Shown here: positions 1 to 64,000 of the stretch, one piece after another
How positions within the stretch are numbered: position 1 is the stretch's first letter
How the letters are laid out: each line of letters begins with the position of its first letter
Program-made: the position numbers and the translations under genes
Notes under the pieces: generated by a model
What the model was told of the DNA's origin: nothing
Database searches by the model: none
What the model saw: only the letters and a program-made list of their open reading frames with translations
NCBI RefSeq assembly: GCF_913055905.1
Contig: NZ_CAJXLB010000007.1
Reading direction: 5' to 3' (one strand)
Source: an uncultured Winogradskyella sp.
GTDB taxonomy: Bacteria > Bacteroidota > Bacteroidia > Flavobacteriales > Flavobacteriaceae
DNA: 64,000 bases

Positions 1-267
1 GAACTTAGAAGGACTGATAAGACACTTGACGGATATGTAATTGACAGCTTGACATACCAGTACAATCGACATGAAATTCGACTTCTGAATGAGAACTCAG
101 CAAACTCTTTAATAGTGAAATTCGACATTTACATTGACGAAATTGAATCGAGCTTAATCATTGGATATTATGACTATGAAGTGAATTTTCAAGGCGAGTT
201 CATAGACGAATTCTTAGTCTTCCAAAATGACATGGAAAATAAAAAAACGCTTGCCAACAATGGCTAA
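1..267 (+). CDS. Hypothetical cassette protein, 5'-truncated by the window edge
   Basis: Frame is open from position 1 (ELRRTDKTLDG...) to TAA at 265-267, which lies inside the repeat (tail KKTLANNG*). Confidence 0.7.
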   Translation, partial: ELRRTDKTLDGYVIDSLTYQYNRHEIRLLNENSANSLIVKFDIYIDEIESSLIIGYYDYEVNFQGEFIDEFLVFQNDMENKKTLANNG

Positions 268-383
268 GAAAACATGCGGGCTAACAGAGTAAAATGAAAT
301 TTAGTACACCAAATAAAACTTGTCCCTCGGTTGACAAATACGTGTTCCAAAACCCGCACGTTTCTTAGCCGTGGCCGTTATGG
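252..383 (+). repeat. attC-like site 1
   Basis: TGCCAAC at 252-258; arms GGCTAAGAAAACATGCGGG (262-280) and CCCGCACGTTTCTTAGCC (353-370); GTTATGG at 377-383. Confidence 0.85.
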
Positions 384-408
384 GCAAGGCTAAAACGACC
401 GAAAAACA

Positions 409-1014
409 ATGAAACTTAAAAACATATTTACAGACAATAAGACAAAAGTTTTTGTGGTGACTAACCAAGACGAAGAAGATGAACTTAATTGGACTATTGA
501 ACCGACTGACTTTGACCTTTTGCCAGAAGAAGAGAATGTTTATTACGTAAAAGCATATCAAGTTTCTGCTGACGGCACTTACGATTGTTACCTTGGTATA
601 ATGACACCTGAAAGAATTGCTGAGACTGTTGTAAAGAAAGAACCAAGCGGACAAATCGTTGCAGAAAGTATATACGAACAAGAACAAACTATAATTCCAG
701 CAGTTGCTTCTGACTGTTTTGGTGACTATGAATTGTTTTACGCAAAAGAAAATCCTCAAATTGGAATTGACGTTTTAAAAGACGGACTAACAAAAGCGTC
801 AAACAAGAACATTGTTGCAGAAGACTTGGGATATGTTTTGAGGGACGAGAAAAGAATTGAAGAAGCAATTGACGCATTTAAAATTAGTGAGCAGACTGGA
901 CCTTCTTCAGAGTATGTTTTCCTTGAACTTTCAAGACTATATCGCGAAATTGGACAAAAAGAAAATGAACTGAAATACAAAGAAAAATTTAAGGTGAGTG
1001 GCGGAATTGAATAG
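409..1014 (+). CDS. Cassette protein with a C-terminal TPR-like helical region
   Basis: 201 aa; AEDLGYVLRDEKRIEEAIDAFKIS...YVFLELSRLYREIG pattern resembles a TPR. Confidence 0.7.
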   Translation: MKLKNIFTDNKTKVFVVTNQDEEDELNWTIEPTDFDLLPEEENVYYVKAYQVSADGTYDCYLGIMTPERIAETVVKKEPSGQIVAESIYEQEQTIIPAVASDCFGDYELFYAKENPQIGIDVLKDGLTKASNKNIVAEDLGYVLRDEKRIEEAIDAFKISEQTGPSSEYVFLELSRLYREIGQKENELKYKEKFKVSGGIE

Positions 1015-1027
1015 AAGAAAAAGCCCA

Positions 1028-1162
1028 GCCCATAACAAAGCATATAGCTTATGGCGGGTAAACGGTTATCAGCAAGGTTTTCGCTTCGTAGCCAGCTTTG
1101 GTTTCGGTGGACAGGAAAGTGCTTCGAAACCGCCACAAGCCATATGCAAACCGTTACCCAAC
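1028..1162 (+). repeat. attC-like site 2
   Basis: GCCCATAAC at 1028-1036; arms GCATATAGCTTATGGCGG (1040-1057) and CCGCCACAAGCCATATGC (1130-1147); GTTACCCAAC at 1153-1162. Confidence 0.88.
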
Positions 1163-1178
1163 ATTTGACCAAACAATA

Positions 1179-1625
1179 ATGAGAAGGAAAAGACTACAAC
1201 ATAATGCTGACATTTTTTGCGATATGTTCGCTGGTTGGAAAATAGTGAACGATATGAAATCTTTGGTTGAATTGGAAAGTGGAATCATTGAATTTGATTT
1301 CCTGAATAGAACTCAAAAACTCAACAATGCGGAATCGAAAACTGACTTTAATATGTTTTATGAAATTTCGGAATGGTTTGCGGACGATTTAAAAAAGCAC
1401 AATATCGAAACGGAATTTATTAAAGAGGCAAAAGTAAAGGCGGAATTTAAAGTTGAATTTACTGCTGGAAAAAAGAAGTCTCGAACGAAAGGAATTACTG
1501 AACTATATCTGAATTTAAACTCTTGGATTTTAACAGACGAAAAAGAATATAAATCGGAAAAAGAAGAAACTCAAGAATTTCACCATATTGAACGGAAAGA
1601 AAAAACGTTGGGTAACAATGTATAA
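1179..1625 (+). CDS. Hypothetical cassette protein (148 aa)
   Basis: ATG at 1179 is preferred because the ORF-track start at 1098 lies inside site 2; the stop lies inside site 3 (tail KTLGNNV*). Confidence 0.75.
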   Translation: MRRKRLQHNADIFCDMFAGWKIVNDMKSLVELESGIIEFDFLNRTQKLNNAESKTDFNMFYEISEWFADDLKKHNIETEFIKEAKVKAEFKVEFTAGKKKSRTKGITELYLNLNSWILTDEKEYKSEKEETQEFHHIERKEKTLGNNV

Positions 1626-1745
1626 CCGCAATTACGGCGGATTCGACTACGTCCGAATCCACTCGGAATTGCTAACGTCTGTGTCAAACCGAAAATAATC
1701 GCTAATTTAACCCGCAACTGACGGTTATACTAGACCGTTACCTGC
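1607..1745 (+). repeat. attC-like site 3 (family A)
   Basis: GTTGGGTAAC...GTTACCTGC; 67 nt (1613-1679) are identical to 2271-2337. Confidence 0.9.
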
Positions 1746-1767
1746 AAGTTAAACCGACATTCTGCAA

Positions 1768-2259
1768 ATGAAAATCATCTTTCAAGTCATATTATTTCTA
1801 TTCTCATCTAGCTTCTGCTTTGCTCAAGAAATGACAAAGCGTGAATTAAAAAATATGATAAAGGAATCGAAATTGGAATATCGGAAAAATGGATATTCTT
1901 ATTTTTCTAAAATACTGACAAATAATAAAGACAGTCTTTTTTTCAAAGCTGACCGAATTGAAATTTACTCAAGTAATGCCATAACATCTGAAAAGGGAAT
2001 CTGCCGAACGGTTGAATTAAAATTCTTGAAGAACAAAAAAGTGAATTTTATTGATTGCCAAACTTGCACTGAACCATCTTCGTGTTACGTTACAACTGAT
2101 AAAAATGTTTACAAATACTATATTCAAGAAATTGAAAACGAATTATTTATTCTTTTCAAAAACAAATACTACGAAATGAATTTTAAAGTAATTTCTGCAA
2201 AAGAAAATGAACTGAATCACAGAAAATATCGTGAAATAAAATTAGAGCGAATTGAATAA
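1768..2259 (+). CDS. Secreted hypothetical cassette protein
   Basis: 163 aa; signal peptide-like N-terminus (MKIIFQVILFLFSSSFCFA-QE). Confidence 0.75.
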   Translation: MKIIFQVILFLFSSSFCFAQEMTKRELKNMIKESKLEYRKNGYSYFSKILTNNKDSLFFKADRIEIYSSNAITSEKGICRTVELKFLKNKKVNFIDCQTCTEPSSCYVTTDKNVYKYYIQEIENELFILFKNKYYEMNFKVISAKENELNHRKYREIKLERIE

Positions 2260-2265
2260 AAACCA

Positions 2266-2403
2266 GCAGGTAACAATGTATAACCGCAATTACGGCGGAT
2301 TCGACTACGTCCGAATCCACTCGGAATTGCTAACGTCAGTGCTAAACCGAAAAACATTAACTTTAATCCCGTAACTGACGGTTATACTAGACCGTTAGCA
2401 CCA
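2266..2403 (+). repeat. attC-like site 4 (family A)
   Basis: GCAGGTAAC; arms GTATAACCGCAATTACGG (2278-2295) and CCGTAACTGACGGTTATAC (2369-2387); GTTAGCACCA at 2394-2403. Confidence 0.9.
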
Positions 2404-2405
2404 AT

Positions 2406-3164
2406 TTGAAAAAACTAAAAACCTTGAAAAAAATATCATTACTGCTCATAGCTATTACATTTCTATATTCCTGTAAAAAGTTGGAAAAAGAAACAACCAG
2501 AAATCAATCTGAAACAAAAATTGAGAAAAAATTATATGCAGAAACTGAAAGTAAAATAAAAAAATATAGAGAAGATTCTCAAAAGTATTGGGATAAAAAT
2601 GATAGCGAAAATGCTCTGAAATATGGCGACTCAATTAAGTCAATTATTCTAAACAGTTACATCAACGATTATGAATTTAAAACTGTTGAGAACACTATCT
2701 ACAATACGATTGAAAGAAAAAAGCCTCTTTTCTTACAAGTTACGGCATCTTGGTGTGCACCTTGTAAATTTGAAGTTCCTGCATTAAATAAAATAGTTGA
2801 GAAATATAGTGACAGGGTAGATTTTGTTCTTCTATTTTGGGACACTCAATCGGATTTAGAAAAGCTTGCGCCTGATTATAATAAGAATATATATCTAATT
2901 CCTTCTCAAGAACAACAATCTGAAGCGACCACAATTGATATTTCTGGATTTAGACACATTATGGGTTTTCCAACAAATTATTTGATTACAAGAGAAAATA
3001 AAATAATTAACTTTTCCCAAGGAGCAATGATTCCGACAACCTACACAGACCAAAACGGAAAAGAAATTACAATTACGAAAGAAGTTGCCGACCAAAAGAA
3101 TTATGAAAGACTTGAAAAAGAAATCAAAGAATTAATTGAAAAAACTGGTGCTAACAATGTATAA
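2406..3164 (+). CDS. Lipoprotein with a TlpA/thioredoxin-like domain (cassette)
   Basis: Lipobox-like LYS-C; WCAPC redox motif; TTG start at 2406 or 2424; stop lies inside site 5 (tail KTGANNV*). Confidence 0.8.
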   Translation: MKKLKTLKKISLLLIAITFLYSCKKLEKETTRNQSETKIEKKLYAETESKIKKYREDSQKYWDKNDSENALKYGDSIKSIILNSYINDYEFKTVENTIYNTIERKKPLFLQVTASWCAPCKFEVPALNKIVEKYSDRVDFVLLFWDTQSDLEKLAPDYNKNIYLIPSQEQQSEATTIDISGFRHIMGFPTNYLITRENKIINFSQGAMIPTTYTDQNGKEITITKEVADQKNYERLEKEIKELIEKTGANNV

Positions 3165-3307
3165 CCGCAATTACGGTGGATTCGACTACGTCCGAATCCA
3201 CCCCGCCTTGCCAGGCGTGGCAGGTCGGAATTGCTAACGTCAGTTCTAAACCGAAAATTAACGCATATTAACCCGTAACTGACGGTTATACGAGACCGTT
3301 GGCTGTA
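3146..3307 (+). repeat. attC-like site 5 (family A, with a 23-nt hairpin insertion)
   Basis: TGGTGCTAAC...GTTGGCTGTA; near-identical to sites 3 and 4 apart from the extra 3202-3224. Confidence 0.9.
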
Positions 3308-3309
3308 AT

Positions 3310-3837
3310 ATGAAAAAAATCGCGATTATAATATTAACATTGAATTTCAACCTTGGATTTGGACAAGTTGAAATTCCTTTTTTTGAACAAATCGCTTTTG
3401 ATTTTTACAAGGACAGTCTATTGACAAAATTCCCTGTAGAAAAACGAATAAAAATTCCAAAATATACGACTGACTTTCACTTCTCGTCTTATAAATTTCA
3501 AGTTAACGAATGTCTGACTGGAGAATTATTGACAGAGGGAAAAGAATTGGAAATTTTCGGGATTTATGCTCTAGAACAAATGGATTTTGATTCGCCAACT
3601 CACAAAATGAATTATGAAAACTTGGATAAAAAACAGTTTCGGATTAAAAAATCAAGTAGCAATCTGAATTTAAGAATTTCCCAACCCTATCATAAAAAAG
3701 ATTACTTTGAGAATTTTTACGTAATTATATCGGAAAATTATAAAAGAAAAAATATCACATACTATTTATTAATAGACAAAAACGGAAAGATAAAAAATTG
3801 GTGCAGAAAAGAATCGGAAATGATAATAATCCATTAG
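3310..3837 (+). CDS. Secreted hypothetical cassette protein
   Basis: 175 aa; signal peptide-like N-terminus ending GFG-QV. Confidence 0.75.
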   Translation: MKKIAIIILTLNFNLGFGQVEIPFFEQIAFDFYKDSLLTKFPVEKRIKIPKYTTDFHFSSYKFQVNECLTGELLTEGKELEIFGIYALEQMDFDSPTHKMNYENLDKKQFRIKKSSSNLNLRISQPYHKKDYFENFYVIISENYKRKNITYYLLIDKNGKIKNWCRKESEMIIIH

Positions 3838-3853
3838 TGATTAAAAAAAATAC

Positions 3854-4041
3854 TACAGCCAACACCGGCTATAGTTCATTGCTACTCGCCTACTTCAATT
3901 TAAAATTTTTCTTACTTTTAATACTTAAACATAAAGAGGAATGATTTCGTTACGCTGTTTGCTTCGCACGTGTGGAAAAAACTAGCAACGCTTCGCAAAC
4001 CAACAACCGCAACGAAACCATAGCCCAAACCGTTAGCAAAC
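3854..4041 (+). repeat. attC-like site 6 (family B)
   Basis: TACAGCCAAC; arms GGCTATAGTTCATTGC (3867-3882) and GCAACGAAACCATAGCC (4009-4025); GTTAGCAAAC at 4032-4041. Confidence 0.88.
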
Positions 4042-4046
4042 ATATC

Positions 4047-4661
4047 ATGCAAAACCCAAAGCTACTTTACCTTATTCTAATAATAATTCTAAGCTCTTGT
4101 TCTAAAGAAAAAAAGTCTGTGCCAACTAAAGAATTCAAAACAAAACAAATTGACACTACCAAACTTTACCATAGAACAAAAGTTATCTATGAAAAGGATA
4201 GTCTGAACTATAAGGAAATTGAAGTCTACGTTTCAAAAGAAAATGACACCATTGTGAATCAATGGAAAAAAATTGAAAACGGAAAGATAGACAGTTCTCA
4301 AAGCAAGTTTTATAACCTAAAACTGATAGGTAAGAAAAGTGATTCTATTTTGACTGGACAAATAAGTTTTTATTCACCTGGCGACAGTATTCCAGATTCA
4401 AAAATATATACGAGATTCGTGACTTTCACTTTTCTTCAACCAGAAAAAGATTCTTTAGTTTTTAAAGAAATTAAGTCCGACAAAAATATAATTGACTTTA
4501 AATATCGTATAATTGACAGCTTAGGTTTTATGGGATTTATATCTGACTTAAGAGCCACCAAAATTGATAGCTTACCCGAACAATCTCTTGTAAATAGAAA
4601 CTACTTTGCTGTGGATACGGATATTTGGACTAACAACACATTTGTAGAAATTGTAAAATAA
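4047..4661 (+). CDS. Hypothetical lipoprotein (cassette)
   Basis: ATG at 4047 (MQNPKLLYLILIIILSS-C); the ORF-track start at 3972 lies inside site 6. Confidence 0.75.
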   Translation: MQNPKLLYLILIIILSSCSKEKKSVPTKEFKTKQIDTTKLYHRTKVIYEKDSLNYKEIEVYVSKENDTIVNQWKKIENGKIDSSQSKFYNLKLIGKKSDSILTGQISFYSPGDSIPDSKIYTRFVTFTFLQPEKDSLVFKEIKSDKNIIDFKYRIIDSLGFMGFISDLRATKIDSLPEQSLVNRNYFAVDTDIWTNNTFVEIVK

Positions 4662-4667
4662 AAATAC

Positions 4668-4853
4668 GTTTGCTAACACCGGCTATAGTTCATTGCTACT
4701 CTCCTGCTTCAATTTAAAATATTTCCTACATTTAGTACCTAAACATATAAGCAATTATTTCGTTTTGCTATTTGCTTCGCACGTGAGGAGAAAACTAGCA
4801 ACGCTTCGCAAACCGCAAACCGCAACGTAATCATACGCAAACAGTTGGTAACA
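4668..4853 (+). repeat. attC-like site 7 (family B)
   Basis: GTTTGCTAACACCGGCTATAGTTCATTGCTACTC shares its arm with site 6; right core GTTGGTAACA at 4844-4853. Confidence 0.85.
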
Positions 4854-4902
4854 ATACCTATGGCACGCATCCACCGCACTACGTACTTGTGTGTCTGCTT
4901 AA

Positions 4903-5059
4903 TGTTCCTAACAGGCACACAGTACGACTGTATATTCGTTAACGTGCCATCGGCACTATACCCAACTATGGATATAACGAATATACCTCTAATGGCTACT
5001 ATTACTAATTACAGCAAGCTGTCAACGTAACTCGCCATATCCGTGTGCCTGTTACCTGC
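4903..5059 (+). repeat. attC-like site 8, atypical, closing a gene-less unit
   Basis: Perfect 12-bp IR TAACAGGCACAC (4909-4920) / GTGTGCCTGTTA (5043-5054); inner perfect 12-bp IR 4930-4941 / 4975-4986; right core GTTACCTGC at 5051-5059. Confidence 0.6.
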
Positions 5060-5142
5060 AATATCCCAAGAGAGTATGGCATCGTTATTAAAGTAATAAC
5101 AAAACTAATGACTAATATATTTGGTGACATCAAAAATCTCTT

Positions 5143-5168
5143 TAAATTTGCAACCGAATGAACGTTCA
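5143..5168 (+). promoter_or_regulatory. Bacteroidota -7 box plus candidate TetR operator
   Basis: TAAATTTG at 5143-5150 fits TAnnTTTG (a second copy TATATTTG at 5116-5123); perfect palindrome TGAACGTTCA at 5159-5168, 6 bp before the tetR ATG. Confidence 0.6.
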
Positions 5169-5174
5169 CTTTGT

Positions 5175-5744
5175 ATGACGAAAAAAGAAAAAATATTAAA
5201 AATAGCGCTGGAATTAATTGTAAATCAAGGAATCCAAGAAACACCAATGTCGCAAATCTCAAAAGTTTCAGGTGTAGCTATGGGGACAATATATCATCAT
5301 TTTAAAAGCAAAAACGAAATAGTAAACGCCATTTATATCTACCTGAAAAAAGAAATGGGAAATGCGCTTTTAGAAGAAAAAGATAGTTCTAAAGATTACA
5401 AAGCACTCTTCTACCAATTTTGGAACAACCTATTTGAGTTTTACCAAAAGAACGAAATGGCCTTTAAGTTTTTACAAAGATTTGTGCAATCGCCACTTAT
5501 TTCTGATGAAACAAAAGTTGAAGGACTTGAACATTATAAACCAATCATTTCATTTTTTGAAGAGGGATTACGAAACAACATTCTAAAACCTATTGACATT
5601 GTACTATTAACAGAAACAATTCACGGAAATATAGTTTCATTAGTGCAAATTCACTTCCAGCAAACAATAGTAGTAAATAAAAAAATCATTGACCAAGCTA
5701 TTGATATGTCTTGGAGCAGTGTTGCAAACAAAAATTATGAATAA
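5175..5744 (+). CDS. TetR/AcrR family transcriptional regulator
   Basis: N-terminal HTH KEKILKIALELIVNQGIQETPMSQISKVSGVAMGTIYHHFKSK; ATG at 5175. Confidence 0.92.
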   Translation: MTKKEKILKIALELIVNQGIQETPMSQISKVSGVAMGTIYHHFKSKNEIVNAIYIYLKKEMGNALLEEKDSSKDYKALFYQFWNNLFEFYQKNEMAFKFLQRFVQSPLISDETKVEGLEHYKPIISFFEEGLRNNILKPIDIVLLTETIHGNIVSLVQIHFQQTIVVNKKIIDQAIDMSWSSVANKNYE

Positions 5745-6774
5745 AACAGTATTAGTAACAGGGGGAACGGGCTATATCGGTTCTTGGGTAACCAAAATGC
5801 TCTTAGAAAAAGGATATACGGTAAGATTAGCCGTGAGAGACAATAAGAACACAGCAAAGTACCAACACCTTATCGAGTTAGAGAATAGTTCTGATGGTAA
5901 TTTGGAATTCTGGAATGCTAATTTACTGTCAGAAGGTGATTATGACGAAATGGCGGAAGGCTGTTCTTCTATAATCCATATGGCATCCCCTTTCACACTG
6001 CGATTTAAAGATGCTCAAAAAGAGTTGATTGACCCTGCCCTGAAGGGAACAAGAAATGTGCTGAATGCTGCTACAAAATCATCTTCAGTTAAGAAAGTAG
6101 TTTTAACCTCGAGTGTTGCTGCTGTTCACGGAGATAATATCGACATGAAAGAGAAAGGCTTATCTGAATTTACTGAAGCGCATTTTAATGATTCAAGCAG
6201 TGCATCTCACCAACCGTATTCCTTTTCTAAAGTAATCGCAGAAAAAGAGGCTTGGAAAATCAGCGAAAGTCAAGATCAATGGAAATTAGTCGTAATTAAC
6301 CCATCTTTTGTTATGGGACCCTCTTTAACCCAATCTTCTAACTCTGAAAGTTTGAATTTTATGAAAGAAATGCTTTCTGGAAAATACTATTTGGGAGCAC
6401 CAAACTTAATGTTTGGGTTTGTAGATGTTAGAGATGTTGCCAAAGCACACCTATTAGCCTTAGAAGACGAAACGGCCGAAGGACGACACATATTGGCAGA
6501 AAGAACAACGTCAGTTTTTGATTTTTCCCGATTAATCAAAAAAAGTTACGGCAATAAATACAAATTACCATTGATGCAATCACCAAAAATAATGCTGTAT
6601 TTAGTAGGCTGGATGTTTGGTTTAGGAACCAAATTTATACGCCGGAATGTGGGCTATGATATAAAGTTAAATACGTCAAAGAGTAAGGAAAAATTAGGTT
6701 TAACTTACACCAATTTGCAGAATACGATAGAAGATATGGTGTCGCAAATGCAGGAAAATAAAATCATATCCTAG
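5737..6774 (+). CDS. NAD-dependent epimerase/dehydratase (extended SDR, dihydroflavonol reductase-like)
   Basis: VLVTGGTGYIG, HMASP, TSSVAAV and YSFSK motifs; ATG at 5737 overlaps the tetR stop. Confidence 0.9.
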   Translation: MNKTVLVTGGTGYIGSWVTKMLLEKGYTVRLAVRDNKNTAKYQHLIELENSSDGNLEFWNANLLSEGDYDEMAEGCSSIIHMASPFTLRFKDAQKELIDPALKGTRNVLNAATKSSSVKKVVLTSSVAAVHGDNIDMKEKGLSEFTEAHFNDSSSASHQPYSFSKVIAEKEAWKISESQDQWKLVVINPSFVMGPSLTQSSNSESLNFMKEMLSGKYYLGAPNLMFGFVDVRDVAKAHLLALEDETAEGRHILAERTTSVFDFSRLIKKSYGNKYKLPLMQSPKIMLYLVGWMFGLGTKFIRRNVGYDIKLNTSKSKEKLGLTYTNLQNTIEDMVSQMQENKIIS

Positions 6775-6835
6775 CACAAAAACGTATCTCGGAAGTAGAT
6801 TATAATCAATTATAAACTGAACAAATTTATACCAA

Positions 6836-8245
6836 ATGAAAAAAACATTACTTACATCAATCCTATTTACATTAATTGTTTATTGCGGTTTTGGACAAAC
6901 AACCATTCCTGACAACACAAACATTAGTGGTAGCTGGACTGTAGCTAATTCGCCCTATATCATTGAGGGTAGAGCCATAGTTCCAAATGGTCAAACGCTA
7001 ACCATCGAGCCTGGCGTAGAAATTAGACTTCAATCAAGTACATCACCAACGCCATCGTGGTTTGATTATGGCTCTGGGAATGTTGGAGTTATAAGAGTTC
7101 AGGGAGAGATAATTGCAAACGGAACTACTACAAACCCTATTCTATTTACAAGGAATAATACTGGTTTTTGGGGTACAATTTTAATAGATGAAAACGCAGC
7201 CAATACTTCCTCATTTTCAAATTGTATCATTGAATATGCAAAGGAAAGCAGAAATGTAACCGGAATCACTTCACCTGTCTCATTTAATGGTGGAATCAGT
7301 GTTTTTAATAGCACAGTTTCTATCAACCAAAATGAATTTAGAAACAACAACATCAATGGGTTGTATATAAGAGATGTGGCGAATTCTTTTGATTTCTCAA
7401 ATAATACTTTTTACGATAACGGCTCAAACGGAAGCGTAATCGAACAATCAACCGTAAACGCAATTAACAATACCTACTTTAACAATTCAATTAGCGCGAC
7501 AGGGCAAGTTTCGGCTATTCGCTCGACTAACTCAACCGTCTATCTCGTTGGTAATTTGATTTACAACAATGACGATTTTGGGATTTTTACTTCTGGAGGA
7601 GGGAATCATTATGTTGTAAACAATACTATTTTTGGCAACAGTCAAGGCGTAAGAGTAGAAACTGGGGCAAATACGTTTATACATAGTTCCATTATTCAGA
7701 ACAATACATTGAACTTTTCGACCAGCAATGTTGGCGGAGCTAATGTAGAAATGCAGTATAGTTTAACCAATGACGCTACGTTTCCTACGAATGTTACAAA
7801 TGTTTCAAGTAATTTGTTGAACTCAGATGCGCTATTTACCAATTCTGGAGCAAATGATTTCAGTTTACAAAGTACATCGCCTGCGATTGATGCAGGCAAT
7901 CCAAGTTCATCAGGTTTAAATATAACTGTAACAGATATTTTAGGAAACCCTAGAATAGATAATACAATTATTGATATTGGAGCCATAGAGTTTCAACAGG
8001 CCCTTAGTGTAAATAACATTAATGAATTAGCGGATTTAAATATTTACCCCAATCCAACAAAAGATTTTATTTATGTAACATCAAATGAATCGTTAACAAT
8101 TGAAGTTTTTTCAATTGACGGAAAATCAATTGGAAATTACAATGCAAAAATCATTGACTTGTCAAAAGTTAAAGCGGGCATTTATGTTCTGAAAGTTGAA
8201 GATTCAACTGGAAAAAGTATCATAAGAAAGATAGTAAAGAAATAG
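6836..8245 (+). CDS. T9SS-secreted parallel beta-helix protein with choice-of-anchor Q-like region
   Basis: Signal peptide; Asn-rich beta-helix repeats; FSLQSTSPAIDAG...DIGAIEFQ; type A CTD IYPNPTKD...KIVKK. Confidence 0.85.
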   Translation: MKKTLLTSILFTLIVYCGFGQTTIPDNTNISGSWTVANSPYIIEGRAIVPNGQTLTIEPGVEIRLQSSTSPTPSWFDYGSGNVGVIRVQGEIIANGTTTNPILFTRNNTGFWGTILIDENAANTSSFSNCIIEYAKESRNVTGITSPVSFNGGISVFNSTVSINQNEFRNNNINGLYIRDVANSFDFSNNTFYDNGSNGSVIEQSTVNAINNTYFNNSISATGQVSAIRSTNSTVYLVGNLIYNNDDFGIFTSGGGNHYVVNNTIFGNSQGVRVETGANTFIHSSIIQNNTLNFSTSNVGGANVEMQYSLTNDATFPTNVTNVSSNLLNSDALFTNSGANDFSLQSTSPAIDAGNPSSSGLNITVTDILGNPRIDNTIIDIGAIEFQQALSVNNINELADLNIYPNPTKDFIYVTSNESLTIEVFSIDGKSIGNYNAKIIDLSKVKAGIYVLKVEDSTGKSIIRKIVKK

Positions 8246-8251
8246 AAGCCA

Positions 8252-8273
8252 GCAGGTAACTATGGCAATAATT
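8252..8273 (+). repeat. Truncated attC-like site 9 (left end only)
   Basis: CCAGCAGGTAAC is identical to the site 4 left end; AACTATGGCAATAATT resembles a left arm (13/16 to 11150-11165); no right arm found. Confidence 0.6.
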
Positions 8274-8282
8274 ATGAGAACG

Positions 8283-10424
8283 ATGAGAAAATATCTATTT
8301 CTAGTAATACTAATATCCATTCTAGCTTGCAAAGAGGATAAAACATCTGATTCTGAATTAACAAATATTGACTATACTGAATTTGTCAATCCTTTTATTG
8401 GTACTGACGGAACAGGACACACGTTTCCAGGTCCAAGCAGGCCTTTTGCCATGGTGCAACCCGGACCAGACAATACCGACCAGGGTTGGGATTATACTAG
8501 TGGGTATCAACTCAAAGACTCTACCATCATAGGATTTTCCAATACCAGAGCGAGCGGAACAGGTATTAGTGAATTTGGAGATGTATTACTTTTCCCATTT
8601 ACAAAAGAATCAGATAGCCTTTCAGCCAAAAAAACAGACGAAACCGCTGACGTGGGTTACTACAAGGTAGATTTAAATAATGGTGTCCAGGCTGAACTCA
8701 CCTCAACAGACCGTGTTGGTTTTCACAGATATACTTACCCAAGCCAGAAAGCTAAATTATTGGTTAACCTACAACATGGTTTACGTTTTATTACAGACAG
8801 TTTGGTTTTGGATAGCGACATTACAATTGAAGCAGATAAAAAAACCATTTCCGGCTATTGCCATACCAGCAACTGGGTAGAGCGGAAGTATTTTTTTACC
8901 CTCACCTTCGACCAGACTTATGATTCCATCAGACAATTGCCTCTTGGACCGAAAGAAAACGCACCAAAAAGTATTTTAGATTTCACCCTTAAGAACAACA
9001 TTTTAAAAGCTAAAGTCGCTTTATCTTCTGTAAGCGTCGATGGCGCAAAAAAGAACCTTAACTCAGAACTCAACCACTGGGATTTTGAACAAGTGAGACA
9101 AGAAAGCAAAGAGGTTTGGAATACGTATTTGAGTAAAATTGATATTGAAGCAGAAGACAAGCAAAAAACCATTTTCTACACGTCTATGTACCATTTGTTT
9201 TTACAACCCAGCAATATAGCAGATGTGGATGGCAGGTACAGAGGTGCTGATGATCAAATTGCTACAGCTAAAAATGGAGAATACTACTCTACGCTTTCAC
9301 TTTGGGATACGTACCGAGCTGCGCATCCCTTGTATACTATTTTGGTACCGGAGCGTGTTGACGGCTTTGTAAATACATTTCTCGCCCATCATAAAGCACA
9401 AGGCTATTTACCCATCTGGACCGCCTGGGGACAGGAAAACCACTGTATGATTGGCAACCATTCCATACCAGTCATTGTGGATGCTTACAACAAAGGGTTT
9501 GATGGGTTTGACTACCATGAAGCCATGACGGCAATGGTAGAATCATCTACAGAAAATCACCTGAATTCAGATTGGGACCTTTATAACAAATACGGCTATT
9601 ACCCTTTTGATTATCTGGACAACGAAGCCGTTTCCAGAACGCTGGAAAGCGGATTTGACGATTATGCCATTTCCATTATGGCAAAAGATATGGGCATGGA
9701 TAGCATTGCCGGCGTATTTGCCAAAAGAGCAAAATATTATGAAAATTTATTTGACCCGGAAACGGGCTTAATGCGCGGTAAAGATTCCAAAGGACAGTTT
9801 AGAACGCCTTTTAATCCTCTGGATGCCACATCGCCGATGAATAATCCCGGAGATTACACCGAAGCAAATGCCTGGCAGTACACCTGGACGACGTCGCATT
9901 ATGATGTGGAAAATTACACAAAATTGCTCGGTGGCAAAGACCAATTCACAGAACAATTGAATACGTTCTTTTCTATTTCAGGTGATGGCGACAATAAGCA
10001 TTTGGGACAAGAAGGCTTAATAGGACAATATGCCCACGGCAATGAACCTAGCCATCACATTGCTTATTTATATGCCTACTCAAACACACCAGAAAGAGGA
10101 AATGAACTTATAACTGAAATTTACAACAAGTTCTACGATGAAACACCTGAAGGCATCACCGGAAATGATGACTGCGGACAGATGAGTGCCTGGTATATAT
10201 TCTCAACCTTAGGCTTTTATCCGGTAAATCCAGCAAATACAGAATATGTTTTAGGAATTCCGCAAGTAGAAAAAGCTACTATAAATTTGCAAAACGGCAA
10301 GACGTTTAAAATTAGAAAAACTAAACAGTTAGAAGATTTATCTATTCAACTGAATAATAAAGAAATTGAAAGGATTATTAAACACCAAGATGTTATAGGT
10401 GGAGGAACTTTAGAATTTAAATAA
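8283..10424 (+). CDS. GH92 family alpha-mannosidase, lipoprotein
   Basis: VNPFIGT, GHTFPG, SLWDTYR, YTEANAWQY, GQYAHGNEPSHH and GNDDCGQMSAWY motifs; lipobox ILA-C; ATG at 8283 preferred. Confidence 0.93.
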   Translation: MRKYLFLVILISILACKEDKTSDSELTNIDYTEFVNPFIGTDGTGHTFPGPSRPFAMVQPGPDNTDQGWDYTSGYQLKDSTIIGFSNTRASGTGISEFGDVLLFPFTKESDSLSAKKTDETADVGYYKVDLNNGVQAELTSTDRVGFHRYTYPSQKAKLLVNLQHGLRFITDSLVLDSDITIEADKKTISGYCHTSNWVERKYFFTLTFDQTYDSIRQLPLGPKENAPKSILDFTLKNNILKAKVALSSVSVDGAKKNLNSELNHWDFEQVRQESKEVWNTYLSKIDIEAEDKQKTIFYTSMYHLFLQPSNIADVDGRYRGADDQIATAKNGEYYSTLSLWDTYRAAHPLYTILVPERVDGFVNTFLAHHKAQGYLPIWTAWGQENHCMIGNHSIPVIVDAYNKGFDGFDYHEAMTAMVESSTENHLNSDWDLYNKYGYYPFDYLDNEAVSRTLESGFDDYAISIMAKDMGMDSIAGVFAKRAKYYENLFDPETGLMRGKDSKGQFRTPFNPLDATSPMNNPGDYTEANAWQYTWTTSHYDVENYTKLLGGKDQFTEQLNTFFSISGDGDNKHLGQEGLIGQYAHGNEPSHHIAYLYAYSNTPERGNELITEIYNKFYDETPEGITGNDDCGQMSAWYIFSTLGFYPVNPANTEYVLGIPQVEKATINLQNGKTFKIRKTKQLEDLSIQLNNKEIERIIKHQDVIGGGTLEFK

Positions 10425-10428
10425 CTAA

Positions 10429-10561
10429 TGTCAACAGAAGCTATACCTAATACGGGCGAAAGTCCTAATATGAAGGCAATTAGATTAATCAAAATTTTCG
10501 GTAAACGGACAGTGAAGTGTATTGAAATCTCGCACTACGCATAGATGAGACCGTTGTAAAC
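10429..10561 (+). repeat. Degenerate attC-like site 10
   Basis: TGTCAAC at 10429-10435; arms CTATACCTAATACGGG and CTCGCACTACGCATAG; ACC-GTTGTAAAC at 10553-10561. Confidence 0.7.
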
Positions 10562-10565
10562 AATT

Positions 10566-11141
10566 ATGAAAAACTTAATTCTAATAATTATTTCATTAAC
10601 ATTCTTCAACTCTTTTAGCCAAGAGTCAAAAGATTTCATAAAATCAGAGGACTATTATTTAACGGAAATTGACCCACTAACAATGAAAAAATATTGGGAA
10701 AATTTTCCAACTGAAAATGTATTGAAGCCCATTCCTATTTATTTAAAAGATAAAAACGGAAAAACACTTTATGAAATTAAAATATCAGAGTTGGAATTTT
10801 ATAGCGGAACTTCAATTGAGGTTTTGGATATTGATAATTTGAAGGACATTGAACAAATAATACATTTGGAATCCGGTTACGATGCTTGTTGCACTAGTTA
10901 TTATTCGACTTATTTGCTCAAAGCAAAAGATGGAAAATTAATTAAACTCCCCGAAATTGATAATTTGCATTGTGACGGACCAGAACCAAGATTTGAATAT
11001 AGATTCCCAAATCAAAAATTCGGACATGAAAACCAAATCTTAATGACTAAATCATTCCTAAACGACGATTACAAAGTTGAAAAGGTTGAAATACAAAAAA
11101 CATATTCTTGGAACGGAAAAACATTTGAATTAAAAAAATAA
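10566..11141 (+). CDS. Secreted hypothetical cassette protein
   Basis: 191 aa; signal peptide ending SFS-QE; start 13 bp after the GTT. Confidence 0.75.
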   Translation: MKNLILIIISLTFFNSFSQESKDFIKSEDYYLTEIDPLTMKKYWENFPTENVLKPIPIYLKDKNGKTLYEIKISELEFYSGTSIEVLDIDNLKDIEQIIHLESGYDACCTSYYSTYLLKAKDGKLIKLPEIDNLHCDGPEPRFEYRFPNQKFGHENQILMTKSFLNDDYKVEKVEIQKTYSWNGKTFELKK

Positions 11142-11142
11142 C

Positions 11143-11360
11143 TATTCGCAACAATAGCTATAATTGTTAGCACCAGTTCGCACTGCGTGCTCGTGTCATT
11201 GCTACTCCCCTGCTTCAATTTAAAATTTTTCCTACATTTAGCACCTAAACATAAAAAGGAAGGATTTCGTTTCGCTGTTTGCTTCGCACGTGTGGAAAAA
11301 TCTAGCAACGCTTTGCAAATCGCAAACCGCATAGTAATCATTGACTAGACCGCTGTGCCT
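11143..11360 (+). repeat. Degenerate attC-like site 11 (family B; core GTT mutated to GCT)
   Basis: Body aligns with sites 6 and 7 (CATTGCTACTC...GCTTCGCACGTGTGGAAAAA...CTAGCAACGCT); 31-nt insertion at 11166-11196; right core GCTGTGCCT at 11352-11360. Confidence 0.75.
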
Positions 11361-11364
11361 CATT

Positions 11365-11399
11365 AAAAAACAGAGTCCTTACAAAACGTAAGAACTCTG
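11365..11399 (-). terminator. Intrinsic terminator for the minus-strand gene 11411-11824
   Basis: Stem CAGAGTCCTTAC / GTAAGAACTCTG (11/12) next to A6 at 11365-11370, which is a U-tract on the minus strand. Confidence 0.7.
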
Positions 11400-11410
11400 C
11401 TTGAAAAAAA

Positions 11411-11824
11411 TTACTCTTTAGGCAGAAGCCTCCCACTAACAGGTTCAAGGTCGTACATTACAAAAGTTTCTATTATACTTTCCATATCCTCGTTTTCACC
11501 GTGGTCTTCTTTTCCTTCTTTGGTTTCAAGGAAATTATAGAGGGTTTCTTTTTTATCGTAAGTTGCCCAAACAACAACTGAATTTCTTCCCTCATCGACA
11601 CTAACCTGATAAGCTAGAAGACCATCAGATTTTTTGTCCATTTTCAAAGTCGGAGCTTTTGCAATCCTTACTAAATCATCAAGTTTACCAGGTTTTGCAG
11701 TTGATACTGACATAAAGGTATACGTTGGGCTTTTCATCGTTTTTTTCATTTTTTGATTATTTTTTTGCTTACAAGTGAATGTCAATATTAGTATTGATAA
11801 TAAAACTATTTTATTCAATTCCAT
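11411..11824 (-). CDS. Lipoprotein with an ABM-like (dimeric alpha-beta barrel) domain
   Basis: Lipobox-like LTFT-C; TFMSVSTAKPGKLDDL...YQVSVDEGRNSVVVWATY pattern. Confidence 0.6.
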   Translation of the reverse strand: MELNKIVLLSILILTFTCKQKNNQKMKKTMKSPTYTFMSVSTAKPGKLDDLVRIAKAPTLKMDKKSDGLLAYQVSVDEGRNSVVVWATYDKKETLYNFLETKEGKEDHGENEDMESIIETFVMYDLEPVSGRLLPKE

Positions 11825-11856
11825 TGTTATTAATTTATTTTATTATGGTTTTGATG

Positions 11857-11904
11857 CAAATATAAAATATTATTTCAAATTCATAATATTATTTTGTAAT
11901 TTTG
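11857..11904. promoter_or_regulatory. Divergent -7 promoter boxes
   Basis: CAAATATA at 11857-11864 (TATATTTG on the minus strand) and TAATTTTG at 11897-11904 (plus strand). Confidence 0.5.
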
Positions 11905-11929
11905 TTCATTATAATACTAAATTGACTTA

Positions 11930-12481
11930 ATGAAGCTTACATTACTTAAAGATATAATTGAACTAATAGAGGACTTTCAAACTTCAAACGACTCTGAAAA
12001 AATAGAAGATTTCACAATCTGGCTCAACAACAAATTGTTTTCGTTAAATCATAGTGAAGAGCACTCAACTCACGATGAACTATTGATTGCTTTTAAAATA
12101 ATGTTGCTAAATAAAGAACTGAAAAAACAGACAAAAAACGTTTTATCGAAATCAAATGTGTCGTCCATTGATGAATACAGCTTTTTATTACACTTGAATT
12201 ACCAAGAAAGCTTCAGAAAAATGGAGTTAGTGGATTTGCACAATCTTGAAGCACCAACGGGAATAGAAATTATAAAAAGACTTCTAAAAAATAGGCTGAT
12301 TGACGAATTTCCAGATAAAGAAGACAAAAGGGCAAAAAGAATAAAAATAACAAAAAAAGGAATTGCGGAGTTGGAATCAATTAAACCAAGAATTGATTCA
12401 ACTTTTATGAAATTGACAGAACCTCTTAACCTGAATGAAAAAATTCAAATTAGTGGCCTTCTAGATAAACTGATACATTAA
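11930..12481 (+). CDS. MarR family winged-helix regulator
   Basis: PTGIEIIKRLLKNRLIDEFPDKEDKRAKRIKITKKG wing motif. Confidence 0.85.
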   Translation: MKLTLLKDIIELIEDFQTSNDSEKIEDFTIWLNNKLFSLNHSEEHSTHDELLIAFKIMLLNKELKKQTKNVLSKSNVSSIDEYSFLLHLNYQESFRKMELVDLHNLEAPTGIEIIKRLLKNRLIDEFPDKEDKRAKRIKITKKGIAELESIKPRIDSTFMKLTEPLNLNEKIQISGLLDKLIH

Positions 12482-12490
12482 GAAATAACA

Positions 12491-12499
12491 AGGCACAAC
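12491..12499 (+). repeat. Remnant left core of the last cassette site
   Basis: AGGCACAAC 10 bp after the MarR stop; its reverse complement GTTGTGCCT matches 11352-11360 at 8/9. Confidence 0.55.
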
Positions 12500-12709
12500 T
12501 AAGAACTGAATTAAAAAAGCACCTTTTTCTTCGAAAAATACATCCTGTGATTTAAATTACACATCATCCTTTAACTCTGGAAAAATCTCGTTTTAGTTTA
12601 TAGCGTGGTTAAAACGAGGTTATAACCATATTATAGCAATGCAAACCTGTTTAGTAAGTACCTAAGATTTGCTCAATAATAGAACGGAAAGACTAAAGGC
12701 CACAAAGAT

Positions 12710-14098
12710 TTATTTCCCGATGCAAAAATTAGCAAATATATTCCCCAAGAGGTCATCGGTCGTAATCTCGCCGGTAATCTCTCCAAAGTGATGAAGAGCC
12801 TGTCGTATATCTATCGCCAACAAATCGCCTGAAAGTCCAGTTTCCAATCCTTCCTTAACCTTTTGGATTTCTTCAAAGGCCTTAATCAGAGCATCATAGT
12901 GCCTAGTATTGGTCACAATAGTGTCATTGTTCCGTAAGGCGCCAGTATTGATTAAATTTAAAAGAGTCTCGGTAAGTTGTTCTATACCAAACCCGGTCTT
13001 AGCAGAGAGCAGCAGGACATCAGGAATGGTTGTATTAATCTCAGCAAGCTGCATATCGTCTAATACATCTATCTTATTGGCAATAACCAATAAAGGCTTT
13101 TGAGGATATTTGTTCCTAATTTTTTCAATCTCAATTCTTACGCTTTCCAAATCAGCAATTTGTTTGGCAGCATCAAATAGGAATATGGTGACTTGCGACT
13201 GCTCGATTTTTTCAAACGTCTTTTTTATGCCTATGGACTCAACAACATCTTCGGTCTCTCGTATACCTGCCGTATCTATAAAGCGAAATCCTATTCCTCC
13301 TATAGAAATCTCGTCTTCAATGGTATCACGTGTAGTACCAGCAATTTCCGATACAATAGCACGCTCATCATTGAGCAAGGCATTGAGCAACGTAGATTTT
13401 CCCACATTAGGCTCACCCACAATAGCGACAGGAATGCCGTTCTTTATCACATTGCCCACAGCAAACGAATCAATAAGACGCTTAAGCACAAAACTAATGC
13501 GGTCAATGAGTTCCTTAAATTGGGTTCTGTCTGCAAATTCTACATCCTCTTCAGCAAAATCAAGTTCCAACTCAATGAGGGAAGCAAAATTCATAAGCTC
13601 TTCCCTAAGCCTAGAGATTTCAGAAGAAAAGCCACCACGCATCTGTTGCATGGCAATTTGATGTGCCGCCTCGTTATCACTAGAAATTAAGTCGGCAACA
13701 GCTTCTGCTTGGCTCAAATCCAATTTTCCATTTAAAAAAGCTCGTAGCGTAAATTCTCCAGGCGATGCCATCCTGCAACCCTTTCGTAAAAAAAGCTGTA
13801 TGATTTCTTGCTGTATATAGGTTGAACCATGGCACGATATTTCCACAACATCTTCACCTGTGTAAGATTTCGGATTTTTAAATAGCGATACCAATACCTC
13901 ATCCAAGGTTTTCATACCGTCTACTATATGCCCCAAATGTATGGTATGCGTAGCTTGCTGTTTTAAATCTTTTCCACTAACCGATTTAAAGTTTTCGGAC
14001 ACAAGGGCAATAGCAGCCGGGCCGGACAGTCTAATAACTGCTATGGCGCCGCTTCCTGATGGTGTCGCTAAGGCTATTATGGTATCTTGATGAGACAT
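12710..14098 (-). CDS. mnmE: tRNA modification GTPase MnmE (TrmE)
   Basis: DTIIALATPSG, GEPNVGKSTL, GTTRD, DTAGIR and C-terminal FANFCIGK. Confidence 0.98.
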   Translation of the reverse strand: MSHQDTIIALATPSGSGAIAVIRLSGPAAIALVSENFKSVSGKDLKQQATHTIHLGHIVDGMKTLDEVLVSLFKNPKSYTGEDVVEISCHGSTYIQQEIIQLFLRKGCRMASPGEFTLRAFLNGKLDLSQAEAVADLISSDNEAAHQIAMQQMRGGFSSEISRLREELMNFASLIELELDFAEEDVEFADRTQFKELIDRISFVLKRLIDSFAVGNVIKNGIPVAIVGEPNVGKSTLLNALLNDERAIVSEIAGTTRDTIEDEISIGGIGFRFIDTAGIRETEDVVESIGIKKTFEKIEQSQVTIFLFDAAKQIADLESVRIEIEKIRNKYPQKPLLVIANKIDVLDDMQLAEINTTIPDVLLLSAKTGFGIEQLTETLLNLINTGALRNNDTIVTNTRHYDALIKAFEEIQKVKEGLETGLSGDLLAIDIRQALHHFGEITGEITTDDLLGNIFANFCIGK

Positions 14099-14117
14099 CT
14101 AATTCAATTATACTCTG

Positions 14118-14216
14118 CAAAAATAAAGTATTTTCATAGGAACACTGTAATAGAACCATAGAAACAGGGCTTGTTAAGAATTTAGTCGAAAAAATAAATC
14201 AAGGACCGTATATTTG
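14118..14216. promoter_or_regulatory. Divergent -7 boxes for mnmE and the TlpA gene
   Basis: CAAAAATA at 14118-14125 (TATTTTTG on the minus strand); TATATTTG at 14209-14216 (plus strand). Confidence 0.55.
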
Positions 14217-14250
14217 TGTCACAAAAGTTAGTAACAAAAAAGGGATAACA

Positions 14251-15414
14251 ATGAAAAGAACGTTAGTAGTAATTGCAGCGATAATGATGATGTTTGGATG
14301 CCAACAGAATGAGCAGCCAGAAGGTTTTGTAGTAAATGGGACAGCGACAGATGTGTACAATGGCATTAGACTTTACCTCAATAACATAGGCCCTAGAGGG
14401 CGCTTAACCCCTATCGATACTGCCATTGTTATGAACGAAACCTTTAAATTTGAAGGGAAACTCAGCCATCCTAAATTATTGTACCTCACCATGAACAGTG
14501 TTCCAGGTAGATTTCCACTAATGGTAGAAAATGGCGAAATGACAATGAAAATTGACAAAACAAACCTGCAGAATACCATTTTTGAAGGATCGGAGTCCCA
14601 CCAAAGCTATCTAACCTTTGTAGACAAGTATAAATCCTATCAAAGCGACATGATGTTACAGAGTCGGGCCTTTACAGATGCACGTAGTATCAATGACAGC
14701 ACGGCTATGGAAAAAGCTACGGAAAACCTTACCAAAATAAGGGAAGAAGCGCAGGAATACCCATATCAATTTATGGAAAACCGACCTGAGGATTTTGTGT
14801 CTCTCGAAATTTATGAAATGCAGTTGAACCAACGCGAAAAGGACGGACAACGACTTATAGATATCTTTGACAATTTTGATGAATCTTTAAAATCATCTGC
14901 TAAGGGCTTACAACTAAAGACTAAAACAGCCCAAATGAAAAAGGAAATGGAAGCCAACAAACATTTACAGATTGGTATGAAAGCACCAGATTTTAGTGGT
15001 CCTGACCCAGACGGCAATACCGTTTCATTAAGTGAGGTAGTCAATAAAGGAAAAGTAACGATTATAGATTTCTGGGCGGCATGGTGCGGTCCTTGTCGAA
15101 GGGAGAACCCTAATGTAGTAAGGATATACAACAAATATCATGACCAAGGCCTTGAAATTATTGGCGTTTCTTTAGATGGACAATCAAGGCAACAAGACCC
15201 AAAGAAAGCCTGGTTAGATGCTATAGAGGAAGATAACTTAACATGGAACCACGTATCCAACCTTAAATACTTTAACGACCCAATAGCCAAAACTTATAAT
15301 ATCCAGGCCATACCTGCGACCTATATATTGGATAGCGAGGGTAAAATAGTGGATAAAAACCTAAGGGGTTCTCAGCTAGAACTTAAGGTCATGGAACTTC
15401 TAGGAATAGAATAA
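14251..15414 (+). CDS. TlpA-family disulfide reductase lipoprotein (DUF4369 plus AhpC/TSA)
   Basis: Lipobox MFG-C; DFWAAWCGPCRRENP; IPATYILD. Confidence 0.9.
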   Translation: MKRTLVVIAAIMMMFGCQQNEQPEGFVVNGTATDVYNGIRLYLNNIGPRGRLTPIDTAIVMNETFKFEGKLSHPKLLYLTMNSVPGRFPLMVENGEMTMKIDKTNLQNTIFEGSESHQSYLTFVDKYKSYQSDMMLQSRAFTDARSINDSTAMEKATENLTKIREEAQEYPYQFMENRPEDFVSLEIYEMQLNQREKDGQRLIDIFDNFDESLKSSAKGLQLKTKTAQMKKEMEANKHLQIGMKAPDFSGPDPDGNTVSLSEVVNKGKVTIIDFWAAWCGPCRRENPNVVRIYNKYHDQGLEIIGVSLDGQSRQQDPKKAWLDAIEEDNLTWNHVSNLKYFNDPIAKTYNIQAIPATYILDSEGKIVDKNLRGSQLELKVMELLGIE

Positions 15415-15423
15415 AATAAAATA

Positions 15424-15451
15424 AGTAAAGCCTGCGAAAGCGGGCTTTACT
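15424..15451. terminator. Bidirectional terminator hairpin
   Basis: AGTAAAGCCTGC-GAAA-GCGGGCTTTACT between convergent genes. Confidence 0.75.
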
Positions 15452-16103
15452 AATGGAGCTTTCCAGTTTTATAGAGCACGAATAAAATTATGATGGGTAT
15501 GGACAACAAAGCGACGTGCCCTAAATCCGTTTTGAATAGACTTGGCATCAAAATTAAGGTAACGACATAGCCACCAACCGCACCGCCAAAATGGGCATCG
15601 TGGCCTATATTGCCAAGCTTGTTTTTCATCCCATAAATGGAATAAAGCAAATACCCTACGCCAAACACATAGCCCGGAATTGGTATTGGTATAAAAAACA
15701 TGTACAACCGCATTTCAGGATATAACAAAATGGCGGCATAAAGCACTCCCGTAACCGCACCACTAGCACCTACAGCACTATACCAAAACTCATCCTTATG
15801 AAAATAGAGCGATAGGAGATTACCAAAAACAAGGCTAGCCACATAGATAATGATGAAATTTAGGGTTCCTAATTGCAATATGACCGTATGTGCAAAAAAA
15901 TACAGAGTTAACATATTGAAGAGCAAATGCGTCAAATCAACATGCAAAAACCCAGAACTGAACATCCGTATTTGGTCACCACGTCTTATCTGCCCCACAT
16001 TAAACTTATAACGCTCAAAGAAAATTCGGTTATCAAAACCTTTAAATGATAGTACTGCATTGGCTGCAATGATGATACCTGTAACTAAATCTAAGTTGTA
16101 CAT
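15450..16103 (-). CDS. Rhomboid family intramembrane serine protease
   Basis: HLLFNMLTL, GASGAV and AHFGGA motifs. Confidence 0.95.
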   Translation of the reverse strand: MYNLDLVTGIIIAANAVLSFKGFDNRIFFERYKFNVGQIRRGDQIRMFSSGFLHVDLTHLLFNMLTLYFFAHTVILQLGTLNFIIIYVASLVFGNLLSLYFHKDEFWYSAVGASGAVTGVLYAAILLYPEMRLYMFFIPIPIPGYVFGVGYLLYSIYGMKNKLGNIGHDAHFGGAVGGYVVTLILMPSLFKTDLGHVALLSIPIIILFVLYKTGKLH

Positions 16104-16119
16104 AAGCTTTCCGTAAGCT

Positions 16120-16136
16120 CAAATATAATATATTTG
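16120..16136. promoter_or_regulatory. Back-to-back divergent -7 promoter boxes
   Basis: CAAATATA-A-TATATTTG, a perfect palindrome in a 55-bp divergent intergenic region. Confidence 0.65.
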
Positions 16137-16158
16137 CTACCAGTTTTCATACTGTAAG

Positions 16159-17040
16159 ATGCAGCTACTTGCCTATATCCTTATTTACCCTATACTTTGG
16201 TTGATTTCCATACTTCCATTTAGGCTTTTATACATGCTATCGGACATTGTATGCTTTATTTTTTACAGAATTATAGGGTATCGAAAACATGTGGTCAAAG
16301 GCAATTTAAGATTGGTCTTTCCAGAAAAGAGTGAAAAGGAAATAAATGCCATTACAAAAGCCTTTTACATTCACTTATGCGATTTATTTTTAGAGATGAT
16401 TAAAACCTTAACCATTTCTAGAAGCGAATTAAACCAGCGCTTTAAGGTTAAAAATGTAGAAACCATTAGGCAATTGGAAAGTCATAATACAAGTATTGTA
16501 TTAATGTACGGACACTTCGCCAGTTACGAGTGGTCAACTGTCCTGCAATCCATCATCAATATGCCAGGCTTAGGCATTTACAAAAAAATCGCGAACAAAT
16601 ATTTTGACAACTTGGCCAAACGAATCAGAGGTAAATACAAAACAGAACTCGTACATTCTAAACGGGCTCTTGCACGTATTGAAGAACTTTATAATAAGGA
16701 TGACCATAGAATGATTGCTTTTCTCAGCGATCAATCTCCTAAACTAAAACCCAATAATGTGTGGTTGGATTTTATGGACATCAAAGTCCCGTGCTTTGTA
16801 GGTGCTGAGGCCGTGGCCAAAAAATATAATTATCCTGTGGGTTTTTTACAAATTGACAAGGTGAAGCGTGGGCATTATGAAGCCGAAATCAAAATTCTCT
16901 CAGAGAGACCTCAAGAAGAGCCTGAATTTGCCATAATAGAAAAGTTCAATCGCTTACTTGAAGCACAAATCAAAGCAAAACCAGAATTCTATCTTTGGAC
17001 CCACAAACGCTGGAAACACAGGGATAAGGCGCCTAAGTAG
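16159..17040 (+). CDS. Lipid A late acyltransferase (LpxL/HtrB family)
   Basis: GHFASYEW, SDQSP and PEFYLWTHKRWK motifs. Confidence 0.9.
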   Translation: MQLLAYILIYPILWLISILPFRLLYMLSDIVCFIFYRIIGYRKHVVKGNLRLVFPEKSEKEINAITKAFYIHLCDLFLEMIKTLTISRSELNQRFKVKNVETIRQLESHNTSIVLMYGHFASYEWSTVLQSIINMPGLGIYKKIANKYFDNLAKRIRGKYKTELVHSKRALARIEELYNKDDHRMIAFLSDQSPKLKPNNVWLDFMDIKVPCFVGAEAVAKKYNYPVGFLQIDKVKRGHYEAEIKILSERPQEEPEFAIIEKFNRLLEAQIKAKPEFYLWTHKRWKHRDKAPK

Positions 17041-17048
17041 AGGTGTAT

Positions 17049-18551
17049 TTACAACTCAAACCAAGCATCTACATTCGTAGCGGTGTAATCACCTTTTACC
17101 TGGGACTTGTGAATAAATTCATTGGTGGCCTTATCATAGGTATAATCCTCAGCCCAAACCTTATGATGTTTAGCCAAGCTTATAATGCTATCGCATACAT
17201 AATTAATTTCGGCATTGGTCGTGGTTGGGTGTATAGACATCCTAATCCATCCTGGTTTGCGCACTAAATCTCCTATAGAAATCTCATTGGTAAGCTCATG
17301 TGACGTGTCATAATCAACATGCAATAGGTAATGACCATAAGTACCAGCACAACTGCAGCCGCCTCGTGTTTGAATACCGAATCTATCGTTGAGCAATTTC
17401 ACACCTAGGTTGTAGTGCAAATCGTCGATATAAAACGAAATAACCCCAAGCCTATCGGTATGTTGCCCTGCTAGAATATTTATGCTTTTATGTGGCGTCA
17501 AACGTTTAAAAACAATATCTAAAAGTTCATGTTCGCGCTTAAGTATGCTATCAACACCCATTTGCTCTTTGAGCTTTATGGCCAGCGCGGTTTTAATGGT
17601 TTGAAGAAACCCTGGCGTGCCACCATCTTCCCTATCTTCAATGTTGTCTATGTATTTATGTTCGCCCCAAGGATTGGTCCAGCTTACGGTACCGCCTCCA
17701 GGACAGTCGGGCACCATATTTTTATAGAGCTTCTTACTAAATACCAAAACACCTGAAGACCCTGGGCCTCCCAAGAACTTGTGCGGTGAAAAAAAGATAG
17801 CATCCAAATGAGCATCGTCATCATGTGCAGGGTGCATATCAATGTCCACATAAGGAGCAGAGCAGGCAAAATCAACAAAACAAACGCCACCATGTTTGTG
17901 CATCAACTTTGCGATATCATGATAAGGGTTTTGAATTCCCGTAACATTTGAGCCTGCAATAACCGATGCTATTTTTAATGGACGGTCTTTATATGTTTCT
18001 AATAAGGTTTCAAGATTCTGCAAACTGAATAAACCTTCCTTTCCAGGTGGAATAACCTCTACTTTGGCCATGGTCTCCAACCATGACGTATGATTGGAAT
18101 GATGCTCCATATGCGTCACAAAAACCACAGGACGCATCTCATCAGGAATCGTGGTTAAGTCTTTTAAATTTTCGGGCACCTTAAGCCCAAGAATCCTTTG
18201 AAATTTATTAACCACGCCGGTCATGCCATTACCAGACACAATTAAAACATCATCATCATTACTATTCACATGGTCTTTAATAATCTGCTTGGCTTTGTGA
18301 TAGGCCTTTGTCATGGCCGTTCCAGAAACTGTGGTTTCTGTATGTGTATTGGCCACAAAAGGACCAAAGTCATTTAACAACTTATCTTCTATGGGGCCAT
18401 ATAACCTTCCAGAAGCTGTCCAATCGGTATAGATAAGCTTTTGCTCTCCAAAAGGCGATTCAAAGGTTTGGTCATGCCCAATGATGTGCTGCCTAAACCT
18501 TTCAAAGTACAGTTCTAATTCGGTTGATTTTTCAGTAATGGCGTGTGACAT
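17049..18551 (-). CDS. Class V PLP aminotransferase / cysteine desulfurase-like protein
   Basis: YTDWTASGR, EHHSN, FSPHKFLGGPG and RGGCSCAG motifs; ATG at 18551. Confidence 0.9.
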   Translation of the reverse strand: MSHAITEKSTELELYFERFRQHIIGHDQTFESPFGEQKLIYTDWTASGRLYGPIEDKLLNDFGPFVANTHTETTVSGTAMTKAYHKAKQIIKDHVNSNDDDVLIVSGNGMTGVVNKFQRILGLKVPENLKDLTTIPDEMRPVVFVTHMEHHSNHTSWLETMAKVEVIPPGKEGLFSLQNLETLLETYKDRPLKIASVIAGSNVTGIQNPYHDIAKLMHKHGGVCFVDFACSAPYVDIDMHPAHDDDAHLDAIFFSPHKFLGGPGSSGVLVFSKKLYKNMVPDCPGGGTVSWTNPWGEHKYIDNIEDREDGGTPGFLQTIKTALAIKLKEQMGVDSILKREHELLDIVFKRLTPHKSINILAGQHTDRLGVISFYIDDLHYNLGVKLLNDRFGIQTRGGCSCAGTYGHYLLHVDYDTSHELTNEISIGDLVRKPGWIRMSIHPTTTNAEINYVCDSIISLAKHHKVWAEDYTYDKATNEFIHKSQVKGDYTATNVDAWFEL

Positions 18552-18575
18552 AGACCGCAATTTACACCAAAGATA

Positions 18576-19964
18576 CTAAATCCCTGCCAGCTCTTTTAAT
18601 TCAGCAATAAATCGGTTGGCCAAATCATCGGCTTCCATTTGAGATGGTGCTTCGGTATATATCCTAATAATGGGTTCTGTATTACTTTTTCTCAGGTGTA
18701 CCCAGCTGTCAGCAAAGTCAATCTTTACACCATCTACAGTACTCACGTTTTCGTCTTCATACGTTTTAGCTATGGTAGCTAACAAGGTATCGACGTCGAG
18801 TTCAGGGGTAAGCTGAATTTTTTTCTTGCTCATAAAATAGAGCGGATAGGTCGTTTTAAGTTGGCTCACACTAAGATTTTTATCGGCCAGTAGACTTAAA
18901 AATAAGGCCACACCAACCAAGGCATCGCGACCATAATGTAATTCTGGATAGATGATGCCGCCATTACCTTCTCCACCAATGACAGCGTCTGTTTGTTTCA
19001 TTAATTCAACCACATTGACCTCTCCAACAGCACTGGCCTGATAGGTGCCACCGTGTTTTTCGGTAACATCTCTAAGGGCTCTGGTAGAACTCATATTACT
19101 AACTGTATTTCCTGGTGTTTGGCCCAAGACATAATCGGCACAAGCTACTAGCGTGTATTCTTCACCAAACATCTCACCGTTTTCATCCATAAAGGCCAGT
19201 CGATCCACATCGGGATCAACAACAATACCCAAGTCTGCCTTCTCGTGCTTTACAGCATCGGACAAATCTGTTAGATGCTCTTTTAGAGGTTCTGGATTAT
19301 GGGGGAAATGACCATTTGGCTCACAATAAAGTTTAACCACGTAAACACCCAAGCGCTCAAGAAGTTCTGGTATAGCAATACCTCCTGTAGAATTAACACC
19401 GTCCACAACCACCTTGAACTTAGCAGCTTCTATGGCTTTTTTATTAACAAGAGGTAAGTCTAAAACCTCATCGATATGCATATCAATATAAGCATCGTTG
19501 CGTGTAATCTTTCCTAGCGAATCAACATCGGCAAAAGTCATGTCCTTAGATTCAGCAAGTTCTAAAATCTTCTTGCCCTCTTCACCACTCAAAAATTCAC
19601 CTTTGGCATTAAGAAGCTTTAAAGCATTCCATTGCTTGGGATTATGGCTCGCGGTTAAGATAATACCACCATCGGCATGCTCCATAGGAACAGCTACTTC
19701 TACTGTTGGAGTTGTGGAAAGTCCTAAATCAATGACATGGATACCAAGGCCTACCAAGGTTTGCATCACAAGATTCTGTATCATCTCTCCCGAAATGCGA
19801 GCGTCCCTACCAACTACTACTCTATAATGCTCCTTGTCTCGCTGTTGCTTTAACCATGTGCCATAGGCAGCAGCAAATTTAACAACGTCAATTGGTGTTA
19901 AGTTGTCCTCCACTTGGCCTCCTATGGTTCCTCGTATACCAGATATTGATTTTATTAATGTCAT
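18576..19964 (-). CDS. glmM: Phosphoglucosamine mutase / alpha-D-phosphohexomutase
   Basis: SISGIRG, TASHNP, DPDVDR and GEGNGG motifs; ATG at 19964. Confidence 0.88.
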   Translation of the reverse strand: MTLIKSISGIRGTIGGQVEDNLTPIDVVKFAAAYGTWLKQQRDKEHYRVVVGRDARISGEMIQNLVMQTLVGLGIHVIDLGLSTTPTVEVAVPMEHADGGIILTASHNPKQWNALKLLNAKGEFLSGEEGKKILELAESKDMTFADVDSLGKITRNDAYIDMHIDEVLDLPLVNKKAIEAAKFKVVVDGVNSTGGIAIPELLERLGVYVVKLYCEPNGHFPHNPEPLKEHLTDLSDAVKHEKADLGIVVDPDVDRLAFMDENGEMFGEEYTLVACADYVLGQTPGNTVSNMSSTRALRDVTEKHGGTYQASAVGEVNVVELMKQTDAVIGGEGNGGIIYPELHYGRDALVGVALFLSLLADKNLSVSQLKTTYPLYFMSKKKIQLTPELDVDTLLATIAKTYEDENVSTVDGVKIDFADSWVHLRKSNTEPIIRIYTEAPSQMEADDLANRFIAELKELAGI

Positions 19965-20032
19965 GCCGTTGATTTTTCGCAAATATAACCATCTCTAACT
20001 GTTTTGTTATTATGAATTTGTAAATTCGACGA

Positions 20033-20638
20033 ATGAATTTTTTAGCCCATATCTATCTCTCTGGCGACAATGAACTACTCACCCTAGGCAACTTTGCGGC
20101 CGATGGCATTAGGGGACGAAAGTATTTGGATTATCCCGAAGAAATCCAGGCAGGAATTCTGTTGCATCGCTTTATAGACACCTATACAGATGCGCACCCT
20201 ATTTTTAGACAAAGCACCAAACGCCTTCATGAACCTTATGGGCATTACAGTGGTGTTATTATTGATATTTTTTACGATCACTTTTTAGCTAAAAATTGGT
20301 CCAGGTACAGCACAGTGGCGTTGGAAGATTTTGTAGAAGCCTTTTATGCGAGCCTACAGAAACATTGGGATGAACTCCCACCGAAATTCAAACATCTTAC
20401 GCCTTACATGATTGAAGGAAATTGGTTGGTAAACTATGCCTCCATTGAAGGCATCCAGTCCGTGCTCAATGGCATGAACCGTAGAACCAACTACAAATCC
20501 AAAATGGATAAAGCCGTAAAGGAACTAACCTTATTTTACCAAGATTTTGAAAATGAATTTTTTGCATTCTTTGACGAATTACAACATGCTGCTTTAGAAA
20601 AACGTAAAAAACTCGAAATAGAATTTAATATCAGATGA
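20033..20638 (+). CDS. acpH: Acyl carrier protein phosphodiesterase
   Basis: MNFLAHIYLS, GNFAADGIRG, HRFIDTYTDAH and DIFYDHFLA motifs. Confidence 0.88.
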   Translation: MNFLAHIYLSGDNELLTLGNFAADGIRGRKYLDYPEEIQAGILLHRFIDTYTDAHPIFRQSTKRLHEPYGHYSGVIIDIFYDHFLAKNWSRYSTVALEDFVEAFYASLQKHWDELPPKFKHLTPYMIEGNWLVNYASIEGIQSVLNGMNRRTNYKSKMDKAVKELTLFYQDFENEFFAFFDELQHAALEKRKKLEIEFNIR

Positions 20639-22338
20639 GGAGAGTCTTATTTTGCATCACTTTAACCTTACTTTTTTATGGTTGTCGAGGTCCAGAGACC
20701 ACAGAAACAGCTAGGGCAAAAAATGAGGGTCTAATCACCACCAAGGCCATGGTGGTGAGCGCACGACAAGAGGCTTCGGATATCGGTGTGGACCTTATGA
20801 AAAAAGGCGGTAATGCCTTTGATGCGATGCTGGCAACCTCCATGGCACTTGCAGTAACATACCCTTACGCTGGTAATCTCGGTGGCGGTGGTTTTATCGT
20901 CTATCGCCTCGAAGATGGCACAAAAGGAGCGCTAGACTTTAGGGAAAAAGCACCATTAGCGGCTTCAAAAGATATGTATCTCAATGCCAATGGTGACATC
21001 ATTCCCAACAAAAGTACCCTAGGCAGTTATGCCATCGCAGTTCCCGGAACTGTAGCAGGTATTTTTAAAGCCCATGAGAGATTTGGTCGTCTGGATGTTG
21101 AGACGGTTCTTAGACCAGTAGTGGATCTCGCAAAAAGAGGCTTTCGCGTCACCAAACTACAAGCAGAATCGCTTAATAAATACGATAGCATTTTCAAACA
21201 GGTCAATAAAAAAGACATCCTGTTTAGTAAAGCGTACAAGCCTGGGGACACCATTAAAAACATAGCACTTGCAAATACGCTGGAGCGGCTCATCCAATAT
21301 GGCAGTGAAGACTTCTATAAGGGCGAAACGGCCAAAAAACTAGTGGCCTTCTTACAAACCCATGGCGCACTCATTACCGTAGAAGACCTTGAAGCCTACC
21401 AAGCCAAATGGCGAGACCCGATTAGCTTCACCTATGATGACCTTACGATAACCTCCATGTCTCCACCATCGTCTGGCGGCATCGTTCTGCAACAAATTAT
21501 GGGCATGATTGAAGACTTTGACCTTAAGGCTACTGGACACAACACCTTAGAGACCATTCAGGTGCTAGTGGAGGCGGAAAAACGGGCTTACGCAGACCGA
21601 GCGTTTTATCTGGGCGATCCCGATTTTGTAGACATCCCATCAAAACAGCTAACAAGTAAAGCTTATTTAAAAGAACGAATGGCCAACTTTACGTTAGACC
21701 ACCCTACACCATCAGAAGACATCTCCCATGGCCATATTGAAACCTATGAGAGCGATGAAACCACCCATTTTTCAATCGTAGATCAATTTGGAAATGCCTT
21801 AGCCATGACCACAACACTCAATGGTGCGTATGGCTCTAAGCTTTATGCCGATGAGCTTGGTTTTTTTCTGAATAATGAAATGGATGATTTTAGCAGCAAA
21901 CCCGGAGAACCCAATATCTATGGCCTCATTGGTGCCGAAGCGAACAGCATACAACCCGAAAAACGGATGCTTAGTTCCATGACGCCTACCATAATAGAAA
22001 AACAGTCTAAACTCTTTATGGTTTTAGGAACACCAGGAGGATCAACCATAATTACTTCGGTGCTGCAAACCATTCTCAACGTGCACGAATTCGGTTTATG
22101 CATGCAAGAAGCTGTCGATGCCCCACGCTTTCATCACCAATGGTTACCCGATGAAATCCGTATGGAGCCCGAAGGCTTCGACCCTATAATCATAGAACAA
22201 CTTATAGCTAAAGGTTATCCTATTAATTTTGAGCGCACACCCATAATCGGAAAAGTAGATGCCATCCTCATCAGGGATGATGGCACTTTGGAAGGAGGTG
22301 CAGACCACCGTGGCGATGATGCGGCTAGTGGTTTCTAA
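20635..22338 (+). CDS. ggt: Gamma-glutamyltranspeptidase
   Basis: GGNAFDA, GNLGGGGF, DFREKAP, ETTHFS and RMLSSMTP motifs. Confidence 0.96.
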   Translation: MRRVLFCITLTLLFYGCRGPETTETARAKNEGLITTKAMVVSARQEASDIGVDLMKKGGNAFDAMLATSMALAVTYPYAGNLGGGGFIVYRLEDGTKGALDFREKAPLAASKDMYLNANGDIIPNKSTLGSYAIAVPGTVAGIFKAHERFGRLDVETVLRPVVDLAKRGFRVTKLQAESLNKYDSIFKQVNKKDILFSKAYKPGDTIKNIALANTLERLIQYGSEDFYKGETAKKLVAFLQTHGALITVEDLEAYQAKWRDPISFTYDDLTITSMSPPSSGGIVLQQIMGMIEDFDLKATGHNTLETIQVLVEAEKRAYADRAFYLGDPDFVDIPSKQLTSKAYLKERMANFTLDHPTPSEDISHGHIETYESDETTHFSIVDQFGNALAMTTTLNGAYGSKLYADELGFFLNNEMDDFSSKPGEPNIYGLIGAEANSIQPEKRMLSSMTPTIIEKQSKLFMVLGTPGGSTIITSVLQTILNVHEFGLCMQEAVDAPRFHHQWLPDEIRMEPEGFDPIIIEQLIAKGYPINFERTPIIGKVDAILIRDDGTLEGGADHRGDDAASGF

Positions 22339-22438
22339 AAGTTTTTTCAACCATTTTACAGATGGAACACTAGGTATATTGTATCTTTAAGTGCCCTAAG
22401 CTACCTGCACCGAAATTACATTTAAAAATTAGTTTATT

Positions 22439-25400
22439 ATGACGCGATTATTTTCAGCACTTTTAGGTCTCACATTCTGTATTGGATTTTCCCAAGGAAC
22501 CCAACTACTAAGACAACCGACCTTACACGGCGATACCGTGGTTTTTGTCTATGCCAATGATTTATGGAAGGCTTCCGTAAATGGAGGCACCGCCATCCGA
22601 TTAACGAGTGATGAGGGCTACGAATCAAACCCGCATTTTTCCAATGATGGTAAATACATTGCATTTACTGCCCAATACGATGGTAATGTAGATGTCTTTG
22701 TGGTGCCCTCTGAAGGTGGCGAACCGCAACGCCTTACCTATCATCCTACTGGCGATTATGTGCAAGGCTGGACCCCAGATGGCAAGGTTTTGTTCCGCTC
22801 GGGTCGCGAGAGCCAACCTACCATGACCAATAAGTTTTTTACAGTTGGTCTAGATGGTGGCCTTCCTGAAGCCTTGGATGTTCCCCGAGCAGCCTATGGT
22901 GAAATGTCCAGGGATGGAAAACACCTCGCTTACACCCCAATCACAGGCTGGGATGCGGAATGGCGCAATTACCGTGGCGGACAAGCCATGCCTATATGGG
23001 TAGTGAACTTAAAGACCAAAGAACTTACGCGTACCTCACAGCCTACCAAAGAACGCCATCTAGACCCTGTTTGGCTAAATGGTGTGGTCTATTTTATGTC
23101 AGAACGGGACTATACCATGAACATCTGGTCGTTTGATCCTAAGACCAAAGCAGAAAACCAAATCACCTATCACAAAAAATTCGACGTCAAAAGCTTAGAT
23201 GCAAGTGCCGATAAATTAGTTTACGAACAAGGTGGCTATTTACACCTGTATGACCCAGCTACAACGAGTTCAAGACGGCTGAATATAGACGTTAAAGGCG
23301 ACCTCAATTTTTACCGTACCAAATGGGATGATGTTTCAGCAAACAACCTAAGCAATCCCAATGTGTCGCCTACAGGGAAACGTGCTATTTTTGAATACCG
23401 AGGCGAAATATTTACCATACCCAAAGACAATGGGACATGGATGAACCTTACCAACTCACCAGGTGTTGCCGATCGCGCACCGATCTGGTCACCTAAGGGC
23501 GATAAGGTCGCTTGGTTCTCCGATAAAAGTGGTGAGTACCAACTGATGATAGCCAATCAAGATGGCTCAGAGGTTGAGGCAATTCCCCTACCCGACCCTA
23601 CCTTCTACTTTCAGCCCGATTGGTCACCAGATGGTAAGTATCTTGCCTATACCGATACCCATTATAACATTTGGGTTTTAAATCTAGAAACCAAGAAAGC
23701 GACCATTGCAGACACGGACCGCTACGCACACCCTAACCGTGCCATGAATCCGGTATGGTCGCCAGATAGCCAATGGATTGCCTATTCCAAACAACAGGCC
23801 AGCCATTTTAAAGCCATTTATGCCTATAACGTCGATACAAAGAAGACCATGCAGCTTACCGACCCCATTGCAGATGCCATTACGCCTGTGTGGGATGAAT
23901 CGGGCAAATACCTCTACACGCTTGCAAGCACCAATTACGGATTGCAATCGGGTTGGTTGGATATGAGTTCTTACGACCCAAGTTCCAACATCACAAGAAG
24001 CCTTTATGCCATAGTTCTAAATGCCGAAGACGAAGCTCCTAATCTGCCCAAAAACGATTTAGAAAAGGTAGATGACGACAAAGCGGCTGATAAAAAGGAC
24101 GACGACAAAAAAGAAGACGCTAAAGAGGACAATGCCGTCACTATTGTTGAAGCCGGTATTTACGACCGTGCAGTAGCCTTAGACTTGCCCGCAAGGAATT
24201 ATGTGGCCCTATTAAAAGGACCAAAAAACACCGTATTTATCGCGGAGAACGTTCCAAACCAACGCGGATTAAAGGTACATTCCTATGATGTGGAAAAAGA
24301 AAAAGCCTCTGATTTCGCAGAAGGCGTTTCAGAAATGGTGGCCTCTAACGACCGCAAATCCATCCTGTTACGACAAAATGGCAACTGGATATTAACCAGC
24401 ACGGCTAGTGCACCCAAACCCGGTAAGGATGTTCTAAAAGTCAACGCGAAGATTAAATTAGACCCTAAGGCAGAAGCCCATCAGATTTTTAAAGAAGGTT
24501 GGCGCTACATGCGAGACTTCCTCTATGTGGATAATGTGCACGGAGCACCTTGGGATACCATTTACGAATGGTACGCGCCCTGGGTTGACCATGTGCGCCA
24601 CAGAACAGACCTTAACTATATCGTGGATATTATGAGCGGCGAGGTGGCCATTGGCCATTCCTATGTTAGTGGTGGCGACTTCCCGGATGTCGATTATGTG
24701 CCAGTAGGGCTTTTAGGTTGTGACTTTACACTTAAAAACGGTAAGTATCAAATCGCCAAAATCTATAATGGCGAACGTTGGAATCCCAATATAGAAGCAC
24801 CTTTGGCCAAACCTGGTATCGCTGTCAATGAAGGCGATTACATTCTACAAATCAATGGGAAACCCCTAAATGAAGGTACCAATCCGTATCAATTACTAGA
24901 GCAAACCGCTGGTCGTGAGATTACGATTACGGTGAATGACAAGCCTTCAATGTCTGGAGCACGTGACGTCTTGGTTAAGCCCGTTTCCAACGAACGTGGG
25001 CTTAGAACCATCGCTTGGGTAGAAGACAATCGCCGTAAGGTAGATGAGCTGTCCAATGGAAAATTGGCCTATGTCTATGTGCCCAACACAGGTCGTGGAG
25101 GTTTTACAGCGTTCAACAGGTACTACTTTTCGCAACAAGATAAAAAAGGTGTCATTATCGATGAACGCAATAACGGTGGTGGCTCAGCCGCAGATTATAT
25201 GATTGATATCATGTCGCGTGAGCTTTTTGGCTACTTCAACAGTAAGGCTAGTGACAACCGTCCTTGGACCACACCTATGGCCGGTATCTGGGGACCAAAG
25301 GTAATGCTCATAAATGAGCGCGCCGGTTCTGGTGGAGATTTACTCCCTTATATGTTCAAGATGAAAGAAATTGGCCCTCTTGTGGGAACAAGAACTTGGG

Positions 25401-25696
25401 GCGGCTTGGTAGGTACCTGGGATACACCACGTTTTATTGATGGTGGCCGTATGGTAGCACCTCGTGGCGGTTTCTTTGATGTTAATGGCGAATGGGCCGT
25501 TGAAGGCGAAGGTGTAGCACCAGATATTGAAGTGATTCAGCATCCTAAGGAGACTTCCAAAGGAAACGACCCTCAATTGGAACGCGGTGTGCAGGAGGCC
25601 ATGAAACTCTTAAAGAACAACGAGTTTCAATTACAGCCAGAACCTGCACCTCCAATCCGATGGAAACGTCCTGAAGGTTATAACAACGACAACTAA
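22439..25696 (+). CDS. Tricorn-like S41 protease (beta-propellers, PDZ, S41)
   Basis: PD40-like repeats; DERNNGGG; GSGGDLLP; GTRTWGG. Confidence 0.93.
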   Translation: MTRLFSALLGLTFCIGFSQGTQLLRQPTLHGDTVVFVYANDLWKASVNGGTAIRLTSDEGYESNPHFSNDGKYIAFTAQYDGNVDVFVVPSEGGEPQRLTYHPTGDYVQGWTPDGKVLFRSGRESQPTMTNKFFTVGLDGGLPEALDVPRAAYGEMSRDGKHLAYTPITGWDAEWRNYRGGQAMPIWVVNLKTKELTRTSQPTKERHLDPVWLNGVVYFMSERDYTMNIWSFDPKTKAENQITYHKKFDVKSLDASADKLVYEQGGYLHLYDPATTSSRRLNIDVKGDLNFYRTKWDDVSANNLSNPNVSPTGKRAIFEYRGEIFTIPKDNGTWMNLTNSPGVADRAPIWSPKGDKVAWFSDKSGEYQLMIANQDGSEVEAIPLPDPTFYFQPDWSPDGKYLAYTDTHYNIWVLNLETKKATIADTDRYAHPNRAMNPVWSPDSQWIAYSKQQASHFKAIYAYNVDTKKTMQLTDPIADAITPVWDESGKYLYTLASTNYGLQSGWLDMSSYDPSSNITRSLYAIVLNAEDEAPNLPKNDLEKVDDDKAADKKDDDKKEDAKEDNAVTIVEAGIYDRAVALDLPARNYVALLKGPKNTVFIAENVPNQRGLKVHSYDVEKEKASDFAEGVSEMVASNDRKSILLRQNGNWILTSTASAPKPGKDVLKVNAKIKLDPKAEAHQIFKEGWRYMRDFLYVDNVHGAPWDTIYEWYAPWVDHVRHRTDLNYIVDIMSGEVAIGHSYVSGGDFPDVDYVPVGLLGCDFTLKNGKYQIAKIYNGERWNPNIEAPLAKPGIAVNEGDYILQINGKPLNEGTNPYQLLEQTAGREITITVNDKPSMSGARDVLVKPVSNERGLRTIAWVEDNRRKVDELSNGKLAYVYVPNTGRGGFTAFNRYYFSQQDKKGVIIDERNNGGGSAADYMIDIMSRELFGYFNSKASDNRPWTTPMAGIWGPKVMLINERAGSGGDLLPYMFKMKEIGPLVGTRTWGGLVGTWDTPRFIDGGRMVAPRGGFFDVNGEWAVEGEGVAPDIEVIQHPKETSKGNDPQLERGVQEAMKLLKNNEFQLQPEPAPPIRWKRPEGYNNDN

Positions 25697-25846
25697 TACC
25701 TTAAGTTAACAACAACATTATTTTTGCCAGCTTACGCCATAACGACCCTAAAATTAGAAGGTTTTACCTCGCTTGGCTGGCAAAAATGGTTTGTTGTTCC
25801 CTTCAATAATCACATTGATAAAACGACTAAAACATGATATTTTCTT

Positions 25847-26578
25847 ATGTCTAAAAAAATAACCGTCAAGCGTATCCTAAAAATCATAGGCGGACTTATT
25901 ATTTTCCTTACCCTGCCTTCCCTACTCTTTTTCGGATTCATTTATTTTAAATACAACGAAGATCTACCTCAAGGGGAAACAGGAGCACGCGCAGACGCCT
26001 TGGCCAAAACCATGCTTACCGCCTTAAATGAAGAGGCCTACCTTAATACGGACTATATCGAATGGTCCTTTAAGGGCATGCACCACTTTAAGTGGTATAA
26101 GACCAAAGGGGAATGCGAAGTATCTTGGGATAGAATGACTGTGGTACTCGATTTAAACAATCCAGACAACTCCAGTGTATTTGCAGGTGAAACACCCTAT
26201 AACGGTTCAGAAAAAGCAGATTATATTAACAAAGCACTGGACTATTTTAACAACGATTCCTTCTGGTTGGTGGGACCATATAAAGTCTTTGATTCGGGTA
26301 CCGAACGCGCTCTTGTCACTACCAAAGAGGGCCAAGAGGCCTTGTTGGTCACCTATACCTCAGGAGGTTCTACGCCTGGCGATTCGTATTTATGGCATTT
26401 GGATACTGAGGGTAAACCACGTAGCTTTCAGATGTGGGTGTCTATTATACCTATAGGTGGTCTAGAGGCCACCTGGGAAGATTGGATAACCACAGACAGC
26501 GGAGCGCACCTGCCTACCTTTCACAAACTGTTGTTTTTTGGTATTGAAATGGAAGGCGTTAAAGGCATTAGCTTTTAA
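25847..26578 (+). CDS. Conserved hypothetical membrane-anchored protein
   Basis: 243 aa; N-terminal TM helix; FNNDSFWL and GGSTPGDSYLW motifs. Confidence 0.8.
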   Translation: MSKKITVKRILKIIGGLIIFLTLPSLLFFGFIYFKYNEDLPQGETGARADALAKTMLTALNEEAYLNTDYIEWSFKGMHHFKWYKTKGECEVSWDRMTVVLDLNNPDNSSVFAGETPYNGSEKADYINKALDYFNNDSFWLVGPYKVFDSGTERALVTTKEGQEALLVTYTSGGSTPGDSYLWHLDTEGKPRSFQMWVSIIPIGGLEATWEDWITTDSGAHLPTFHKLLFFGIEMEGVKGISF

Positions 26579-26632
26579 GAGCCCATCCTAAGGCCTTAGC
26601 GCCATGTGGTTCTTAAAACTGGAGAAGGTTAA

Positions 26633-26667
26633 GATTCCTTCTGGGGCCGTGCTCCCTTAGAATGACA
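26633..26667. repeat. REP-like GATTC...GAATGACA palindrome
   Basis: Shares its termini with the copies at 27404-27444, 27494-27550 and 29488-29526. Confidence 0.55.
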
Positions 26668-26697
26668 ATTCAACAACTCAATGTATTCTCACTCAAT

Positions 26698-27225
26698 TTA
26701 GGAGCCTTTTTGCCCTACGAATTGTTGGCTTTTTAATTTGAACAAGACGTTGAAGCTGGTTAGACTGCCGTAACTGCGTGTGATGTATTGCTGCAAGTCT
26801 ATCTTCTCCTGCTCATCCAAGTTTTTGCTCGAATTGATTTTCTGCTCCATCACCCTTAGGCGGTCGCGTACCATGGTAATCTTATGAAAAAAAGTGTCAA
26901 TGGGTAATTCCTTGCCCTGTAGGTTAGGGTCTCCCGGTTCTAAAATGAGCTTACCGCCTTTCCATTTGTCTGCAATGGATACCACTTCCGAAACATCGGA
27001 CCATTTTTTTAAAATAGCGCGTAGGCTTTTTTCCACTTCGTAAAAGCTTACCGTATCTACATCGTCTTCCGCAGCTTCTATGACTTCAAAGTCGTCATCT
27101 AGTTCCAGGGTTTCCAATCCCTTATCTATAAAGGTGACCCAATAGTGTTTAGAGGTGACGTTGGTGACGACGCCTTTGCCGTAGTCTTTATGATTGATGC
27201 GTGAGCCTATGCCTAATAATTTCAT
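26698..27225 (-). CDS. Conserved hypothetical protein
   Basis: 175 aa, clean ORF with host-like composition. Confidence 0.8.
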   Translation of the reverse strand: MKLLGIGSRINHKDYGKGVVTNVTSKHYWVTFIDKGLETLELDDDFEVIEAAEDDVDTVSFYEVEKSLRAILKKWSDVSEVVSIADKWKGGKLILEPGDPNLQGKELPIDTFFHKITMVRDRLRVMEQKINSSKNLDEQEKIDLQQYITRSYGSLTSFNVLFKLKSQQFVGQKGS

Positions 27226-27290
27226 GTGCTTATTGTATTATGTTTGGTATTACAAGTATAGGTAATCTTGGTGGGATTTTTTGATTATTG

Positions 27291-27980
27291 TTCATTTTTG
27301 AGAGACCAAAAACGAACCAACCTGCCTGCCGTAAGGCAGGAAAATTTAGGTTGCAGTTTGTTTCAGACGTTGTCGGAATGAAGTGTTTAAGCATTGGGTT
27401 TGGGATTCTTCGATTCCGATTGCATCGGAATGCTCAGAATGACAGTGGCATGATGTGATGCTGAAACGCCCTCAGCATGACGGTTAGAGTGTGAGATTTT
27501 TGGCTTATACCTTCGCTGAAGCTTCGGTGGACGAGTCGCTCAGAATGACAAATGAAGGTCTCTGGTTGTTTTATGTTCATTTTGTTATATTCTTTTTTCC
27601 ATTGATGAAAAAAGAAACAAAAAAATCTAGGCTGCAGTTTCAACTCTTGAAAACCCAGCAACCCGTCTTTATCGTGCGCATGGCAATCACTTCGTTAGGC
27701 CATGCTCCGCTGCCCCACGCGAAGCCGTGTTTTGGTTTTGCTACGACTTGAAACTAAGGCCGTGGATTCCTGCTGCGCAGGAATTTGGTTTTTAAGGGTT
27801 GGGTGTGTGAAATTCTTCGATTCCGAATGCGTCGGAATGCTAGGAATAACCGTTAGATGATGCAATGCTGAAACGAGTTGAGCATGACGGTTTGTTTCAT
27901 GGTATTTCCTTACTTTTTTTTCATCGCCAAAAAAAAGTAATAAAAAAAGGCGAGGCTGGGTTTTTGGTTTCAGACATAAG
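27291..27980. repeat. Composite cluster of REP-like palindromes (left of the permease gene)
   Basis: Several hairpin types repeated two or three times: T-run/A-run hairpins, TTCC...GGAAT, GATTCT...CAGAATGAC and ATGCTGAAAC...AGCATGACG. Confidence 0.8.
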
Positions 27981-27982
27981 GA

Positions 27983-29203
27983 TTAGATCAGATAGTTTAA
28001 AATCATTCCAATGCTTAACCAAATATAACTTAGTATCGCCAACCATTTTAGCACATTTTCAAGCAAAGGGCTTTTGGGTGCCATTTCCTTATGGTACATG
28101 ATATCTTTTCCCTTATAGAAACCGAAATAGATAAGAATTGCCGTTAACGCCACAAAGCTAAGATTTAAGAAGAAGGTATAGTCTATTTGAAAGTGTTCCT
28201 TTTCTGTGATGCTTGCTGAAGCTGGGTTAGGAATAAGGTCCAGTATATTGAAACTGTAATGCAATAGTAGCGAGGTAACGATAAGCGAAGTGAAGAGCAA
28301 GAACAATATGAAGAGTGACATTTTCCAGCCGTAATATTTTGCATTGATGCGCAGCACGGGAAATACCACCAGATCGCTAAAAATGAAAGCCATAACACCA
28401 GCAAAACTAACCCCTTTACCAAATAATAATGCTGCTAGTGGAATATTGCCCATAGAGCCGATAAAGGTTAAAAATGCCGCTACTGGTCCAACAACAACGT
28501 GTTCCAGTAAGGTGAAAAAATCAAAATCCTGTTGCCCATGGCCCGTATTGATAAAAAGTGTTTGAAAGAAGGCGTCTGGAATAAACGCCGCTACAATACC
28601 AGCGATGGTAAAGCCAACCGTAACATCTTTCCATACCATTTTCCACTCCATCACGTATTGCTTACCAACTTTAGCCCAGTTTTCAGTGGATTTTAACTTC
28701 TGATTAAGGGATTTTGACTTGTTATCCTCGTCTGTTTTTGATGTATTGAGTCTGTTTCGGGCATTTTTTATAAGCCTAGTTGGTTTAATAAGGCTTATGA
28801 GGAGCCAACTGATTAGAATGAGCAGAACGCCCCCAACATATTCCCCAACAACGAACTGCCAGCCCAAGAAGATTGAAATAATGATGCCAAGTTCTATAAC
28901 AAGATTGGTCGAAGCCAATAAAAAAGCGATGGATGACACAAAACTCGCTCCTTTTTGAAACAATGATTTTGACGTTGCCAATGCCGAAAAACTGCAGGAA
29001 CTACTAATAAAACCGAAAAATGTACCGAGAAGGACACTCTTACCGCCTTTATTTCCCATTACATTTTGCATGCGCTTTTCGGTAATGAAAACCTGTATCA
29101 TTGAACTTATCATATAGCCCAAGGCAAAGGCCCACAGCGCCATCCAGAAAAATCCTAGACTAGTATATGCCGCTTTTGCCCATTGTTGTAAAAATTGATC
29201 CAT
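27983..29203 (-). CDS. Predicted permease (DUF318/ArsP-like)
   Basis: Multi-TM; SSCSF, LLASTNLVIELG and GSMGNIPLAA motifs. Confidence 0.8.
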   Translation of the reverse strand: MDQFLQQWAKAAYTSLGFFWMALWAFALGYMISSMIQVFITEKRMQNVMGNKGGKSVLLGTFFGFISSSCSFSALATSKSLFQKGASFVSSIAFLLASTNLVIELGIIISIFLGWQFVVGEYVGGVLLILISWLLISLIKPTRLIKNARNRLNTSKTDEDNKSKSLNQKLKSTENWAKVGKQYVMEWKMVWKDVTVGFTIAGIVAAFIPDAFFQTLFINTGHGQQDFDFFTLLEHVVVGPVAAFLTFIGSMGNIPLAALLFGKGVSFAGVMAFIFSDLVVFPVLRINAKYYGWKMSLFILFLLFTSLIVTSLLLHYSFNILDLIPNPASASITEKEHFQIDYTFFLNLSFVALTAILIYFGFYKGKDIMYHKEMAPKSPLLENVLKWLAILSYIWLSIGMILNYLI

Positions 29204-29396
29204 GACATTAATATCTGTTTTAAATTGAGACCCGATTGTTGCTATCGCAACACAAACTATCTCATAAAATATGAAATTGTCAGCTAAGGGAAGTTCCCAG
29301 GTGCTTTTGCTTGCTTACTGACTACTGCATTTAAAGCTTTGCGGTAAGATGTCAATACCGTTATTTGGTGTGTTAGCCCGACTGTGGCGAGGCGAG

Positions 29397-29527
29397 GTTT
29401 TGGTTTTGCTATGACTTGAAACAGAGGCCGGTTTCTTTCCGACGTTGTCGGAATTGGGTTTGGTTAAGGTTGATGCGTTGGGTTGTGGGATTCTCCGCTT
29501 CCACCTTCGCTGACGCGCAGAATGACA
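29397..29527. repeat. Composite REP-like cluster (right of the permease gene)
   Basis: 29398-29422 matches 27730-27754 at 24/25; TTCCGACGTTGTCGGAA (29437-29453) matches 27362-27378 at 16/17. Confidence 0.75.
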
Positions 29528-29667
29528 ACACCCCATTGAAAGGATAATTGCACCCACATCTTCACACCAATTTAACAACTAAAATTGTACCTTTACAACT
29601 TGGCTAATTTCAAGGGCTAAAACCTCATAGGATAGCCCTTAATCTAAACTATTGACGTTGCAAGGCT

Positions 29668-32496
29668 ATGACTACATACGATGATGCTATTGAGGTAAAA
29701 GGGGCGCGGGTCCATAACTTAAAAAACATAGATGTTTCCATACCACGCGAAAAACTGGTCGTGATTACCGGACTGTCGGGCAGTGGAAAGTCTTCCCTGG
29801 CCTTTGACACCATTTATGCTGAAGGCCAACGCCGCTACATCGAGACCTTTTCGGCCTATGCACGCCAGTTTTTAGGCAGTTTGGAACGCCCAGATGTAGA
29901 TAAGATTGACGGCCTCTCCCCTGTCATCGCCATAGAACAAAAAACCACAAGCAAATCGCCACGTTCTACGGTAGGTACCATTACGGAAATCTATGATTTT
30001 TTACGACTCCTGTTTGCTAGGGCTGCCGATGCCTACAGTTATGAAACGGGCGAAAAAATGGTAAGTTATAGTGATGAACAAATTAGGGACCTTATATTGG
30101 AAACTTATGAAGGCCAACGCATCACCATTTTAGCTCCGGTCATCCGCTCGCGTAAAGGGCATTATCGGGAACTGTTTGAGCAAATTGCCAAACAAGGCTT
30201 TGTAAAGGTGCGTACCGATGGTGCCATTGTGGACCTCGAAAAAGGGATGCGCCTGGATCGTTACAAAACCCATGATATAGAGATTGTTATTGACCGTCTA
30301 AAGGTAGATGCTACCGATTCCACTAAAAAGCGCATTATGGAATCTATACAAACGGCCATGTACCACGGCGATGATGTGCTTATGGTGATAGACCATGAAG
30401 GCCCAACGCCACGGTTTTTTAGTCGGAATTTGATGTGCCCCACCACAGGCATATCCTACCCTAACCCAGAACCCAATAATTTTTCCTTTAACTCGCCCAA
30501 AGGAGCCTGCCCTAATTGTAATGGCATTGGCGAACTCTATGTGGTAAACGAGAAGAAGTTGGTACCCGATGTCACGCTGTCCATAAAGGCTGGTGCCTTG
30601 GCACCACATGGTCCAGAGAAAAAGAGCTGGATCTTTAAACAGTTTGATACCATTGCCCAGCGTTTTGATTTTACCTTGAGCACCCCTTGGAAGGACATTC
30701 CTAAGGAGGCCAAGGACATGATTCTCTATGGTGGCAAGGATAAGTTTAAGGTGGAGAGTAAACTCCTTGGGGTAACTCGGGAATACAAAATCGATTTTGA
30801 AGGTGTTGCCAATTTTATAGAGAATCAATACAACTCCAACTCCAGTTCGTTAGTCCGTTGGGCGAAGGAGTATATGGATAAGGTACCCTGTGAGGTATGT
30901 GAGGGCTCTCGCTTGCGAAAGGAATCCCTTTACTTTAAGGTGGACGGCAAGAGCATTGCCGATCTTGTAACCATGGATATCGTAGAGCTTGGAGCTTGGG
31001 TTGAAGGCTTGCACAAACGCCTATCGGACACCCAACTTAAGATTGCGGAGGAAATCCTTAAGGAAATTAAAAGCCGCGTGCAGTTTCTATTGGATGTGGG
31101 CTTGACCTATCTGTCCTTAAACCGAAGCTCCAAATCCCTGTCCGGTGGTGAAGCGCAGCGCATTCGGCTGGCCACTCAAATAGGGTCCCAGTTGGTGGGT
31201 GTACTTTATATTTTGGATGAACCCAGTATAGGTCTGCACCAACGCGATAACGAAAAGCTGATCAACTCCTTGGAATCGTTACGTGATGTGGGCAACTCCG
31301 TAATTGTGGTCGAACACGACAAGGACATGATAGAACGTGCCGACCATGTGATCGATATTGGTCCGCATGCCGGCAAACACGGCGGACAAATCATTAGTGA
31401 AGGCAGCCCAAAGGCTATTTTGGACCATCATACCATAACTGCAGATTACCTCAGCGGTGCCAAGGCCATTGAAGTGCCTAAAAAACGTCGGAAGGGTAAT
31501 GGCAAGACCTTATCGCTTAAAGGGTGTACAGGCCATAATCTCAAAAATGTGGATGTCACCTTTCCATTGGGACAGATGATTGGCGTTACAGGCGTTTCAG
31601 GAAGTGGGAAATCCACCTTAATCAATGAGACGCTCTACCCTATTTTGAATGCGCATTTCTTTAATGCCGTTAAAAAGCCCATGCCCTACGAAAGTATTGA
31701 AGGTTTGGAGCATATCGATAAGGTCATTGATATCAACCAAGCACCTATCGGTCGCACGCCAAGAAGTAATCCGGCCACTTACACTAAGACCTTTGACGAA
31801 ATACGGAAGCTCTTTGCTCAAATTCCGGAGGCCAAAATTAGAGGCTACAAACCAGGGCGTTTTAGTTTTAATGTGAAAGGTGGGCGCTGCGAAACCTGCC
31901 AAGGCGGTGGTGTACGCGTTATAGAGATGAACTTCTTACCCGATGTGTATGTGGAATGTGAAACCTGCCAAGGGAAGCGCTTTAATAGGGAAACCTTAGA
32001 GATTCGCTATAAAGGCAAATCCATTAGCGACGTACTGAACATGACCATTGAGGAAGCCGTGTCCTTTTTTGAGCATATTCCTAAAATACACCGCAAGCTT
32101 AAAACCATTGAGGATGTGGGCTTAGGCTATATTACCCTTGGACAGCAAAGCACCACCTTATCTGGTGGTGAAGCCCAACGCATAAAGCTTGCTACGGAAC
32201 TCAGTAAGCGCGATACTGGCAATACCTTCTATATCCTCGATGAGCCCACCACAGGTCTGCATTTTGAAGATATCAATGTGCTGATGACCGTACTGAACAA
32301 GCTTGTTGACAAAGGGAATACCGTGCTTATTATAGAGCACAATCTCGACGTCATTAAAACCGTTGACTATATTATTGATATAGGTTACGAAGGTGGTAAA
32401 GGTGGCGGCGAAATCGTAGCCACCGGAACACCAGAAGAACTCATCAAGGATAAAAAGAGCTACACAGCTAAATTTTTGAAAAAGGAATTGAATTAA
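29668..32496 (+). CDS. uvrA: Excinuclease ABC subunit A
   Basis: [19 protein letters not shown], two LSGGEAQRI motifs and zinc fingers. Confidence 0.98.
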
Positions 32497-32542
32497 CTCT
32501 ATATTGCAAGATAGAAATACTTACAACTTAAGACAGACGGAC

Positions 32543-33229
32543 ATGAGAAAAGAATATAAACATAAAAGCTGGAACGACATAAAAGCCAATGACTCCTGGG
32601 CTATTTTTAAGATTATGGGCGAGTTTGTTGGTGGTTATGAGAAATTAAGCATTATAGGCCCTTGCGTGTCTATATTTGGTTCGGCAAGAACCAAACCAGA
32701 CCATAAGTACTATCAGCTAGCGGTAGAGGTTGCCGAACGTATCGTAGAGCACGGTTATGGAATTATTACTGGTGGCGGCCCTGGTATTATGGAAGCCGGA
32801 AATAAAGGGGCTCACATCGCTGGAGGTACTTCGGTAGGCCTTAATATAGACCTTCCATTTGAACAACATGACAATCCATATATTGATAGTGATAAGAGTC
32901 TGGATTTTGATTACTTCTTTGTGCGCAAGGTGATGTTTGTAAAATACTCCCAAGGCTTTGTAGTGATGCCAGGCGGTTTTGGCACCCTTGACGAACTATT
33001 TGAAGCCATGACCTTGATACAAACCCATAAGATCGAAAGATTCCCAATTATCCTAGTCGGTTCCGACTTTTGGGGCGGCCTTGTCGATTGGATAAAAAAC
33101 ACCTTGCTGGAGGCAGGGAACATTAGTCCTGAAGACTTAGACCTGTTTCATGTGGTGGATAGTGCCGATGCCGTTATCGAGATATTGAATAACTTCTATA
33201 AAGACACAAGACTAACCCCTAATTTTTAA
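32543..33229 (+). CDS. LOG family (TIGR00730-type) nucleotide-binding protein
   Basis: FGSAR, GGGPGIME and PGGFGTLDE motifs; ATG at 32543 preferred. Confidence 0.9.
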   Translation: MRKEYKHKSWNDIKANDSWAIFKIMGEFVGGYEKLSIIGPCVSIFGSARTKPDHKYYQLAVEVAERIVEHGYGIITGGGPGIMEAGNKGAHIAGGTSVGLNIDLPFEQHDNPYIDSDKSLDFDYFFVRKVMFVKYSQGFVVMPGGFGTLDELFEAMTLIQTHKIERFPIILVGSDFWGGLVDWIKNTLLEAGNISPEDLDLFHVVDSADAVIEILNNFYKDTRLTPNF

Positions 33230-33247
33230 GATTCCCCTATTATTGCT

Positions 33248-34519
33248 ATGAAAAAGAAATGGATAGGATACGTTATCGTGGGCCTTTTGAGCATAACCTT
33301 AGGTTCTGCCCAAGAATCCTTCAAGGTGATGTTTTACAATTTGCTCAATTATCCCTTAGAAGATGCCGTGCCTAATCGCGAGGAAAACCTAGCCTTTATT
33401 TTGAGCGATTACCAACCCGACCTGTTTATGGTCTGTGAACTGAATAATGTTACAGGCGCCAATACCATACTCGACATTACCCGTAATACGATTAGTCCAG
33501 ATTTTGAAATGGCGACCTACGTCTCCAATACTTCAGACGATTTTAGTGGCGACCAAAACGATTTGCAGAACCTCCTCTACTACGATAGTTCTAAATTTAT
33601 TTTGGAGGAAGAAATTATAGTGCCTACCGATTTACGCGATTTCAATGTATACCGATTGAAATTGAATACGGTTGACCAAGCCACCAACCCTATAGAATTC
33701 TATGCGGTGGTCTGTCATTTAAAGGCCTCAAGCGGTTTTGATAACGAATTACGCCGTTTCAATATGGTGGTAGAGCTCGATAACTTTCTGAACACCTTAC
33801 CCTCTGATACCATGGTACTTTTAGGAGGCGACTTAAACCTTTACACTTTTACAGAACCCGCTTACCAACAATTGTTGCAGGTGACCAATAACATTACTTT
33901 TGCGGATCCTGCCAACCGCCCTGGCAGTTGGTCCAATAATCCGAATTTTGTGGATATCTTTACCCAATCCACGCGTACCGATTTTGGTTTGGGCGGCACA
34001 GCTGGTGGTTTCGATGATCGTTTCGACTTTATATTAACTTCGGAAAACATGCTCGCCAATGCCGATTTAACTTATGCACCAGATTCTTACCAAGTATGGG
34101 GAAATAATGGGCTTTCGGCATGCTACAATAGTGCCATTAATGATGCGAGTTGCGCCCTACCGGATTCCCCTTTTTCATTTGAATTGCGGGACGCCCTGCA
34201 TGATTTTAGTGATCATTTACCCGTTACCGTTACCTTGGAAACCGATGCCACGTTACTTAACATTACCGACAATCGCTTAGAACAGCTTACCCTTATAAAG
34301 GAGACCTTGGTTCGTTCGACCTTAACTCTACTCAATCCGGATTTTAAACTAACCAACAAAACCTTGGTTATCTATAATAGCCTAGGGCAGCCTGTAAAAC
34401 GTTTATCTTTTTCCACGGAATATGAGAAACAAATCGATATTAACGATTTGGAAGGCGGGCTTTATATTCTAGTTGTAGAAGAGTCTACCATAGCGCCTGT
34501 AAAATTTATGATTAATTAG
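33248..34519 (+). CDS. Endonuclease/exonuclease/phosphatase family protein with a T9SS CTD
   Basis: MFYNLLNY, HLKAS, GGDLNLY, RFDFIL and SDHLPV motifs; CTD IYNSLGQ. Confidence 0.88.
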   Translation: MKKKWIGYVIVGLLSITLGSAQESFKVMFYNLLNYPLEDAVPNREENLAFILSDYQPDLFMVCELNNVTGANTILDITRNTISPDFEMATYVSNTSDDFSGDQNDLQNLLYYDSSKFILEEEIIVPTDLRDFNVYRLKLNTVDQATNPIEFYAVVCHLKASSGFDNELRRFNMVVELDNFLNTLPSDTMVLLGGDLNLYTFTEPAYQQLLQVTNNITFADPANRPGSWSNNPNFVDIFTQSTRTDFGLGGTAGGFDDRFDFILTSENMLANADLTYAPDSYQVWGNNGLSACYNSAINDASCALPDSPFSFELRDALHDFSDHLPVTVTLETDATLLNITDNRLEQLTLIKETLVRSTLTLLNPDFKLTNKTLVIYNSLGQPVKRLSFSTEYEKQIDINDLEGGLYILVVEESTIAPVKFMIN

Positions 34520-37359
34520 TGACAAAATATAGCTACATAACGCTCGCCCTAATCTTCTGTGTCCTTAGTCTGAAGGGACAGAATATTCTTGATATCGATG
34601 CCTATGTAGATATAGAGGAACGCACTATACGCGTGACCCAACAAATTATTTATACCAATACCACAGCCGATACCTTAGACACCATCTATCTTAACGATTG
34701 GAACAATAGCTACTCGACCAAATCCACACCATTGGCGAAGCGTTTTGAGGAGGAGTTCAGTACTAAATTCCACTTGGCAAAGAATGAGCAGCGTGGTTAT
34801 ACGGCCATTATTAACATCCTCGATGGCGAAGGGCAAGAGCTCAATTACGAGCGCCTTAAGGACCATCCTGACGTGATACAATCGCAATTAAACCGTCCCT
34901 TGTTGCCTGGAGCCTCCTATAACCTTAGCTTAAGCTATACCTTGTTTATTCCCGATGCCACCTTTACGGATTATGGTATTACCAAAAACAAGGATTTCAA
35001 CTTAAAGTATTGGTACATAACACCAGCCGTTTATGATGGAACGTGGCACTATTACAGCAATAAGAACCTTGACGATTTATTTATCCCGAAGTCTGATATT
35101 ACCTTGCGCATCAATCACCCAATGAACTACAGCGTAACAACGGAATTGGATTATGTGAATATCATCCCGGATTATGACGAAAAGCGACAGACCACCATAC
35201 ACTTTGGTGCCGATCGTGTTGATACCTTTTTGTCCTTAAATAAGTTTCCGCGGTACAGTTTTGTGCAGACAGATGATTTTATACTGGTTTCCAACATCAA
35301 TGAAAAAGGTCTTGCAACGGACAAAAAAGCACTGCTCACAGATCGGATTACACGCTTCATAACGTCTAACTTAGGACCCTATCCACACAAACGATTACTG
35401 GTTACCACTATTGACTATAACAAAAACCCGCTTTACGGCCTCAATCAGCTTCCTGACTTTATAAGACCCTTCCCAGATAATTTTCAATATGAGTTGAAAC
35501 TGCTGAAAACAGCCTTGAAGAAATATCTGGACAATACACTAATGCTAAATCCCAGAAAAGACTACTGGCTGTCGGATGGTTTGCAGATCTATTATCTAAT
35601 GATGTATGTGAACACCTACTATCCCGACATGAAATTATTTGGTTCCTTGGCCAATGTATGGGGACTGCGGTCTTTTCATGCAGCCGACCTCGATTTCAAC
35701 TTTCAGTACTTTTTGTTCTTTATGGAAATGGCGCGCAAGAATCGCGACCAACCCTTAACCACCTCTAAAGACTCCCTCATAAAATTCAATGCCAATATCG
35801 CAGGGAAGTATAAAGCCGGGCTTGGACTAAAATACCTTGATGACTTTACCGAGGATATGGACTTATCCCAGCAGCTAACGGAATTTTTGGCTACCTACAA
35901 ACTTAAACCAGTTTCCTCAAAAGATTTTGAAAGGTTCATTAGCACCAAAACAGGTAAGTCTTTGGATTGGTTTTTTGATGATTATGTGACGACGCGAAAG
36001 AAAATAGACTTCAAGATTAAGTCTTTAGTTCCGCAAGGTGATTCGCTAAGAGTTACCATAAAAAATAAACGGGACAACACCATGCCCATTTCGCTCTTTT
36101 CATTGCGCAATGATAGTGTAGTTAGCAAATTATGGGTGGAAGATATAAACAAGGAAAAAACAGTGGTTATACCCAAGGATAGCGCCGATATGTTTGTACT
36201 GGACTACGACAACGTTATCCCAGAATTTAACCAGCGTGATAACTACAGGAGTATAGAGGGTAACTTTTTAAACAACAAACCCTTTCAATTCCGATTGTTT
36301 AAGGATATTGAAGACCCAGATTACAACCAGGTCTTTTTAATGCCCTTGATAGAGTTTAACAATATCTACGATGGACTTACCTTGGGGACCAAAGTCTACA
36401 ATAAGACCATCTTACGCAAACGTCTCAACTATAGGTTTTCCCCTCAATACGCTACACGGTCTAGAGCTTTAACAGGATCGGCATCGGTGTTTTATACCCA
36501 CAATCTGGAAAATCAGAACCTTTTTGATATTACCTACGGTTTTGTAGCCGGGTATCAGTCCTTTGCCCAAGATGCCTTTTTTACACGGATTAGGCCATCC
36601 ATAGCGTTTACCTTTAGGGACGATACGGACTTTAGAAAGGATAGAACCGATTTAATCCTGGCCAGATATGTTAGTATTGAGCGTAGGCTTGGACCAGATG
36701 CTGTTGTTGCCATAGATGAACCCGATTATGGTGTTTTTAATTTACGCTATGTGCGGTCCAATCCTGGCATCATCAATTTCTCCAATTTTGCCGCTGATTT
36801 TCAGATTGCCGATAAGTTTAGCAAGTTTTCAGTGAATTATGAATTTAGAAAGCTCACTAAAAGCAATCGCAATGTTAACCTTAGGTTGTTTGCCGGTGTT
36901 TTTCTAGCAAATAATACCGACCCGAATTCCGATTATTTTAGTTTTGCTCTTGATCGGCCAACCGATTATTTATTTGACCTTAATTATCTTGGGCGTTCGG
37001 AGGCCTCAGGTTTATTCAGTCAGCAAATTATCATTGCCGAAGGTGGTTTTAAGTCGAAATTGGATACCCCTTTTGCCAATCAATGGATGGCCACTGCAAA
37101 CTTTAGCACCTCAATATGGCGTTATATCCAGATATATGGTGATGTTGGCTTTGTGAAAAACCGTTTTGACTCCGCTAATTTTGTCTATGACTCGGGCATA
37201 CGCCTTAATCTGGTTGAGGATTATTTTGAAATTTACTTTCCGCTCTACTCCAATCTCGGTTGGGAAATTGGACAGTCTAACTACGATCAGCGCATTCGCT
37301 TTATGTTTACGGTAGACCCACAAGTACTCTTAGGTCTATTTCGCCGTAAATGGTATTGA
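34519..37359 (+). CDS. M1/gluzincin-like protein with degenerate zinc motif and a probable C-terminal beta-strand-rich domain
   Basis: N-terminal YLNDWNNSY; WLSDGL at the WLNEG position; no HExxH seen. Confidence 0.7.
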   Translation: MTKYSYITLALIFCVLSLKGQNILDIDAYVDIEERTIRVTQQIIYTNTTADTLDTIYLNDWNNSYSTKSTPLAKRFEEEFSTKFHLAKNEQRGYTAIINILDGEGQELNYERLKDHPDVIQSQLNRPLLPGASYNLSLSYTLFIPDATFTDYGITKNKDFNLKYWYITPAVYDGTWHYYSNKNLDDLFIPKSDITLRINHPMNYSVTTELDYVNIIPDYDEKRQTTIHFGADRVDTFLSLNKFPRYSFVQTDDFILVSNINEKGLATDKKALLTDRITRFITSNLGPYPHKRLLVTTIDYNKNPLYGLNQLPDFIRPFPDNFQYELKLLKTALKKYLDNTLMLNPRKDYWLSDGLQIYYLMMYVNTYYPDMKLFGSLANVWGLRSFHAADLDFNFQYFLFFMEMARKNRDQPLTTSKDSLIKFNANIAGKYKAGLGLKYLDDFTEDMDLSQQLTEFLATYKLKPVSSKDFERFISTKTGKSLDWFFDDYVTTRKKIDFKIKSLVPQGDSLRVTIKNKRDNTMPISLFSLRNDSVVSKLWVEDINKEKTVVIPKDSADMFVLDYDNVIPEFNQRDNYRSIEGNFLNNKPFQFRLFKDIEDPDYNQVFLMPLIEFNNIYDGLTLGTKVYNKTILRKRLNYRFSPQYATRSRALTGSASVFYTHNLENQNLFDITYGFVAGYQSFAQDAFFTRIRPSIAFTFRDDTDFRKDRTDLILARYVSIERRLGPDAVVAIDEPDYGVFNLRYVRSNPGIINFSNFAADFQIADKFSKFSVNYEFRKLTKSNRNVNLRLFAGVFLANNTDPNSDYFSFALDRPTDYLFDLNYLGRSEASGLFSQQIIIAEGGFKSKLDTPFANQWMATANFSTSIWRYIQIYGDVGFVKNRFDSANFVYDSGIRLNLVEDYFEIYFPLYSNLGWEIGQSNYDQRIRFMFTVDPQVLLGLFRRKWY

Positions 37360-37512
37360 CATATTCTTACTTAAATGTTAATATTTATTGATTTATTAAA
37401 AAATTGATAGCTATGCAGCTTCTTTTTTAAGAATAATTCAAAATTGAAGCCATGGTTACTATTGTACGGCATTTCATTTTTAACTATCTTTGCCTGACGC
37501 AAAAGAAGACCT

Positions 37513-39924
37513 ATGAAGACAAATCCCAATACCAAAACAGAGATTACATTCGAAGATTTTAAAACAGAAGTTTTAAATGATTACAAGCTTGCTGTTACTA
37601 GCCGGGAATGTAGCTTGTTGGGACGTCGTGAAGTATTGACGGGTAAGGCCAAGTTCGGGATTTTTGGCGATGGTAAGGAAGTGCCACAGATTGCTTGGGC
37701 CAAGGCCTTTGAAAATGGCGACTTTAGAAGCGGCTATTATCGCGATCAGACCTTTATGATGGCCATAGGTGAATTGACTATTGAACAATTTTTTGCTGGG
37801 CTTTATGCCAATACCGATATAAAAGAAGAACCTATGTCTGCCGGACGACAAATGGGCGGACACTTTGCGACCCATAGTTTGGATGAGAATGGCCATTGGA
37901 AAGACCTTACGGCCCAAAAAAATTCCAGTGCCGACATCTCGCCTACTGCTGGCCAAATGCCAAGATTATTGGGATTAGCGCAAGCTTCTAAAATTTATAG
38001 GCATGTTGAGGGTATTGATACAACCAAATTCTCTAAAGGCGGTAATGAAGTGGCCTGGGGAACCATAGGAAATGCCAGTACGAGTGAAGGTCTTTTTTTT
38101 GAAACCATAAATGCCGCTGGTGTGCTCCAAGTGCCTATGGTGATAAGCGTTTGGGATGATGATTATGGTATTTCGGTACATGCGAAACATCAGACCACCA
38201 AAGAAAATATCTCTGAAATCTTAAAAGGGTTTCAGCGCGATGATAAAGATGATGGCTATGAAATCTTTAAAGTGAAGGGTTGGAATTACCCTGAGCTAAT
38301 GGATGTCTATCAGCGTGCCTCTAAAGTGGCCAGAAAAGAACATGTCCCTGTTTTGATCCATGTGGAAGAGCTTACGCAACCTCAAGGTCATTCTACTTCT
38401 GGGTCTCACGAACGTTATAAGAATGAAGAACGTCTCGCTTGGGAAGCCAAATACGATTGCAATGCCCAAATGCGCGAGTGGATGATCTCCAACAATATTG
38501 CTACGGATGAAGAATTAAAAGCGCTGGAAAAAGAGATTAAAAAAGACGTTAGAAATGGCAAGAAAGCAGCTTGGTCTGCTTTTATCAATCCCATATTGGA
38601 AGAACGGAAAGCAGCCCTAACTATGCTTGATGGGCTCATATGTTCAAGCGCCAATGGTGTTTTTATTTCCAAGCTGCGCAATGACCTTGCAGCCATTGAA
38701 GAACCGTTAAGAAAAGATATTCTGACGGCGACACGCAAAGCGCTGCGCTACGTGGTATCAGAGGACTCTCAAGCCAAGACAGCGCTTCAACAGTGGTTAA
38801 ATAATTATATCGAAGAGATTCAACCTAAATACAGCTCCCATTTACACAGCCAATCCGATCAGAATGCGCTCAATCAAAAAGGTATAGCGCCATCCTATGA
38901 TGCCGATGCCAAAGAGGTTGATGGCCGTATCATTCTTCGTGATAATTTTGAAGCCCTTTTCAAAACGTATCCTGAGGTCTTGGTGTTTGGTGAAGATTCC
39001 GGTAAAATCGGTGATGTTAACCAAGGTTTGGAAGGATTGCAGGAAAAGTTTGGCGCCTTACGTGTTTCGGACACTGGTATTCGAGAAGCCACCATCTTAG
39101 GTCAAGGCATCGGTATGGCTATGAGAGGTTTAAGACCCATTGCTGAAATTCAATATTTGGATTACCTGCTGTACGCCTTGCAAATTATGAGTGATGATTT
39201 GGCTACGGTGCACTACAGGACCAAAGGACGCCAGAAAGCACCTCTTATCGTGAGAACCCGAGGTCACCGTCTTGAAGGCATCTGGCACTCAGGCTCGCAA
39301 ATGGGTGGCATTTTAAATTTAGTGCGCGGTGTTCATGTTTTGGTACCACGAAATATGACCAAGGCCGCAGGGTTTTACAACACACTTCTGGAAAGTGACG
39401 AGCCAGCGCTCATAGTGGAGTGCCTTAACGGTTACCGCTTGAAGGAGAAATATCCTAACAATATGGGCACCTTTAAAACGCCTCTTGGTGTGGTTGAAAC
39501 CTTACGTGAAGGTGAGGACATCACCTTGGTATCTTACGGTTCTACCCTGCGTTTGGTAGAACAGGCTGCGAAGGAATTGATGGAGGTTGGTATTTCTGCA
39601 GAAGTTATTGATGTGCAATCCCTTTTACCGTTTGACCTCAATCACGATATCGTAAAGAGTGTGGCCAAAACCAACCGTGTCATGGTTATTGACGAAGATG
39701 TTAAGGGCGGTGCATCGGCTTATATTTTAGATCAGATTTTAAATGTGCAAAACGGCTATCAATATCTAGACAGTAAGCCTATTACCGTAGCCGCACAGCC
39801 GCACAGACCTGCCTATGGCACTGATGGCGACTATTTTACCAAGCCATCGGCTGAGGATATTTTTGAAGCGGTTTACGGCGTGATGCATGAAGTAAACCCA
39901 GCGGACTTCCCTGCACTACGTTAA
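37513..39924 (+). CDS. 2-oxoacid dehydrogenase E1, fused alpha and beta subunits (branched-chain type)
   Basis: FGIFGDGKE, GNASTSEG, DTGIREATI and EIQYLDY motifs. Confidence 0.93.
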   Translation: MKTNPNTKTEITFEDFKTEVLNDYKLAVTSRECSLLGRREVLTGKAKFGIFGDGKEVPQIAWAKAFENGDFRSGYYRDQTFMMAIGELTIEQFFAGLYANTDIKEEPMSAGRQMGGHFATHSLDENGHWKDLTAQKNSSADISPTAGQMPRLLGLAQASKIYRHVEGIDTTKFSKGGNEVAWGTIGNASTSEGLFFETINAAGVLQVPMVISVWDDDYGISVHAKHQTTKENISEILKGFQRDDKDDGYEIFKVKGWNYPELMDVYQRASKVARKEHVPVLIHVEELTQPQGHSTSGSHERYKNEERLAWEAKYDCNAQMREWMISNNIATDEELKALEKEIKKDVRNGKKAAWSAFINPILEERKAALTMLDGLICSSANGVFISKLRNDLAAIEEPLRKDILTATRKALRYVVSEDSQAKTALQQWLNNYIEEIQPKYSSHLHSQSDQNALNQKGIAPSYDADAKEVDGRIILRDNFEALFKTYPEVLVFGEDSGKIGDVNQGLEGLQEKFGALRVSDTGIREATILGQGIGMAMRGLRPIAEIQYLDYLLYALQIMSDDLATVHYRTKGRQKAPLIVRTRGHRLEGIWHSGSQMGGILNLVRGVHVLVPRNMTKAAGFYNTLLESDEPALIVECLNGYRLKEKYPNNMGTFKTPLGVVETLREGEDITLVSYGSTLRLVEQAAKELMEVGISAEVIDVQSLLPFDLNHDIVKSVAKTNRVMVIDEDVKGGASAYILDQILNVQNGYQYLDSKPITVAAQPHRPAYGTDGDYFTKPSAEDIFEAVYGVMHEVNPADFPALR

Positions 39925-40146
39925 GTCTTTTTTGGTAACTATCCAGTCCTTTCGATGACTTCGGCCTTCGGCCTAAGCCATACTTGCATAAGACTATAGT
40001 TTCCTGCGATATATTCTTGTAATTAAGGTAATTATTATACCTTATAAAGGTCCTCTCGGCTCATTATTTCAATAGGCCAGACAATCTGTGCCGGTTTTTA
40101 ACCTTGTTTAATTTTTAAATTAAACCCCTTAACCCTCTATTCTTTT

Positions 40147-41100
40147 ATGAAAAATAAGTACTTCATTATTTTAAGCATCAGCTTTTTGTGTATCGCGTTT
40201 GTGCTCAAACCAATTGTTGGTTTTTTAGAAGAACTTACAGACTCTGATTTGAGTATTATTTTGAATCAGCAGCGCAATGTCATTATTGCCTGTTTGGCCG
40301 CCTTGTCCATCATTCTATTGCGGAAGGGCAAGCTGCTTGTTCTTAAACGATACGATATCAATGCCGAAGATAATCTTCAATCCCGAAAGGTTTACACCCA
40401 AGTGAATCTCTTGGAAAAGGTCATTATCTTTATTATCGTCGTTACCGGCTTAGGACTTATTCTATTGTCCTTTGAAAGCATTAGGGACATTGGTATTGGT
40501 ATCTTTGCTTCAGCAGGCTTGGCCAGTATTATTATTGGTCTTTCAGCACAAAAGGTCGTTGGTGCCTTATTAGCTGGTATACAGATTGCCATTACACAAC
40601 CGTTCCGTATAGACGATGCCGTCGTTGTTGAAAACGAATGGGGATGGATCGAAGAAATTAAACTCACTTATGTGGTGGTACGACTTTGGGACAAAAGACG
40701 ATTGGTATTGCCTTCTACCTATTTTATTGAAAAGCCCTTTCAGAATTGGACAAGAACTAGTGCCGATATTGTTGGTACGGTATTTATCTACACAGATTAT
40801 ACAGTAGAATTTGATGTGCTACGCAAAGAACTCACACGGTTATTGGAATCGACACCACTCTGGGACGGACAGACCAATGTACTTCAGGTAACGGACACCA
40901 AAGAATCAACCATTGAAATAAGGATATTGGTCAGTGCCAAAAACTCACCTACTGCTTGGGATTTAAGAGTCTTTATCCGTGAAAAAATGATTGACTTTAT
41001 ACGACACCATTACCCTGAAAGTCTGCCAAAAACCAGGGTGTTGTTACATTCTTCAAATACTAATGAATCTGCAACAAGTTCCACAAAGGGTGCTACATAA
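40147..41100 (+). CDS. MscS family mechanosensitive channel
   Basis: GLSAQKVVGALLAGIQIAITQPFRIDD; GWIEEI; PFQNWTR. Confidence 0.92.
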   Translation: MKNKYFIILSISFLCIAFVLKPIVGFLEELTDSDLSIILNQQRNVIIACLAALSIILLRKGKLLVLKRYDINAEDNLQSRKVYTQVNLLEKVIIFIIVVTGLGLILLSFESIRDIGIGIFASAGLASIIIGLSAQKVVGALLAGIQIAITQPFRIDDAVVVENEWGWIEEIKLTYVVVRLWDKRRLVLPSTYFIEKPFQNWTRTSADIVGTVFIYTDYTVEFDVLRKELTRLLESTPLWDGQTNVLQVTDTKESTIEIRILVSAKNSPTAWDLRVFIREKMIDFIRHHYPESLPKTRVLLHSSNTNESATSSTKGAT

Positions 41101-41168
41101 TGACAAAAGTCATATATTAAGGCCTTTGATTATGATAGCTTTGTTAAATTCCTTGGAAAACCAACACT

Positions 41169-42023
41169 ATGCTAACAGCAGACATCTTAAGCACCTTTAA
41201 GAACAAATCGGATTTTATAGCCTATTTAGAGCAGCATCAAGAGGACAATCCCATCTATAAATCGGCATTGGAAAAGTATGCCTATGAGCAGGAATTACTA
41301 CCCTTGCAGGCCGAGCTTGTGGACTTTCAACGCTGGGTTCAAAAAACAAACCAGAAAATTGCCATCATTTTTGAAGGCCGTGATGCCTCGGGAAAAGGAG
41401 GCACCATCAAACGGTTTAAAGAGCATTTAAATCCCCGTGCCATGCGCGTTGTGGCTTTGAACAAACCCACGGAAATTGAGAAAAACCAATGGTATTTCAA
41501 TAGATATATTAAAGAGTTGCCCAATGCCGGCGAGATTGTGTTTTTTGACCGAAGTTGGTACAACAGAGCAGTTGTAGAACCTGTTATGGGCTTTTGTACG
41601 CCAGAGCAGTACAATCGGTTTATCATTCAGGTACCAGAATTTGAAAACATGCTGTATGAATCTGGGACGGTACTTATTAAATTTTGGTTTTCGGTCTCCA
41701 AAGAGGAACAACAGCGCCGTTTTGAAAAACGCTTGAAGAATCCGCTAAAGAAATGGAAGTTTAGTCCCGTAGACGAGAAAGGCCAAGAGCTGTGGGATGA
41801 TTTTACCAAGTATAAAAACCAGATGTTCTCTAGGACCCATAATAGTTTTAGTCCTTGGGTGGTAATCAAGGCCAATGACAAAAAGCGTGCGCGTTTGGAG
41901 AGCATAAAGTACGTACTAAGTTTATTTGAATACGACAATAAAGGCGCTAATTGCAAGACCATTTTACCCGATCCCAACATCGTGCAGCGCTATTTTAGAA
42001 ACACCATTCAACTCGACCGCTAA
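41169..42023 (+). CDS. ppk2: Polyphosphate kinase 2
   Basis: FEGRDASGKGG, FDRSWYNR and KWKFSPVD motifs. Confidence 0.95.
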   Translation: MLTADILSTFKNKSDFIAYLEQHQEDNPIYKSALEKYAYEQELLPLQAELVDFQRWVQKTNQKIAIIFEGRDASGKGGTIKRFKEHLNPRAMRVVALNKPTEIEKNQWYFNRYIKELPNAGEIVFFDRSWYNRAVVEPVMGFCTPEQYNRFIIQVPEFENMLYESGTVLIKFWFSVSKEEQQRRFEKRLKNPLKKWKFSPVDEKGQELWDDFTKYKNQMFSRTHNSFSPWVVIKANDKKRARLESIKYVLSLFEYDNKGANCKTILPDPNIVQRYFRNTIQLDR

Positions 42024-42856
42024 TGACTACCAAGATAACACTTTCAGAGAAAGACCTCAACATCGTTAATTCCAAAAAGGGATTAGGAGCCTTACTACGT
42101 CTTAACCGCTTAGATATTAAAAAAGGAATACGCAACGTTAAATACGAAAAGCGATTGGAGAAGCTGCAAGAAGAGATGCTCATTCTTCAGCAGTGGGTTT
42201 CGAACAATAACAAAAAAGTAGTGATACTTTTTGAGGGCAGGGACGCTGCCGGAAAAGGTGGTGCCATAAGACGTATCATTCAGCATTTACCACCACGAGC
42301 CATACGTGTGGTTGCTTTACCCAAACCCAATGAGACCGAACTTGGACAGTGGTACTTTCAACGATATATCAATAAACTTCCCAATAATGGTGAGATCGTA
42401 TTTTTTGACCGTAGTTGGTACAATAGAGCCATTGTAGAACCTGTAAACGGTTTCTGTACCAAAGAACAGTATGTCACCTTTATGGGGCAAGTTAACGAGT
42501 TTGAAAAAATGATTCAGGACTCTGGAATAATATTGCTGAAGCTATATTTCTCCATAACCAAAAAGGAACAAGAGCGGCGATTTAAGGATATTATAGAATC
42601 GCCACAGAAAAAATGGAAGTACAGTGCGGTAGACAAAAAAGCCCTTTCGCTGTGGGACGATTACACCACCTACAAGGAAGCAATGTTTGAAAAAACGCAG
42701 GAAGCAGCGCCATGGAAAGTTATAAAGGCCAATAGAAAAACCAATGCACGGATTAGAGCCTTTGAATATATCCTTGATAAGATTCCATATGAAGTAAAGG
42801 ATCTATCAAAAATTAAACACCAAAGCTATAGGTCTATCTTGGAGAGTGAGGACTGA
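42023..42856 (+). CDS. ppk2: Polyphosphate kinase 2 (second tandem copy)
   Basis: FEGRDAAGKGG, FDRSWYNR and KWKYSAVD motifs. Confidence 0.95.
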   Translation: MTTKITLSEKDLNIVNSKKGLGALLRLNRLDIKKGIRNVKYEKRLEKLQEEMLILQQWVSNNNKKVVILFEGRDAAGKGGAIRRIIQHLPPRAIRVVALPKPNETELGQWYFQRYINKLPNNGEIVFFDRSWYNRAIVEPVNGFCTKEQYVTFMGQVNEFEKMIQDSGIILLKLYFSITKKEQERRFKDIIESPQKKWKYSAVDKKALSLWDDYTTYKEAMFEKTQEAAPWKVIKANRKTNARIRAFEYILDKIPYEVKDLSKIKHQSYRSILESED

Positions 42857-42974
42857 AAAGGTTTGGATTTTATTCTGTTTTTAGGTTTAAGTAAGCCTTA
42901 TAAAGTAAAGCCCTTAAACACTACAAAGCTATTTTCTGCTATCTTTAAACAGAAAACCATAATTTGTAATACTT

Positions 42975-43247
42975 ATGTCAGATTCTAAGGATAGTTCACC
43001 TCTAATCACAAGGGATTGGTTGGCCATAGAGCGCACCAAGCTAGCCAATGAACGCACATTCCTTGCTTATTTCAGGACTTTTTTAGTGATGCTTGGTACA
43101 GGTGTAACCCTATTGAAACTAAAGTTTTTTGAAGATCTAAAATCTTTTGGAATTGCGCTTGTTGTAGCATCTATAATCATCCTTGTCATTGGCCTTTACA
43201 GGCTCTTTAAAGTTAGAAAACACATTAGAACCCATTATACCCTTTAA
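42975..43247 (+). CDS. DUF202 (YidH-like) small membrane protein
   Basis: RDWLAIERTKLANERTFLAYFRT. Confidence 0.9.
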   Translation: MSDSKDSSPLITRDWLAIERTKLANERTFLAYFRTFLVMLGTGVTLLKLKFFEDLKSFGIALVVASIIILVIGLYRLFKVRKHIRTHYTL

Positions 43248-43275
43248 ATGTTATGGCTAAGCTTAATCCATTACA

Positions 43276-43305
43276 GTGTTTGACATGCGCAGAGACGTGT
43301 TTGTC
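43276..43305 (+). promoter_or_regulatory. Candidate LytTR binding site
   Basis: GTGTTTGAC-N12-GTGTTTGTC, upstream of the lipoprotein-kinase-LytTR operon. Confidence 0.5.
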
Positions 43306-43367
43306 GAAATTTATTGACCAACGGCTTGTAATTTCTGAGTTTAGTATCGCATTTAAAATTTAATATT

Positions 43368-44027
43368 ATGAAAGCGAAATCTGTTATTTTAATTTTTGCC
43401 CTGTTACTTTTTAGTTCATGCATTGTTAAATCCTTAAAGCCCTTTTATCTTACAGAGCATATCAAGTTTGATGAAAGGCTATTAGGTGACTGGACCACAG
43501 GTAAAACCAGCACCTGGAAAATAACCTCCTTTAAAGAAACATGGAAAGAAGAAAATAAGGACGAGGCCAAACTATCTGAGGATGAATTAAAGGCGTACAA
43601 CACCTACAAGGAGTCTTACTTTGTAGTTTATACCAAAGCAGATAAGGAAGGCCAATTTATTGCCATGCCATTTATGGTTGGCGAGCATTTATTCCTGGAT
43701 TTTACGCCTATCGAGTATCAATCTGAAGAATTGAATTCATTAGCCGCACAACATCTCTTAAAGACGCATTCCACAGCTTATGTCGACTTTCAGGACGATG
43801 GAGGCGTTAAGCTAAAATGGTTAGACGAATCTGTAGTAAATAGATTATTGAAAGAAGGAAAAATACGGATTAAACACGAAATCACAGGCATCGATGAGGA
43901 TTTTGTACTTACTGCCAGCAGCAAGGAACTATACCGTTTTTTGGAAAAATTCATGGCTTCGGATATTGAAGACAAATGGGACAAGGATTCCACAAAAACC
44001 CTAACACCACTAAATGCGAAGCCTTAA
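43368..44027 (+). CDS. Hypothetical lipoprotein
   Basis: Lipobox LFSS-C. Confidence 0.8.
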   Translation: MKAKSVILIFALLLFSSCIVKSLKPFYLTEHIKFDERLLGDWTTGKTSTWKITSFKETWKEENKDEAKLSEDELKAYNTYKESYFVVYTKADKEGQFIAMPFMVGEHLFLDFTPIEYQSEELNSLAAQHLLKTHSTAYVDFQDDGGVKLKWLDESVVNRLLKEGKIRIKHEITGIDEDFVLTASSKELYRFLEKFMASDIEDKWDKDSTKTLTPLNAKP

Positions 44028-45081
44028 TCTCAATAGTCTTATAAAGACAGAACATGTCCACAGACCACTATTGTTTCATGGTGTGCTGTGGACATTGGCC
44101 TTTGGTATTTTGATTTTTATTTTCTCCAAGGGCAAAATTCCTGAATTTATAGACGTTCTCTATACGCTGAGTTTTTTAGTTTTGATTGCCGTCCCGGTTT
44201 GTATCAATTTTTATGTACTCATTCCGAGATTTCTTAAGAAGGAAATGTATGTAGCTTATTTTATAGGCTTTTTGCTCAACGCTGTTGTTTTTGGTGCTTT
44301 TATCTATTTCTTTTTTGAACCCTTATTGAACATCTTTTTTCCATCCTATTTCTTCATTTCATATCTCACGAGTAATACTTTGATTATTGTCATTAGCATT
44401 TTTTTGGTGAGCACTACCCTATTAAAATTAGGCGAAGATTGGTTTTATTTTAATAGTAGCCAGAGCAAACTTTTAAAAATGAAAAGTCTGCAGTTTGAGA
44501 CCCAACTCTCTGCACTTCGGGCTCAAATCAACCCACATTTTCTTTTTAATTCTCTTAACGTCATCTATGCTTTGGCCCTAGACAAAAGGGAAAACATCAC
44601 GAAAGCCATTGTTGAACTTTCAGATATCTTACGCTATGTCATTTATGATAGTTCTTCAGACGGTGTTACCTTGAAAGAAGAAGTAGCTTTAATTAAAAAT
44701 TATATTGCGTTTCAGCAGCATCGTATTTCTACCAAACAGCCTACAGAACTTGACATTTCCATAACGAATGAAAGTTTTAAGATTTACCCTATGCTATTGC
44801 TGCCACTCCTTGAAAACAGCTATAAGCACGGTACCATTTCGGGAGAGGATACGGCTCCAATTGAAATCCGTTTACATCAAGAAGACAATCGGTTTTTCTT
44901 TCAAATTTCAAATCCTATTTTAAACGCCAAAAATACCATTGACGATAAATACTCTGGTGTAGGTCTAGACAACCTTAAGCACAATTTAGAGTTGGTCTAT
45001 CCCAATGCGTACCGCTTGCAGGTTGAGACCAAGGATGGACGCTTTATTGTAACTTTGATTTTAGAACATGAGCTCAAATAA
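44014..45081 (+). CDS. LytS/YehU-type sensor histidine kinase
   Basis: TM N-terminus; LRAQINPHFLFNSLN; LLENSYKHG; GVGLDNL. Confidence 0.93.
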   Translation: MRSLNLNSLIKTEHVHRPLLFHGVLWTLAFGILIFIFSKGKIPEFIDVLYTLSFLVLIAVPVCINFYVLIPRFLKKEMYVAYFIGFLLNAVVFGAFIYFFFEPLLNIFFPSYFFISYLTSNTLIIVISIFLVSTTLLKLGEDWFYFNSSQSKLLKMKSLQFETQLSALRAQINPHFLFNSLNVIYALALDKRENITKAIVELSDILRYVIYDSSSDGVTLKEEVALIKNYIAFQQHRISTKQPTELDISITNESFKIYPMLLLPLLENSYKHGTISGEDTAPIEIRLHQEDNRFFFQISNPILNAKNTIDDKYSGVGLDNLKHNLELVYPNAYRLQVETKDGRFIVTLILEHELK

Positions 45082-45760
45082 CACCATTTCTTGCATCATC
45101 GTAGACGATGAAGTATCATCGCAGCGCGTATTACAACGCTTTATCGATGACACTGAGATATTGGCACTAGAAAAAGTATGTAATAATCCTGCTGAAGCAT
45201 TTAAGTTTTTACAGCTTAATCCTGGTGTAGACTTGTTGTTCCTGGATATAAATATGCCACAGCAATCAGGACTTGATTTTTACAAGGGTCTTACGCATCC
45301 TCCCAAGGTAATTTTTACAACGGCTTATCCGCAATATGCCGTAGACGGATTTGAAGTAAATGCGGTTGATTATCTCTTAAAACCTATTGCCTATGAACGT
45401 TTTCTAACAGCTGTACATAAAGTGCTTACCCTAAACAGTGACAAGCAGGTGGATACTGGGTTTTTGGTTCTAAAAGAAAATAAAGTCCTGCACAAGATAG
45501 CGGTGGATACCATATTGTTTGTTGAAGCCTTAGGCGATTACGTAAAAGTGCATACCACCAACCGAACGGTAGTTACACACAGCACCTTTGGAAAATTTCT
45601 TGAACGTCTACCCAATAATTTTTTACGCGTGCATAAATCGTTTTCCGTTAACCTCAATCACATGAGCCAACTTGTTGGCAACCAGATTAGCATAGGCGAC
45701 CAGAACATTCCGGTAGGACAAACCTATAAGAAAGCTGTCCTAAAAGCCTTAAATTTATAG
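45068..45760 (+). CDS. LytTR family response regulator
   Basis: IVDDE, FLDINMP, FTTAY, DYLLKP and FLRVHKSF motifs. Confidence 0.94.
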   Translation: MSSNNTISCIIVDDEVSSQRVLQRFIDDTEILALEKVCNNPAEAFKFLQLNPGVDLLFLDINMPQQSGLDFYKGLTHPPKVIFTTAYPQYAVDGFEVNAVDYLLKPIAYERFLTAVHKVLTLNSDKQVDTGFLVLKENKVLHKIAVDTILFVEALGDYVKVHTTNRTVVTHSTFGKFLERLPNNFLRVHKSFSVNLNHMSQLVGNQISIGDQNIPVGQTYKKAVLKALNL

Positions 45761-45780
45761 CACAAACTTATAAACTGATC

Positions 45781-46266
45781 ATGAAGAACGCCTCAATCGT
45801 AACCATACGAAAAGAATTACAAGACTTACCACGTGAAGATCTTTTGGAATTATGTCTGCGTCTAGGGAAATTTAAAAAGGAAAACAAAGCTTTAATGACC
45901 TATCTACTCTTTGAAGCCCATCACGAAGACAGCTATATAGCAAGCGTTAAAGACACCCTCGACGAACAATTTGAAGGTATGACTACCGATAGTTATTTTT
46001 ACATGAAGAAGACCATACGAAAAATCCTAAGACAGGTTCGCACCTACTCAAGATATTCTAACCATAAATCGACCGAGGTCGAATTACTCCTTTATTTTTG
46101 TGAGAAGCTAAATGCTTTAAGACCAAATATCCATCACAACAAAACCCTTCACAACCTCTACCAACGGCAGTGCCTCGCCATAGAAAAGAAAATAAAAGCC
46201 TTGCACGAAGACCTTAGGCACGATTATCAATTACAGCTCGATGCTCTTATAATACCAACACTTTAA
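45781..46266 (+). CDS. Conserved hypothetical protein
   Basis: 161 aa clean helical ORF. Confidence 0.75.
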   Translation: MKNASIVTIRKELQDLPREDLLELCLRLGKFKKENKALMTYLLFEAHHEDSYIASVKDTLDEQFEGMTTDSYFYMKKTIRKILRQVRTYSRYSNHKSTEVELLLYFCEKLNALRPNIHHNKTLHNLYQRQCLAIEKKIKALHEDLRHDYQLQLDALIIPTL

Positions 46267-46312
46267 TTCCTATATTTAGCCCTTTAATTTATTACCAGCA
46301 TTGGACGCTTCA

Positions 46313-47128
46313 ATGGGAAAAGCACAACTTTCTAACATACTTAGACGACTTGGATTAATCTACCTAGTAGACTGGCTTCGATTTTACGTATTTAAATGGA
46401 AAAACTACTCTAAAAATAAAGCCTTTAGAACGAAGCATCCTGATATAGCGCTGCCACCAGATTATCTTATGTACGAATCGTTTGGTTTAGATTACGATAA
46501 ATATTACCATGGCGGACGCAACATGGCCATTTGGATCAAAGACCATCTAAAAAAACACACAAGCTTAAAAGGGCAAGCGGTTTTGGATTGGGGCTGCGGT
46601 CCTGGACGGATCATTCGCCATATGCCAGAGGTCATAGGCGACAACTGCACATTCTTTGGTACTGATTACAATGCAAAATCGATAGCTTGGTGCAAAGAAA
46701 ACATTTCAAATGTCGCATTTAACTGCAATCCTTTAGAAGCACAGCTACCCTATCCAGACAATTCCATGGATGCCATTTATGGTATATCCATATTAACGCA
46801 TCTTTCCGAAGAGATGCACTACAACTGGTTTAAAGAATTGCACCGCATACTCAAACCAAATGGCATTTTACTACTTACCACCCATGGCGATAACTATAAG
46901 GTAAAACTAGAACAGAAAGAATTAAACGCCTATAACAAAGGGCAACTTGTCGTAAGAGGAACCGTAAAAGAAGGCCACCGCATGTACTGTGCATTTCAAC
47001 CTAAGGCTTTTATGCACAACCTCTTTAAGGATGTGACCATAGTGGAACACCTAGAGCTAACTTCAGACACCAAGGATTGGGTACCACAAGACCTTTGGAT
47101 TGTTAGGAAGCAGATTGTACAAGAATAA
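46313..47128 (+). CDS. Class I SAM-dependent methyltransferase
   Basis: VLDWGCGPGR; SILTHL; LKPNGILL. Confidence 0.9.
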   Translation: MGKAQLSNILRRLGLIYLVDWLRFYVFKWKNYSKNKAFRTKHPDIALPPDYLMYESFGLDYDKYYHGGRNMAIWIKDHLKKHTSLKGQAVLDWGCGPGRIIRHMPEVIGDNCTFFGTDYNAKSIAWCKENISNVAFNCNPLEAQLPYPDNSMDAIYGISILTHLSEEMHYNWFKELHRILKPNGILLLTTHGDNYKVKLEQKELNAYNKGQLVVRGTVKEGHRMYCAFQPKAFMHNLFKDVTIVEHLELTSDTKDWVPQDLWIVRKQIVQE

Positions 47129-47200
47129 CCAAATGACATTTGTCATAGTTATTCTTTCTAATAATCCCGACATTTAATGACATTATAAAAATAAAGTGTC

Positions 47201-47770
47201 ATGAAAGTTAATACTGTGATTTCTGCTCTTCTACTCCTCTTTCTTATGAACTGTGCCTCCACTAACGAAGTTATTTATGATTATAACATGGACGTGGACT
47301 TTAATCAATATGACACCTTCGTTCTGTGCATGGACGATTTTTTTGTAGAGCACGATAATCACCCCAAATTAGACAGTGAAGAAACCCGTCAAATTATAGG
47401 TGATGCTGTTGAGAAAGAAATGGAACTAACAGGACACCGAACCAATGTGTTTGACCCTCAACTGCAAGCTGGTTTTCGTATTTTGATTAGTGAGCAAACC
47501 GCGCAGTTCCAGAATTGTGAACACTCCAAGGATTTAGAATATTGGGAAAATTGCACCATACATCAAAAGACATACGAAGAAGAAACCTTAGTGGTTTATG
47601 TTGCCGATTTTAAATCGAATATCGTCTTGTGGCATGCCTCTGTAATGTGCAATCTAAATCAGCCTAAGAAACAATTAAAACCTTATATCACCCGATTGGT
47701 GAAAGATTTGTTTGAGACCTATCCCAAAACCCAGGTACAAAAAAACCCTGACGACGATAAAATATTTTAA
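47201..47770 (+). CDS. DUF4136-like lipoprotein
   Basis: Lipobox LMN-C; DYNMDVDFNQYDTF; YEEETLVV. Confidence 0.7.
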   Translation: MKVNTVISALLLLFLMNCASTNEVIYDYNMDVDFNQYDTFVLCMDDFFVEHDNHPKLDSEETRQIIGDAVEKEMELTGHRTNVFDPQLQAGFRILISEQTAQFQNCEHSKDLEYWENCTIHQKTYEEETLVVYVADFKSNIVLWHASVMCNLNQPKKQLKPYITRLVKDLFETYPKTQVQKNPDDDKIF

Positions 47771-48930
47771 GCTTCTTGTTTTTTAGATTTTCGGCTACCT
47801 TCATACATTTCGTATTTAACAAATCGGGATTCAAGCTTCGCGTTAAACACTTTGATTTTCCGTGAAGGCCTAAGCCCTATGTATTTTAGCGCTTCAAGGT
47901 TAGATGTAATGAGCCAAGCATTTGTATTGGGATAACCGTGCTTTAAGGTCGTGCCTATCTGTCCGTAAAACTCCTCCACATTGAGGTTCTCCAAGCGTTC
48001 ACCATACGGCGGATTGAATACCATGTGCAATTTGTCTGTCCCTGCCTTTTGGGTTTTAAAAAAGTCCTCATGCTTAATAGTAATAAACTCTTCTAAATGG
48101 GCATTTTTAATATTATCTTTTGCTTTTCTCACTGCCGATGGCGATTTGTCATAGCCCAAAATCTTGTAGTGGAAATCCCTTGTTTTGTTCAGAAGCGATT
48201 CTTCAATTTTCTCAAAAAGATCCACATTCCAGTCGCTCCAACGCTCAAAGGCAAACTCCTTTCGCATTAAATTGGGCGGAATATTACAGGCAATCATGGC
48301 GGCTTCAGCCAAAATAGTTCCACTGCCGCACATGGGATCCATAAAATCGCACTGACCGTCCCATCCACTCATAAGAATTAAACCAGCTGCTAAAACTTCG
48401 TTTATAGGCGCAATATTAGTAGCTGTTTTATAACCACGCTTGTGCAAGGATTCTCCCGAGGTATCTAAGGACACCGTACAATGCTTACGGTCTATGTGAA
48501 TATTTATCTTTAAATCCGGAAAACGTAAGTCTACATTTGGGCGCTCACCTGTATTTTCCCTAAACCGATCGACAATAGCATCCTTAGCCTTTAGAGCCGT
48601 ATATTTGGTATGCGTAAAAATACTATGATGCACGGTTGCATCCACGGCTATGGTTCCTGAGGAACTTAAGTAGTCTTCCCAGGGTAGTTGTTTTATATTT
48701 TTATAAAGGTCGTCTTCTCGGTGTACCCTAAACTCTGCAATGGGCTTTAATATTTTTATGGCTGTGCGCAAACCCATATTGGTTTTATACATAAAGCCTT
48801 TGTCACCAACAAAACTTACATTGCGTACCCCTTTTTTTACGTCCATTGCACCAAGCTGCGTTAATTCTTTGGCAAGAATATCTTCAAACCCAAACAAGGT
48901 CTTGGCCACCATTTTGAAATTATTGTCCAT
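47767..48930 (-). CDS. THUMP-domain RNA methyltransferase (RlmL-like)
   Basis: SLHKRGY, DPMCGSGT and NPPYGER motifs. Confidence 0.92.
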   Translation of the reverse strand: MDNNFKMVAKTLFGFEDILAKELTQLGAMDVKKGVRNVSFVGDKGFMYKTNMGLRTAIKILKPIAEFRVHREDDLYKNIKQLPWEDYLSSSGTIAVDATVHHSIFTHTKYTALKAKDAIVDRFRENTGERPNVDLRFPDLKINIHIDRKHCTVSLDTSGESLHKRGYKTATNIAPINEVLAAGLILMSGWDGQCDFMDPMCGSGTILAEAAMIACNIPPNLMRKEFAFERWSDWNVDLFEKIEESLLNKTRDFHYKILGYDKSPSAVRKAKDNIKNAHLEEFITIKHEDFFKTQKAGTDKLHMVFNPPYGERLENLNVEEFYGQIGTTLKHGYPNTNAWLITSNLEALKYIGLRPSRKIKVFNAKLESRFVKYEMYEGSRKSKKQEA

Positions 48931-48986
48931 GTATACCGTCTAATGCGTTGTAAAAATACAGTATTTTTGTACCACAATTAAGTAGC

Positions 48987-49718
48987 ATGACGAAATTGAC
49001 CCAACAATGGTATGCCTCCTGGTTTAACACACCCTATTATCATATTTTATACAAGGATAGAGATTATGCAGAAGCTCAACTATTTATGGATAATCTCACA
49101 AGCTATCTCAATCTTCCCGAAGGCGGAAAGATTTTAGACTTAGCCTGTGGTAGAGGGCGGCATTCCATTTACCTCAACACCTTAGGGTTTGACGTTACAG
49201 GTATTGACCTATCTGAACAAAGTATCGCAGCTGCTAAAGCTTATGAAAACGATAGCCTGCACTTTGAAGTCCATGATATGACCAAACCCTATCCAGAGCA
49301 ATTTGATGCGGTTTTCAATCTCTTCACCAGCTTTGGGTATTTCGAGGATGATTCTTGTAACCTTAAAACCATTAAGGCGATTAAATCCGAGCTCAACACG
49401 CACGGTTTCGGCGTTATTGATTTTATGAACGTTGATTATGTTATGGCCAATCTCGTAGCCAAGAACACGAAATCTATAGAAGGCATTGATTTTTATCAGG
49501 AACGATACATAAAGGACGGTTATATAATTAAGGATATTTCCTTTACGGACAATGGCCAGTCGTTTTCATTTCAAGAACGTGTAAAGGCTTTGACCCTTGA
49601 CGATTTTGAAGATTTATTCGCTAAGGCTGGCGTACATTTACTCGATGTCTTTGGCAACTACAAACTAGAACCCTTTGACAAAACATCATCGCAGCGCTTG
49701 ATTATGATTTTTAAGTAA
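48987..49718 (+). CDS. Class I SAM-dependent methyltransferase
   Basis: ILDLACGRGRH; NLFTSFGYF. Confidence 0.92.
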   Translation: MTKLTQQWYASWFNTPYYHILYKDRDYAEAQLFMDNLTSYLNLPEGGKILDLACGRGRHSIYLNTLGFDVTGIDLSEQSIAAAKAYENDSLHFEVHDMTKPYPEQFDAVFNLFTSFGYFEDDSCNLKTIKAIKSELNTHGFGVIDFMNVDYVMANLVAKNTKSIEGIDFYQERYIKDGYIIKDISFTDNGQSFSFQERVKALTLDDFEDLFAKAGVHLLDVFGNYKLEPFDKTSSQRLIMIFK

Positions 49719-49727
49719 ATTGCACCC

Positions 49728-50402
49728 ATGAACAAGTATTTATTTCCTGTTTATGCCGTCATTCTGGGTATCGGTATAGCACTGCTCACCAAGAAGCAAA
49801 AATCCAACGGGACCAAATTATTATTGTCCTTTAGTGGTGCTTTCCTTATGGCTTTGACCTTATTTGATTTATTACCGGAGGTCTATGGCCATATTGAAGC
49901 CAAATTAGCTGGCTTATTCATCATGTTGGGCATATTACTGCAAATTATATTAGAACTATTCTCTAAGGGTGCTGAGCATGGCCATGTGCATATGCACGAC
50001 ACGGACAATAAATTTCCATGGTTGCTTTTTATCAGTTTATGCATTCACAGCTTTTTGGAGGGTTTTCCTATTCATCAGCATAATGATATGGTTTATGGTG
50101 TATTTGTGCATAAAATTCCAATTGCAACTTTAATTACGGCATTTTTGATAAATTCCGGGTTTAGCACCTTTAAAATTGGAGCCTTTTTATTGGTCTTTGC
50201 CACGATGACGCCACTAGGCACCTATGTTTCCAATAGTACTGCCCTTTCGGCAGAAACCATAAGTTTGGTCAATGCTACGGTCATCGGGATTTTTCTGCAT
50301 ATCTCTACGACCATTTTGTTCGAGTCTGGAGAGGGACATAAGTTCAACCTAACCAAGCTAGTTGCTATTTGTTTGGGCGTTCTTACCGCTTATTTCATTT
50401 AG
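49728..50402 (+). CDS. ZIP family metal transporter
   Basis: HSFLEG and HKIP motifs; His-rich loop EHGHVHMH. Confidence 0.9.
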   Translation: MNKYLFPVYAVILGIGIALLTKKQKSNGTKLLLSFSGAFLMALTLFDLLPEVYGHIEAKLAGLFIMLGILLQIILELFSKGAEHGHVHMHDTDNKFPWLLFISLCIHSFLEGFPIHQHNDMVYGVFVHKIPIATLITAFLINSGFSTFKIGAFLLVFATMTPLGTYVSNSTALSAETISLVNATVIGIFLHISTTILFESGEGHKFNLTKLVAICLGVLTAYFI

Positions 50403-50404
50403 TT

Positions 50405-50833
50405 ATGTTCAGTAAAGAGGAAAGTCGACAACTTCGCCATGAATTCTGGACCAGTTTTGGGAAGTCCTTTCCAAGGAAATGGATATTGTATAACACCAAA
50501 ATCAAAGGCTTGAGCTTTAAATTTCATTTCGATACCAAAAAAGCACTAGTCGCCTTAGATCTTGAAGACGATTTGGAACAAAGAATAGTCTGTTGGGAGA
50601 AACTGGTATCTTTAAAAACTATTCTACTTAGTGAATTTTTACCCGATGCCATTTACGAAGACACTTTTTATTTAGATAACGGCAAGGAAATCTCCAGAAT
50701 TTACGTGCCCTTAGAGCAAAAAGTTTCCATTCATAATAAAGGCTCATGGCAAAATGTAATGACCTTTTTTAATACACACATGGCCTTATTTGAAGACTTT
50801 TTTACAGAATACCAAGACTTTATAAAAGGCTAA
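50405..50833 (+). CDS. DUF4268-like protein
   Basis: ATG at 50405; FWTSFGK...WILYNTKIK pattern (family assignment from memory). Confidence 0.65.
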   Translation: MFSKEESRQLRHEFWTSFGKSFPRKWILYNTKIKGLSFKFHFDTKKALVALDLEDDLEQRIVCWEKLVSLKTILLSEFLPDAIYEDTFYLDNGKEISRIYVPLEQKVSIHNKGSWQNVMTFFNTHMALFEDFFTEYQDFIKG

Positions 50834-50849
50834 GTTTCCCTGAGTAGTG

Positions 50850-51449
50850 CTAACTTTTTTCTTTCGGATTATACATGACTATGATCTGAATGACTATAGC
50901 TAAAAACACCAGCAAATAAATCTCCATTTGCGTAAACAATTCTACCGACTCTACAGCTCGTTTGCTAATGGTCATTTGCCTGCTGCCCTCGCTTAATTGT
51001 ATGTCTGATAAGTCGTCCAGATTTTCCTTTATGGCACCTATAGGCTTTAAAACCCCACTGGGCTGCTCATAACCACTTTGCATCAATTGCCCTTCGGCCT
51101 CCAATAGGTCATCCATATTGGCTTTTAAATCATTGAATACCCTATCTTCTTCTGCTGTGAGTTTTGTTTCAGCATACCTCTCTATATAGTTTTCAATACT
51201 GGCATTAATTTGGGTATTAGCTGTCTTGAAAAAAGCACTATCGTTTTTAGCAAGGGCTAGTTCCTTTTTTTGCATGGCTTTTGAAATCTTGTAGATCAAA
51301 TCCTTAACAACAAGCCTATCTTCATAGATGGTTTGGACGGAATCCCTAACCAATACAAAATTATTTCTGTCTATGAGATTGGTGGTTACAATCAAAACAA
51401 AAACTAATAAAATTCCCAAGACCCATTTAATTTTAGCATAAAAGGACAT
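50850..51449 (-). CDS. Four-helix-bundle (4HB_MCP-like) membrane sensor-domain protein
   Basis: Two TM helices flanking TIYEDRLV...LSDIQLSEG. Confidence 0.75.
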   Translation of the reverse strand: MSFYAKIKWVLGILLVFVLIVTTNLIDRNNFVLVRDSVQTIYEDRLVVKDLIYKISKAMQKKELALAKNDSAFFKTANTQINASIENYIERYAETKLTAEEDRVFNDLKANMDDLLEAEGQLMQSGYEQPSGVLKPIGAIKENLDDLSDIQLSEGSRQMTISKRAVESVELFTQMEIYLLVFLAIVIQIIVMYNPKEKS

Positions 51450-51634
51450 ACGCACTGATTTTTTGATTTAATAAACTTCTAAAGATAGTGAAAAAAACCA
51501 TGTCTTTATTTTAGCCCATAACTATAATTTTCATTTTTACTATGTAAGAATAGCAATGAGTCTAAACATCTCATGTCACGGAAAAACCGTATTTTTAAGT
51601 AGCATTTTAGTCTAAAAATTCAATATGCCTTGCT

Positions 51635-52735
51635 ATGCGCATTGCTCTTGTTATACTGCTCGGAATTCATGGATTAATCCATCTTTTTGGCTTTTTAAAA
51701 GCCTATGGTCTTGCCGAATTTGAAGCGCTATCCCAACCCATTTCTAAACCTGTGGGACTCGTTTGGTTTAGTGTATTTTTATTGTTCGTTTTGAGTATTG
51801 TTCTGTATTTAAATTCATCTGAGTATTGGTTGATGAGCGGAATTATCGCTGTTGTCATGTCCCAAATCTTAATCGTTATGTTTTGGTCGGATGCTAAATT
51901 TGGTACCATAGCCAATATTCTCATAATAGTTCCCCTAGTGGTTGGTTTTGCAAATTATCGTTTTAATCAACGGATAGCTGCAGAATGCCAAATACTATTA
52001 CAGCAGGCGACTGATGTAACGGAGCATCCAATCAGCAAAAAAGATATCTCGAGTTTACCATCTTGCGTTCAAAAGTGGCTGGAACGTAGTGGAACTCTTG
52101 GCAAGCCCATGGCCAAAAGTGTTTATTTGGAACAAGATTTACAGTTAAAACTCAAACCCGAACAGAACGATTGGCTTAAGGGAACGGCAGAGCAATATTT
52201 TACAACTAATCCGCCTGCATTCCATTGGTCTATTAGCACTAGTATGAATCCCTTTTTGCCGATAGTAGGTCGCGATAAATTTGAAAATGGCAATGGCGCT
52301 ATGCTTATAAAGCTATTAGCTTTAATTCCTGTAGCTAACGCTAAGGACAACGCCAACATAGACCAAGCCACCTTACAAAGGTATTTAGCAGAAATCGTAT
52401 GGTTCCCTTCGGCTGCGATAAGTTCTTACATTAGTTGGGAGGAAATAGAAAACAATAGTGCTAGGGCGACCATGACCTATAATGGCACAACCGGGTCTGG
52501 ACTATTTCATTTCAATGAAGAAGGAGACTTCGCGATGTTTGAGTGCCTGCGCTATAAAGACGCTAGCGATAAAAATCCCTCAAAATGGACCGTTAAGGCA
52601 GTGAAAATAGAAGAGCTTTCTGGAATTAGAATTCCTGTTGAATGTGAAGCAACCTGGGACATGAATGGTGAAGACTGGAAATGGTTGAAACTAAAAATTA
52701 AAAACCTCGTTTACGATAAACCGACTGGAGTTTAA
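51635..52735 (+). CDS. Membrane protein, DUF6544-like
   Basis: Four N-terminal TM helices; LQRYLAEIVWFPSAA (family assignment from memory). Confidence 0.65.
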   Translation: MRIALVILLGIHGLIHLFGFLKAYGLAEFEALSQPISKPVGLVWFSVFLLFVLSIVLYLNSSEYWLMSGIIAVVMSQILIVMFWSDAKFGTIANILIIVPLVVGFANYRFNQRIAAECQILLQQATDVTEHPISKKDISSLPSCVQKWLERSGTLGKPMAKSVYLEQDLQLKLKPEQNDWLKGTAEQYFTTNPPAFHWSISTSMNPFLPIVGRDKFENGNGAMLIKLLALIPVANAKDNANIDQATLQRYLAEIVWFPSAAISSYISWEEIENNSARATMTYNGTTGSGLFHFNEEGDFAMFECLRYKDASDKNPSKWTVKAVKIEELSGIRIPVECEATWDMNGEDWKWLKLKIKNLVYDKPTGV

Positions 52736-52836
52736 GTTGCGAATTTCGCAAAAGCGTGATTTAAGAAATTATAGACAAAACAACTACAACCAATAAAAGC
52801 TAATCATGAAGCAGTATAAGGCGCAAACATTTTTAA

Positions 52837-53961
52837 ATGACACCAAGACTTAAAAGAAACATATATCGTATACTTCCTTTTGGAGTCATATGGCTCATTT
52901 TTGGTGTTATATTTTTAACAGTAGAATATGCTGCAACCAGGGACTACCAGTACACCACTAAGGGAGCGATAAAATTAGACTTTACGGTAGTGGCATTTGC
53001 TTTAACTGCTGTTACCATCGTTGGATGTCTTATCGGTACTATTGAATTATTATTTATGAATAGGCTGTTCTCCAAGGCCTCCTTCGCCATCACGGTGTTA
53101 GGGAAGTTTGTTATCTATTCTTTATTTCTCTTTCTAATTATTGGTATTACCTATCCTATAGCTGTGAGTATTGAATTGAATTCCAGTATAGCCAATGAGC
53201 AAATCTGGAATAAATTTTCAGACTTCCTTGGGAGTATTACTTTTTTAAGTACAGGTTTTCAAATGATGATTTCATTGATTGTAACACTGTTCTACAATGA
53301 GATTAGTGAAAAAATTGGAGCGAACTCATTTTTAAATTTTGTTACGGGAAAATATCATCGTCCACAAGTGGAGCAACGAATTTTTATGTTTATTGATATG
53401 AAATCGTCCACAACTCTTGCAGAACAACTTGGCCACATTAAATATTTTAGATTATTACGATTTTATTACGGTGTGCTTTCGGAATCTATTATTGATTATT
53501 CTGGCGAGGTTTACCAATATGTAGGTGATGAAATGGTAATAACCTGGGAATTAAAAAAAGGTATCTCCAATAATAATTGTATTCATTGCTTTTTTAAAAT
53601 GAAAGAAGATTTAATTGCAAAACAAGACTGGTTCAATAAACATTACGGCGTTTGCCCTGAGTTTAAAGGGAGCCTCCACACTGGAGAAGTAGTAACTGGC
53701 GAAATTGGTACCTTAAAAAAAGATCTTATTTTTACAGGAGACACTTTAAACACGGCATCTAGAATTCAAGGTCTTTGTAACGAAGTTTCGGCAGAACTGT
53801 TGGTCTCTTCCCATATGATGGCCAAGCTGAAATTGGAAGAAACGTTTGAATCGGAATCCCTAGGGTTGCAAGATTTAAAAGGAAAAAAGAAAGAAATTGA
53901 AGTCTTTAGAGTTCGAAAAAAAAACCAAATAGCTACCAATACACAGAAAAAAGAAAAATAG
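52837..53961 (+). CDS. Membrane adenylate/guanylate cyclase domain protein
   Basis: FMFIDMKSST, YQYVGDE and GDTLNTASRIQ motifs. Confidence 0.92.
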   Translation: MTPRLKRNIYRILPFGVIWLIFGVIFLTVEYAATRDYQYTTKGAIKLDFTVVAFALTAVTIVGCLIGTIELLFMNRLFSKASFAITVLGKFVIYSLFLFLIIGITYPIAVSIELNSSIANEQIWNKFSDFLGSITFLSTGFQMMISLIVTLFYNEISEKIGANSFLNFVTGKYHRPQVEQRIFMFIDMKSSTTLAEQLGHIKYFRLLRFYYGVLSESIIDYSGEVYQYVGDEMVITWELKKGISNNNCIHCFFKMKEDLIAKQDWFNKHYGVCPEFKGSLHTGEVVTGEIGTLKKDLIFTGDTLNTASRIQGLCNEVSAELLVSSHMMAKLKLEETFESESLGLQDLKGKKKEIEVFRVRKKNQIATNTQKKEK

Positions 53962-54123
53962 TTGAGGATTAAGTTTTGTCATATTTGTAATGAAGACTAT
54001 AATGTCATGTATAGAATACAATACGAGGAGTCTAAAAACTGGGTGTTTGTATGCAAGAATTGTTTGCTCAAGGTGAAGGAAAATAACCCTCACTACCGTT
54101 ATGGAGGTACGTGGAAAAAGTAG
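53962..54123 (+). CDS. Small CxxC...CxxC putative zinc-binding protein (53 aa, below ORF-track cutoff)
   Basis: TTG directly after the cyclase stop; LRIKFCHICNEDYNVMYRIQYEESKNWVFVCKNCLLKVKENNPHYRYGGTWKK*. Confidence 0.6.
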   Translation: MRIKFCHICNEDYNVMYRIQYEESKNWVFVCKNCLLKVKENNPHYRYGGTWKK

Positions 54124-54153
54124 CTCTAATGGAAATCAACAAAACAGCATTTA

Positions 54154-54330
54154 ATGAACTATAAATTTAATTTTAACTTTTTCTTTGTGGTGATTGCCCT
54201 TGTTGTAGGTGCTGCGCTTTTTAATCAAATCGATTTCAAGAATCTAAGTGTTGCAAATCCATTACTCTCCATTGTTTATACTTTAGTTTTTATCACTTGT
54301 ATAGCTTTAATGTTTAAGTCCAAAAAATGA
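54154..54330 (+). CDS. Small two-TM membrane protein (58 aa, below ORF-track cutoff)
   Basis: MNYKFNFNFFFVVIALVVGAALFNQIDFKNLSVANPLLSIVYTLVFITCIALMFKSKK*. Confidence 0.55.
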   Translation: MNYKFNFNFFFVVIALVVGAALFNQIDFKNLSVANPLLSIVYTLVFITCIALMFKSKK

Positions 54331-54667
54331 AGCCAACTCATAACAACCGCTTTTGGCTTTCCAGATAAAATCAAAAAAGTAATAATAGACAATCTGTCAT
54401 CTTAAATTTATAAACTCAAATCTCACGCATAGGATGTTTCGTTTATAAATGATTACATTTTAAGTCTAAGAAGCTTTACGATCTCCCCTTTCTTACCTGA
54501 ATTCAATCTTTTAAACACAAAGCAGTGATGAATTTCTCGGGGTCCAGTAGCATCATAAAGGCAAATCAAGAACCGGAAATCCGATTCACGAAATTTGGAG
54601 TAGACGAAATTAATGTTATCTGGGAAAGCAACCTTTCAACTAACTTTGCATCTTAGATTAAAAATCG

Positions 54668-55054
54668 ATGAAAAAGCTATTCCTTTTACTGCTCTTACCA
54701 CTAGTTTTGGCCACACAATGTGAAGACGACATCAATACAGGATTCGAAACTACCTATCTTATCGAAAACACATCTAGTACGGATTTGTTGTATCTCACAC
54801 CTCAAAACAGTTTTGTAGAAATTCCGGTTGGTACGGAAATAAGTGTTGCCAGTGACCTTAACTCGGAAACAAATCCCATTCCTCCTTCAGATTCTTTTAT
54901 CTTCTCTGAAATAAAACTTTACAGCAACGATAATGAAAGTTTTATTCTTGTTTACAGTCAAGAACCCATAGACAATGCCTCTTGGGAATTTACTGAGCCA
55001 ACGGTTAACAATTTTGAGTATAGACTCATCATTACCGATGATGTGCTCAATTAG
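54668..55054 (+). CDS. Hypothetical lipoprotein
   Basis: MKKLFLLLLLPLVLATQ-C. Confidence 0.75.
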   Translation: MKKLFLLLLLPLVLATQCEDDINTGFETTYLIENTSSTDLLYLTPQNSFVEIPVGTEISVASDLNSETNPIPPSDSFIFSEIKLYSNDNESFILVYSQEPIDNASWEFTEPTVNNFEYRLIITDDVLN

Positions 55055-55141
55055 TTAATTAATATCTAAAATCCTAAATGATTTCGTGCTCTGTCATAAT
55101 TCCATTATTTTCAATGACGGTTTAAAAAGAAACGAAAACTA

Positions 55142-55864
55142 ATGAGAACTCCACATGTAATTGTATTTCAGCTGCTTTGCCTATTCCTTTCATTTCCTGG
55201 CAATGCCCAAGAGCAAACCAATGAACGTTACACTTACAAGTCAGGGGATTACAACGGTATAGGAAAATGGTATATGGGTCGTGAAATTGCCCATGTTATG
55301 GGTTATCAAGGAATGGCTTGGCTCGAACGTCCGGAGCGTGAGGCCGAAGAAAATGTATCAACTCTTATTAGCAACATGAATATAAAAGGCAGTGATAAGA
55401 TTGCAGATATAGGCGCAGGTTCAGGGTATCACGTATTTAAAATGGCACCATTGGCCAAACATGGAAAAATCTATGCTGTAGATATTCAACCTCAAATGCT
55501 AAAGGCCATTACCACTAACCCACTGTACAAAAAGTACAATAATATTACGACGGTTTTAGGAACCGAACAAAGTGTTAACCTTCCAGAGAATTCTATTGAT
55601 AAAATTTTGATGGTTGATGTTTATCATGAGTTCAATTTTCCTTATGAAATGGCAATCTCCATGAAACGTGCCTTAAAGCCAAATGGAAAAATATTCCTTA
55701 TAGAGTATAGAGGCGAAGACCCCTCGGTGCCCATTAAAAAAGTACATAAAATGACCGAAAAACAGGCCGTAAAAGAATTTGAAGCCGCTGGATTTACGCT
55801 TGAAAAAAACATTTCCAATCTTCCTTGGCAACATTGCTTGGTTTTTAAACCTAATGGGAAATAG
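55142..55864 (+). CDS. Secreted class I SAM-dependent methyltransferase
   Basis: Signal peptide; IADIGAGSGY; VDVYHEF. Confidence 0.88.
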   Translation: MRTPHVIVFQLLCLFLSFPGNAQEQTNERYTYKSGDYNGIGKWYMGREIAHVMGYQGMAWLERPEREAEENVSTLISNMNIKGSDKIADIGAGSGYHVFKMAPLAKHGKIYAVDIQPQMLKAITTNPLYKKYNNITTVLGTEQSVNLPENSIDKILMVDVYHEFNFPYEMAISMKRALKPNGKIFLIEYRGEDPSVPIKKVHKMTEKQAVKEFEAAGFTLEKNISNLPWQHCLVFKPNGK

Positions 55865-55894
55865 ATGACCGTTTTGGCAAATCGGCATCTTAAT

Positions 55895-56521
55895 TTAAAT
55901 CACATGATTAAAAATCATAAAAAAGTGGCAAATCGCTCCACCTAATACAAAAAGATGCCAAATTACATGGTTGTATGGTATTTTATCTATGGCATAGAAC
56001 AGAATGCCTACGGTGTAAAACAATCCACCTGCAAAAAGCCATAAAACACCATTTGGGCCAATACTTTCAGATAAGTTTGAGAAGTCAAATACTATCAGCC
56101 ATCCCATGACAAGATATAGGAGTGTAGAAAACACCTCGAATCGTCCAGTAAAGAATAGTTTTAAGACCACACCAAAGGCAGCTATGCCCCAAACTACCCA
56201 AAACAGTAACCAACCCAAACTATCCGTTAACGACAGTAAAAGTACAGGGGTGTAGGTCCCTGCTATGAGAAAATAAATACTCACATGATCTACAATTCTA
56301 AAATAGTGCTTACGCCTTTCGTCCCGTACGTAATGATACATGGTAGATGCCAAGAAAAGCACAATTATTGAAAAGCCATACACCAAGACACTAAACAGCC
56401 CAAAATCCACTGAACTATCAACGTAGGCCAACATTAATATTAGGCCCACTATGCCCAGTGCAGCACCAATGCCATGGGACAGTGCGTTAAGTCGCTCTTC
56501 TATGACCGTTTGTTTACGCAT
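55895..56521 (-). CDS. Hemolysin III / PAQR family membrane protein
   Basis: NALSHG, STMYH, DHVSIYFLIAGTYTP and HVIWHLFVLGG motifs. Confidence 0.93.
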   Translation of the reverse strand: MRKQTVIEERLNALSHGIGAALGIVGLILMLAYVDSSVDFGLFSVLVYGFSIIVLFLASTMYHYVRDERRKHYFRIVDHVSIYFLIAGTYTPVLLLSLTDSLGWLLFWVVWGIAAFGVVLKLFFTGRFEVFSTLLYLVMGWLIVFDFSNLSESIGPNGVLWLFAGGLFYTVGILFYAIDKIPYNHVIWHLFVLGGAICHFFMIFNHVI

Positions 56522-57204
56522 TAGCCACCGTATTGTCTTTTTGGTTTAGACCACTTATTAACACAAGAGTAAAAATCAATATCAAATGCTGGGTTTTGCC
56601 GTTCTAGGCGTTCGCTTTGAAAAGCCCGTTGTAAAATATCCTCTATTAAATAATCCTCCAAGACATCTATTGGTGCAAACTCTTCTTTTAAAGAAATATC
56701 AAAAAGACTGGCCGTGTTATTATACCAAAAAGCACGCCAACCACTTCGAAGCTGTCTTATAAGTTCAAAAGCCGTTTTTCCAGTTTGGCGATGAATAAGC
56801 TTTACCAAAATTTGACCTTCTGTTTTGGTCAATTTTTTTAATTCTTCGGAAAACTCGTCTTCAATATATCTTTGAATAACACGCGCGTATTTTCGGCGAT
56901 CGCGTTTGCGCTCCAAACTAGACAGTCGTTCCTGTAAGGTCTCCAGTCGCTCTGCCGCAAGTTTCGCATAAGGATAAACTTTTAGTGTCTTACGCTTTAA
57001 GATTAAATACCGTATGCGCGCATCCCTATTATCGAAACTTAAATCGGGCAATAATATCACCTCGTCTAAATCTATGGTCCTTCGAGGTATAGAATCGCCT
57101 TCAATTATAATATATTCGGCAGCCGTTGTGTCGCGCTCTACAGGTAAGACCTGCCCATATACCAAAGGTCCAAGTAAATAAATAAGAAGTAAGCTGTTTT
57201 TCAT
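56521..57204 (-). CDS. DUF4294-like protein
   Basis: KVYPYAK, KLTKTEGQILVKLIHRQTG; ATG at 57204 preferred. Confidence 0.75.
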   Translation of the reverse strand: MKNSLLLIYLLGPLVYGQVLPVERDTTAAEYIIIEGDSIPRRTIDLDEVILLPDLSFDNRDARIRYLILKRKTLKVYPYAKLAAERLETLQERLSSLERKRDRRKYARVIQRYIEDEFSEELKKLTKTEGQILVKLIHRQTGKTAFELIRQLRSGWRAFWYNNTASLFDISLKEEFAPIDVLEDYLIEDILQRAFQSERLERQNPAFDIDFYSCVNKWSKPKRQYGG

Positions 57205-57330
57205 GTGTAAAATCCAGTGCGAAAACCGTACCAAAACGCGTTTGAAATACCCAATTCAAAATTAAGAATTAATACGTCCTTTAAGCTCAAAATCCTATTA
57301 ATATTATTATTTTTAGAAAAAATTTACCAC

Positions 57331-58419
57331 ATGGCGAAAAAGCAATTACTCAACAAAAAGTCCATGGACTTTTTAGAAAAATATTTAAACAATGCGTCTC
57401 CAACTGGTTACGAATGGGATGGCCAAAAATTATGGATGGAATACCTGAAACCATATGTAGATGAATTCATTACAGACACTTATGGTAGTGCTGTCGCAGT
57501 TATAAACCCTAAAGCCAAATATAAGGTGGTCATAGAAGGGCATGCCGACGAAATTTCTTGGTACGTTAATTACATATCAGACAATGGGCTATTATATGTC
57601 ATTAGAAATGGTGGTAGCGATCACCAGATAGCACCAAGTAAAGTGGTTAACATACACACCAAAAAAGGCATCGTGAAAGGTGTTTTTGGCTGGCCAGCCA
57701 TTCACACTAGAAACAGGTCTAAGGAAGAACCACCAAAACCAGATAACATTTGTATAGATATTGGTGCTAAGGACAAGGACGAAGTAGAAAAAATGGGAGT
57801 TCATGTAGGCTGTGTTATCACTTATCCAGATGAATTCCACATTCTAAACGGTAACAAATTTGTATGCAGGGCCCTTGATAATAGAATGGGAGGCTTTATG
57901 ATTGCGGAAGTGGCGCGGTTACTTCATGAAAACAAGAAAAAATTACCTTTTGGACTCTATGTTACCAATTCGGTACAAGAAGAAATCGGACTCCGTGGCG
58001 CAGAGATGATAACGCAAACCATAAAACCCAATGTGGCCATAGTTACCGATGTAACACATGATACCACAACACCTATGATCGACCAGAAAAAACAAGGTTA
58101 TGCCGAGATTGGCAAAGGACCTGTGGTGGCCTATGCTCCTGCTGTACAACAAAAGTTACGCGATCTTATCACGGATACTGCTGAGCAAAAAAAGATTCCA
58201 TTTCAACGAGCTGCCTTATCCCGCGCAACAGGCACAGATACCGATGCCTTTGCCTACAGCAACGGTGGTGTAGCTTCTGCTCTTATATCCTTACCCTTGC
58301 GTTATATGCATACCACGGTAGAAATGGTTCATAAGGATGATGTTGAAAACGTGATAAGACTGATTTATGAAACCTTGTTAAAAATAAAAGAAGGAGAAAC
58401 CTTTAGCTATTTTGAATAA
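57331..58419 (+). CDS. M42 family metallopeptidase
   Basis: GHADEI, ALDNRMG, QEEIGLRG, DVTHD and RYMHT motifs; ATG at 57331. Confidence 0.93.
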   Translation: MAKKQLLNKKSMDFLEKYLNNASPTGYEWDGQKLWMEYLKPYVDEFITDTYGSAVAVINPKAKYKVVIEGHADEISWYVNYISDNGLLYVIRNGGSDHQIAPSKVVNIHTKKGIVKGVFGWPAIHTRNRSKEEPPKPDNICIDIGAKDKDEVEKMGVHVGCVITYPDEFHILNGNKFVCRALDNRMGGFMIAEVARLLHENKKKLPFGLYVTNSVQEEIGLRGAEMITQTIKPNVAIVTDVTHDTTTPMIDQKKQGYAEIGKGPVVAYAPAVQQKLRDLITDTAEQKKIPFQRAALSRATGTDTDAFAYSNGGVASALISLPLRYMHTTVEMVHKDDVENVIRLIYETLLKIKEGETFSYFE

Positions 58420-58422
58420 ATA

Positions 58423-58448
58423 ATTCCCACGCAAGTGGGAATATTTTT
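58423..58448 (+). terminator. Hairpin / terminator-like palindrome ATTCCC-N8-GGGAAT
   Basis: ATTCCCAC-GCAA-GTGGGAAT followed by ATTTTTT. Confidence 0.55.
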
Positions 58449-58449
58449 T

Positions 58450-59004
58450 ATGGATGAACTCATAGATATTGTTACGGAAACAGGTGACCCTACAGGCAAA
58501 GTAGCCTTAAAATCTGAAGCTCATAAAAATGGTTGGTACCACAATACTATCCATATATGGTTTTATACCAAAGACAAAAAAATTCTTCTTCAACAACGCT
58601 CGCACAAAAAGAAAATCTATCCACTACTTTGGGATGTCTCGGTGGCCGGCCATATTGATGCAGGAGAACCTTTAATAGAAGCGGCATTACGTGAAGCCAA
58701 AGAGGAAATTGGACTACAGCTCCAAAAAAAAGACCTAAAAAAGATTGGTGTTAAACTTCATAAATCAGAATACGACTCTGGAAAAATCAAGGACTATGAA
58801 TTTCATCATGTTTACATCGCTGAGCTGAAGACGCCTTTAGAGGAGCTCAAACCCCAAGAGGATGAAGTCGAGGCGTTAAAATTAGTAGGATTTTGTGAAT
58901 TTGAGGCATTGCTGGAACAAAGTGAAACTAACGGGCATTTCATTTCATCAAACAAGGACTATTATAGATTTGTACTTTCAAAAGTTATAGGCAACATTTT
59001 ATAA
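58450..59004 (+). CDS. NUDIX hydrolase (IDI-like)
   Basis: GHIDAGEPLIEAALREAKEEIG Nudix box; ATG at 58450. Confidence 0.9.
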   Translation: MDELIDIVTETGDPTGKVALKSEAHKNGWYHNTIHIWFYTKDKKILLQQRSHKKKIYPLLWDVSVAGHIDAGEPLIEAALREAKEEIGLQLQKKDLKKIGVKLHKSEYDSGKIKDYEFHHVYIAELKTPLEELKPQEDEVEALKLVGFCEFEALLEQSETNGHFISSNKDYYRFVLSKVIGNIL

Positions 59005-59119
59005 ATTATTTTTCACAGTTAATCTATTTTTTTAATAAAATGATATAAATCATTTTGGCATTTCATCCAAATCCTGAATTTAGATGTTGATTTAATTATA
59101 ACCTAATCAATATCAACCT

Positions 59120-62100
59120 ATGTCAAGAATCACTTTTTTTATTGTATTTGTTGTCTTTGGTACAATATTAAATTATACAAATGCACAACTTCCTAACGGA
59201 TTTACAAACGAGCTAGTAACAGATGACCTTTATCGGCCTCTAGCATTCACATTTATGCCTAATGGCCAAATTTTAATTATAGAAAAAGATGGTCAGGTAA
59301 AAGTCGGCGGGCCAATAAACTCCCTTCCCGTTACATTAACCACATTTATGACTATACCAAATATTAATCCATCCGGTGAACATGGTCTAATTGAAATTGT
59401 ATTAGATCCTGATTTTGAAAATAATGGATTCTTCTATTTATATTACTCTGCTTCAAACAATAATAAGAACAGAGTATCACGTTTCAAAGATTTGGGCACT
59501 CCGGAAGAACGTTTAAACAGTGAAACGATAATATGGGAGGCAACGCAGCCTTTCCAAGGTTGCTGTCATACTGGAGGAACTCTGGTTTTTGCGCAAGACG
59601 GCACCTTATTATTGGCCACAGGAGATGATTTTGGCAACCTGACGTCGCAAGATATGGCCAATTCAAACGGAAAAATACATCGATTTAATACTGATGGCAT
59701 CATCCCTACGGACAATCCTTATTATGATAGCACGCCAGGTGATTTTAATGCAAATGGAATACTCAAGTCTATCTATGCTGCAGGTTTGAGAAATCCATTT
59801 AGAGGTCATTTTGACACACAACTGAACAAATTATTCATTGGTGAAGTTGGTGGTAATAATCAAACTTTTGCCTGGGAGGATATTCATACTATCGAGATAG
59901 GAGAAGGAGGCGTAAATTTTGGTTGGCCAGCATGTGGTGATGGTAGCACAGGAAGGGAACCTGATGGTACTTGTACTGATCCTGCCTTTACAGACCCTAT
60001 TTTTGGCTATGCCCATAATGGCAATGGAGCCGCAATTATGGGTGGGCTTTTTTATAGAGATTTCCAGTATCCTATTGAATACCAAAACAAATACTTCTAT
60101 GGAGACTATGTTCAGAATTGGGTGAAGTACATTGAATTTGATAGTAATCTCAATGCTGTAAGCAATACCATGTTTGATAATAATCCTGGACTAATGTTAG
60201 ATTTTGAAGTTGGTCCTGATGGCTATCTTTACTATGTGCGCATTTTAACTGCTTCTGATTCTAATATTGGAGCTGGTGAGATAAGACGTTATACGTTTAA
60301 CGACCCTAATAATTCCCCTCCCGAATGTGTTTCTACGAATGCAAGTCCCATTTCTGGCCAAGGCGCCCCTCTTTCAGTAGATTTTGATGCTACGGTTTCT
60401 GATGCTGATGGAGACACCATTAGTTATACATGGGATTTCGGTGATGGCAACCAAGCTACAGGTACTGTCCCTGTAACAGGCATTATTCCGACAATAACAC
60501 ATGAATACACTTCAAATGGTGAAATAAAAGCTAGACTATTTCTATCTGATCAGATCGCTAATACAGCCTGTGATGCCATAACAATTATAGTGGGCCAGCC
60601 ACCTGTCGCAGAGATTTTAACTCCTTCTGACAATTCCACATTTAGGGGCAATGATACAATTAATTTTACAGGACAAGCCTCAGACCCTGATGGAACAATT
60701 GATCCCAACAATATTGAGTGGTTTGTTAGTTTTTACAATGGTGGAACAATTCATCCAAGGCAAGGTCCAGATACAGGGACCTCAAGTTCTTTTGTGGTGC
60801 CTACAAGCAATCATGTGCCATTTGTTGGTAATACAGGCTATATTGTTACCATGACTGTTACTGACAGCGATGGATTGTCTTCATCGGATACTATTTTTCT
60901 TCAACCCGAAAAATCAACAGTAACATTAAATTCTGTTCCAAGCGGCTTAACGGTTTTACTTGATGGTGTTGAGAAAACCACACCCTTTATATTTGATGAA
61001 TTAATTAATTTTCAGTTTGAACTAGAAGCACCTAACCAATGTGCAAATGATAATTCATACACATTTTCGTCATGGTCAGATGCTGGTGCTCAAACTCATC
61101 AAATTAGTGTTCCAGAGACAACGACTCAGTATACGGTGAATTTTGATGAATTTGAAGGTTGTATCATCTGTGAAAGAGCTATTGATCTAGATGGTACGGG
61201 AGACCAATTAGTATTAGAAAACAATGCTGTGCTAACAAATGATTTCACAATAGAATTTTGGGCCAATCTTGATGAAAACATGGGTAGTGCTGACCAACCC
61301 TTGGGAGATGGCCTTAGTAATGGAGCTGACTTTGCTCATAATATCAATTTTAGCCAAGGTAAAGCCAGATTATACACCAAAGTTACCAACAGTGACCAAA
61401 TTGCTTCAACAATTGTGGCTCAGCCAAATGCTTGGAATCATTACGCTTTTGTAAGAGAGGGGTCTACTATGAAGATATATGTTAATGGAACACTGAATAA
61501 AAGTAATGCTGTAGTTGGAGGTTGGAATGATGATTTTATCGTTGCAAAACTAGGAACAACCATTAATGATGATATTTGGTTTTTTGATGGTGAACTTGAT
61601 GAAATTCGTTTGTGGAATATAGCGCGAAGTGACTCTGAAATCGCCCAATTTTACAACAAGTCTATAGAACCAAGTTCTTTAGGTTTAGAGGCTTATTGGA
61701 GTTTTAATGAGCAAGATGACACTCAAGTGATTTCAGATTTAACCGGTAATGGACACGACGCGGTATTAGGGTTAAATATGACCATTGAACCAGAAGATCC
61801 ACAAATTGTTTTTTCAAATTTGATAGAAAACGACTGTGCATTTAACTTTGTTTACAACAATGGCTGGGTGCCATCAGACCCCAATGGCATTTCAAAATTA
61901 TCTAACTCAATTATTATCGAAAATGGTAACATTACAATAAGTGATGACACCTTCTGCAATGAAGTTTCAGTGAAACCAGGTACCTCTGTAACTATAAATT
62001 CTGGCGCCTCTTTAATAACTGATTCTGGTATGACTCTAGAGTCATCATCGGAAAGCTATTCAAGTTTAATCTTAGATGGCTCAGTAGTTGGAGATGTTTT

Positions 62101-63421
62101 TTATAAACGTCATGTTAACAATGCCGCAGAACCAAGTGCACCAACTGGAAACAATGACTTAATAAGTCCACCTGTAACGGGACAAAGTTTTGGAGATTTT
62201 AGATTATCCAACCCAAATATTATGTCCGGTACAATTGGAGGAAGTCCTGCCTTTTTATTTGGGCCTTTTAACAACTTAACTAATGCTTATATAAATTACA
62301 CAACAGCAGATGATGCAGCCATATTAAATGCTGGGTATGGTTACAGAACCGGCTCTACTGATGGCTCAACATTTACATTTACGGGAAATGTAGAAAGTAG
62401 TACAGTTAATGTTCCGGTGACTACTGGTGGAGCAAGTAATTGGAACCTGATAGGAAATCCTTATCCGAGTTATTTAAAAGCAATAGACTTTTTGAACAAT
62501 ATAATTAACTCAGGACTAATTGATGAAAATTCAGTCGGTATTTATGGATATAACGGTGAGGAAACTAATAAATGGACTATTGTAAATTTAGCCACAGTGG
62601 ATTTAAACCCTTTAATTAGTCCAGGTCAAGGTTTCTTTGTAAATGCCTTGGCTAATGGAAATATCAACTTTACTCCAGCAATGAGAACAATAGGTAATGA
62701 AGATGACTTTATTTCAGGACGTAATGCCGAAGATTTGATATTCCTTAAACTTAAAGTTAATTCTAATACTGATAGTTATACTACTGATTTTTATTTTAAC
62801 GATAATGCGAGTTTAGGTTTAGATGTGGGCTATGATGCCTCTGTATGGAACAATAACCCATCTAGTTTTTCTATTTACTCTCATTTGGTTCAAGGCGATG
62901 CAGGTATACCCATGGCAATACAAACTCTTAACAGCACCGATATTTCTAATGTTATTATACCCATTGGTTTAAATGCTAGCGCAGACTCCAATATTACATT
63001 TTCAATAGAAGAAACCACAATACCACAATCCATTGATGTATATCTTGAGGATAATGCAGAAAATACATTTACTCTATTAAATTCAAGTAATTATCAAATT
63101 TCAACTATTACGGATTTAAACGGGACAGGACGATTCTACTTACATTTTTCAGAAAGTTCTTTGAATAACGAAGTTATTGAATTAAACAAATTACAGGTAT
63201 ATGCTAACCATGAACAACAAACTATTGATATTAAAGGCACCTTGACAGAAAAAACAAAATTGAATATATACGATATTCATGGGCGAAGCCTAATACACTT
63301 AGACCTTATGACCAATGTGAGTTCTCAACACATTGATGTGAGTAAAATATCAGTTGGAATTTATGTCGTTGAATTAACCAATTCGCAAGGTAAAAGAACT
63401 AAAAAAGTAATTATTAGGTAA
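59120..63421 (+). CDS. Large T9SS protein: PQQ-dependent sugar dehydrogenase-like propeller, PKD, LamG-like and CTD
   Basis: HTGGTL, GKIHRFN, GLRNPFR; WDFGDG (PKD); FTIEFW...WNHYAF...LDEIRLWN (LamG); C-terminal CTD. Confidence 0.85.
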   Translation: MSRITFFIVFVVFGTILNYTNAQLPNGFTNELVTDDLYRPLAFTFMPNGQILIIEKDGQVKVGGPINSLPVTLTTFMTIPNINPSGEHGLIEIVLDPDFENNGFFYLYYSASNNNKNRVSRFKDLGTPEERLNSETIIWEATQPFQGCCHTGGTLVFAQDGTLLLATGDDFGNLTSQDMANSNGKIHRFNTDGIIPTDNPYYDSTPGDFNANGILKSIYAAGLRNPFRGHFDTQLNKLFIGEVGGNNQTFAWEDIHTIEIGEGGVNFGWPACGDGSTGREPDGTCTDPAFTDPIFGYAHNGNGAAIMGGLFYRDFQYPIEYQNKYFYGDYVQNWVKYIEFDSNLNAVSNTMFDNNPGLMLDFEVGPDGYLYYVRILTASDSNIGAGEIRRYTFNDPNNSPPECVSTNASPISGQGAPLSVDFDATVSDADGDTISYTWDFGDGNQATGTVPVTGIIPTITHEYTSNGEIKARLFLSDQIANTACDAITIIVGQPPVAEILTPSDNSTFRGNDTINFTGQASDPDGTIDPNNIEWFVSFYNGGTIHPRQGPDTGTSSSFVVPTSNHVPFVGNTGYIVTMTVTDSDGLSSSDTIFLQPEKSTVTLNSVPSGLTVLLDGVEKTTPFIFDELINFQFELEAPNQCANDNSYTFSSWSDAGAQTHQISVPETTTQYTVNFDEFEGCIICERAIDLDGTGDQLVLENNAVLTNDFTIEFWANLDENMGSADQPLGDGLSNGADFAHNINFSQGKARLYTKVTNSDQIASTIVAQPNAWNHYAFVREGSTMKIYVNGTLNKSNAVVGGWNDDFIVAKLGTTINDDIWFFDGELDEIRLWNIARSDSEIAQFYNKSIEPSSLGLEAYWSFNEQDDTQVISDLTGNGHDAVLGLNMTIEPEDPQIVFSNLIENDCAFNFVYNNGWVPSDPNGISKLSNSIIIENGNITISDDTFCNEVSVKPGTSVTINSGASLITDSGMTLESSSESYSSLILDGSVVGDVFYKRHVNNAAEPSAPTGNNDLISPPVTGQSFGDFRLSNPNIMSGTIGGSPAFLFGPFNNLTNAYINYTTADDAAILNAGYGYRTGSTDGSTFTFTGNVESSTVNVPVTTGGASNWNLIGNPYPSYLKAIDFLNNIINSGLIDENSVGIYGYNGEETNKWTIVNLATVDLNPLISPGQGFFVNALANGNINFTPAMRTIGNEDDFISGRNAEDLIFLKLKVNSNTDSYTTDFYFNDNASLGLDVGYDASVWNNNPSSFSIYSHLVQGDAGIPMAIQTLNSTDISNVIIPIGLNASADSNITFSIEETTIPQSIDVYLEDNAENTFTLLNSSNYQISTITDLNGTGRFYLHFSESSLNNEVIELNKLQVYANHEQQTIDIKGTLTEKTKLNIYDIHGRSLIHLDLMTNVSSQHIDVSKISVGIYVVELTNSQGKRTKKVIIR

Positions 63422-64000
63422 CACTCGATATATGACAAGGTGAAAAATATTCAATATCAGCTCGAATCAAAATAAGTTTAGATTAAATAAGATTTTCCTA
63501 GGAGAGAACTAATTTAATTATGAGGGCTTGTTTTGTGTATCAAGCCCAAAATTTTTTAATTAACCCTATGATTTAGTCCTTTACTTTGATAGCCTAAATC
63601 GCACTCTCCCTTGTCGAGAATACATTACATGTATCTTAACGCGATGATAACATTGCTCTAATTAGAATATTTACAGAAGTTTCAATTAATGCGACACTTT
63701 TGAATTTTAATGTACTAATTTATGGGAAAGGCTAAGTTTTCTAACAATCGGGTTGCAAAAATATATAATGGTTTTTGTAACTCTTTTTCCTTGCAACTAA
63801 GGTTTCTCTCTTTTACAGGTTTGAACAAGGTATTTCTTCTATGGCTAAAATTTCCCACATAATTGTATTTTTCTTTAACAAGAAAACTATTTTAAATCGT
63901 CAAATCTATTCAACTTTAAATCTATGTAAAGATTTCATGAAACATGACTTATTTCATATTTTAGAGGACGGCTTATCTCTAATTTAGCCCAAGTTTAATA

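Follow-up and report, generated by a model that had tools for sequence, protein, structure and literature searches.

Site architecture, covariation, strand bias, R-box complementarity and strain differences agree in suggesting that the 64,000-nt stretch of DNA analyzed here (the window) carries an integron-type cassette array on the chromosome of a marine, Winogradskyella-like flavobacterium, as an earlier note on this DNA had proposed. We consider this reading highly probable, and as far as the DNA shows the array is a CALIN (cluster of attC sites lacking an integrase). Cassette arrays have hardly been reported so far in the host's bacterial group. Each unit would pair a putatively promoterless ORF with an attC site downstream of it, and the bottom strand of this site is predicted to fold into a hairpin of paired R boxes (AAC/GTT plus 6–7 nt) and L boxes. 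Cleavage at the AAC/GTT triplet by a tyrosine recombinase would allow cassettes to be excised, inserted and reordered as units. The gene for this enzyme may lie at another place in the genome, or the enzyme may come from flavobacterial (pro)phages, in which the same site family adjoins a short Xer/IntI-like integrase.

The window is 100% identical to the ENA contig ERZ508520 NODE_89, which carries the array 6072 bp beyond the window's left edge. This extension holds four more full attC sites and one partial site (at least five extra sites), giving a total of 14 sites on the contig, 13 full and one cut by the contig end; the left end itself falls within a repeated attC that is a copy of site b4. 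In the window, nine attC-like sites lie between 252 and 11358, eight of them intact and one degenerate, and all array cassette ORFs are on the plus strand. The right flank (11411–12481) encodes a 183-aa winged-helix (MarR-like) regulator and, on the minus strand, a 137-aa ORF without a Pfam family, and contains no covariance-model matches; the first core gene beyond it is mnmE (12710–14098, minus strand). Two related Winogradskyella genomes lack the array at the 3′ flank of mnmE, and the array therefore appears to be accessory.

The window sites are 130–213 nt long, and each is given here by its plus-strand limits followed by the positions of the A of AAC and the G of GTT. Site a1 (252–383; 256/377) has the R″ box TGCCAAC and the R′ box GTTATGG, scores 99 bits and has the minus strand as its folding strand. 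It is followed by a2 (1030–1159; 1034/1153; R′ GTTACCC; 86.8 bits), a3 (1610–1743; 1614/1737; R′ GTTACCT; 115.9 bits), a4 (2268–2400; 2272/2394; R′ GTTAGCA; 120.3 bits) and a5 (3149–3304; 3153/3298; R′ GTTGGCT; 107.5 bits), the last being of the a3/a4 type with a 23-nt insert. Site a6 (3857–4038; 3861/4032; R′ GTTAGCA; 27.5 bits) represents a long, 182-nt subtype, with folding energies of −26.2 kcal/mol for the bottom strand and −14.5 kcal/mol for the top. Site a7 (4671–4850; 4675/4844; R′ GTTGGTA after CA), a direct-repeat copy of a6 (61%), belongs to the same long subtype, has an eroded L box and was missed by the covariance model of the window sites. Site a8 (10429–10559; 10433/10553; R′ GTTGTAA, R″ TGTCAAC) scores 96 bits. 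The array's right end is formed by the degenerate terminal site a9 (11146–11358; 11150/11352), which is of the a6/a7 type, is a direct-repeat copy of a6 (85%) and has GCT in place of GTT. Both triplets are thus present in eight of the nine sites, a9 being the exception, and GTT follows CC in the seven intact sites other than a7, where it follows CA. Within the genome the sites form near-identical subfamilies (a3/a4/a5; a6/a7/a9; b0/b4). The right cores listed in the earlier note match these sites, apart from a second GTTACCT, which does not exist, and the core of a9, which reads GCT.

The "about 12 units" of the same note correspond to the number of ORFs. Simple cassettes number seven: six lie between two sites that are both in the window, and one (10556–11358) is closed by a9. 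The remaining array content is the 3′ portion of a further cassette and a 5.7-kb block (4846–10555). The former is the 3′ part of an ORF (116 aa; 1–267) whose cassette starts left of the window, at L001 5962. The simple cassettes encode proteins of 201 aa (409–1014) and 148 aa (1179–1625) with no Pfam family, a 163-aa protein with a signal-peptide-like N-terminus (1768–2259), a 246-aa thioredoxin/AhpC-like protein with weak Pfam hits (2424–3164), a 175-aa protein (3310–3837), a lipoprotein-like protein of about 204 aa (4047–4661) and, in the final cassette, a 191-aa protein (10566–11141). The distance from GTT to the next start codon in the array is 9–29 nt. Between its bounding sites the 5.7-kb block (4851–10428) has no internal attC sites and encodes, on the plus strand, a TetR regulator (5121–5744), an SDR/epimerase (5689–6774), a T9SS beta-helix protein (6836–8245) and a GH92 protein (8262–10424). 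Given that the R boxes of a7 and a8 at its ends are mismatched, the block is best read as fused cassettes, that is, several units without attC. Fused to the GH92 start, as a scar of a lost attC, is an orphan R″ box, GCAGGTAAC (8241–8264, plus strand), the partner of GTTACCTGC. In sequencing run X2, GH92 lies directly after an a2-type attC (joint 1155→8273), and the GTTGCCA start of this GH92 cassette pairs with the a8 R″ box TGTCAAC with one mismatch.

The predicted fold is supported by covariation. RNAalifold on the nine sites yields 22 pairs, 12 with compensatory changes. In an alignment of 111 related sites, 93.8% of cells are paired, compared with 76.6% in shuffles, and sliding the partners by 1–3 columns drops pairing to 31.7–49.7%. 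Among these sites 17 of the 22 pairs have changed on both sides, the L-box helix is 98.1% paired with nine of its ten pairs covarying, and AAC and GTT show little or no variation. Conserved G·T wobbles occur on the strand that does not carry the ORFs (in 108 and 96 of the 111 sites). They identify the non-coding (bottom) strand as the one that folds and, since they become C·A mismatches on the mRNA strand, would make the hairpin poorer in mRNA. The bottom strand is also the more stable one in seven of the nine window sites; it is the better-folding strand, as in attC sites. The sites have R and L boxes and an unpaired central spacer that is asymmetric (about 6 nt versus 3 nt); the bottom strand of a1, for example, reads AAC-GGCCAC-GGCTAAG...CTTAGCC-ATT-GTT. 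An extra bottom-strand T lies in the 3′ arm of a1 and in the 5′ arm of a3–a5, and the family consensus has a small internal loop instead of a single bulged T.

Hairpins between genes could also be intergenic repeats (REP/MITE-like elements, terminators or mRNA stabilizers), with gene content shifting through homologous recombination between them in a PeSL-like manner. The long, near-identical subfamilies could support homologous recombination, and the finding that attC type is unlinked to the ORF across genomes fits such exchange as well. The conserved wobbles on the non-coding strand already argue against this explanation, and the R boxes and the strain comparison do so further. In 10 of 13 consecutive site pairs, the variable 6–7 nt that follow GTT match, as reverse complement, the bases preceding the next AAC. 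Such complementarity across ORFs is expected if cassettes are cut at the triplet (G|TT) and not from repeat spread or homologous exchange; as far as sequence can tell, crossover would thus be at G|TT, as in attC cassettes. Strains were compared using assembled Logan contigs. Runs X2–X4 retain 4.0–12.5 kb of the window at 95–99% identity and lack the cassettes at 1–1030, 1737–2170 and 2605–3038. Contigs diverge directly after GTT (1156, 1158) or directly before AAC (1034, 1618, 2276), and cassette order also differs among strains with breakpoints at AAC/GTT, so that both content and order vary. Breakpoints fall exactly at these triplets even where the flanking repeat bodies differ. Furthermore, homology of a 234-aa cassette among 25 genomes spans the upstream GTT to the downstream AAC, and the contexts differ. 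Based on these observations we regard repeat-mediated exchange as very improbable and return to an integron-type array.

A covariance model built from the window sites (R1) recovers them with E-values of 1e-18 to 5e-27, a6 being weak at 5e-4. Its matches in the window are confined to 252–10559, with none in the 12.5–64 kb region; a pattern of this kind lies far outside what chance would produce. Across Flavobacteriaceae, a search that the earlier note had suggested, the model adds over 100 sites (E≤0.001) from 25 loci, and in every case the site lies on the opposite strand to the ORFs. The array sites have no Rfam match, and IntegronFinder 2.0 lists 0/0/0 for six complete genomes of Aquimarina and Algibacter, which may or may not bear arrays. 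We do not retain the earlier description of a non-canonical site family of its own. The conserved feature of attC is the AAC/GTT triplet, and GTTRRRY is the consensus for mobile-integron sites (Cury 2016, PMC4889954); thus, only the triplets define attC. Model R1 also matches sites of the Polaribacter phage P12002L, and the bottom strand of a1 shares the layout of P12002L attC1 (xxxxAAC, 6 nt, L box ... L box, ATT, GTTxxxx). P12002L attC1 is detected by IntegronFinder and was recombined into attI1 by IntI1 (Qi et al. 2023, PMC9892861), which prefers the bottom strand (PMC9892861); that a site of this layout is an IntI1 substrate is a further point against simple hairpin repeats. Unlike the window array, P12002L has mostly short sites (about 55–130 nt) and ORFs on the attC bottom strand. 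Chromosomal Flavobacteriaceae arrays are not described in that study (PMC9892861), and for Bacteroidetes the IntegronFinder 2.0 paper lists only In0 elements from earlier work plus one complete integron, in Salinibacter.

As the earlier note had observed, no integrase is in view. No tyrosine recombinase was found in the 64-kb window, nor in the 6 kb to its left, where the note had suggested looking for one. In the 25 related genome loci (about 435 kb), tblastn with an IntI1 query found no recombinase. The visible left ends of two Aquimarina arrays adjoin ordinary genes and no integrase, and none of 120 metagenome loci (614 kb) has an integrase at an array start in the canonical layout. Neither an attI site nor a Pc promoter was identified. 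A complete integron has adjacent intI, attI and Pc, and this combination is absent from the contig, which ends inside the array. With 14 sites and no recombinase within reach, we provisionally class the array as a CALIN. Alternatively, a complete sedentary chromosomal integron could be present, with a divergent integrase and attI just past the contig break, to the left and on the minus strand. The array's orphaned look would then be an artifact of short-read assembly, which breaks in repeated attC sites, and the contig does end within an attC that repeats b4. All 13 IMG/VR loci that carry an integrase have the array upstream of the integrase's 5′ end, with the sense strand of the integrase gene serving as attC bottom strand. 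By this canonical geometry an adjacent integrase is predicted on the left, one of the two places that the note had named (the other being elsewhere in the genome), and on the minus strand; the degenerate right end (a9) is likewise expected of a distal end. Nevertheless, we consider a complete integron unlikely given the Aquimarina left ends and the lack of a recombinase in the related genome loci and at array starts in the metagenome loci. Moreover, wherever we found an integrase next to an array, that array was of the phage type, its ORFs inverted.

It is in phages that a recombinase accompanies such arrays, whereas none was found at the chromosomal arrays examined. The same attC family adjoins an integrase of 265–278 aa in the 13 IMG/VR loci as well as in the Freya phages of Polaribacter. 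The region upstream of the integrase measures 17, 859, 1761, 4057 and 4959 nt in Freya_1, 2, 5, 8 and 10, respectively; these isolates are otherwise identical in sequence and differ by cassette blocks, with each breakpoint directly after ...AAC and the insertion point about 45 nt upstream of the integrase start codon. A prophage of Aequorivita echinoideorum (Flavobacteriaceae) carries a homologous integrase with attC upstream, and the closest cultured homologs are in phages of Polaribacter and Cellulophaga. One may therefore ask whether chromosomal arrays lack a dedicated integrase and are served by short Xer/IntI-like integrases of phages or prophages that act in trans or use the arrays as landing pads. 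All of these phage findings speak for such a network. On the other side, ORFs face opposite ways relative to attC in phage arrays (148 of 165 sites) and in chromosomal ones (70 of 79 and 186 of 213 sites), which argues against free cassette exchange, and neither prophage nor integrase was seen adjoining the chromosomal arrays examined. We therefore regard service by phages as possible but doubtful, and our preferred reading continues to be a CALIN whose enzyme may lie in the genome or in phages.

The phage-array recombinases resemble IntI (TIGR02249; VchIntIA, PDB 2a3v) in being simple tyrosine recombinases of the Xer/IntI group, and their genes share with intI their position and orientation relative to attC. 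Unlike IntI, they are only 265–278 aa long, and none was found beside a chromosomal array. They score 121–171 bits against TIGR02249 (cutoff 265), in two stretches. Their best family is NF040815 (XerA_Arch; 170–195 bits versus 220), and the best match among structures, judged by sequence, is archaeal XerA (4a8e). Alignment to IntI4 (2a3v) falls in two pieces, with 36 residues opposite 84, so that the IntI-specific insertion is missing. By their primary structure these enzymes thus have neither the additional domain that IntI carries inside its catalytic domain nor a score above the TIGR02249 cutoff, and this short Xer/IntI-like integrase is the one truly unusual element. Passages in PMC4889954 and PMC8138268 that cite Messier and Roy 2001 and MacDonald 2006 describe the insertion as necessary for integron recombination.

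Among known systems, the window array differs from sedentary chromosomal integrons and CALINs in its Flavobacteriaceae host, its long sites (130–213 nt), the asymmetric spacer, the unfixed position of the bulged base and several fused units without attC. PeSL shuffling in the hyperplastic regions of T4-type phages also involves small ORFs between repeated structured intergenic elements and variable gene content, and some loci related to the window array are large T4-like phage genomes. Exchange in PeSL modules has been proposed to be homologous. Unlike in PeSL, breakpoints here coincide with a 3-nt core, phages carry an adjacent tyrosine recombinase and R boxes are complementary cassette by cassette. 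As in Vibrio VCR arrays and CALINs, the ORFs are co-oriented and putatively promoterless, with an imperfect palindrome bearing AAC/GTT after each, and, as in a CALIN, the window array has no nearby integrase. Some cassette genes are of defense type, for example, an MmeI-like restriction-modification unit, as in integron arrays. Additionally, R-box complementarity across cassettes, the homogenization of sites into subfamilies within a genome, the predominance of cassettes of no known function and strain-variable content are all features that the window array shares with chromosomal integron arrays and CALINs.

In its architecture, strand bias, cassette signature and variation between strains, the array at the left end of the window works like an integron cassette array. 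Window positions 1-11358 hold co-oriented plus-strand ORFs with imperfect inverted repeats between them, a layout that the earlier note had described and that is confirmed with small corrections. The repeats are real, but nine sites are present in place of the roughly 12 units proposed. Delimited by their outer triplets, they are 130-213 nt long, and the A of AAC and the G of GTT lie at 256 and 377 (site a1), 1034 and 1153 (a2), 1614 and 1737 (a3), 2272 and 2394 (a4), 3153 and 3298 (a5), 3861 and 4032 (a6), 4675 and 4844 (a7), and 10433 and 10553 (a8). The last site, a9 (A of AAC at 11150), is degenerate, GCT (G at 11352) replacing GTT. Apart from this site and a second GTTACCT that is absent from the sequence, the list of right cores stands. 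The claim that the sites are non-canonical does not, since GTTRRRY is no defining feature of attC and the conserved positions are the AAC and GTT triplets (PMC4889954). On the top strand a site reads xxxxAAC, about 3 nt, an L'' box of 8-10 nt, a variable centre, the L' box, about 6 nt usually ending in ACC, and GTTxxxx, and the following ORF starts 9-29 nt after GTT. An ENA metagenome contig (ERZ508520 NODE_89) is 100% identical to the window, its position 6073 being window position 1, and the array runs on there for 6 kb to the left with four additional complete sites. Because the left end of this contig falls within a fifth attC site that repeats the b4 site of the same extension, we attribute it to an assembly break. 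Another locus (L003), considered as a carrier of other cassettes, has the cassette order of the window and differs in gene calls alone.

A covariance model, R1, was built from the bottom strands of nine sites, that is, the strands opposite to the ORFs; a plain scanner for AAC...GTT with L boxes was too noisy, giving 54 matches across the entire window. R1 scores the window sites at 87-120 bits (a6, 27.5 bits) and has no match in the other 52 kb, and Rfam holds no family matching these sites. In an alignment of 111 sites from the window and related loci, which was fitted to R1 and is hence biased towards the structure, the 22 modelled pairs hold standard pairs in 93.8% of their cells, against 76.6% in shuffles and 32-50% after the partners were shifted by 1-3 columns; within the L-box helix the value is 98.1%, and 9 of its 10 pairs have both-side changes. 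A nine-site MAFFT alignment made independently of R1 already contains 12 compensated pairs. At two pairs, G·T wobbles occur on the strand opposite to the ORFs (108/111 and 96/111 sites) and would become C·A mismatches on the mRNA strand, and DNA folding energies favor the bottom strand in seven of the nine sites. Wobbles and folding bias together speak against these being terminators or mRNA elements; the strand bias agrees with integron recombination, in which use of the bottom strand is the rule. The bulged base has no uniform place (3' arm in a1, 5' arm in a3-a5). Use of the sites in inverted orientation was considered, as a3-a5 have their extra base on the other arm, and was rejected, since the wobble bias and the strand assignment in phage P12002L both fit the canonical orientation.

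A further signature is found across the cassettes. For 10 of 13 consecutive site pairs on the contig, the 6-7 nt that follow GTT return, exactly reverse-complemented, just before the next AAC, as in GTTATGGGC, then GCCCATAAC. Such complementarity is what crossover at G/TT would produce, an excised cassette keeping both halves of its own R box (R'', with AAC, and R', with GTT), and it is the outcome of neither repeat spread nor homologous exchange. The three site pairs lacking the match enclose a 3.6-kb MmeI-like type IIG restriction-modification unit (positions 1752-5316 of L001, the source contig with its leftward extension), a 5.7-kb block at window 4851-10428 encoding a TetR protein, an SDR, a T9SS beta-helix protein and GH92, and the last, degenerate site. 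Within this block, at 8241-8264, an orphan R'' box (GCAGGTAAC) is joined directly to the GH92 start and may be read as the scar of a lost attC. In sequencing run X2 the GH92 gene instead stands right after an intact attC, of a2 type (joint 1155->8273), and together the two arrangements suggest that when an attC is lost, cassettes merge into larger fixed blocks. The a8 R'' box (TGTCAAC) is complementary, with one mismatch, to the GTTGCCA start of this X2-type GH92 cassette. Large defense-type units sit in arrays as oversized "cassettes" both at L001 1752-5316 and at L008 3811-7652, where a C5 methylase and a HATPase protein are encoded between unmatched R boxes. Some attC sites are immediately preceded by a conserved element, about 110 nt long, that contains GCCAACGCT in two or three copies together with the motif AAAGAGTATGTCTT and could carry accessory binding sites. 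Its four places, one of them the left edge of an Aquimarina array, are L001 5085-5190, after the restriction-modification unit left of the window, L008 8995-9090, after a DNA-methylase module, L006 3694-3790 and L024 9732-9825.

Comparison of strains and species points to mobility of these units. Contigs from other metagenomes (Logan, runs X2-X4) keep window 4.0-12.5 kb at 95-99% identity and lack several cassettes, and divergence begins exactly after GTT or exactly before AAC. Cassette content and arrangement, which the earlier note had proposed to compare between strains, vary with breakpoints at the triplets; these being assembled contigs and not reads, they make alternative arrangements visible and yield no rates. 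A 234-aa cassette from the left of the contig has relatives at 59-90% identity in 25 species, with hosts in Pontimicrobium, Aquimarina, Winogradskyella, Algibacter, Bizionia, Gangjinia, Mariniflexile, Lacinutrix, Gelidibacter, Dokdonia, Psychroserpens and others; nucleotide homology extends from the upstream GTT to the downstream AAC, and the neighborhoods differ. Applied to Flavobacteriaceae loci, also a proposed check, the covariance model places the same site family in 25 species of more than 10 genera. About half of the loci have multi-site arrays, the densest with about 28 sites per 20 kb, and the sites are always on the strand facing away from the ORFs. Two closed genomes have such arrays, Algibacter sp. 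R77976 (CP138989) at around 3.57-3.59 Mb and Mariniflexile sp. AS56 (CP151839) at around 1.96-1.98 Mb. A single pattern scan gave 120 metagenome contigs and 119 "viral" contigs, the majority of which contain the family. We consider it probable that the mechanism is site-specific recombination at the AAC and GTT of folded bottom strands, and the proposal of an integron-type array held up in the attC tests that gave a clear outcome. Other mobile elements occur in such arrays: an IS110-family transposase lies on the minus strand inside an Aquaticitalea array (L014 1287-2342), and two identical IS3 copies (L021 665-1459 and 17600-18394) flank about 16 kb of a Mariniflexile array. Elements of the IS1111-attC kind insert in attC.

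The array is accessory DNA: in the closest complete genome and in W. sediminis, synteny with the window holds on one side of mnmE, and the other side, where the window has its array, has none. MnmE itself (window 12710-14098, minus strand) shares 90% identity with its Winogradskyella aurantia counterpart and 85-90% with those of many other Winogradskyella. No tRNA gene was found near the array. At the counterpart place in W. sediminis (LT629774; L290 11486-21386) the mnmE 3' flank is occupied by an integrative element that encodes a primase, a Fic protein and an Arm-DNA-binding tyrosine integrase and also carries an MmeI-like gene, and the flank has the appearance of a hot spot where foreign DNA enters. 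Elsewhere in the window, and unrelated to the array, is a tandem pair of polyphosphate kinase 2 (PPK2) paralogs (41169-42856).

The earlier note had placed a recombinase to the left of the window or elsewhere in the genome. The array does continue for 6 kb to the left, but no tyrosine recombinase was found in those 6 kb. The window likewise yielded none, by tblastn with IntI1 and by Pfam on the flanking genes and all suitably sized ORFs, and neither did 25 genome loci totaling 435 kb, by tblastn with IntI1; the same IntI1 query later detected the phage integrases, which confirms its sensitivity. Two Aquimarina arrays have left ends that are in view, with none there, and the metagenome scan gave no chromosomal array start carrying an integrase. 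As far as the available DNA extends, the array is no complete integron and so fits the definition of a CALIN, a cluster of attC sites lacking an integrase. Minus-strand ORFs near arrays proved to encode AraC, hydrolases, and IS3 and IS110 transposases, and a 322-aa ORF at the right of L021 resembles a Fic-type protein by a motif in its translation. A 425-aa tyrosine integrase, judged by eye to be of Bacteroidetes type, was rejected as an array platform, as it adjoins one site and not an array (L255 5299-6739; 42 bits, 33 nt downstream of the ORF end).

An integrase does accompany the same site family in phages. Scanning IMG/VR with an attC-derived pattern gave 119 loci, most with several R1 matches, and in 13 a tyrosine recombinase of 265-278 aa adjoins the array. 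All 13 place the array upstream of the integrase 5' end, with the attC bottom strand as the integrase sense strand. This is the canonical intI/attC arrangement, and for the window it predicts that an integrase would lie leftward, on the minus strand. Given the searches of chromosomal array ends, we think it rather improbable that such an adjacent and so far unseen recombinase serves the array. The short phage integrase scores 121-171 bits, in two stretches, on the IntI family model TIGR02249 (cutoff 265); its best family, XerA_Arch, is likewise below cutoff. Compared with VchIntIA (2a3v), it has 36 residues opposite 84 of IntI4 and therefore lacks the IntI-specific insertion; it is no canonical IntI. 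That insertion is thought essential for integron integrases; Smyshlyaev et al. describe it as "not fully conserved" in an integron-like recombinase subgroup and make no tie to arrays. The family is large (7752 homologs at E<1e-30, usually named XerD) and occurs in phage genomes, including large T4-like phages, and in an Aequorivita prophage.

The nearest cultured homologs, at 37-40% identity, are integrases of Polaribacter phages Freya and Leef and Cellulophaga phage Ingeline. The Freya isolates (L155-L158, L286-L288) are identical except between the last conserved gene and the integrase, a distance of 17 nt in Freya_1, 859 nt in Freya_2, 1761 nt in Freya_5, 4057 nt in Freya_8 (blocks 1-859 and 1762-4959) and 4959 nt in Freya_10. 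The variable blocks consist of small ORFs, R1 matches fall in this part only, and every breakpoint immediately follows ...TTGTTnnnAAC, at a distance of about 45 nt before the integrase start. Freya has an attI-like site (TTGTTTACAAC/ACCCCTATAACAACAATAAG). Such block differences at an AAC core are integron-like behavior. The description of Freya treats the integrase solely as a marker of temperate life style and does not mention block variation (PMC8776804). In Polaribacter phage P12002L, a CALIN was detected by IntegronFinder, and IntI1 recombines its attC sites with a preference for the bottom strand (Qi et al. 2023, PMC9892861). R1 matches these sites, and the bottom strand of P12002L attC1 has the same layout as a1.

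These observations bear on whether phages supply the recombinase for the chromosomal array, which we regard as possible but doubtful. In our own pattern-based census, ORFs lie on the attC bottom strand, in the same direction as the integrase, at 148 of 165 sites in viral loci (IMG/VR L030-L148), whereas top-strand ORFs, the arrangement of classical integrons, are found at 70 of 79 sites in chromosomal arrays (Flavobacteriaceae genomes L005-L029) and 186 of 213 in metagenome contigs (L166-L285). This opposite orientation argues against free exchange between the phage and chromosomal pools. Otherwise, the recombinase would be encoded elsewhere in the genome or no longer be active. We tentatively put forward, as an idea with less than even chances, a phage-centered integron in which a short Xer/XerA-like recombinase lacking the insertion acts on one attC family common to phages and their marine Flavobacteriaceae hosts. 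Phages (Freya-type siphoviruses and large T4-like phages) would bear a platform of integrase, attI-like site and inverted-ORF cassettes, and the long integrase-less arrays of host chromosomes would be recombined in trans. Should the short phage integrase prove to be the enzyme at work, the accepted need for the IntI-specific domain would be up for revision, and cassette traffic between phage and host would be directly testable in culture with Polaribacter and phage Freya.

Marine flavobacteria are key degraders of algal polysaccharides, and Proteobacteria predominate in integron surveys. The occurrence of the site family in 25 species and most of the contigs given by the scan implies that marine flavobacteria would possess a large, mostly unannotated cassette pool, whose members in this array and contig include a GH92 mannosidase, a T9SS-secreted protein and a restriction-modification unit. 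Neither chromosomal integron arrays in Flavobacteriaceae nor cassette variation among Freya phages turned up in our literature searches. Within Bacteroidetes, the record in the IntegronFinder 2.0 paper consists of In0 elements (an integrase without cassettes) from earlier work and one complete integron, in Salinibacter, and IntegronFinder 2.0 gives 0/0/0 for six Aquimarina and Algibacter genomes, strains that may or may not carry arrays. What is new here is the host group and the scale, and the phage-centered arrangement, if true, would represent a second kind of integron, independently organized and with phages at its center.

Follow-up and report, generated by a model that had tools for sequence, protein, structure and literature searches.

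A probable integron-like cassette array with asymmetric palindromic sites in a Winogradskyella-like flavobacterium

Integrons are the textbook system for the capture of gene cassettes. Classical attC sites have an unpaired central spacer (UCS) of 5–6 nt in each arm; on the L'' arm, two or three bases are extrahelical (G16, T23/24), with a 6-bp stem between them, and the bottom strand has a folding advantage of 2.12 kcal/mol (PMC5027507). The I2 helix is held to have enabled the use of single-stranded sites by IntI (PMC7790495). According to IntegronFinder surveys, the Bacteroidetes are almost devoid of integrons and CALINs.

Here we analyse a 64,000-nucleotide stretch of flavobacterial DNA (the window), of which positions 1–4850 are probably the distal part of a mobile-cassette array of at least 11 kb on the chromosome of a Winogradskyella-like flavobacterium, integron-like in its working and outside the current definition of the IntI/attC family. 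Literature searches, which did not extend to subscription-only papers, yielded no description of arrays of this kind. The findings suggest that a phylum regarded as nearly integron-free harbours an integron-like system not described before.

The cassette array

Positions 1–4850 hold seven co-oriented cassettes, each of which closes with an imperfect palindrome of 125–185 nt that runs from ...AAC to GTT... The features are as follows.

1..377, + strand: cassette 1, 3' part (start left of the window), ORF end 267
252..383, + strand: site 1, R'' TGCCAAC, spacers AAT / GTGGCC, R' GTTATGG
378..1153, + strand: cassette 2, ORF 409–1014 (201 aa) and site 2
1030–1159, + strand: site 2, spacers AAA / AAACC, unbulged, A opposite C at stem positions 7 and 12
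1154..1737, + strand: cassette 3, ORF 1179–1625 (148 aa) and site 3
1610–1743, + strand: site 3, family A, spacers AAT / TAGACC, right-arm extra A
1738..2394, + strand: cassette 4, ORF 1768–2259 (163 aa) and site 4
2268–2400, + strand: site 4, family A, spacers AAT / TAGACC
2395..3298, + strand: cassette 5, ORF 2424–3164 (246 aa, weak thioredoxin/redoxin matches) and site 5
3149–3304, + strand: site 5, family A, central 23-nt G+C-rich insertion
3299..4032, + strand: cassette 6, ORF 3310–3837 (175 aa) and site 6
3857–4038, + strand: site 6, family B, spacers ACC / CAAACC, right-arm extra A
4033..4844, + strand: cassette 7, lipoprotein-like ORF called at 3972–4661, and site 7
4671–4850, + strand: site 7, family B, degenerate right arm CATACGC, spacer AAACA
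4845..5060, no strand assigned: terminal element without an ORF, closed by GGTAAC at 4847–4852 and GTTACC at ~5051

The R'' boxes of sites 1–6 end with AAC at 258, 1036, 1616, 2274, 3155 and 3863, and their R' boxes have the G of GTT at 377, 1153, 1737, 2394, 3298 and 4032; degenerate site 7, beyond the range of an earlier note on this DNA, has these positions at 4677 and 4844. The left spacers of sites 1–6 (AAT, AAA, AAT, AAT, AAT and ACC) and the right spacers (GTGGCC, AAACC, TAGACC, TAGACC, GAGACC and CAAACC) bear out the internal loop of 3 versus 5–6 nt that the note had described. Its placement of extra bases also holds in the window: one A in the right arm of families A and B, one in the left arm of site 1 and none in site 2. 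The arms of site 1 read GGCTAAGAAA(A)CATGCGGG on the left, with the extra A in brackets, and CCCGCACGTTTCTTAGCC on the right, with one A·C mismatch between them. The 201-aa ORF of cassette 2 has no Pfam family, and the true start of the cassette 7 ORF is likely to be the ATG at 4047 rather than the called 3972.

The terminal element, which folds on the bottom strand at −35.7 kcal/mol (z −3.6), marks the array end ahead of a TetR gene at 5121; the remaining window to the right holds housekeeping genes. To the left, the array continues for 6 kb with five further sites in contig L001, whose gene call at 5989–6339 is the window ORF that ends at 267. An MmeI-like restriction-modification cassette lies directly left of the window. 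Neither the window nor its 134-kb contig, which starts inside the array, contains a recombinase or integrase. Contigs break at repeated sites, and the array head of the window's organism was not recovered. A synteny route to the head failed: the MnmE neighbours in two genomes of Winogradskyella part ways on precisely the side of the array, and the TetR and epimerase genes were not in the fetched loci.

Site geometry and strand bias

A set of 173 non-redundant sites from more than 100 Flavobacteriaceae genomes was seeded by loci with a family A site and filtered on arm complementarity, a filter that is strand-neutral. Outside the window, the site detectors require the AAC and GTT bounds. The strict regular-expression detector overlooks variant sites near recombinases, and the relaxed detector has a false-hit rate of about 0.08 per kb and strand; site counts are thus lower bounds.

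When every spacer combination is scanned strand-neutrally in 773 kb of related arrays, two peaks stand out, 3/6 with 124 hits and 3/5 with 24; the background is 2–15. The left spacer measures 3 nt throughout the 173 sites, and the right spacer 6 nt in 125 and 5 nt in 48. As a control, a verified aadA1 attC run through the same script gave spacers of 5/6. The inference from the window sites that the recognition geometry departs from that of classical attC is upheld against this control and against the published definition (PMC5027507). On the top strand, the site consensus comprises a cassette-specific R'' ending in ...YAAC, a 3-nt spacer, an L'' arm (G-K-N-T-A-W...) and a variable centre, followed by the L' arm, a 5–6-nt spacer (RAAMMC) and GTTR..., for a total of ~125–185 nt; the Y before AAC and the R after GTT are present in most sites. 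Sites are co-oriented within each locus, the same site families recur across genera, and Rfam contains no family that matches them.

All arm mismatches in the window set A on the left against C on the right, as the earlier note had reported for those that it checked, and the same asymmetry extends to the 173 sites, in which mismatches that leave a wobble on the bottom strand (top-strand A·C) outnumber top-strand wobbles by 276 to 21 (binomial P ≈ 7 × 10−58). The mismatches are concentrated at stem positions 7 and 12, where transversions number only 5 and 10. Gap-free sites have a bottom-strand G·U at position 7 in 67 of 92 cases and at position 12 in 84 of 92, and compensatory changes occur at 15 of the 16 stem pairs. 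Extra bases are absent from 92 sites (53%); 42 (24%) have a single right-arm base, 6 a single left-arm base and 33 some other arrangement. The bulged T that the note had described occurs in only about a quarter of sites; what is conserved as a hallmark is instead the pair of G·T wobbles at stem positions 7 and 12.

Folded with DNA parameters, the bottom and top strands reach −19.3 and −15.8 kcal/mol at site 1, −19.0 and −19.3 at site 2, −21.1 and −18.1 at site 3, −22.3 and −19.8 at site 4, and −32.4 and −31.3 at site 5; for sites 6 and 7 in circularised form, the bottom strand is favoured by 7 kcal/mol. Equal folding of both strands across a larger set, which would have refuted a bottom-strand design, was not found: of the 173 sites, 137 fold more stably on the bottom strand (mean 1.6 kcal/mol; Wilcoxon P = 3 × 10−16) and 33 on the top strand. 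Nearest-neighbour parameters for G·T in DNA are approximate and the advantage is modest. The bias towards the bottom strand is real, but it does not distinguish these sites, because a bias of similar size has been published for classical attC (PMC5027507). The A·C bias could alternatively weaken hairpins in the sense mRNA.

Cassette structure and mobility

Cassettes 2–7 of the window start with the reverse complement of their own R'' over ~14 nt (in cassette 2, the two are complementary across 15 nt). Among 260 cassettes from 120 genome loci, with a median size of 790 bp, 204 show complementarity at no fewer than 6 of the 7 nt that lie beyond GTT and AAC, and the ORF lies on the strand of the site in 236 as against 24 on the opposite strand. 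Cassette 7 recurs at 99% identity or more in three other metagenomes (runs X2, X3 and X4). Behind different site ends, the match opens at 4031/4032, the G of G|TT, in both X2 and X4. A copy of cassette 6 in X4 (92% identity) starts exactly at 3298 with other sequence in front, the site 2 module is matched exactly from AAC (1034) to GTT (1155) between different flanks in other metagenomes, and X2 has the same array end without cassettes 1–4 and 6. These cassette boundaries show that cassettes are exchanged by site-specific recombination inside the GTT/AAC triplet, as in integrons. Repetition of site families and the edge of the window, rather than excision products, account for most joints in run X1.

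Recombinase and array head in relatives

Arrays of relatives that carry the same site families start about 45–90 nt after the gene for a 376-aa Xer/IntI-like tyrosine recombinase, which is co-oriented with the cassettes and directly upstream of them. The earlier note had predicted a divergent integrase, and this protein fits the prediction, scoring 188–215 bits against TIGR02249 (integron-integrase; cut-off 265); it was found in relatives and not in the window or its contig, and its link to the window array consists of the shared site families only. The recombinase comprises Phage_int_SAM_4 and Phage_integrase domains, and its best family is NF040815 (XerA / 'integron integrase'; 211–238 bits, cut-off 220), for which membership is met. 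Its alignment to TIGR02249 falls into two stretches that skip profile positions ~180–255, and that to VchIntIA is likewise split in two, a segment of 21 residues standing where IntI has 64. An alignment of 30 sequences of the family contains no IntI-specific insertion (I2 helix), and a structure model has only a short beta-hairpin in its place. The best full-length matches are XerA 5hxy and 4a8e, and a fold search matched only the Xer/IntI core. The protein has an additional beta-rich N-terminal domain of ~105 aa without a Pfam match. Upstream of it, a divergent gene for a 126-aa Cys-rich protein, with no match in Pfam or NCBIfam, is conserved at 35 or more loci. The NCBI label for these recombinases, 'site-specific tyrosine recombinase/integron integrase', comes via a generic model.

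Downstream of the gene lies an attI-like site, a palindrome that shares its L box and GTT with the cassette sites; the first cassette comes next, and the complement of its R'' is found at the array head. An Algoriphagus locus (L070) has the order recombinase, palindrome with ACAAAC and GTT, ORF, family A site, and in two complete genomes (L208 and L209) 3–6 chained cassettes follow the recombinase. The motif (palindrome, 3–8 nt, GTT) occurs 44–88 nt past the gene in 23 of 31 close metagenomic relatives versus 7 of 31 distant ones; it is lacking in lower-identity relatives of the recombinase (44–57%, mostly from freshwater or wetland metagenomes). Sites detected downstream of the recombinase lie on the strand of its gene in 15 cases and on the opposite strand in none, and at several recombinase-adjacent loci the downstream sites escape the detectors used. 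The clustered ORFs of the 120 array loci include no IntI-type protein.

Comparison with known systems

Classical integrons (class 1 attC-aadA1, Vibrio cholerae VCRs) share with these arrays co-oriented, mostly promoterless single-ORF cassettes that end in an imperfect palindrome with inverted ...AAC / GTT... cores and a GTT crossover, an R box formed only in the circular cassette, a better-folding bottom strand (1.6 here versus the published 2.12 kcal/mol) and an attI-like site that adjoins a tyrosine recombinase of the Xer/IntI branch; the typical site length of ~125 nt resembles that of VCRs. The integron criteria of inverted cores (RYYYAAC / GTTRRRY) with a G|TT crossover and an R box only in the circular cassette, and of a bottom strand more stable than the top, are therefore met. 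The flavobacterial sites fail the criterion of a 5–6-base central spacer in each arm, with 3 versus 5–6 nt, and that of L''-arm extrahelical bases, with two wobbles and an occasional opposite-arm bulge in place of the obligatory G and T. Unlike the classical L box, theirs is conserved in sequence (G-K-N-T-A-W). The array-adjacent recombinases of relatives fail the criterion of an IntI domain (I2 helix) that passes TIGR02249; unlike IntI, they lack the insertion and have the extra N-terminal domain, and unlike in classical integrons the gene precedes the cassettes in their own orientation, attI follows the stop codon of that gene, and a small partner gene is conserved. Integrase gene and cassettes also share one orientation in the reverse-orientation integrons of Treponema/Spirochaetota, which, according to the papers on them, differ from the flavobacterial system in having a true IntI with the additional domain and classical attC (PMC3607928).

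The XerA matches in sequence and fold, together with NF040815 membership, liken the enzyme to Xer recombinases (archaeal XerA, XerC/D), although Xer proteins lack the N-terminal domain and act at a single 28-bp duplex dif or at alternating pdif rather than at 125-nt hairpins that are arrayed in one orientation and have cassette-specific R boxes. The criterion for Xer/dif dimer resolution, one short duplex site per replicon, is failed, as tens of co-oriented 125-nt sites lie between accessory ORFs. That for REP/MITE elements, the absence of cassette-specific flank complementarity and of precise gene exchange, is failed as well.

Proposed mechanism and alternatives

In the mechanism that we propose, crossover within the conserved GTT/AAC triplet swaps cassettes, a step that their boundaries show. 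Because stem positions 7 and 12 have A in the left arm and C in the right, the stem is predicted to close only on the bottom strand, with two G·T wobbles. The folded bottom strand would then be the recombination substrate, which is inferred from the mismatch asymmetry alone; single-strand recombination has not been shown. The wobble pairs lie 17 and 22 nt from the start of R'', near the classical attC extrahelical positions 16 and 23/24, and together with the asymmetric 6/3-nt internal loop they may mark strand and orientation, replacing extrahelical bases. The enzyme, assigned by homology with the relatives, would be the 376-aa Xer/IntI-like tyrosine recombinase without the I2 helix, its gene followed by the attI-like site (L-box palindrome, 3–8 nt, GTT). 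Whether all this amounts to a second integron lineage, in marine Flavobacteriaceae and some Cytophagia and Saprospiria, seems to us evenly poised. Such a lineage, either of independent origin or a relative of IntI from before I2, would use an I2-less Xer-type recombinase on folded single-stranded sites, reading the two G·T wobbles (as latent flip-out bases) and the 6/3 loop, possibly aided by the N-terminal domain and the Cys-rich partner. A large cassette metagenome would have been overlooked, because enzyme and sites are both outside current detection models.

The missing I2 helix counts in favour of double-strand recombination, or else of some different solution. The same cassettes could be moved by the Xer-like recombinase at double-stranded sites, as in Xer/dif or pdif, with the palindromes and the A/C asymmetry serving orientation or weakening mRNA hairpins; an enzyme nearest XerA, an attI-like site that could be an ordinary duplex site and the small energy gap between strands would all suit this. 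We consider it unlikely, since any mismatch would suffice for asymmetry alone, yet the changes at positions 7 and 12 are nearly always the transition that preserves a pair on one strand (276 versus 21, with the 5 and 10 transversions), accompanied by compensation at 15 of 16 stem pairs; moreover, spacers of 3 and 6 nt cannot both be duplex, and the sites measure 125 nt, not 28 bp. Nor does a Xer-type enzyme rule out hairpin substrates, since XerCD uses a folded single strand when CTX phage integrates. Still less probable is a classical integron with unusual attC, its true IntI further left of the window and the Xer-like gene of relatives a bystander. The unrecovered head of the window array leaves room for it, and AAC/GTT cores, cassette logic and bottom-strand bias are all integron-like; but in relatives a GTT site that shares the L box lies within 45–90 nt after the Xer-like gene and the first cassette comes next, the 120 array loci yielded no IntI-type protein among clustered ORFs, and the IntegronFinder surveys have almost no Bacteroidetes integrons. 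That the palindromes are non-mobile intergenic repeats (REP-like elements or terminators) that merely separate genes is barely credible: they are repeated, intergenic and of the same families across genera, but their flanking complementarity is cassette-specific, they are strictly co-oriented in arrays beside a recombinase, the transcribed strand is the weaker folder, no Rfam family matches, and reshuffling at exact boundaries between samples contradicts the idea, unless the boundaries are assembly artefacts.

If the second-lineage reading is true, a widespread cassette system with an I2-less Xer-type enzyme would be a direct test of the evolutionary account of the I2 helix, and wobble pairs with an asymmetric loop would be a second solution to the choice of strand and orientation. 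Abundant marine bacteria would hold a large unannotated pool of cassette genes, the MmeI-like restriction-modification cassette being an example, and present integron finders would be blind to a whole phylum; the near-absence of Bacteroidetes from IntegronFinder surveys suggests that these miss flavobacterial sites.

Other recombinases near the arrays

Other integrases 2–3 kb upstream of the recombinase platform are not conserved. A 284-aa recombinase encoded divergently from Flagellimonas arrays (L109 and L120) has neither the N-terminal domain nor an attI-like site and was set aside as a separate element. In L120, the ORF that follows it has, by eye, a serine-recombinase-like N terminus.

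Cassette array and its surroundings

The left end of the window (1–4850) carries seven short co-oriented ORFs. A long imperfect palindrome comes after each of them, bounded by a cassette-specific stretch ending in AAC at its start and by GTT at its end. The bases after each GTT (~14 nt) are the reverse complement of those preceding the next AAC (window repeat pairs I5, I6, I9, I10, I11 and I14). This flank complementarity is the signature of integron-type cassettes, in which the R box is completed only in the circular form. The palindromes, numbered by the cassettes that they end, are classified below.

Cassette sites of the window
Sites 1, 2: singletons
Sites 3, 4, 5: family A; site 5 with a 23-nt G+C-rich insertion
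Sites 6, 7: family B; site 7 degenerate

The insertion in site 5 (window 3185–3210) is a hairpin (CCCGCCTTGCCAGGCGTGGCAGG) in the centre of the family A site, within A+T-rich surroundings. The public gene call for cassette 7 (window 3972–4661) begins at a GTG within site 6; the ATG at 4047 is a likelier start and yields a typical lipoprotein signal (MQNPKLLYLILIIILSSCSK).

Near 5060 the array closes with an ORF-less, strongly folding element (window 4845–5060; GGTAAC ... GTTACC), possibly a displaced half of an attI or a final site that has degenerated. The sequence after this element, GTTACCTGCAAT, resembles the cassette starts GTTACCTGCAAG found at window 1737, at position 1748 of L001 (the same contig, reaching further left) and in the first cassette after the recombinase gene of the Algoriphagus locus L070. 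To the right of the array lie a TetR gene and then ordinary chromosomal genes, including those for T9SS-tailed proteins, MnmE (90% identity to that of Winogradskyella aurantia), UvrA and a tricorn protease. The array lies within a variable region beginning at mnmE: a comparison of window 11000–14100 with L210 and L211 shows that other Winogradskyella share the gene order on one side of mnmE and have a different one on the side of the array.

The window is part of a 134-kb metagenomic contig in which the array continues leftwards for another 6 kb, with five additional sites, until the contig breaks off inside a repeated site. A gene for an MmeI-like type IIL restriction–modification protein (1071 aa) forms an array cassette left of the window (L001:1870–5085). 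The ~100 nt of non-coding sequence ahead of the site of this cassette (L001 5084–5190) are conserved in arrays of other genera, and the motif AAAAAGCCAACCGCACA is repeated near cassette starts (L001 ~1770, and loci L143 and L149).

Geometry, pairing and folding of the sites

We searched for more sites with an 18-mer of the family A left arm against a species-representative genome collection and recovered at least 120 stretches, nearly all from marine Flavobacteriaceae, plus Algoriphagus, Roseivirga and a Lewinellaceae, with sites arranged as co-oriented arrays. The spacers between the R and L boxes had been described in the earlier note as 3 nt on the left and 5–6 nt on the right, which is true of the window; a strand-neutral scan of all combinations gave a sharp peak at 3/6 (124 hits) and a minor peak at 3/5 (24 hits), over a background of 2–15. 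The left spacer has the consensus A-A/C-Y and the right spacer RAAMMC, and the L box sequence is conserved (G-K-N-T-A-W). A search of Rfam with the sites returned no family.

Mismatches and folding were counted over 173 non-redundant sites selected by a strand-neutral filter. The arm mismatches checked in sites 1, 2, 3, 4 and 6 had been reported to place A opposite C on the top strand, as those of the window indeed do, and the bias is general: 276 arm transition mismatches give a bottom-strand G·T wobble (top A·C) compared with 21 of the opposite kind. Mismatches fall at stem positions 7 (84), 12 (92) and 13 (35, where a bulge shifts the register). Read on the bottom strand, the 92 gap-free sites have standard pairs in 96% of cells and compensatory changes at 15 of 16 stem pairs, with G·U the commonest pair at positions 7 (67/92) and 12 (84/92). 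Folding of both strands, which had been proposed as a check, gave a more stable bottom strand in 137 of the 173 sites, with a mean advantage of 1.6 kcal/mol. The extra bases of the window were also correctly described (right arm in families A and B, left arm in site 1, none in site 2); across the 173 sites, 53% have none, 24% a single right-arm base and 3% a single left-arm base. The right-arm base is mostly T near position 10 or G at 7 (named as the bottom-strand base).

Cassette mobility and the crossover point

Among 260 cassettes from other genomes (median size 790 bp), the ORF is on the strand of the site in 236 and on the opposite strand in 24, and in 204 at least 6 of the 7 nt beyond GTT are complementary to the 7 nt beyond AAC. 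Site families are common between genera; the ORFs are not shared.

We also aligned contigs of other public metagenomes (runs X1–X4) to the window. Cassette 7 is present at 99% identity or more in X2 (a mangrove run), X3 and X4 (a microbial-mat run). The site ends ahead of it differ in X2 and X4 (...GCATATAAACAA and ...CCCATACACCAAA), and in both the match starts at 4031/4032, the G of G|TT. A cassette 6 of 92% identity starts exactly at 3298, and for the site 2 module the conserved stretch runs precisely between AAC (1034) and GTT (1155), with flanks that differ on both sides. X2 has the same array end (4798–5300, five differences) without cassettes 1–4 and 6; close relatives therefore vary in cassette content at this locus. 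These contigs are the most direct evidence of cassette mobility and of the place of crossover, and they show that cassettes are mobile and that crossover is at the predicted GTT.

Contigs of X1 and X2 join ~3318 to ~3847 (window 3317–3848), producing a mini-cassette without the ORF of cassette 6 but with its R' start and R'' end; an ORF-less variant located elsewhere, or a deletion between A-runs, could account for it. Relative to unique cassettes, word depth in X1 is ~12x for the family B right arm and 2–4x for family A sites (window 3895–4071 and 2302–2478), so many more copies of both families must be present in the array of the organism or in the community.

A recombinase linked to related arrays

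No integrase was found across the 64-kb window. Clustering of the large ORFs of 120 loci yielded one recurrent protein, a tyrosine recombinase with Phage_int_SAM_4 and Phage_integrase domains, from a large family of uniformly 376 aa that NCBI names through the generic model NF040815. This XerA model, with the product name 'site-specific tyrosine recombinase/integron integrase', is its top-scoring match. Against the integron-integrase model TIGR02249 it reaches 188–215 bits, below the cut-off of 265, and this two-piece match leaves out the IntI-specific part. Among solved structures it matches XerA end to end, and its alignment to VchIntIA is split into two, with 21 residues in place of the 64 of IntI; a fold search was consistent with this result. 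The AlphaFold model (pLDDT 77) has only a short hairpin at the position of the IntI insertion, and a beta-rich N-terminal domain (strands and helices over residues 6–72) without a match in Pfam. The finding is real, and the divergent integrase inferred in the earlier note from site geometry held up in the arrays of relatives.

L070 has the order recombinase gene, short palindrome, ACAAAC, GTTACCTGC, ORF, family A site; in two complete genomes (L208 and L209) the gene is followed by GATAAACGCAATTGYGTTTATC, ~5 nt, GTT and 3–6 chained cassettes, one with a family A site. A palindrome plus 3–8 nt and GTT lies 44–88 nt past the gene in 23 of 31 close metagenomic relatives, compared with 7 of 31 more distant ones. 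The complement of the bases following this attI-like GTT occurs 0.4–2.3 kb downstream, with an L box next. Because the arms of the attI-like palindrome resemble the L box, attI-like and cassette sites are alike on the bottom strand (AAC, 3–8-nt spacer, L box). Downstream of the gene, 15 sites were detected on its strand and 0 on the opposite strand. Many contigs end less than 150 nt from the gene, as expected at the start of repeats. Unrelated phage or CTnDOT-type integrases lie 2–3 kb from several platforms or arrays (L208:6841–8160, L209:7299–8585, L067:6377–7690 and L069:2772–4106); they are not conserved among these and were rejected as part of the system.

Relation to integrons and proposed mechanism

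The system works in the manner of an integron, but does not pass three tests that define the classical IntI/attC family, namely presence of the IntI domain, 5–6 nt of UCS in each arm and extrahelical bases in L''. Reference attC values came from PMC5027507 and from a verified aadA1 attC, for which the same script returned spacers of 5/6 and two extra left-arm bases. Treponema reverse integrons likewise have a recombinase gene co-oriented with the cassettes, but encode true IntI proteins. In integron surveys, Bacteroidetes have yielded no more than lone integrases and one complete integron, and Bacteroidota have been listed among clades without integrons. We found no published description of such arrays in the literature searched (subscription-only papers were outside its scope), and the evidence points to a widespread integron-like system that is apparently undescribed.

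The cassette architecture, exchange at GTT, asymmetric geometry and strand-biased pairing are established, and so is the physical link between such arrays and the 376-aa recombinase in relatives. The mechanism is inferred, without experimental proof, and the recombinase of the window array itself was not recovered. We propose that the substrate would be the folded bottom strand, with one recombinase protomer on the R-box duplex and one on the L-box duplex, the 6/3 internal loop between them and cleavage within the bottom-strand AAC. Two wobble pairs would mark strand and orientation. These lie at nt 17 and 22 from the R'' start, near the extrahelical bases of classical attC sites at 16 and 23/24 (PMC5027507), and are possibly their functional counterparts. 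The main objection to a single-strand mechanism is that the recombinase lacks the I2 helix, which is regarded as the innovation that enabled IntI to use single strands (PMC7790495). Without I2, either duplex sites are recombined or another solution exists, through the N-terminal domain or a partner protein.

A conserved ~126-aa protein, found at 35 or more loci and in every case encoded divergently and directly upstream of the recombinase, could serve the cassette system as a partner or regulator. It has an N-terminal Cys motif, CLxCGKxLxGRSDKKYCDxxCKSSYQY (C-x2-C...C-x3-C), and matches no family in Pfam or NCBIfam.

Examples of the ~126-aa gene among these loci
L208:9547–9927 (−)
L209:9547–9930 (−)
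L011 4846–5220
L035 568–936

In one genome, a 3.27-Mb contig, the gene for the 376-aa recombinase occurs twice (P0010 and P0045).

Follow-up and report, generated by a model that had tools for sequence, protein, structure and literature searches.

Positions 1-12,500 of the window (the whole stretch of 64,000 nucleotides analysed here, from an uncultured Winogradskyella) form the distal end of an array of integron-type cassettes, which ends at mnmE (12,710-14,098, minus strand), the first core gene and the exact point at which synteny with other Winogradskyella genomes begins. In integrons, a cassette is defined as a unit derived from a circle opened at a GTT triplet, with boundaries at G/TT. 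We consider it very probable that the window carries part of a chromosomal array of such cassettes, with at least 6 kb more lying upstream, and that they move through a cycle of circles opened and joined at GTT. According to the ORF map and Pfam scans, the ORFs are mostly short, single and co-directional, with a site on their 3' side, and most lack Pfam hits; the exceptions are a unit without an ORF, a fused unit of four genes and a terminal unit with a reverse ORF. Across most of the array, G+C content lies between 0.32 and 0.36, with 0.39 in the bin of the GH92 gene; in the core it ranges from about 0.36 to 0.47, most values being about 0.40. The same array, in the same cassette order, is found in at least five independent assemblies of this organism, which thus give no sign of recent activity; assemblies of these genomes break at hairpin sites.

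All units lie on the plus strand. The window opens in the 3' part (1-377) of a cassette starting upstream, at position 5959 of locus L001 (the upstream 6 kb); this part holds a partial ORF (1-267) and a site (249-379) with its R'' box GCTTGCCAAC at 249-258 and its GTT at 377-379, and the cassette start in L001 (GTTGGCAAGC) is complementary to 249-258 at 10/10 positions. Cassette 378-1153 follows, with ORF 409-1014 (201 aa, no Pfam hit) and site 1027-1155, which consists of R'' (1027-1036), a 3-nt spacer, L'' (GCATATAGC), then L' (GCCATATGC), a 5-nt spacer and the GTT at 1153. Family-A sites are carried by the next three cassettes: 1154-1737 (ORF 1179-1625, 148 aa, no Pfam hit; site 1607-1739), 1738-2394 (ORF 1768-2259, 163 aa, with a signal-peptide-like N-terminus; site 2265-2396) and 2395-3298 (thioredoxin-like ORF 2406-3164, 252 aa; site 3146-3300, which contains an additional internal hairpin). 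Family-B sites are found in cassettes 3299-4032 (ORF 3310-3837, 175 aa; site 3854-4034) and 4033-4844 (lipoprotein-like ORF 4047-4661, 204 aa; degenerate site 4668-4846). The following ORF-less unit of 207 bp (4845-5051), which has no homologue among the fetched loci, matches its box at 8/10 positions and ends in an atypical hairpin (4903-5053) without spacers, the AAC being directly joined to a 15-bp perfect stem.

Region 5052-10,553 consists of two fused cassettes whose intervening site has been lost. The first part carries genes for a TetR protein (5175-5744), an NAD-epimerase (5737-6774) and a beta-helix/T9SS protein (6836-8245), followed by an orphan R'' box (8252-8260); the second carries the GH92 gene (8262-10,424) and a degenerate site (~10,430-10,555). 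In metagenome run X2, complete site ends precede the GH92 start (...GAACGT followed by TGGCAATAATTATG, and ...CCGTT followed by GCCAATAATTA), unlike the window copy, which reads AAC-TAT-GGCAATAATT. Cassette 10,554-11,352 carries ORF 10,566-11,141 (191 aa) and a long family-B site (11,143-11,354) in which R' is GCT rather than GTT, and its start matches its box at merely 7/10 positions. Its homologue in W. litorisediminis (L085, 79%) pairs GTTGTAAATA with TATTTACAAC at 10/10 positions, so the window copy has decayed. Finally, the terminal unit (11,353-12,499) contains a 137-aa ORF on the minus strand (11,411-11,824), a MarR/wHTH ORF (11,930-12,481) and an orphan R''-like box (AGGCACAAC, 12,491-12,499) with no hairpin after it, and has no site body.

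The first-pass annotation had noted that the first bases of each unit are the reverse complement of bases at that unit's own far end. All ten pairs were reproduced with their coordinates and scores: 377/1028 (9/9), 1153/1607 (10/10), 1737/2266 (9/9), 2394/3146, 3298/3854 and 4032/4668 (10/10 each), 4844/4903 (8/10), 5051/8252 (9/9), 10,553/11,143 (7/10) and 11,352/12,491 (8/9, the "GTT" being GCT). When the invariant GTT/AAC bases are excluded, own-cassette pairing gives 61 matches at 70 variable positions, while permuted pairings average 27.2 (sd 5.2, maximum 55) and none of 200,000 reaches 61. Random pairings are thus not equally good; chance is ruled out as the source of the offset matches, and the observation is real. 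As had also been noted, the two ends of one site mostly do not match beyond the GTT (22 of 63 positions). Circle junctions folded in silico agree with the pairing: dG averages -26.8 kcal/mol for a site joined to its own cassette start, the most stable of the junctions compared, against -22.0 kcal/mol for the site as it stands in the array and -22.2 kcal/mol with the starts of other cassettes, a gain of ~4.8 kcal/mol over native or mismatched junctions.

The chain goes on in the upstream 6 kb, with four further 10/10 pairs and one exception, and is interrupted between 8260 and 10,553. The pairing 5051/8252 is not unique, its start being identical in cassette 1737 and its box identical at 2266, and the boxes at 8252 and 12,491 are orphans with no hairpin behind them. 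Units that break the rule (8260, 11,352/12,491 and the MmeI-type cassette of L001) and three degenerate or atypical sites (4668-4846, 4903-5053 and ~10,430-10,555) are expected if the distal array is partly decaying.

The offset rule itself is not new: it is textbook knowledge for integrons, where it is the classical evidence both for the position of the cross-over and for the way a cassette is defined, the cross-over point having been determined by Hall, Brookes & Stokes 1991, as cited in PMC5027507. Like integron cassettes, those of the window have their own R' bases at the 5' end, as expected from a cross-over within the GTT of R' (61/70 matches against 27 expected, and the Polaribacter copy described below). 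On the offset pattern alone, a cut at R', with the site travelling with the upstream ORF, and a cut at R'', with the site travelling with the downstream ORF, are indistinguishable, and a copy in another genus decides between them. Polaribacter uvawellassae (L124, 5256-5916) carries cassette 1738-2394 with 95.9% identity over 661 nt. The homology runs from GTTACCTGC to GACCGTT, exactly the two GTTs, and includes the first GTT, the ORF and the whole site body; the flanks are unrelated, and the site upstream of the shared cassette belongs to another family. The site body thus travels with the upstream ORF, the cut being at R'. As judged from this genome comparison, ORF and site moved as one unit between genera, with boundaries inside the GTT. 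In addition, cassette 4033-4844 is preceded by different DNA in two other metagenomes, with a break at 4031/4032 (loose ends in X2 and X4), and breaks at 4031/4032, 1155 and 8263 are seen in metagenome contigs.

The first-pass annotation had also proposed that each unit was once a circle opened at the GTT, a proposal that breakpoints elsewhere in related strains would speak against. It matches the cassette definition of integrons and gains sequence-level support from the Polaribacter copy, which is bounded exactly by both GTTs. Among the boundaries that had been listed, those of 1738-2394 are borne out by the cross-genus homology, while the one at 8260 fails, as the site is lost and two cassettes are fused there. 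The homology places the cut within the shared (C)GTT, and an exact G/TT position is suggested by analogy with integrons.

A cassette consists of TT and seven variable bases, usually one presumably promoter-less ORF, seven complementary bases with AAC, and an imperfect hairpin of 120-210 nt ending in ...ACC-G. These data lead us to propose the following cycle. In the free circle, the last G would join the first TT, restoring at the hairpin base a 10-bp R box in which GTT and seven bases pair with seven bases and AAC. Cleavage and strand exchange by a tyrosine recombinase would take place within the GTT/AAC triplet of R', with the folded bottom strand as the most likely substrate. Insertion would split R', so that each site in the array carries the R' bases of the next cassette while each cassette has its own R' bases at its far (5') end; the offset chain would follow from this split. 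In this cycle, the circle, the G/TT position of the cut, the choice of strand and the enzyme are predictions.

The rule extends well beyond this organism and also applies to about 256 cassettes found in about 100 further genomes of Flavobacteriaceae. For 227 cassettes in 104 loci, own pairing reaches 5.06 of 7 positions, against 2.75 within the same site and 2.46 ± 0.09 in permuted pairings. Among the 256 cassettes, about 75% of the pairs at R-box positions 4-10 are Watson-Crick, and all four types of pair occur; pairing at position 11 is rare (5%), and all seven variable positions covary. Similarly, the 104 related loci contain 362 AAC...GTT sites with complementary L boxes, against 41 in shuffled DNA. 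The hairpins do follow ORFs, like terminators, and coincide with assembly breaks, as they would if they were intergenic elements that do not move (terminators, REP-like repeats) and whose matches arose by chance or assembly artefact. We regard this reading as practically discounted, since it is contradicted by the permutation (0/200,000), the copy with GTT breakpoints in another genus, the pairing in 104 loci, the covariation in 256 cassettes from about 100 other genomes, and an array identical in at least five independent assemblies.

At least eight sites in the window and five in L001 run from AAC to GTT with L boxes complementary at 8-9 of 9 positions, as expected of attC-type palindromes. 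The spacers are nevertheless asymmetric: in every confident site, 3 nt follow AAC (R''-L'') and 5-6 nt precede GTT (L'-R'), and an unbiased scan recovered the spacer classes (3,6) and (6,3) 57 times each, the symmetric class being absent. In the predicted folds, the bottom strand has bulges of 3 nt and 1 nt on its R'-L' arm. It folds at least as well as the top strand, which is suggestive at most for strand use. Canonical attC sites have extrahelical bases near L'' and unpaired spacers of 5-6 nt on each arm (PMC5027507), and the sites described here thus depart from them in spacers and in the position of the extra bases.

The same architecture bears on whether these are Xer/dif-type modules (cf. 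pdif in Acinetobacter plasmids), moved by Xer-like recombinases of the host on double-stranded 28-bp-type sites, with hairpins that are incidental terminators. The recombinase found in relatives (see below) scores about as well with XerD, XerC and XerA models as with the integron-integrase model, and archaeal XerA is among its best PDB folds. However, no short double-stranded flanking sites of ~28 bp were found; the sites are imperfect palindromes of 120-210 nt in direct orientation, rather than alternating 11-6-11 dif-like sites. Seven R-box positions covary between cassette start and far end, which is sensible only if R'' and R' pair in one strand or cruciform, and L boxes covary between site families too. 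We therefore find Xer/dif modules very improbable, and retain the reading as integron-type cassettes.

A recombinase gene was found neither in the window nor in the upstream 6 kb, and the source contig begins inside a site. In relatives, a co-directional gene for a 376-aa Xer-like recombinase is followed by an array starting 35-100 nt after it. At 13 loci, this gene is followed 35-100 nt past its stop codon by an attI-like site (an inverted repeat, 5 nt and a GTT), and the bases downstream of the GTT already obey the chain rule. Complementarity between these bases and R'' of the first site reaches 10/10 positions in L081, L030, L111 and L097 and 9/10 in L062, and is also seen in L205, so that the first cassette is joined at an attI-like site adjoining the recombinase gene. 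Loci picked by the recombinase alone show such a site directly after the stop codon in 5/5 cases, and in all four whose contigs continue, small ORFs in the same direction follow, accompanied by such sites; the contig of L208 stops 140 nt past the gene. By association in relatives, this recombinase is the candidate enzyme of the cycle. Its catalytic residues R-K-H-R-H-Y are conserved and an extra N-terminal region of ~105 aa is present. The integron integrase-specific additional domain is regarded as a hallmark of these enzymes and as essential for their function. It is missing from the relatives' recombinase: TIGR02249 scores of 188-215 bits fall short of its 265-bit cut-off, and the match is split in two; 19 residues stand where VchIntIA (PDB 2a3v) has 62; the PF00589 match is contiguous; and the structure model lacks the extra helix at that position. 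NCBIfam NF040815 ("XerA / integron integrase") is matched above its cut-off.

Alternatively, the window could hold what is left of an ordinary integron, either a CALIN (attC sites clustered without an integrase) or the distal portion of a sedentary chromosomal integron. A canonical IntI encoded at another place in the genome would then serve it, and the Xer-like gene of relatives would be incidental. Its behaviour is canonical in cassette definition, R''/R' boxes and GTT cross-over, and no recombinase is visible in it. We find this reading unlikely, given the Xer-like gene with its chain-obeying cross-over site at 13 loci, the attI-like site in 5/5 and the array in 4/4 loci with enough DNA, and the departures from canonical site geometry. 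Moreover, a 2022 IntegronFinder survey found one complete integron in Bacteroidetes (Salinibacter), and its earlier survey only In0, an integrase lacking cassettes (PMC9024848). The window does resemble a CALIN, as defined by IntegronFinder, in having no integrase within reach, but this absence probably results from assembly (the contig begins inside a site), and relatives carry the complete platform.

There is a close likeness to sedentary chromosomal integrons such as the superintegron of Vibrio cholerae, whose attC sites are VCRs: both have a long, co-directional chromosomal array of mostly single-ORF cassettes of unknown function, an imperfect palindromic site per cassette (...AAC / GTT...), site families common within the array, a cross-over in the GTT of R' with own R' bases at the 5' end, and toxin-antitoxin and defence cassettes (here HigB/HTH and TIR in L205, and Type IIG restriction-modification in L001). 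They differ in the R box (10 bp, GTT+7, here; a 7-bp GTTRRRY consensus there), in spacers and extra bases as described above, in the recombinase (no IntI insertion, an N-terminal extra of ~105 aa, same direction as the cassettes), and in a host phylum reported as nearly integron-free. The co-directional recombinase and 3' attI-like site recall "inverted integrase" integrons of the Treponema denticola type, whose integrase is co-directional with the cassettes and whose attI lies on its 3' side. Integrases of that type, unlike the recombinase described here, keep the additional domain and use canonical attC sites. A co-directional recombinase gene could provide read-through transcription of the cassettes. 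Finally, length, fold and contiguous PF00589 match are Xer-like (XerC/D, archaeal XerA). Xer recombinases act on short double-stranded dif sites in chromosome dimer resolution, whereas the gene described here goes with an attI-like site and stands at the head of an array of cassettes whose sites are long hairpins.

These observations may reflect a widespread integron analogue in marine Flavobacteriaceae and some Saprospiria and Cytophagia, a proposal for and against which we judge the chances evenly balanced. It would combine a small divergent gene of Zn-ribbon-like type, a Xer-like recombinase of 376 aa that carries an additional domain at its N-terminus and lacks the IntI-specific insertion, an attI-like hairpin with GTT, and cassette arrays whose sites show a bulge asymmetry opposite to that of attC. 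We found no published description of this flavobacterial system, with its unusual sites and recombinase.

For the organism itself, the rule fixes cassette boundaries in the window for annotation and explains assembly breaks at the locus. Its significance lies in the setting, as the same rule with clean covariation occurs in about 100 Flavobacteriaceae species, in a phylum where large surveys found almost no integrons, together with two departures from canonical integrons: the unpaired site geometry, and a consistently attached recombinase, the only one, without the IntI domain. If this enzyme recombines folded sites, capture of single-stranded hairpin cassettes would be possible without the IntI insertion, and integron-type systems would have arisen from Xer more than once, or this would be a surviving early form. 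If confirmed by experiment, the system would provide a natural test of the features that hairpin-site recombination requires, would bear on integron evolution from Xer recombinases, and would open up a large reservoir of mobile cassettes, carried by abundant marine bacteria, that current integron finders may miss.

The first 12,500 nt of the window carry short co-directional ORFs, most of them without Pfam matches, each followed by an imperfect palindrome of 120-210 nt that begins ...N7-AAC (the R'' box) and ends GTT-N7... (the R' box), the inner repeats being L'' and L'. These hairpin sites comprise family A (1607-1739, 2265-2396, and 3146-3300), family B (3854-4034, 4668-4846, and 11143-11354), and single sites (249-379 and 1027-1155). 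G+C content in the array is mostly 0.32-0.36, with 0.39 in the bin at 8-10 kb that contains a GH92 gene; in the core beyond the array it is about 0.36-0.47, mostly about 0.40. The array extends as far as mnmE (12710-14098, minus strand). MnmE shares 90% identity with the Winogradskyella aurantia protein, and its best named matches all belong to Winogradskyella; the host is therefore an uncultured member of this genus. When W. aurantia and W. sp. HB-48 are compared with the window, synteny stops exactly at the mnmE stop codon and no such sites were found beside mnmE in either genome, so a genus-conserved position of the array next to this gene was rejected. Three JGI samples and one SRA run yielded the same array sequence in independent assemblies, and the array is thus not an assembly artefact. 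A marine metagenome (X1, the run of locus L004) contains 95% of it. Other assemblies of this organism show no change in cassette order; they are all identical except one (L215, JGI 3300000931), where window 901-1059 is absent. This 159-nt deletion begins within ORF 409-1014, extends into the site that follows, and does not coincide with site boundaries; it may reflect misassembly.

At gathering thresholds, Rfam matched nothing in the window, these sites included, and a tRNA scan found no tRNA. Elsewhere in the window, hairpin-rich intergenic repeats (e.g., TTCGATTCCGATTGCATCGGAATGC...GCTGAAAC...CAGCATGACGGTT) lie at 27300-27900 and 29387-29430, on either side of a gene for an ArsP-type permease (27983-29203, minus strand). 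They include two copies 80% alike and 407 nt apart and have no Rfam match at E<=0.1 (27.2-29.7 kb). Tandem PPK2 polyphosphate kinase genes lie at 41169-42856, with a 125-nt stretch 75% alike between the pair.

The first-pass annotation had listed ten cassettes whose first bases are complementary to the far-end box of the same cassette. Recomputed from window 1-14,500, all ten pairs were recovered where they had been claimed and with the same scores, the 'GTT' at 11352 being actually GCT. When the 7 bases after each GTT are compared with the 7 bases before each AAC, the invariant GTT/AAC being excluded, a cassette start and its own far-end box agree at 61 of 70 positions. Random re-pairing of the ends, a check suggested at the outset, gives 27.2 ± 5.2 matches (maximum 55), and none of 200,000 permutations reached 61. 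The two ends of one site pair poorly (22/63), also as claimed, and in clean pairs complementarity extends 6-7 bases past GTT and then stops. The cassettes were circularized in silico and the junctions folded with DNA parameters: a site joined to the start of its own cassette gave a mean of -26.8 kcal/mol, versus -22.0 for the array junction and -22.2 with the starts of other cassettes. The offset complementarity is thus real and not due to chance.

The same rule holds beyond the window, which belongs to a 134.6-kb metagenome contig starting 6,072 bp further upstream, inside a site. This upstream stretch (L001) carries five more cassettes, four of which follow the chain at 10/10. The exception (L001 1749-5313) is a 3.6-kb cassette encoding a 1071-aa MmeI-like Type IIG restriction-modification enzyme (PADLOC, 1729 bits), whose start GTTACCTGCAAGCTG matches the box CCAGCTTACAAC only if about 4 nt are skipped. 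PADLOC detected no defence family among nine window cassette proteins.

Several units depart from the regular layout. At 8252-8260, an orphan R'' directly abuts the start of the GH92 gene (sequence AAC-TAT-GGCAATAATT), the orphan box CCAGCAGGTAAC being linked to the start codon through 'TAT' (8249-8266). In other metagenome contigs, a complete site ending ...GAACGT|TGGCAATAATT precedes the GH92 start, as do complete site ends ...GAACGT|TGGCAATAATTATG and ...CCGTT|GCCAATAATTA in one metagenome run (X2). Two cassettes, now 5052-10553, have thus been fused through the near-precise loss of an entire hairpin site. At 4845-5053, the AAC/GTT of the hairpin of a 207-bp ORF-less unit (4845-5051) run straight into a 15-bp perfect stem (TAACAGGCACAC...GTGTGCCTGTTA) without spacers, unlike at all other sites. 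In addition, site 11143-11354 ends in GCT, and the last unit retains only an R''-like box at 12491. BLAST of 4845-5060, 10425-10560, 1028-1160, and the last unit against 200 fetched loci returned no relatives. These irregular units fit the distal, partly decaying end of an array.

Relatives were sought with a 21-nt family A motif. It retrieved 120 loci from over 80 species; almost all belong to Flavobacteriaceae and a few to Lewinellaceae, Saprospiraceae, and Algoriphagus. A site detector (AAC, 3 nt, 9-nt L'', ..., 9-nt L', 5-6 nt, GTT) found 362 sites in 104 of the 120 loci, versus 41 in shuffled DNA. Among the 227 cassettes lying between two detected sites, mean pairing of a start with its own far end is 5.06/7 (at least 6/7 in 145 of them), versus 2.75 for same-site pairing and 2.46 ± 0.09 for permuted pairing. 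Over 256 cassettes, about 75% of the pairs at R box positions 4-10 are Watson-Crick, and all four pair types occur; given this covariation, a cassette start and its own far end have therefore been selected to pair. In the same 256 cassettes, stem position 11 is a conserved A opposite C (5% Watson-Crick) and positions 12-13 pair again. Cassette starts tend to read GTT-N7-ATTTG and cassette ends AAC-N7-AAC (from a profile of 113 sites and from the 256 cassettes). These end motifs and the position-11 mismatch may reflect recombinase contact or a translation signal. Among individual cassettes, two IS3-family insertions lie inside cassettes of L207 (14074-15296 and 17506-18728) with the chain rule intact, and cassettes of L205 carry a HigB/HTH toxin-antitoxin pair and a TIR-domain protein (12027-12679 and 16558-17418).

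By itself, the offset pattern is ambiguous, as cuts at R' or at R'' both produce it: with a cut at R' a site travels with its upstream ORF, and with a cut at R'' it travels with its downstream ORF. Window cassette 1738-2394 is also found in Polaribacter uvawellassae (L124), with 95.9% identity across 661 nt. The match starts exactly at GTTACCTGC and stops exactly at ...GACCGTT, site body included, while the flanks are unrelated and the site upstream of the shared cassette belongs to another family. ORF and downstream site therefore move as a unit, with joints within the GTTs, and this unit has been transferred between genera. A cut at R'' was rejected, since the Polaribacter homology takes in the downstream site body and leaves out the upstream one. 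Breakpoints elsewhere in relatives would have spoken against the boundaries proposed in the first-pass annotation; in Polaribacter, the homology limits are the two GTTs. In the contigs of other metagenomes, breaks occur at 4031/4032, 1155, and 8263. Apparent joints in Logan contigs (23 runs) were rejected as evidence of circles or excision, because they are short unitigs that link sites resembling one another.

In W. litorisediminis (L085), the homologue of cassette 10554-11352 (79% identity) pairs start and box at 10/10, so the 7/10 seen in the window represents decay. When L085 5500-5640 is compared with window 11143-11354, ORF, start, and R'' are common to both and the site bodies are unrelated. 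Site bodies thus seem to be replaced or homogenized within a host, which recalls the species-specific attC families of chromosomal integrons.

In canonical attC sites, both arms carry a spacer of about 5-6 nt and the extrahelical bases lie near L'' (PMC5027507). Here, every confident site has 3 nt between AAC and L'' and 5-6 nt between L' and GTT. When perfect L boxes were scanned for without bias, only the (3,6)/(6,3) class (57+57) was recovered, and no symmetric class. Folds show two bulges, of 3 nt and 1 nt, on the bottom-strand R'-L' arm, and this strand folds at least as well as the top one.

No integrase was detected in the window, either by Pfam on ten ORFs of 275-425 aa or by tblastn with the recombinase of relatives, and a recombinase profile scan of metagenome contigs identified none from the same samples, most contigs ending just past the gene. 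In relatives, a 376-aa tyrosine recombinase is encoded upstream of the arrays and co-directionally with them. An attI-like site lies 35-100 nt after its stop codon (e.g., L081 2914-2957 and L205 11132-11175) and consists of an 8-10-bp inverted repeat, a 3-5-nt spacer, and GTT (for example GGAATAAACAC TATA TAGTGTTTATTCC, the spacer CAT, then GTT). The first cassette starts at this GTT, and the bases that follow are complementary to R'' of the first site. Five loci picked by the recombinase alone all have an attI-like site directly after the recombinase stop codon, and the four whose contigs continue carry small co-directional ORF arrays obeying the chain rule; the L208 contig ends 140 nt past the recombinase gene. 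The start GTTACCTGCAA(G) occurs on unrelated cassettes (window 1737 and 5051; L001 1749) and directly after the attI-like site of Algoriphagus (L062 6490); its matching box, CCAGCAGGTAAC, is found twice in the window (2263-2274 and 8249-8260). This pair may be a favoured or ancestral R box.

In 11 loci (the five picked by the recombinase, L205-L209, at ~9523-9930, and six more: L081, L008, L125, L059, L030, and L126), a divergent gene located 70-90 nt upstream of the recombinase gene encodes a conserved Zn-ribbon-like protein of ~125 aa with an N-terminal CxxC...GRSDKxFCDxxCK motif. It has no match in Pfam or NCBIfam and may serve the platform as a regulator or accessory factor.

The relatives' recombinase retains every one of the catalytic residues R-K-H-R-H-Y. 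It scores 188-215 bits against the integron-integrase model TIGR02249 (cut-off 265), with the match in two pieces, and just above cut-off against NF040815 ('XerA / integron integrase'). Where IntI has 62 residues (VchIntIA, 2a3v), it has 19, and so lacks the IntI-specific insertion. Its PF00589 match is contiguous, and an AlphaFold model (pLDDT 80.5) shows no extra helix at the insertion point and an added small alpha/beta N-terminal domain (~105 aa); XerA and VchIntIA are the best PDB folds for this model. The family is large: its best 120 matches are about 376 aa long (351-388) and come from Flavobacteriaceae, and some members are named 'site-specific tyrosine recombinase/integron integrase' by NCBI.

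A circular cassette, with a predicted junction of the form ...GACCG|TTACCTGC..., would fold or extrude a hairpin whose base is the 10-bp R box built from the two cassette ends. A tyrosine recombinase, which we infer from the relatives, would swap one strand inside the R' GTT/AAC with the attI-like site or another cassette site, and the product would be a linear cassette with a split R'. Tyrosine recombinases cut the strand leaving the bound arm, on the spacer's 5' side; a joint at R' would therefore imply bottom-strand cleavage at AA|C, as in integrons. The initial reading of each unit as a former circle, whose ends formed one complete hairpin site opened at GTT, is supported by the limits of cassette 1738-2394 in Polaribacter and by covariation over 256 cassettes. 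This logic is the definition of an integron cassette, and the principle is already known; determination of the cross-over point is credited to Hall, Brookes & Stokes in 1991 (as cited in PMC5027507).

The units are most likely integron-type cassettes. Our confidence is high that they form an integron-type array with cross-over at the R' GTT, and moderate that an insertion-less Xer-like recombinase serves it, because the latter is based on relatives and association rather than on the window or experiment. In the IntegronFinder 2.0 survey, Bacteroidetes, for which an earlier survey had only In0 (integrase, no cassettes), yielded one complete integron, in Salinibacter (PMC9024848). No description of flavobacterial attC arrays was found in the open-access literature, where absence is no proof of novelty. 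The system is probably a new variant of the integron kind.
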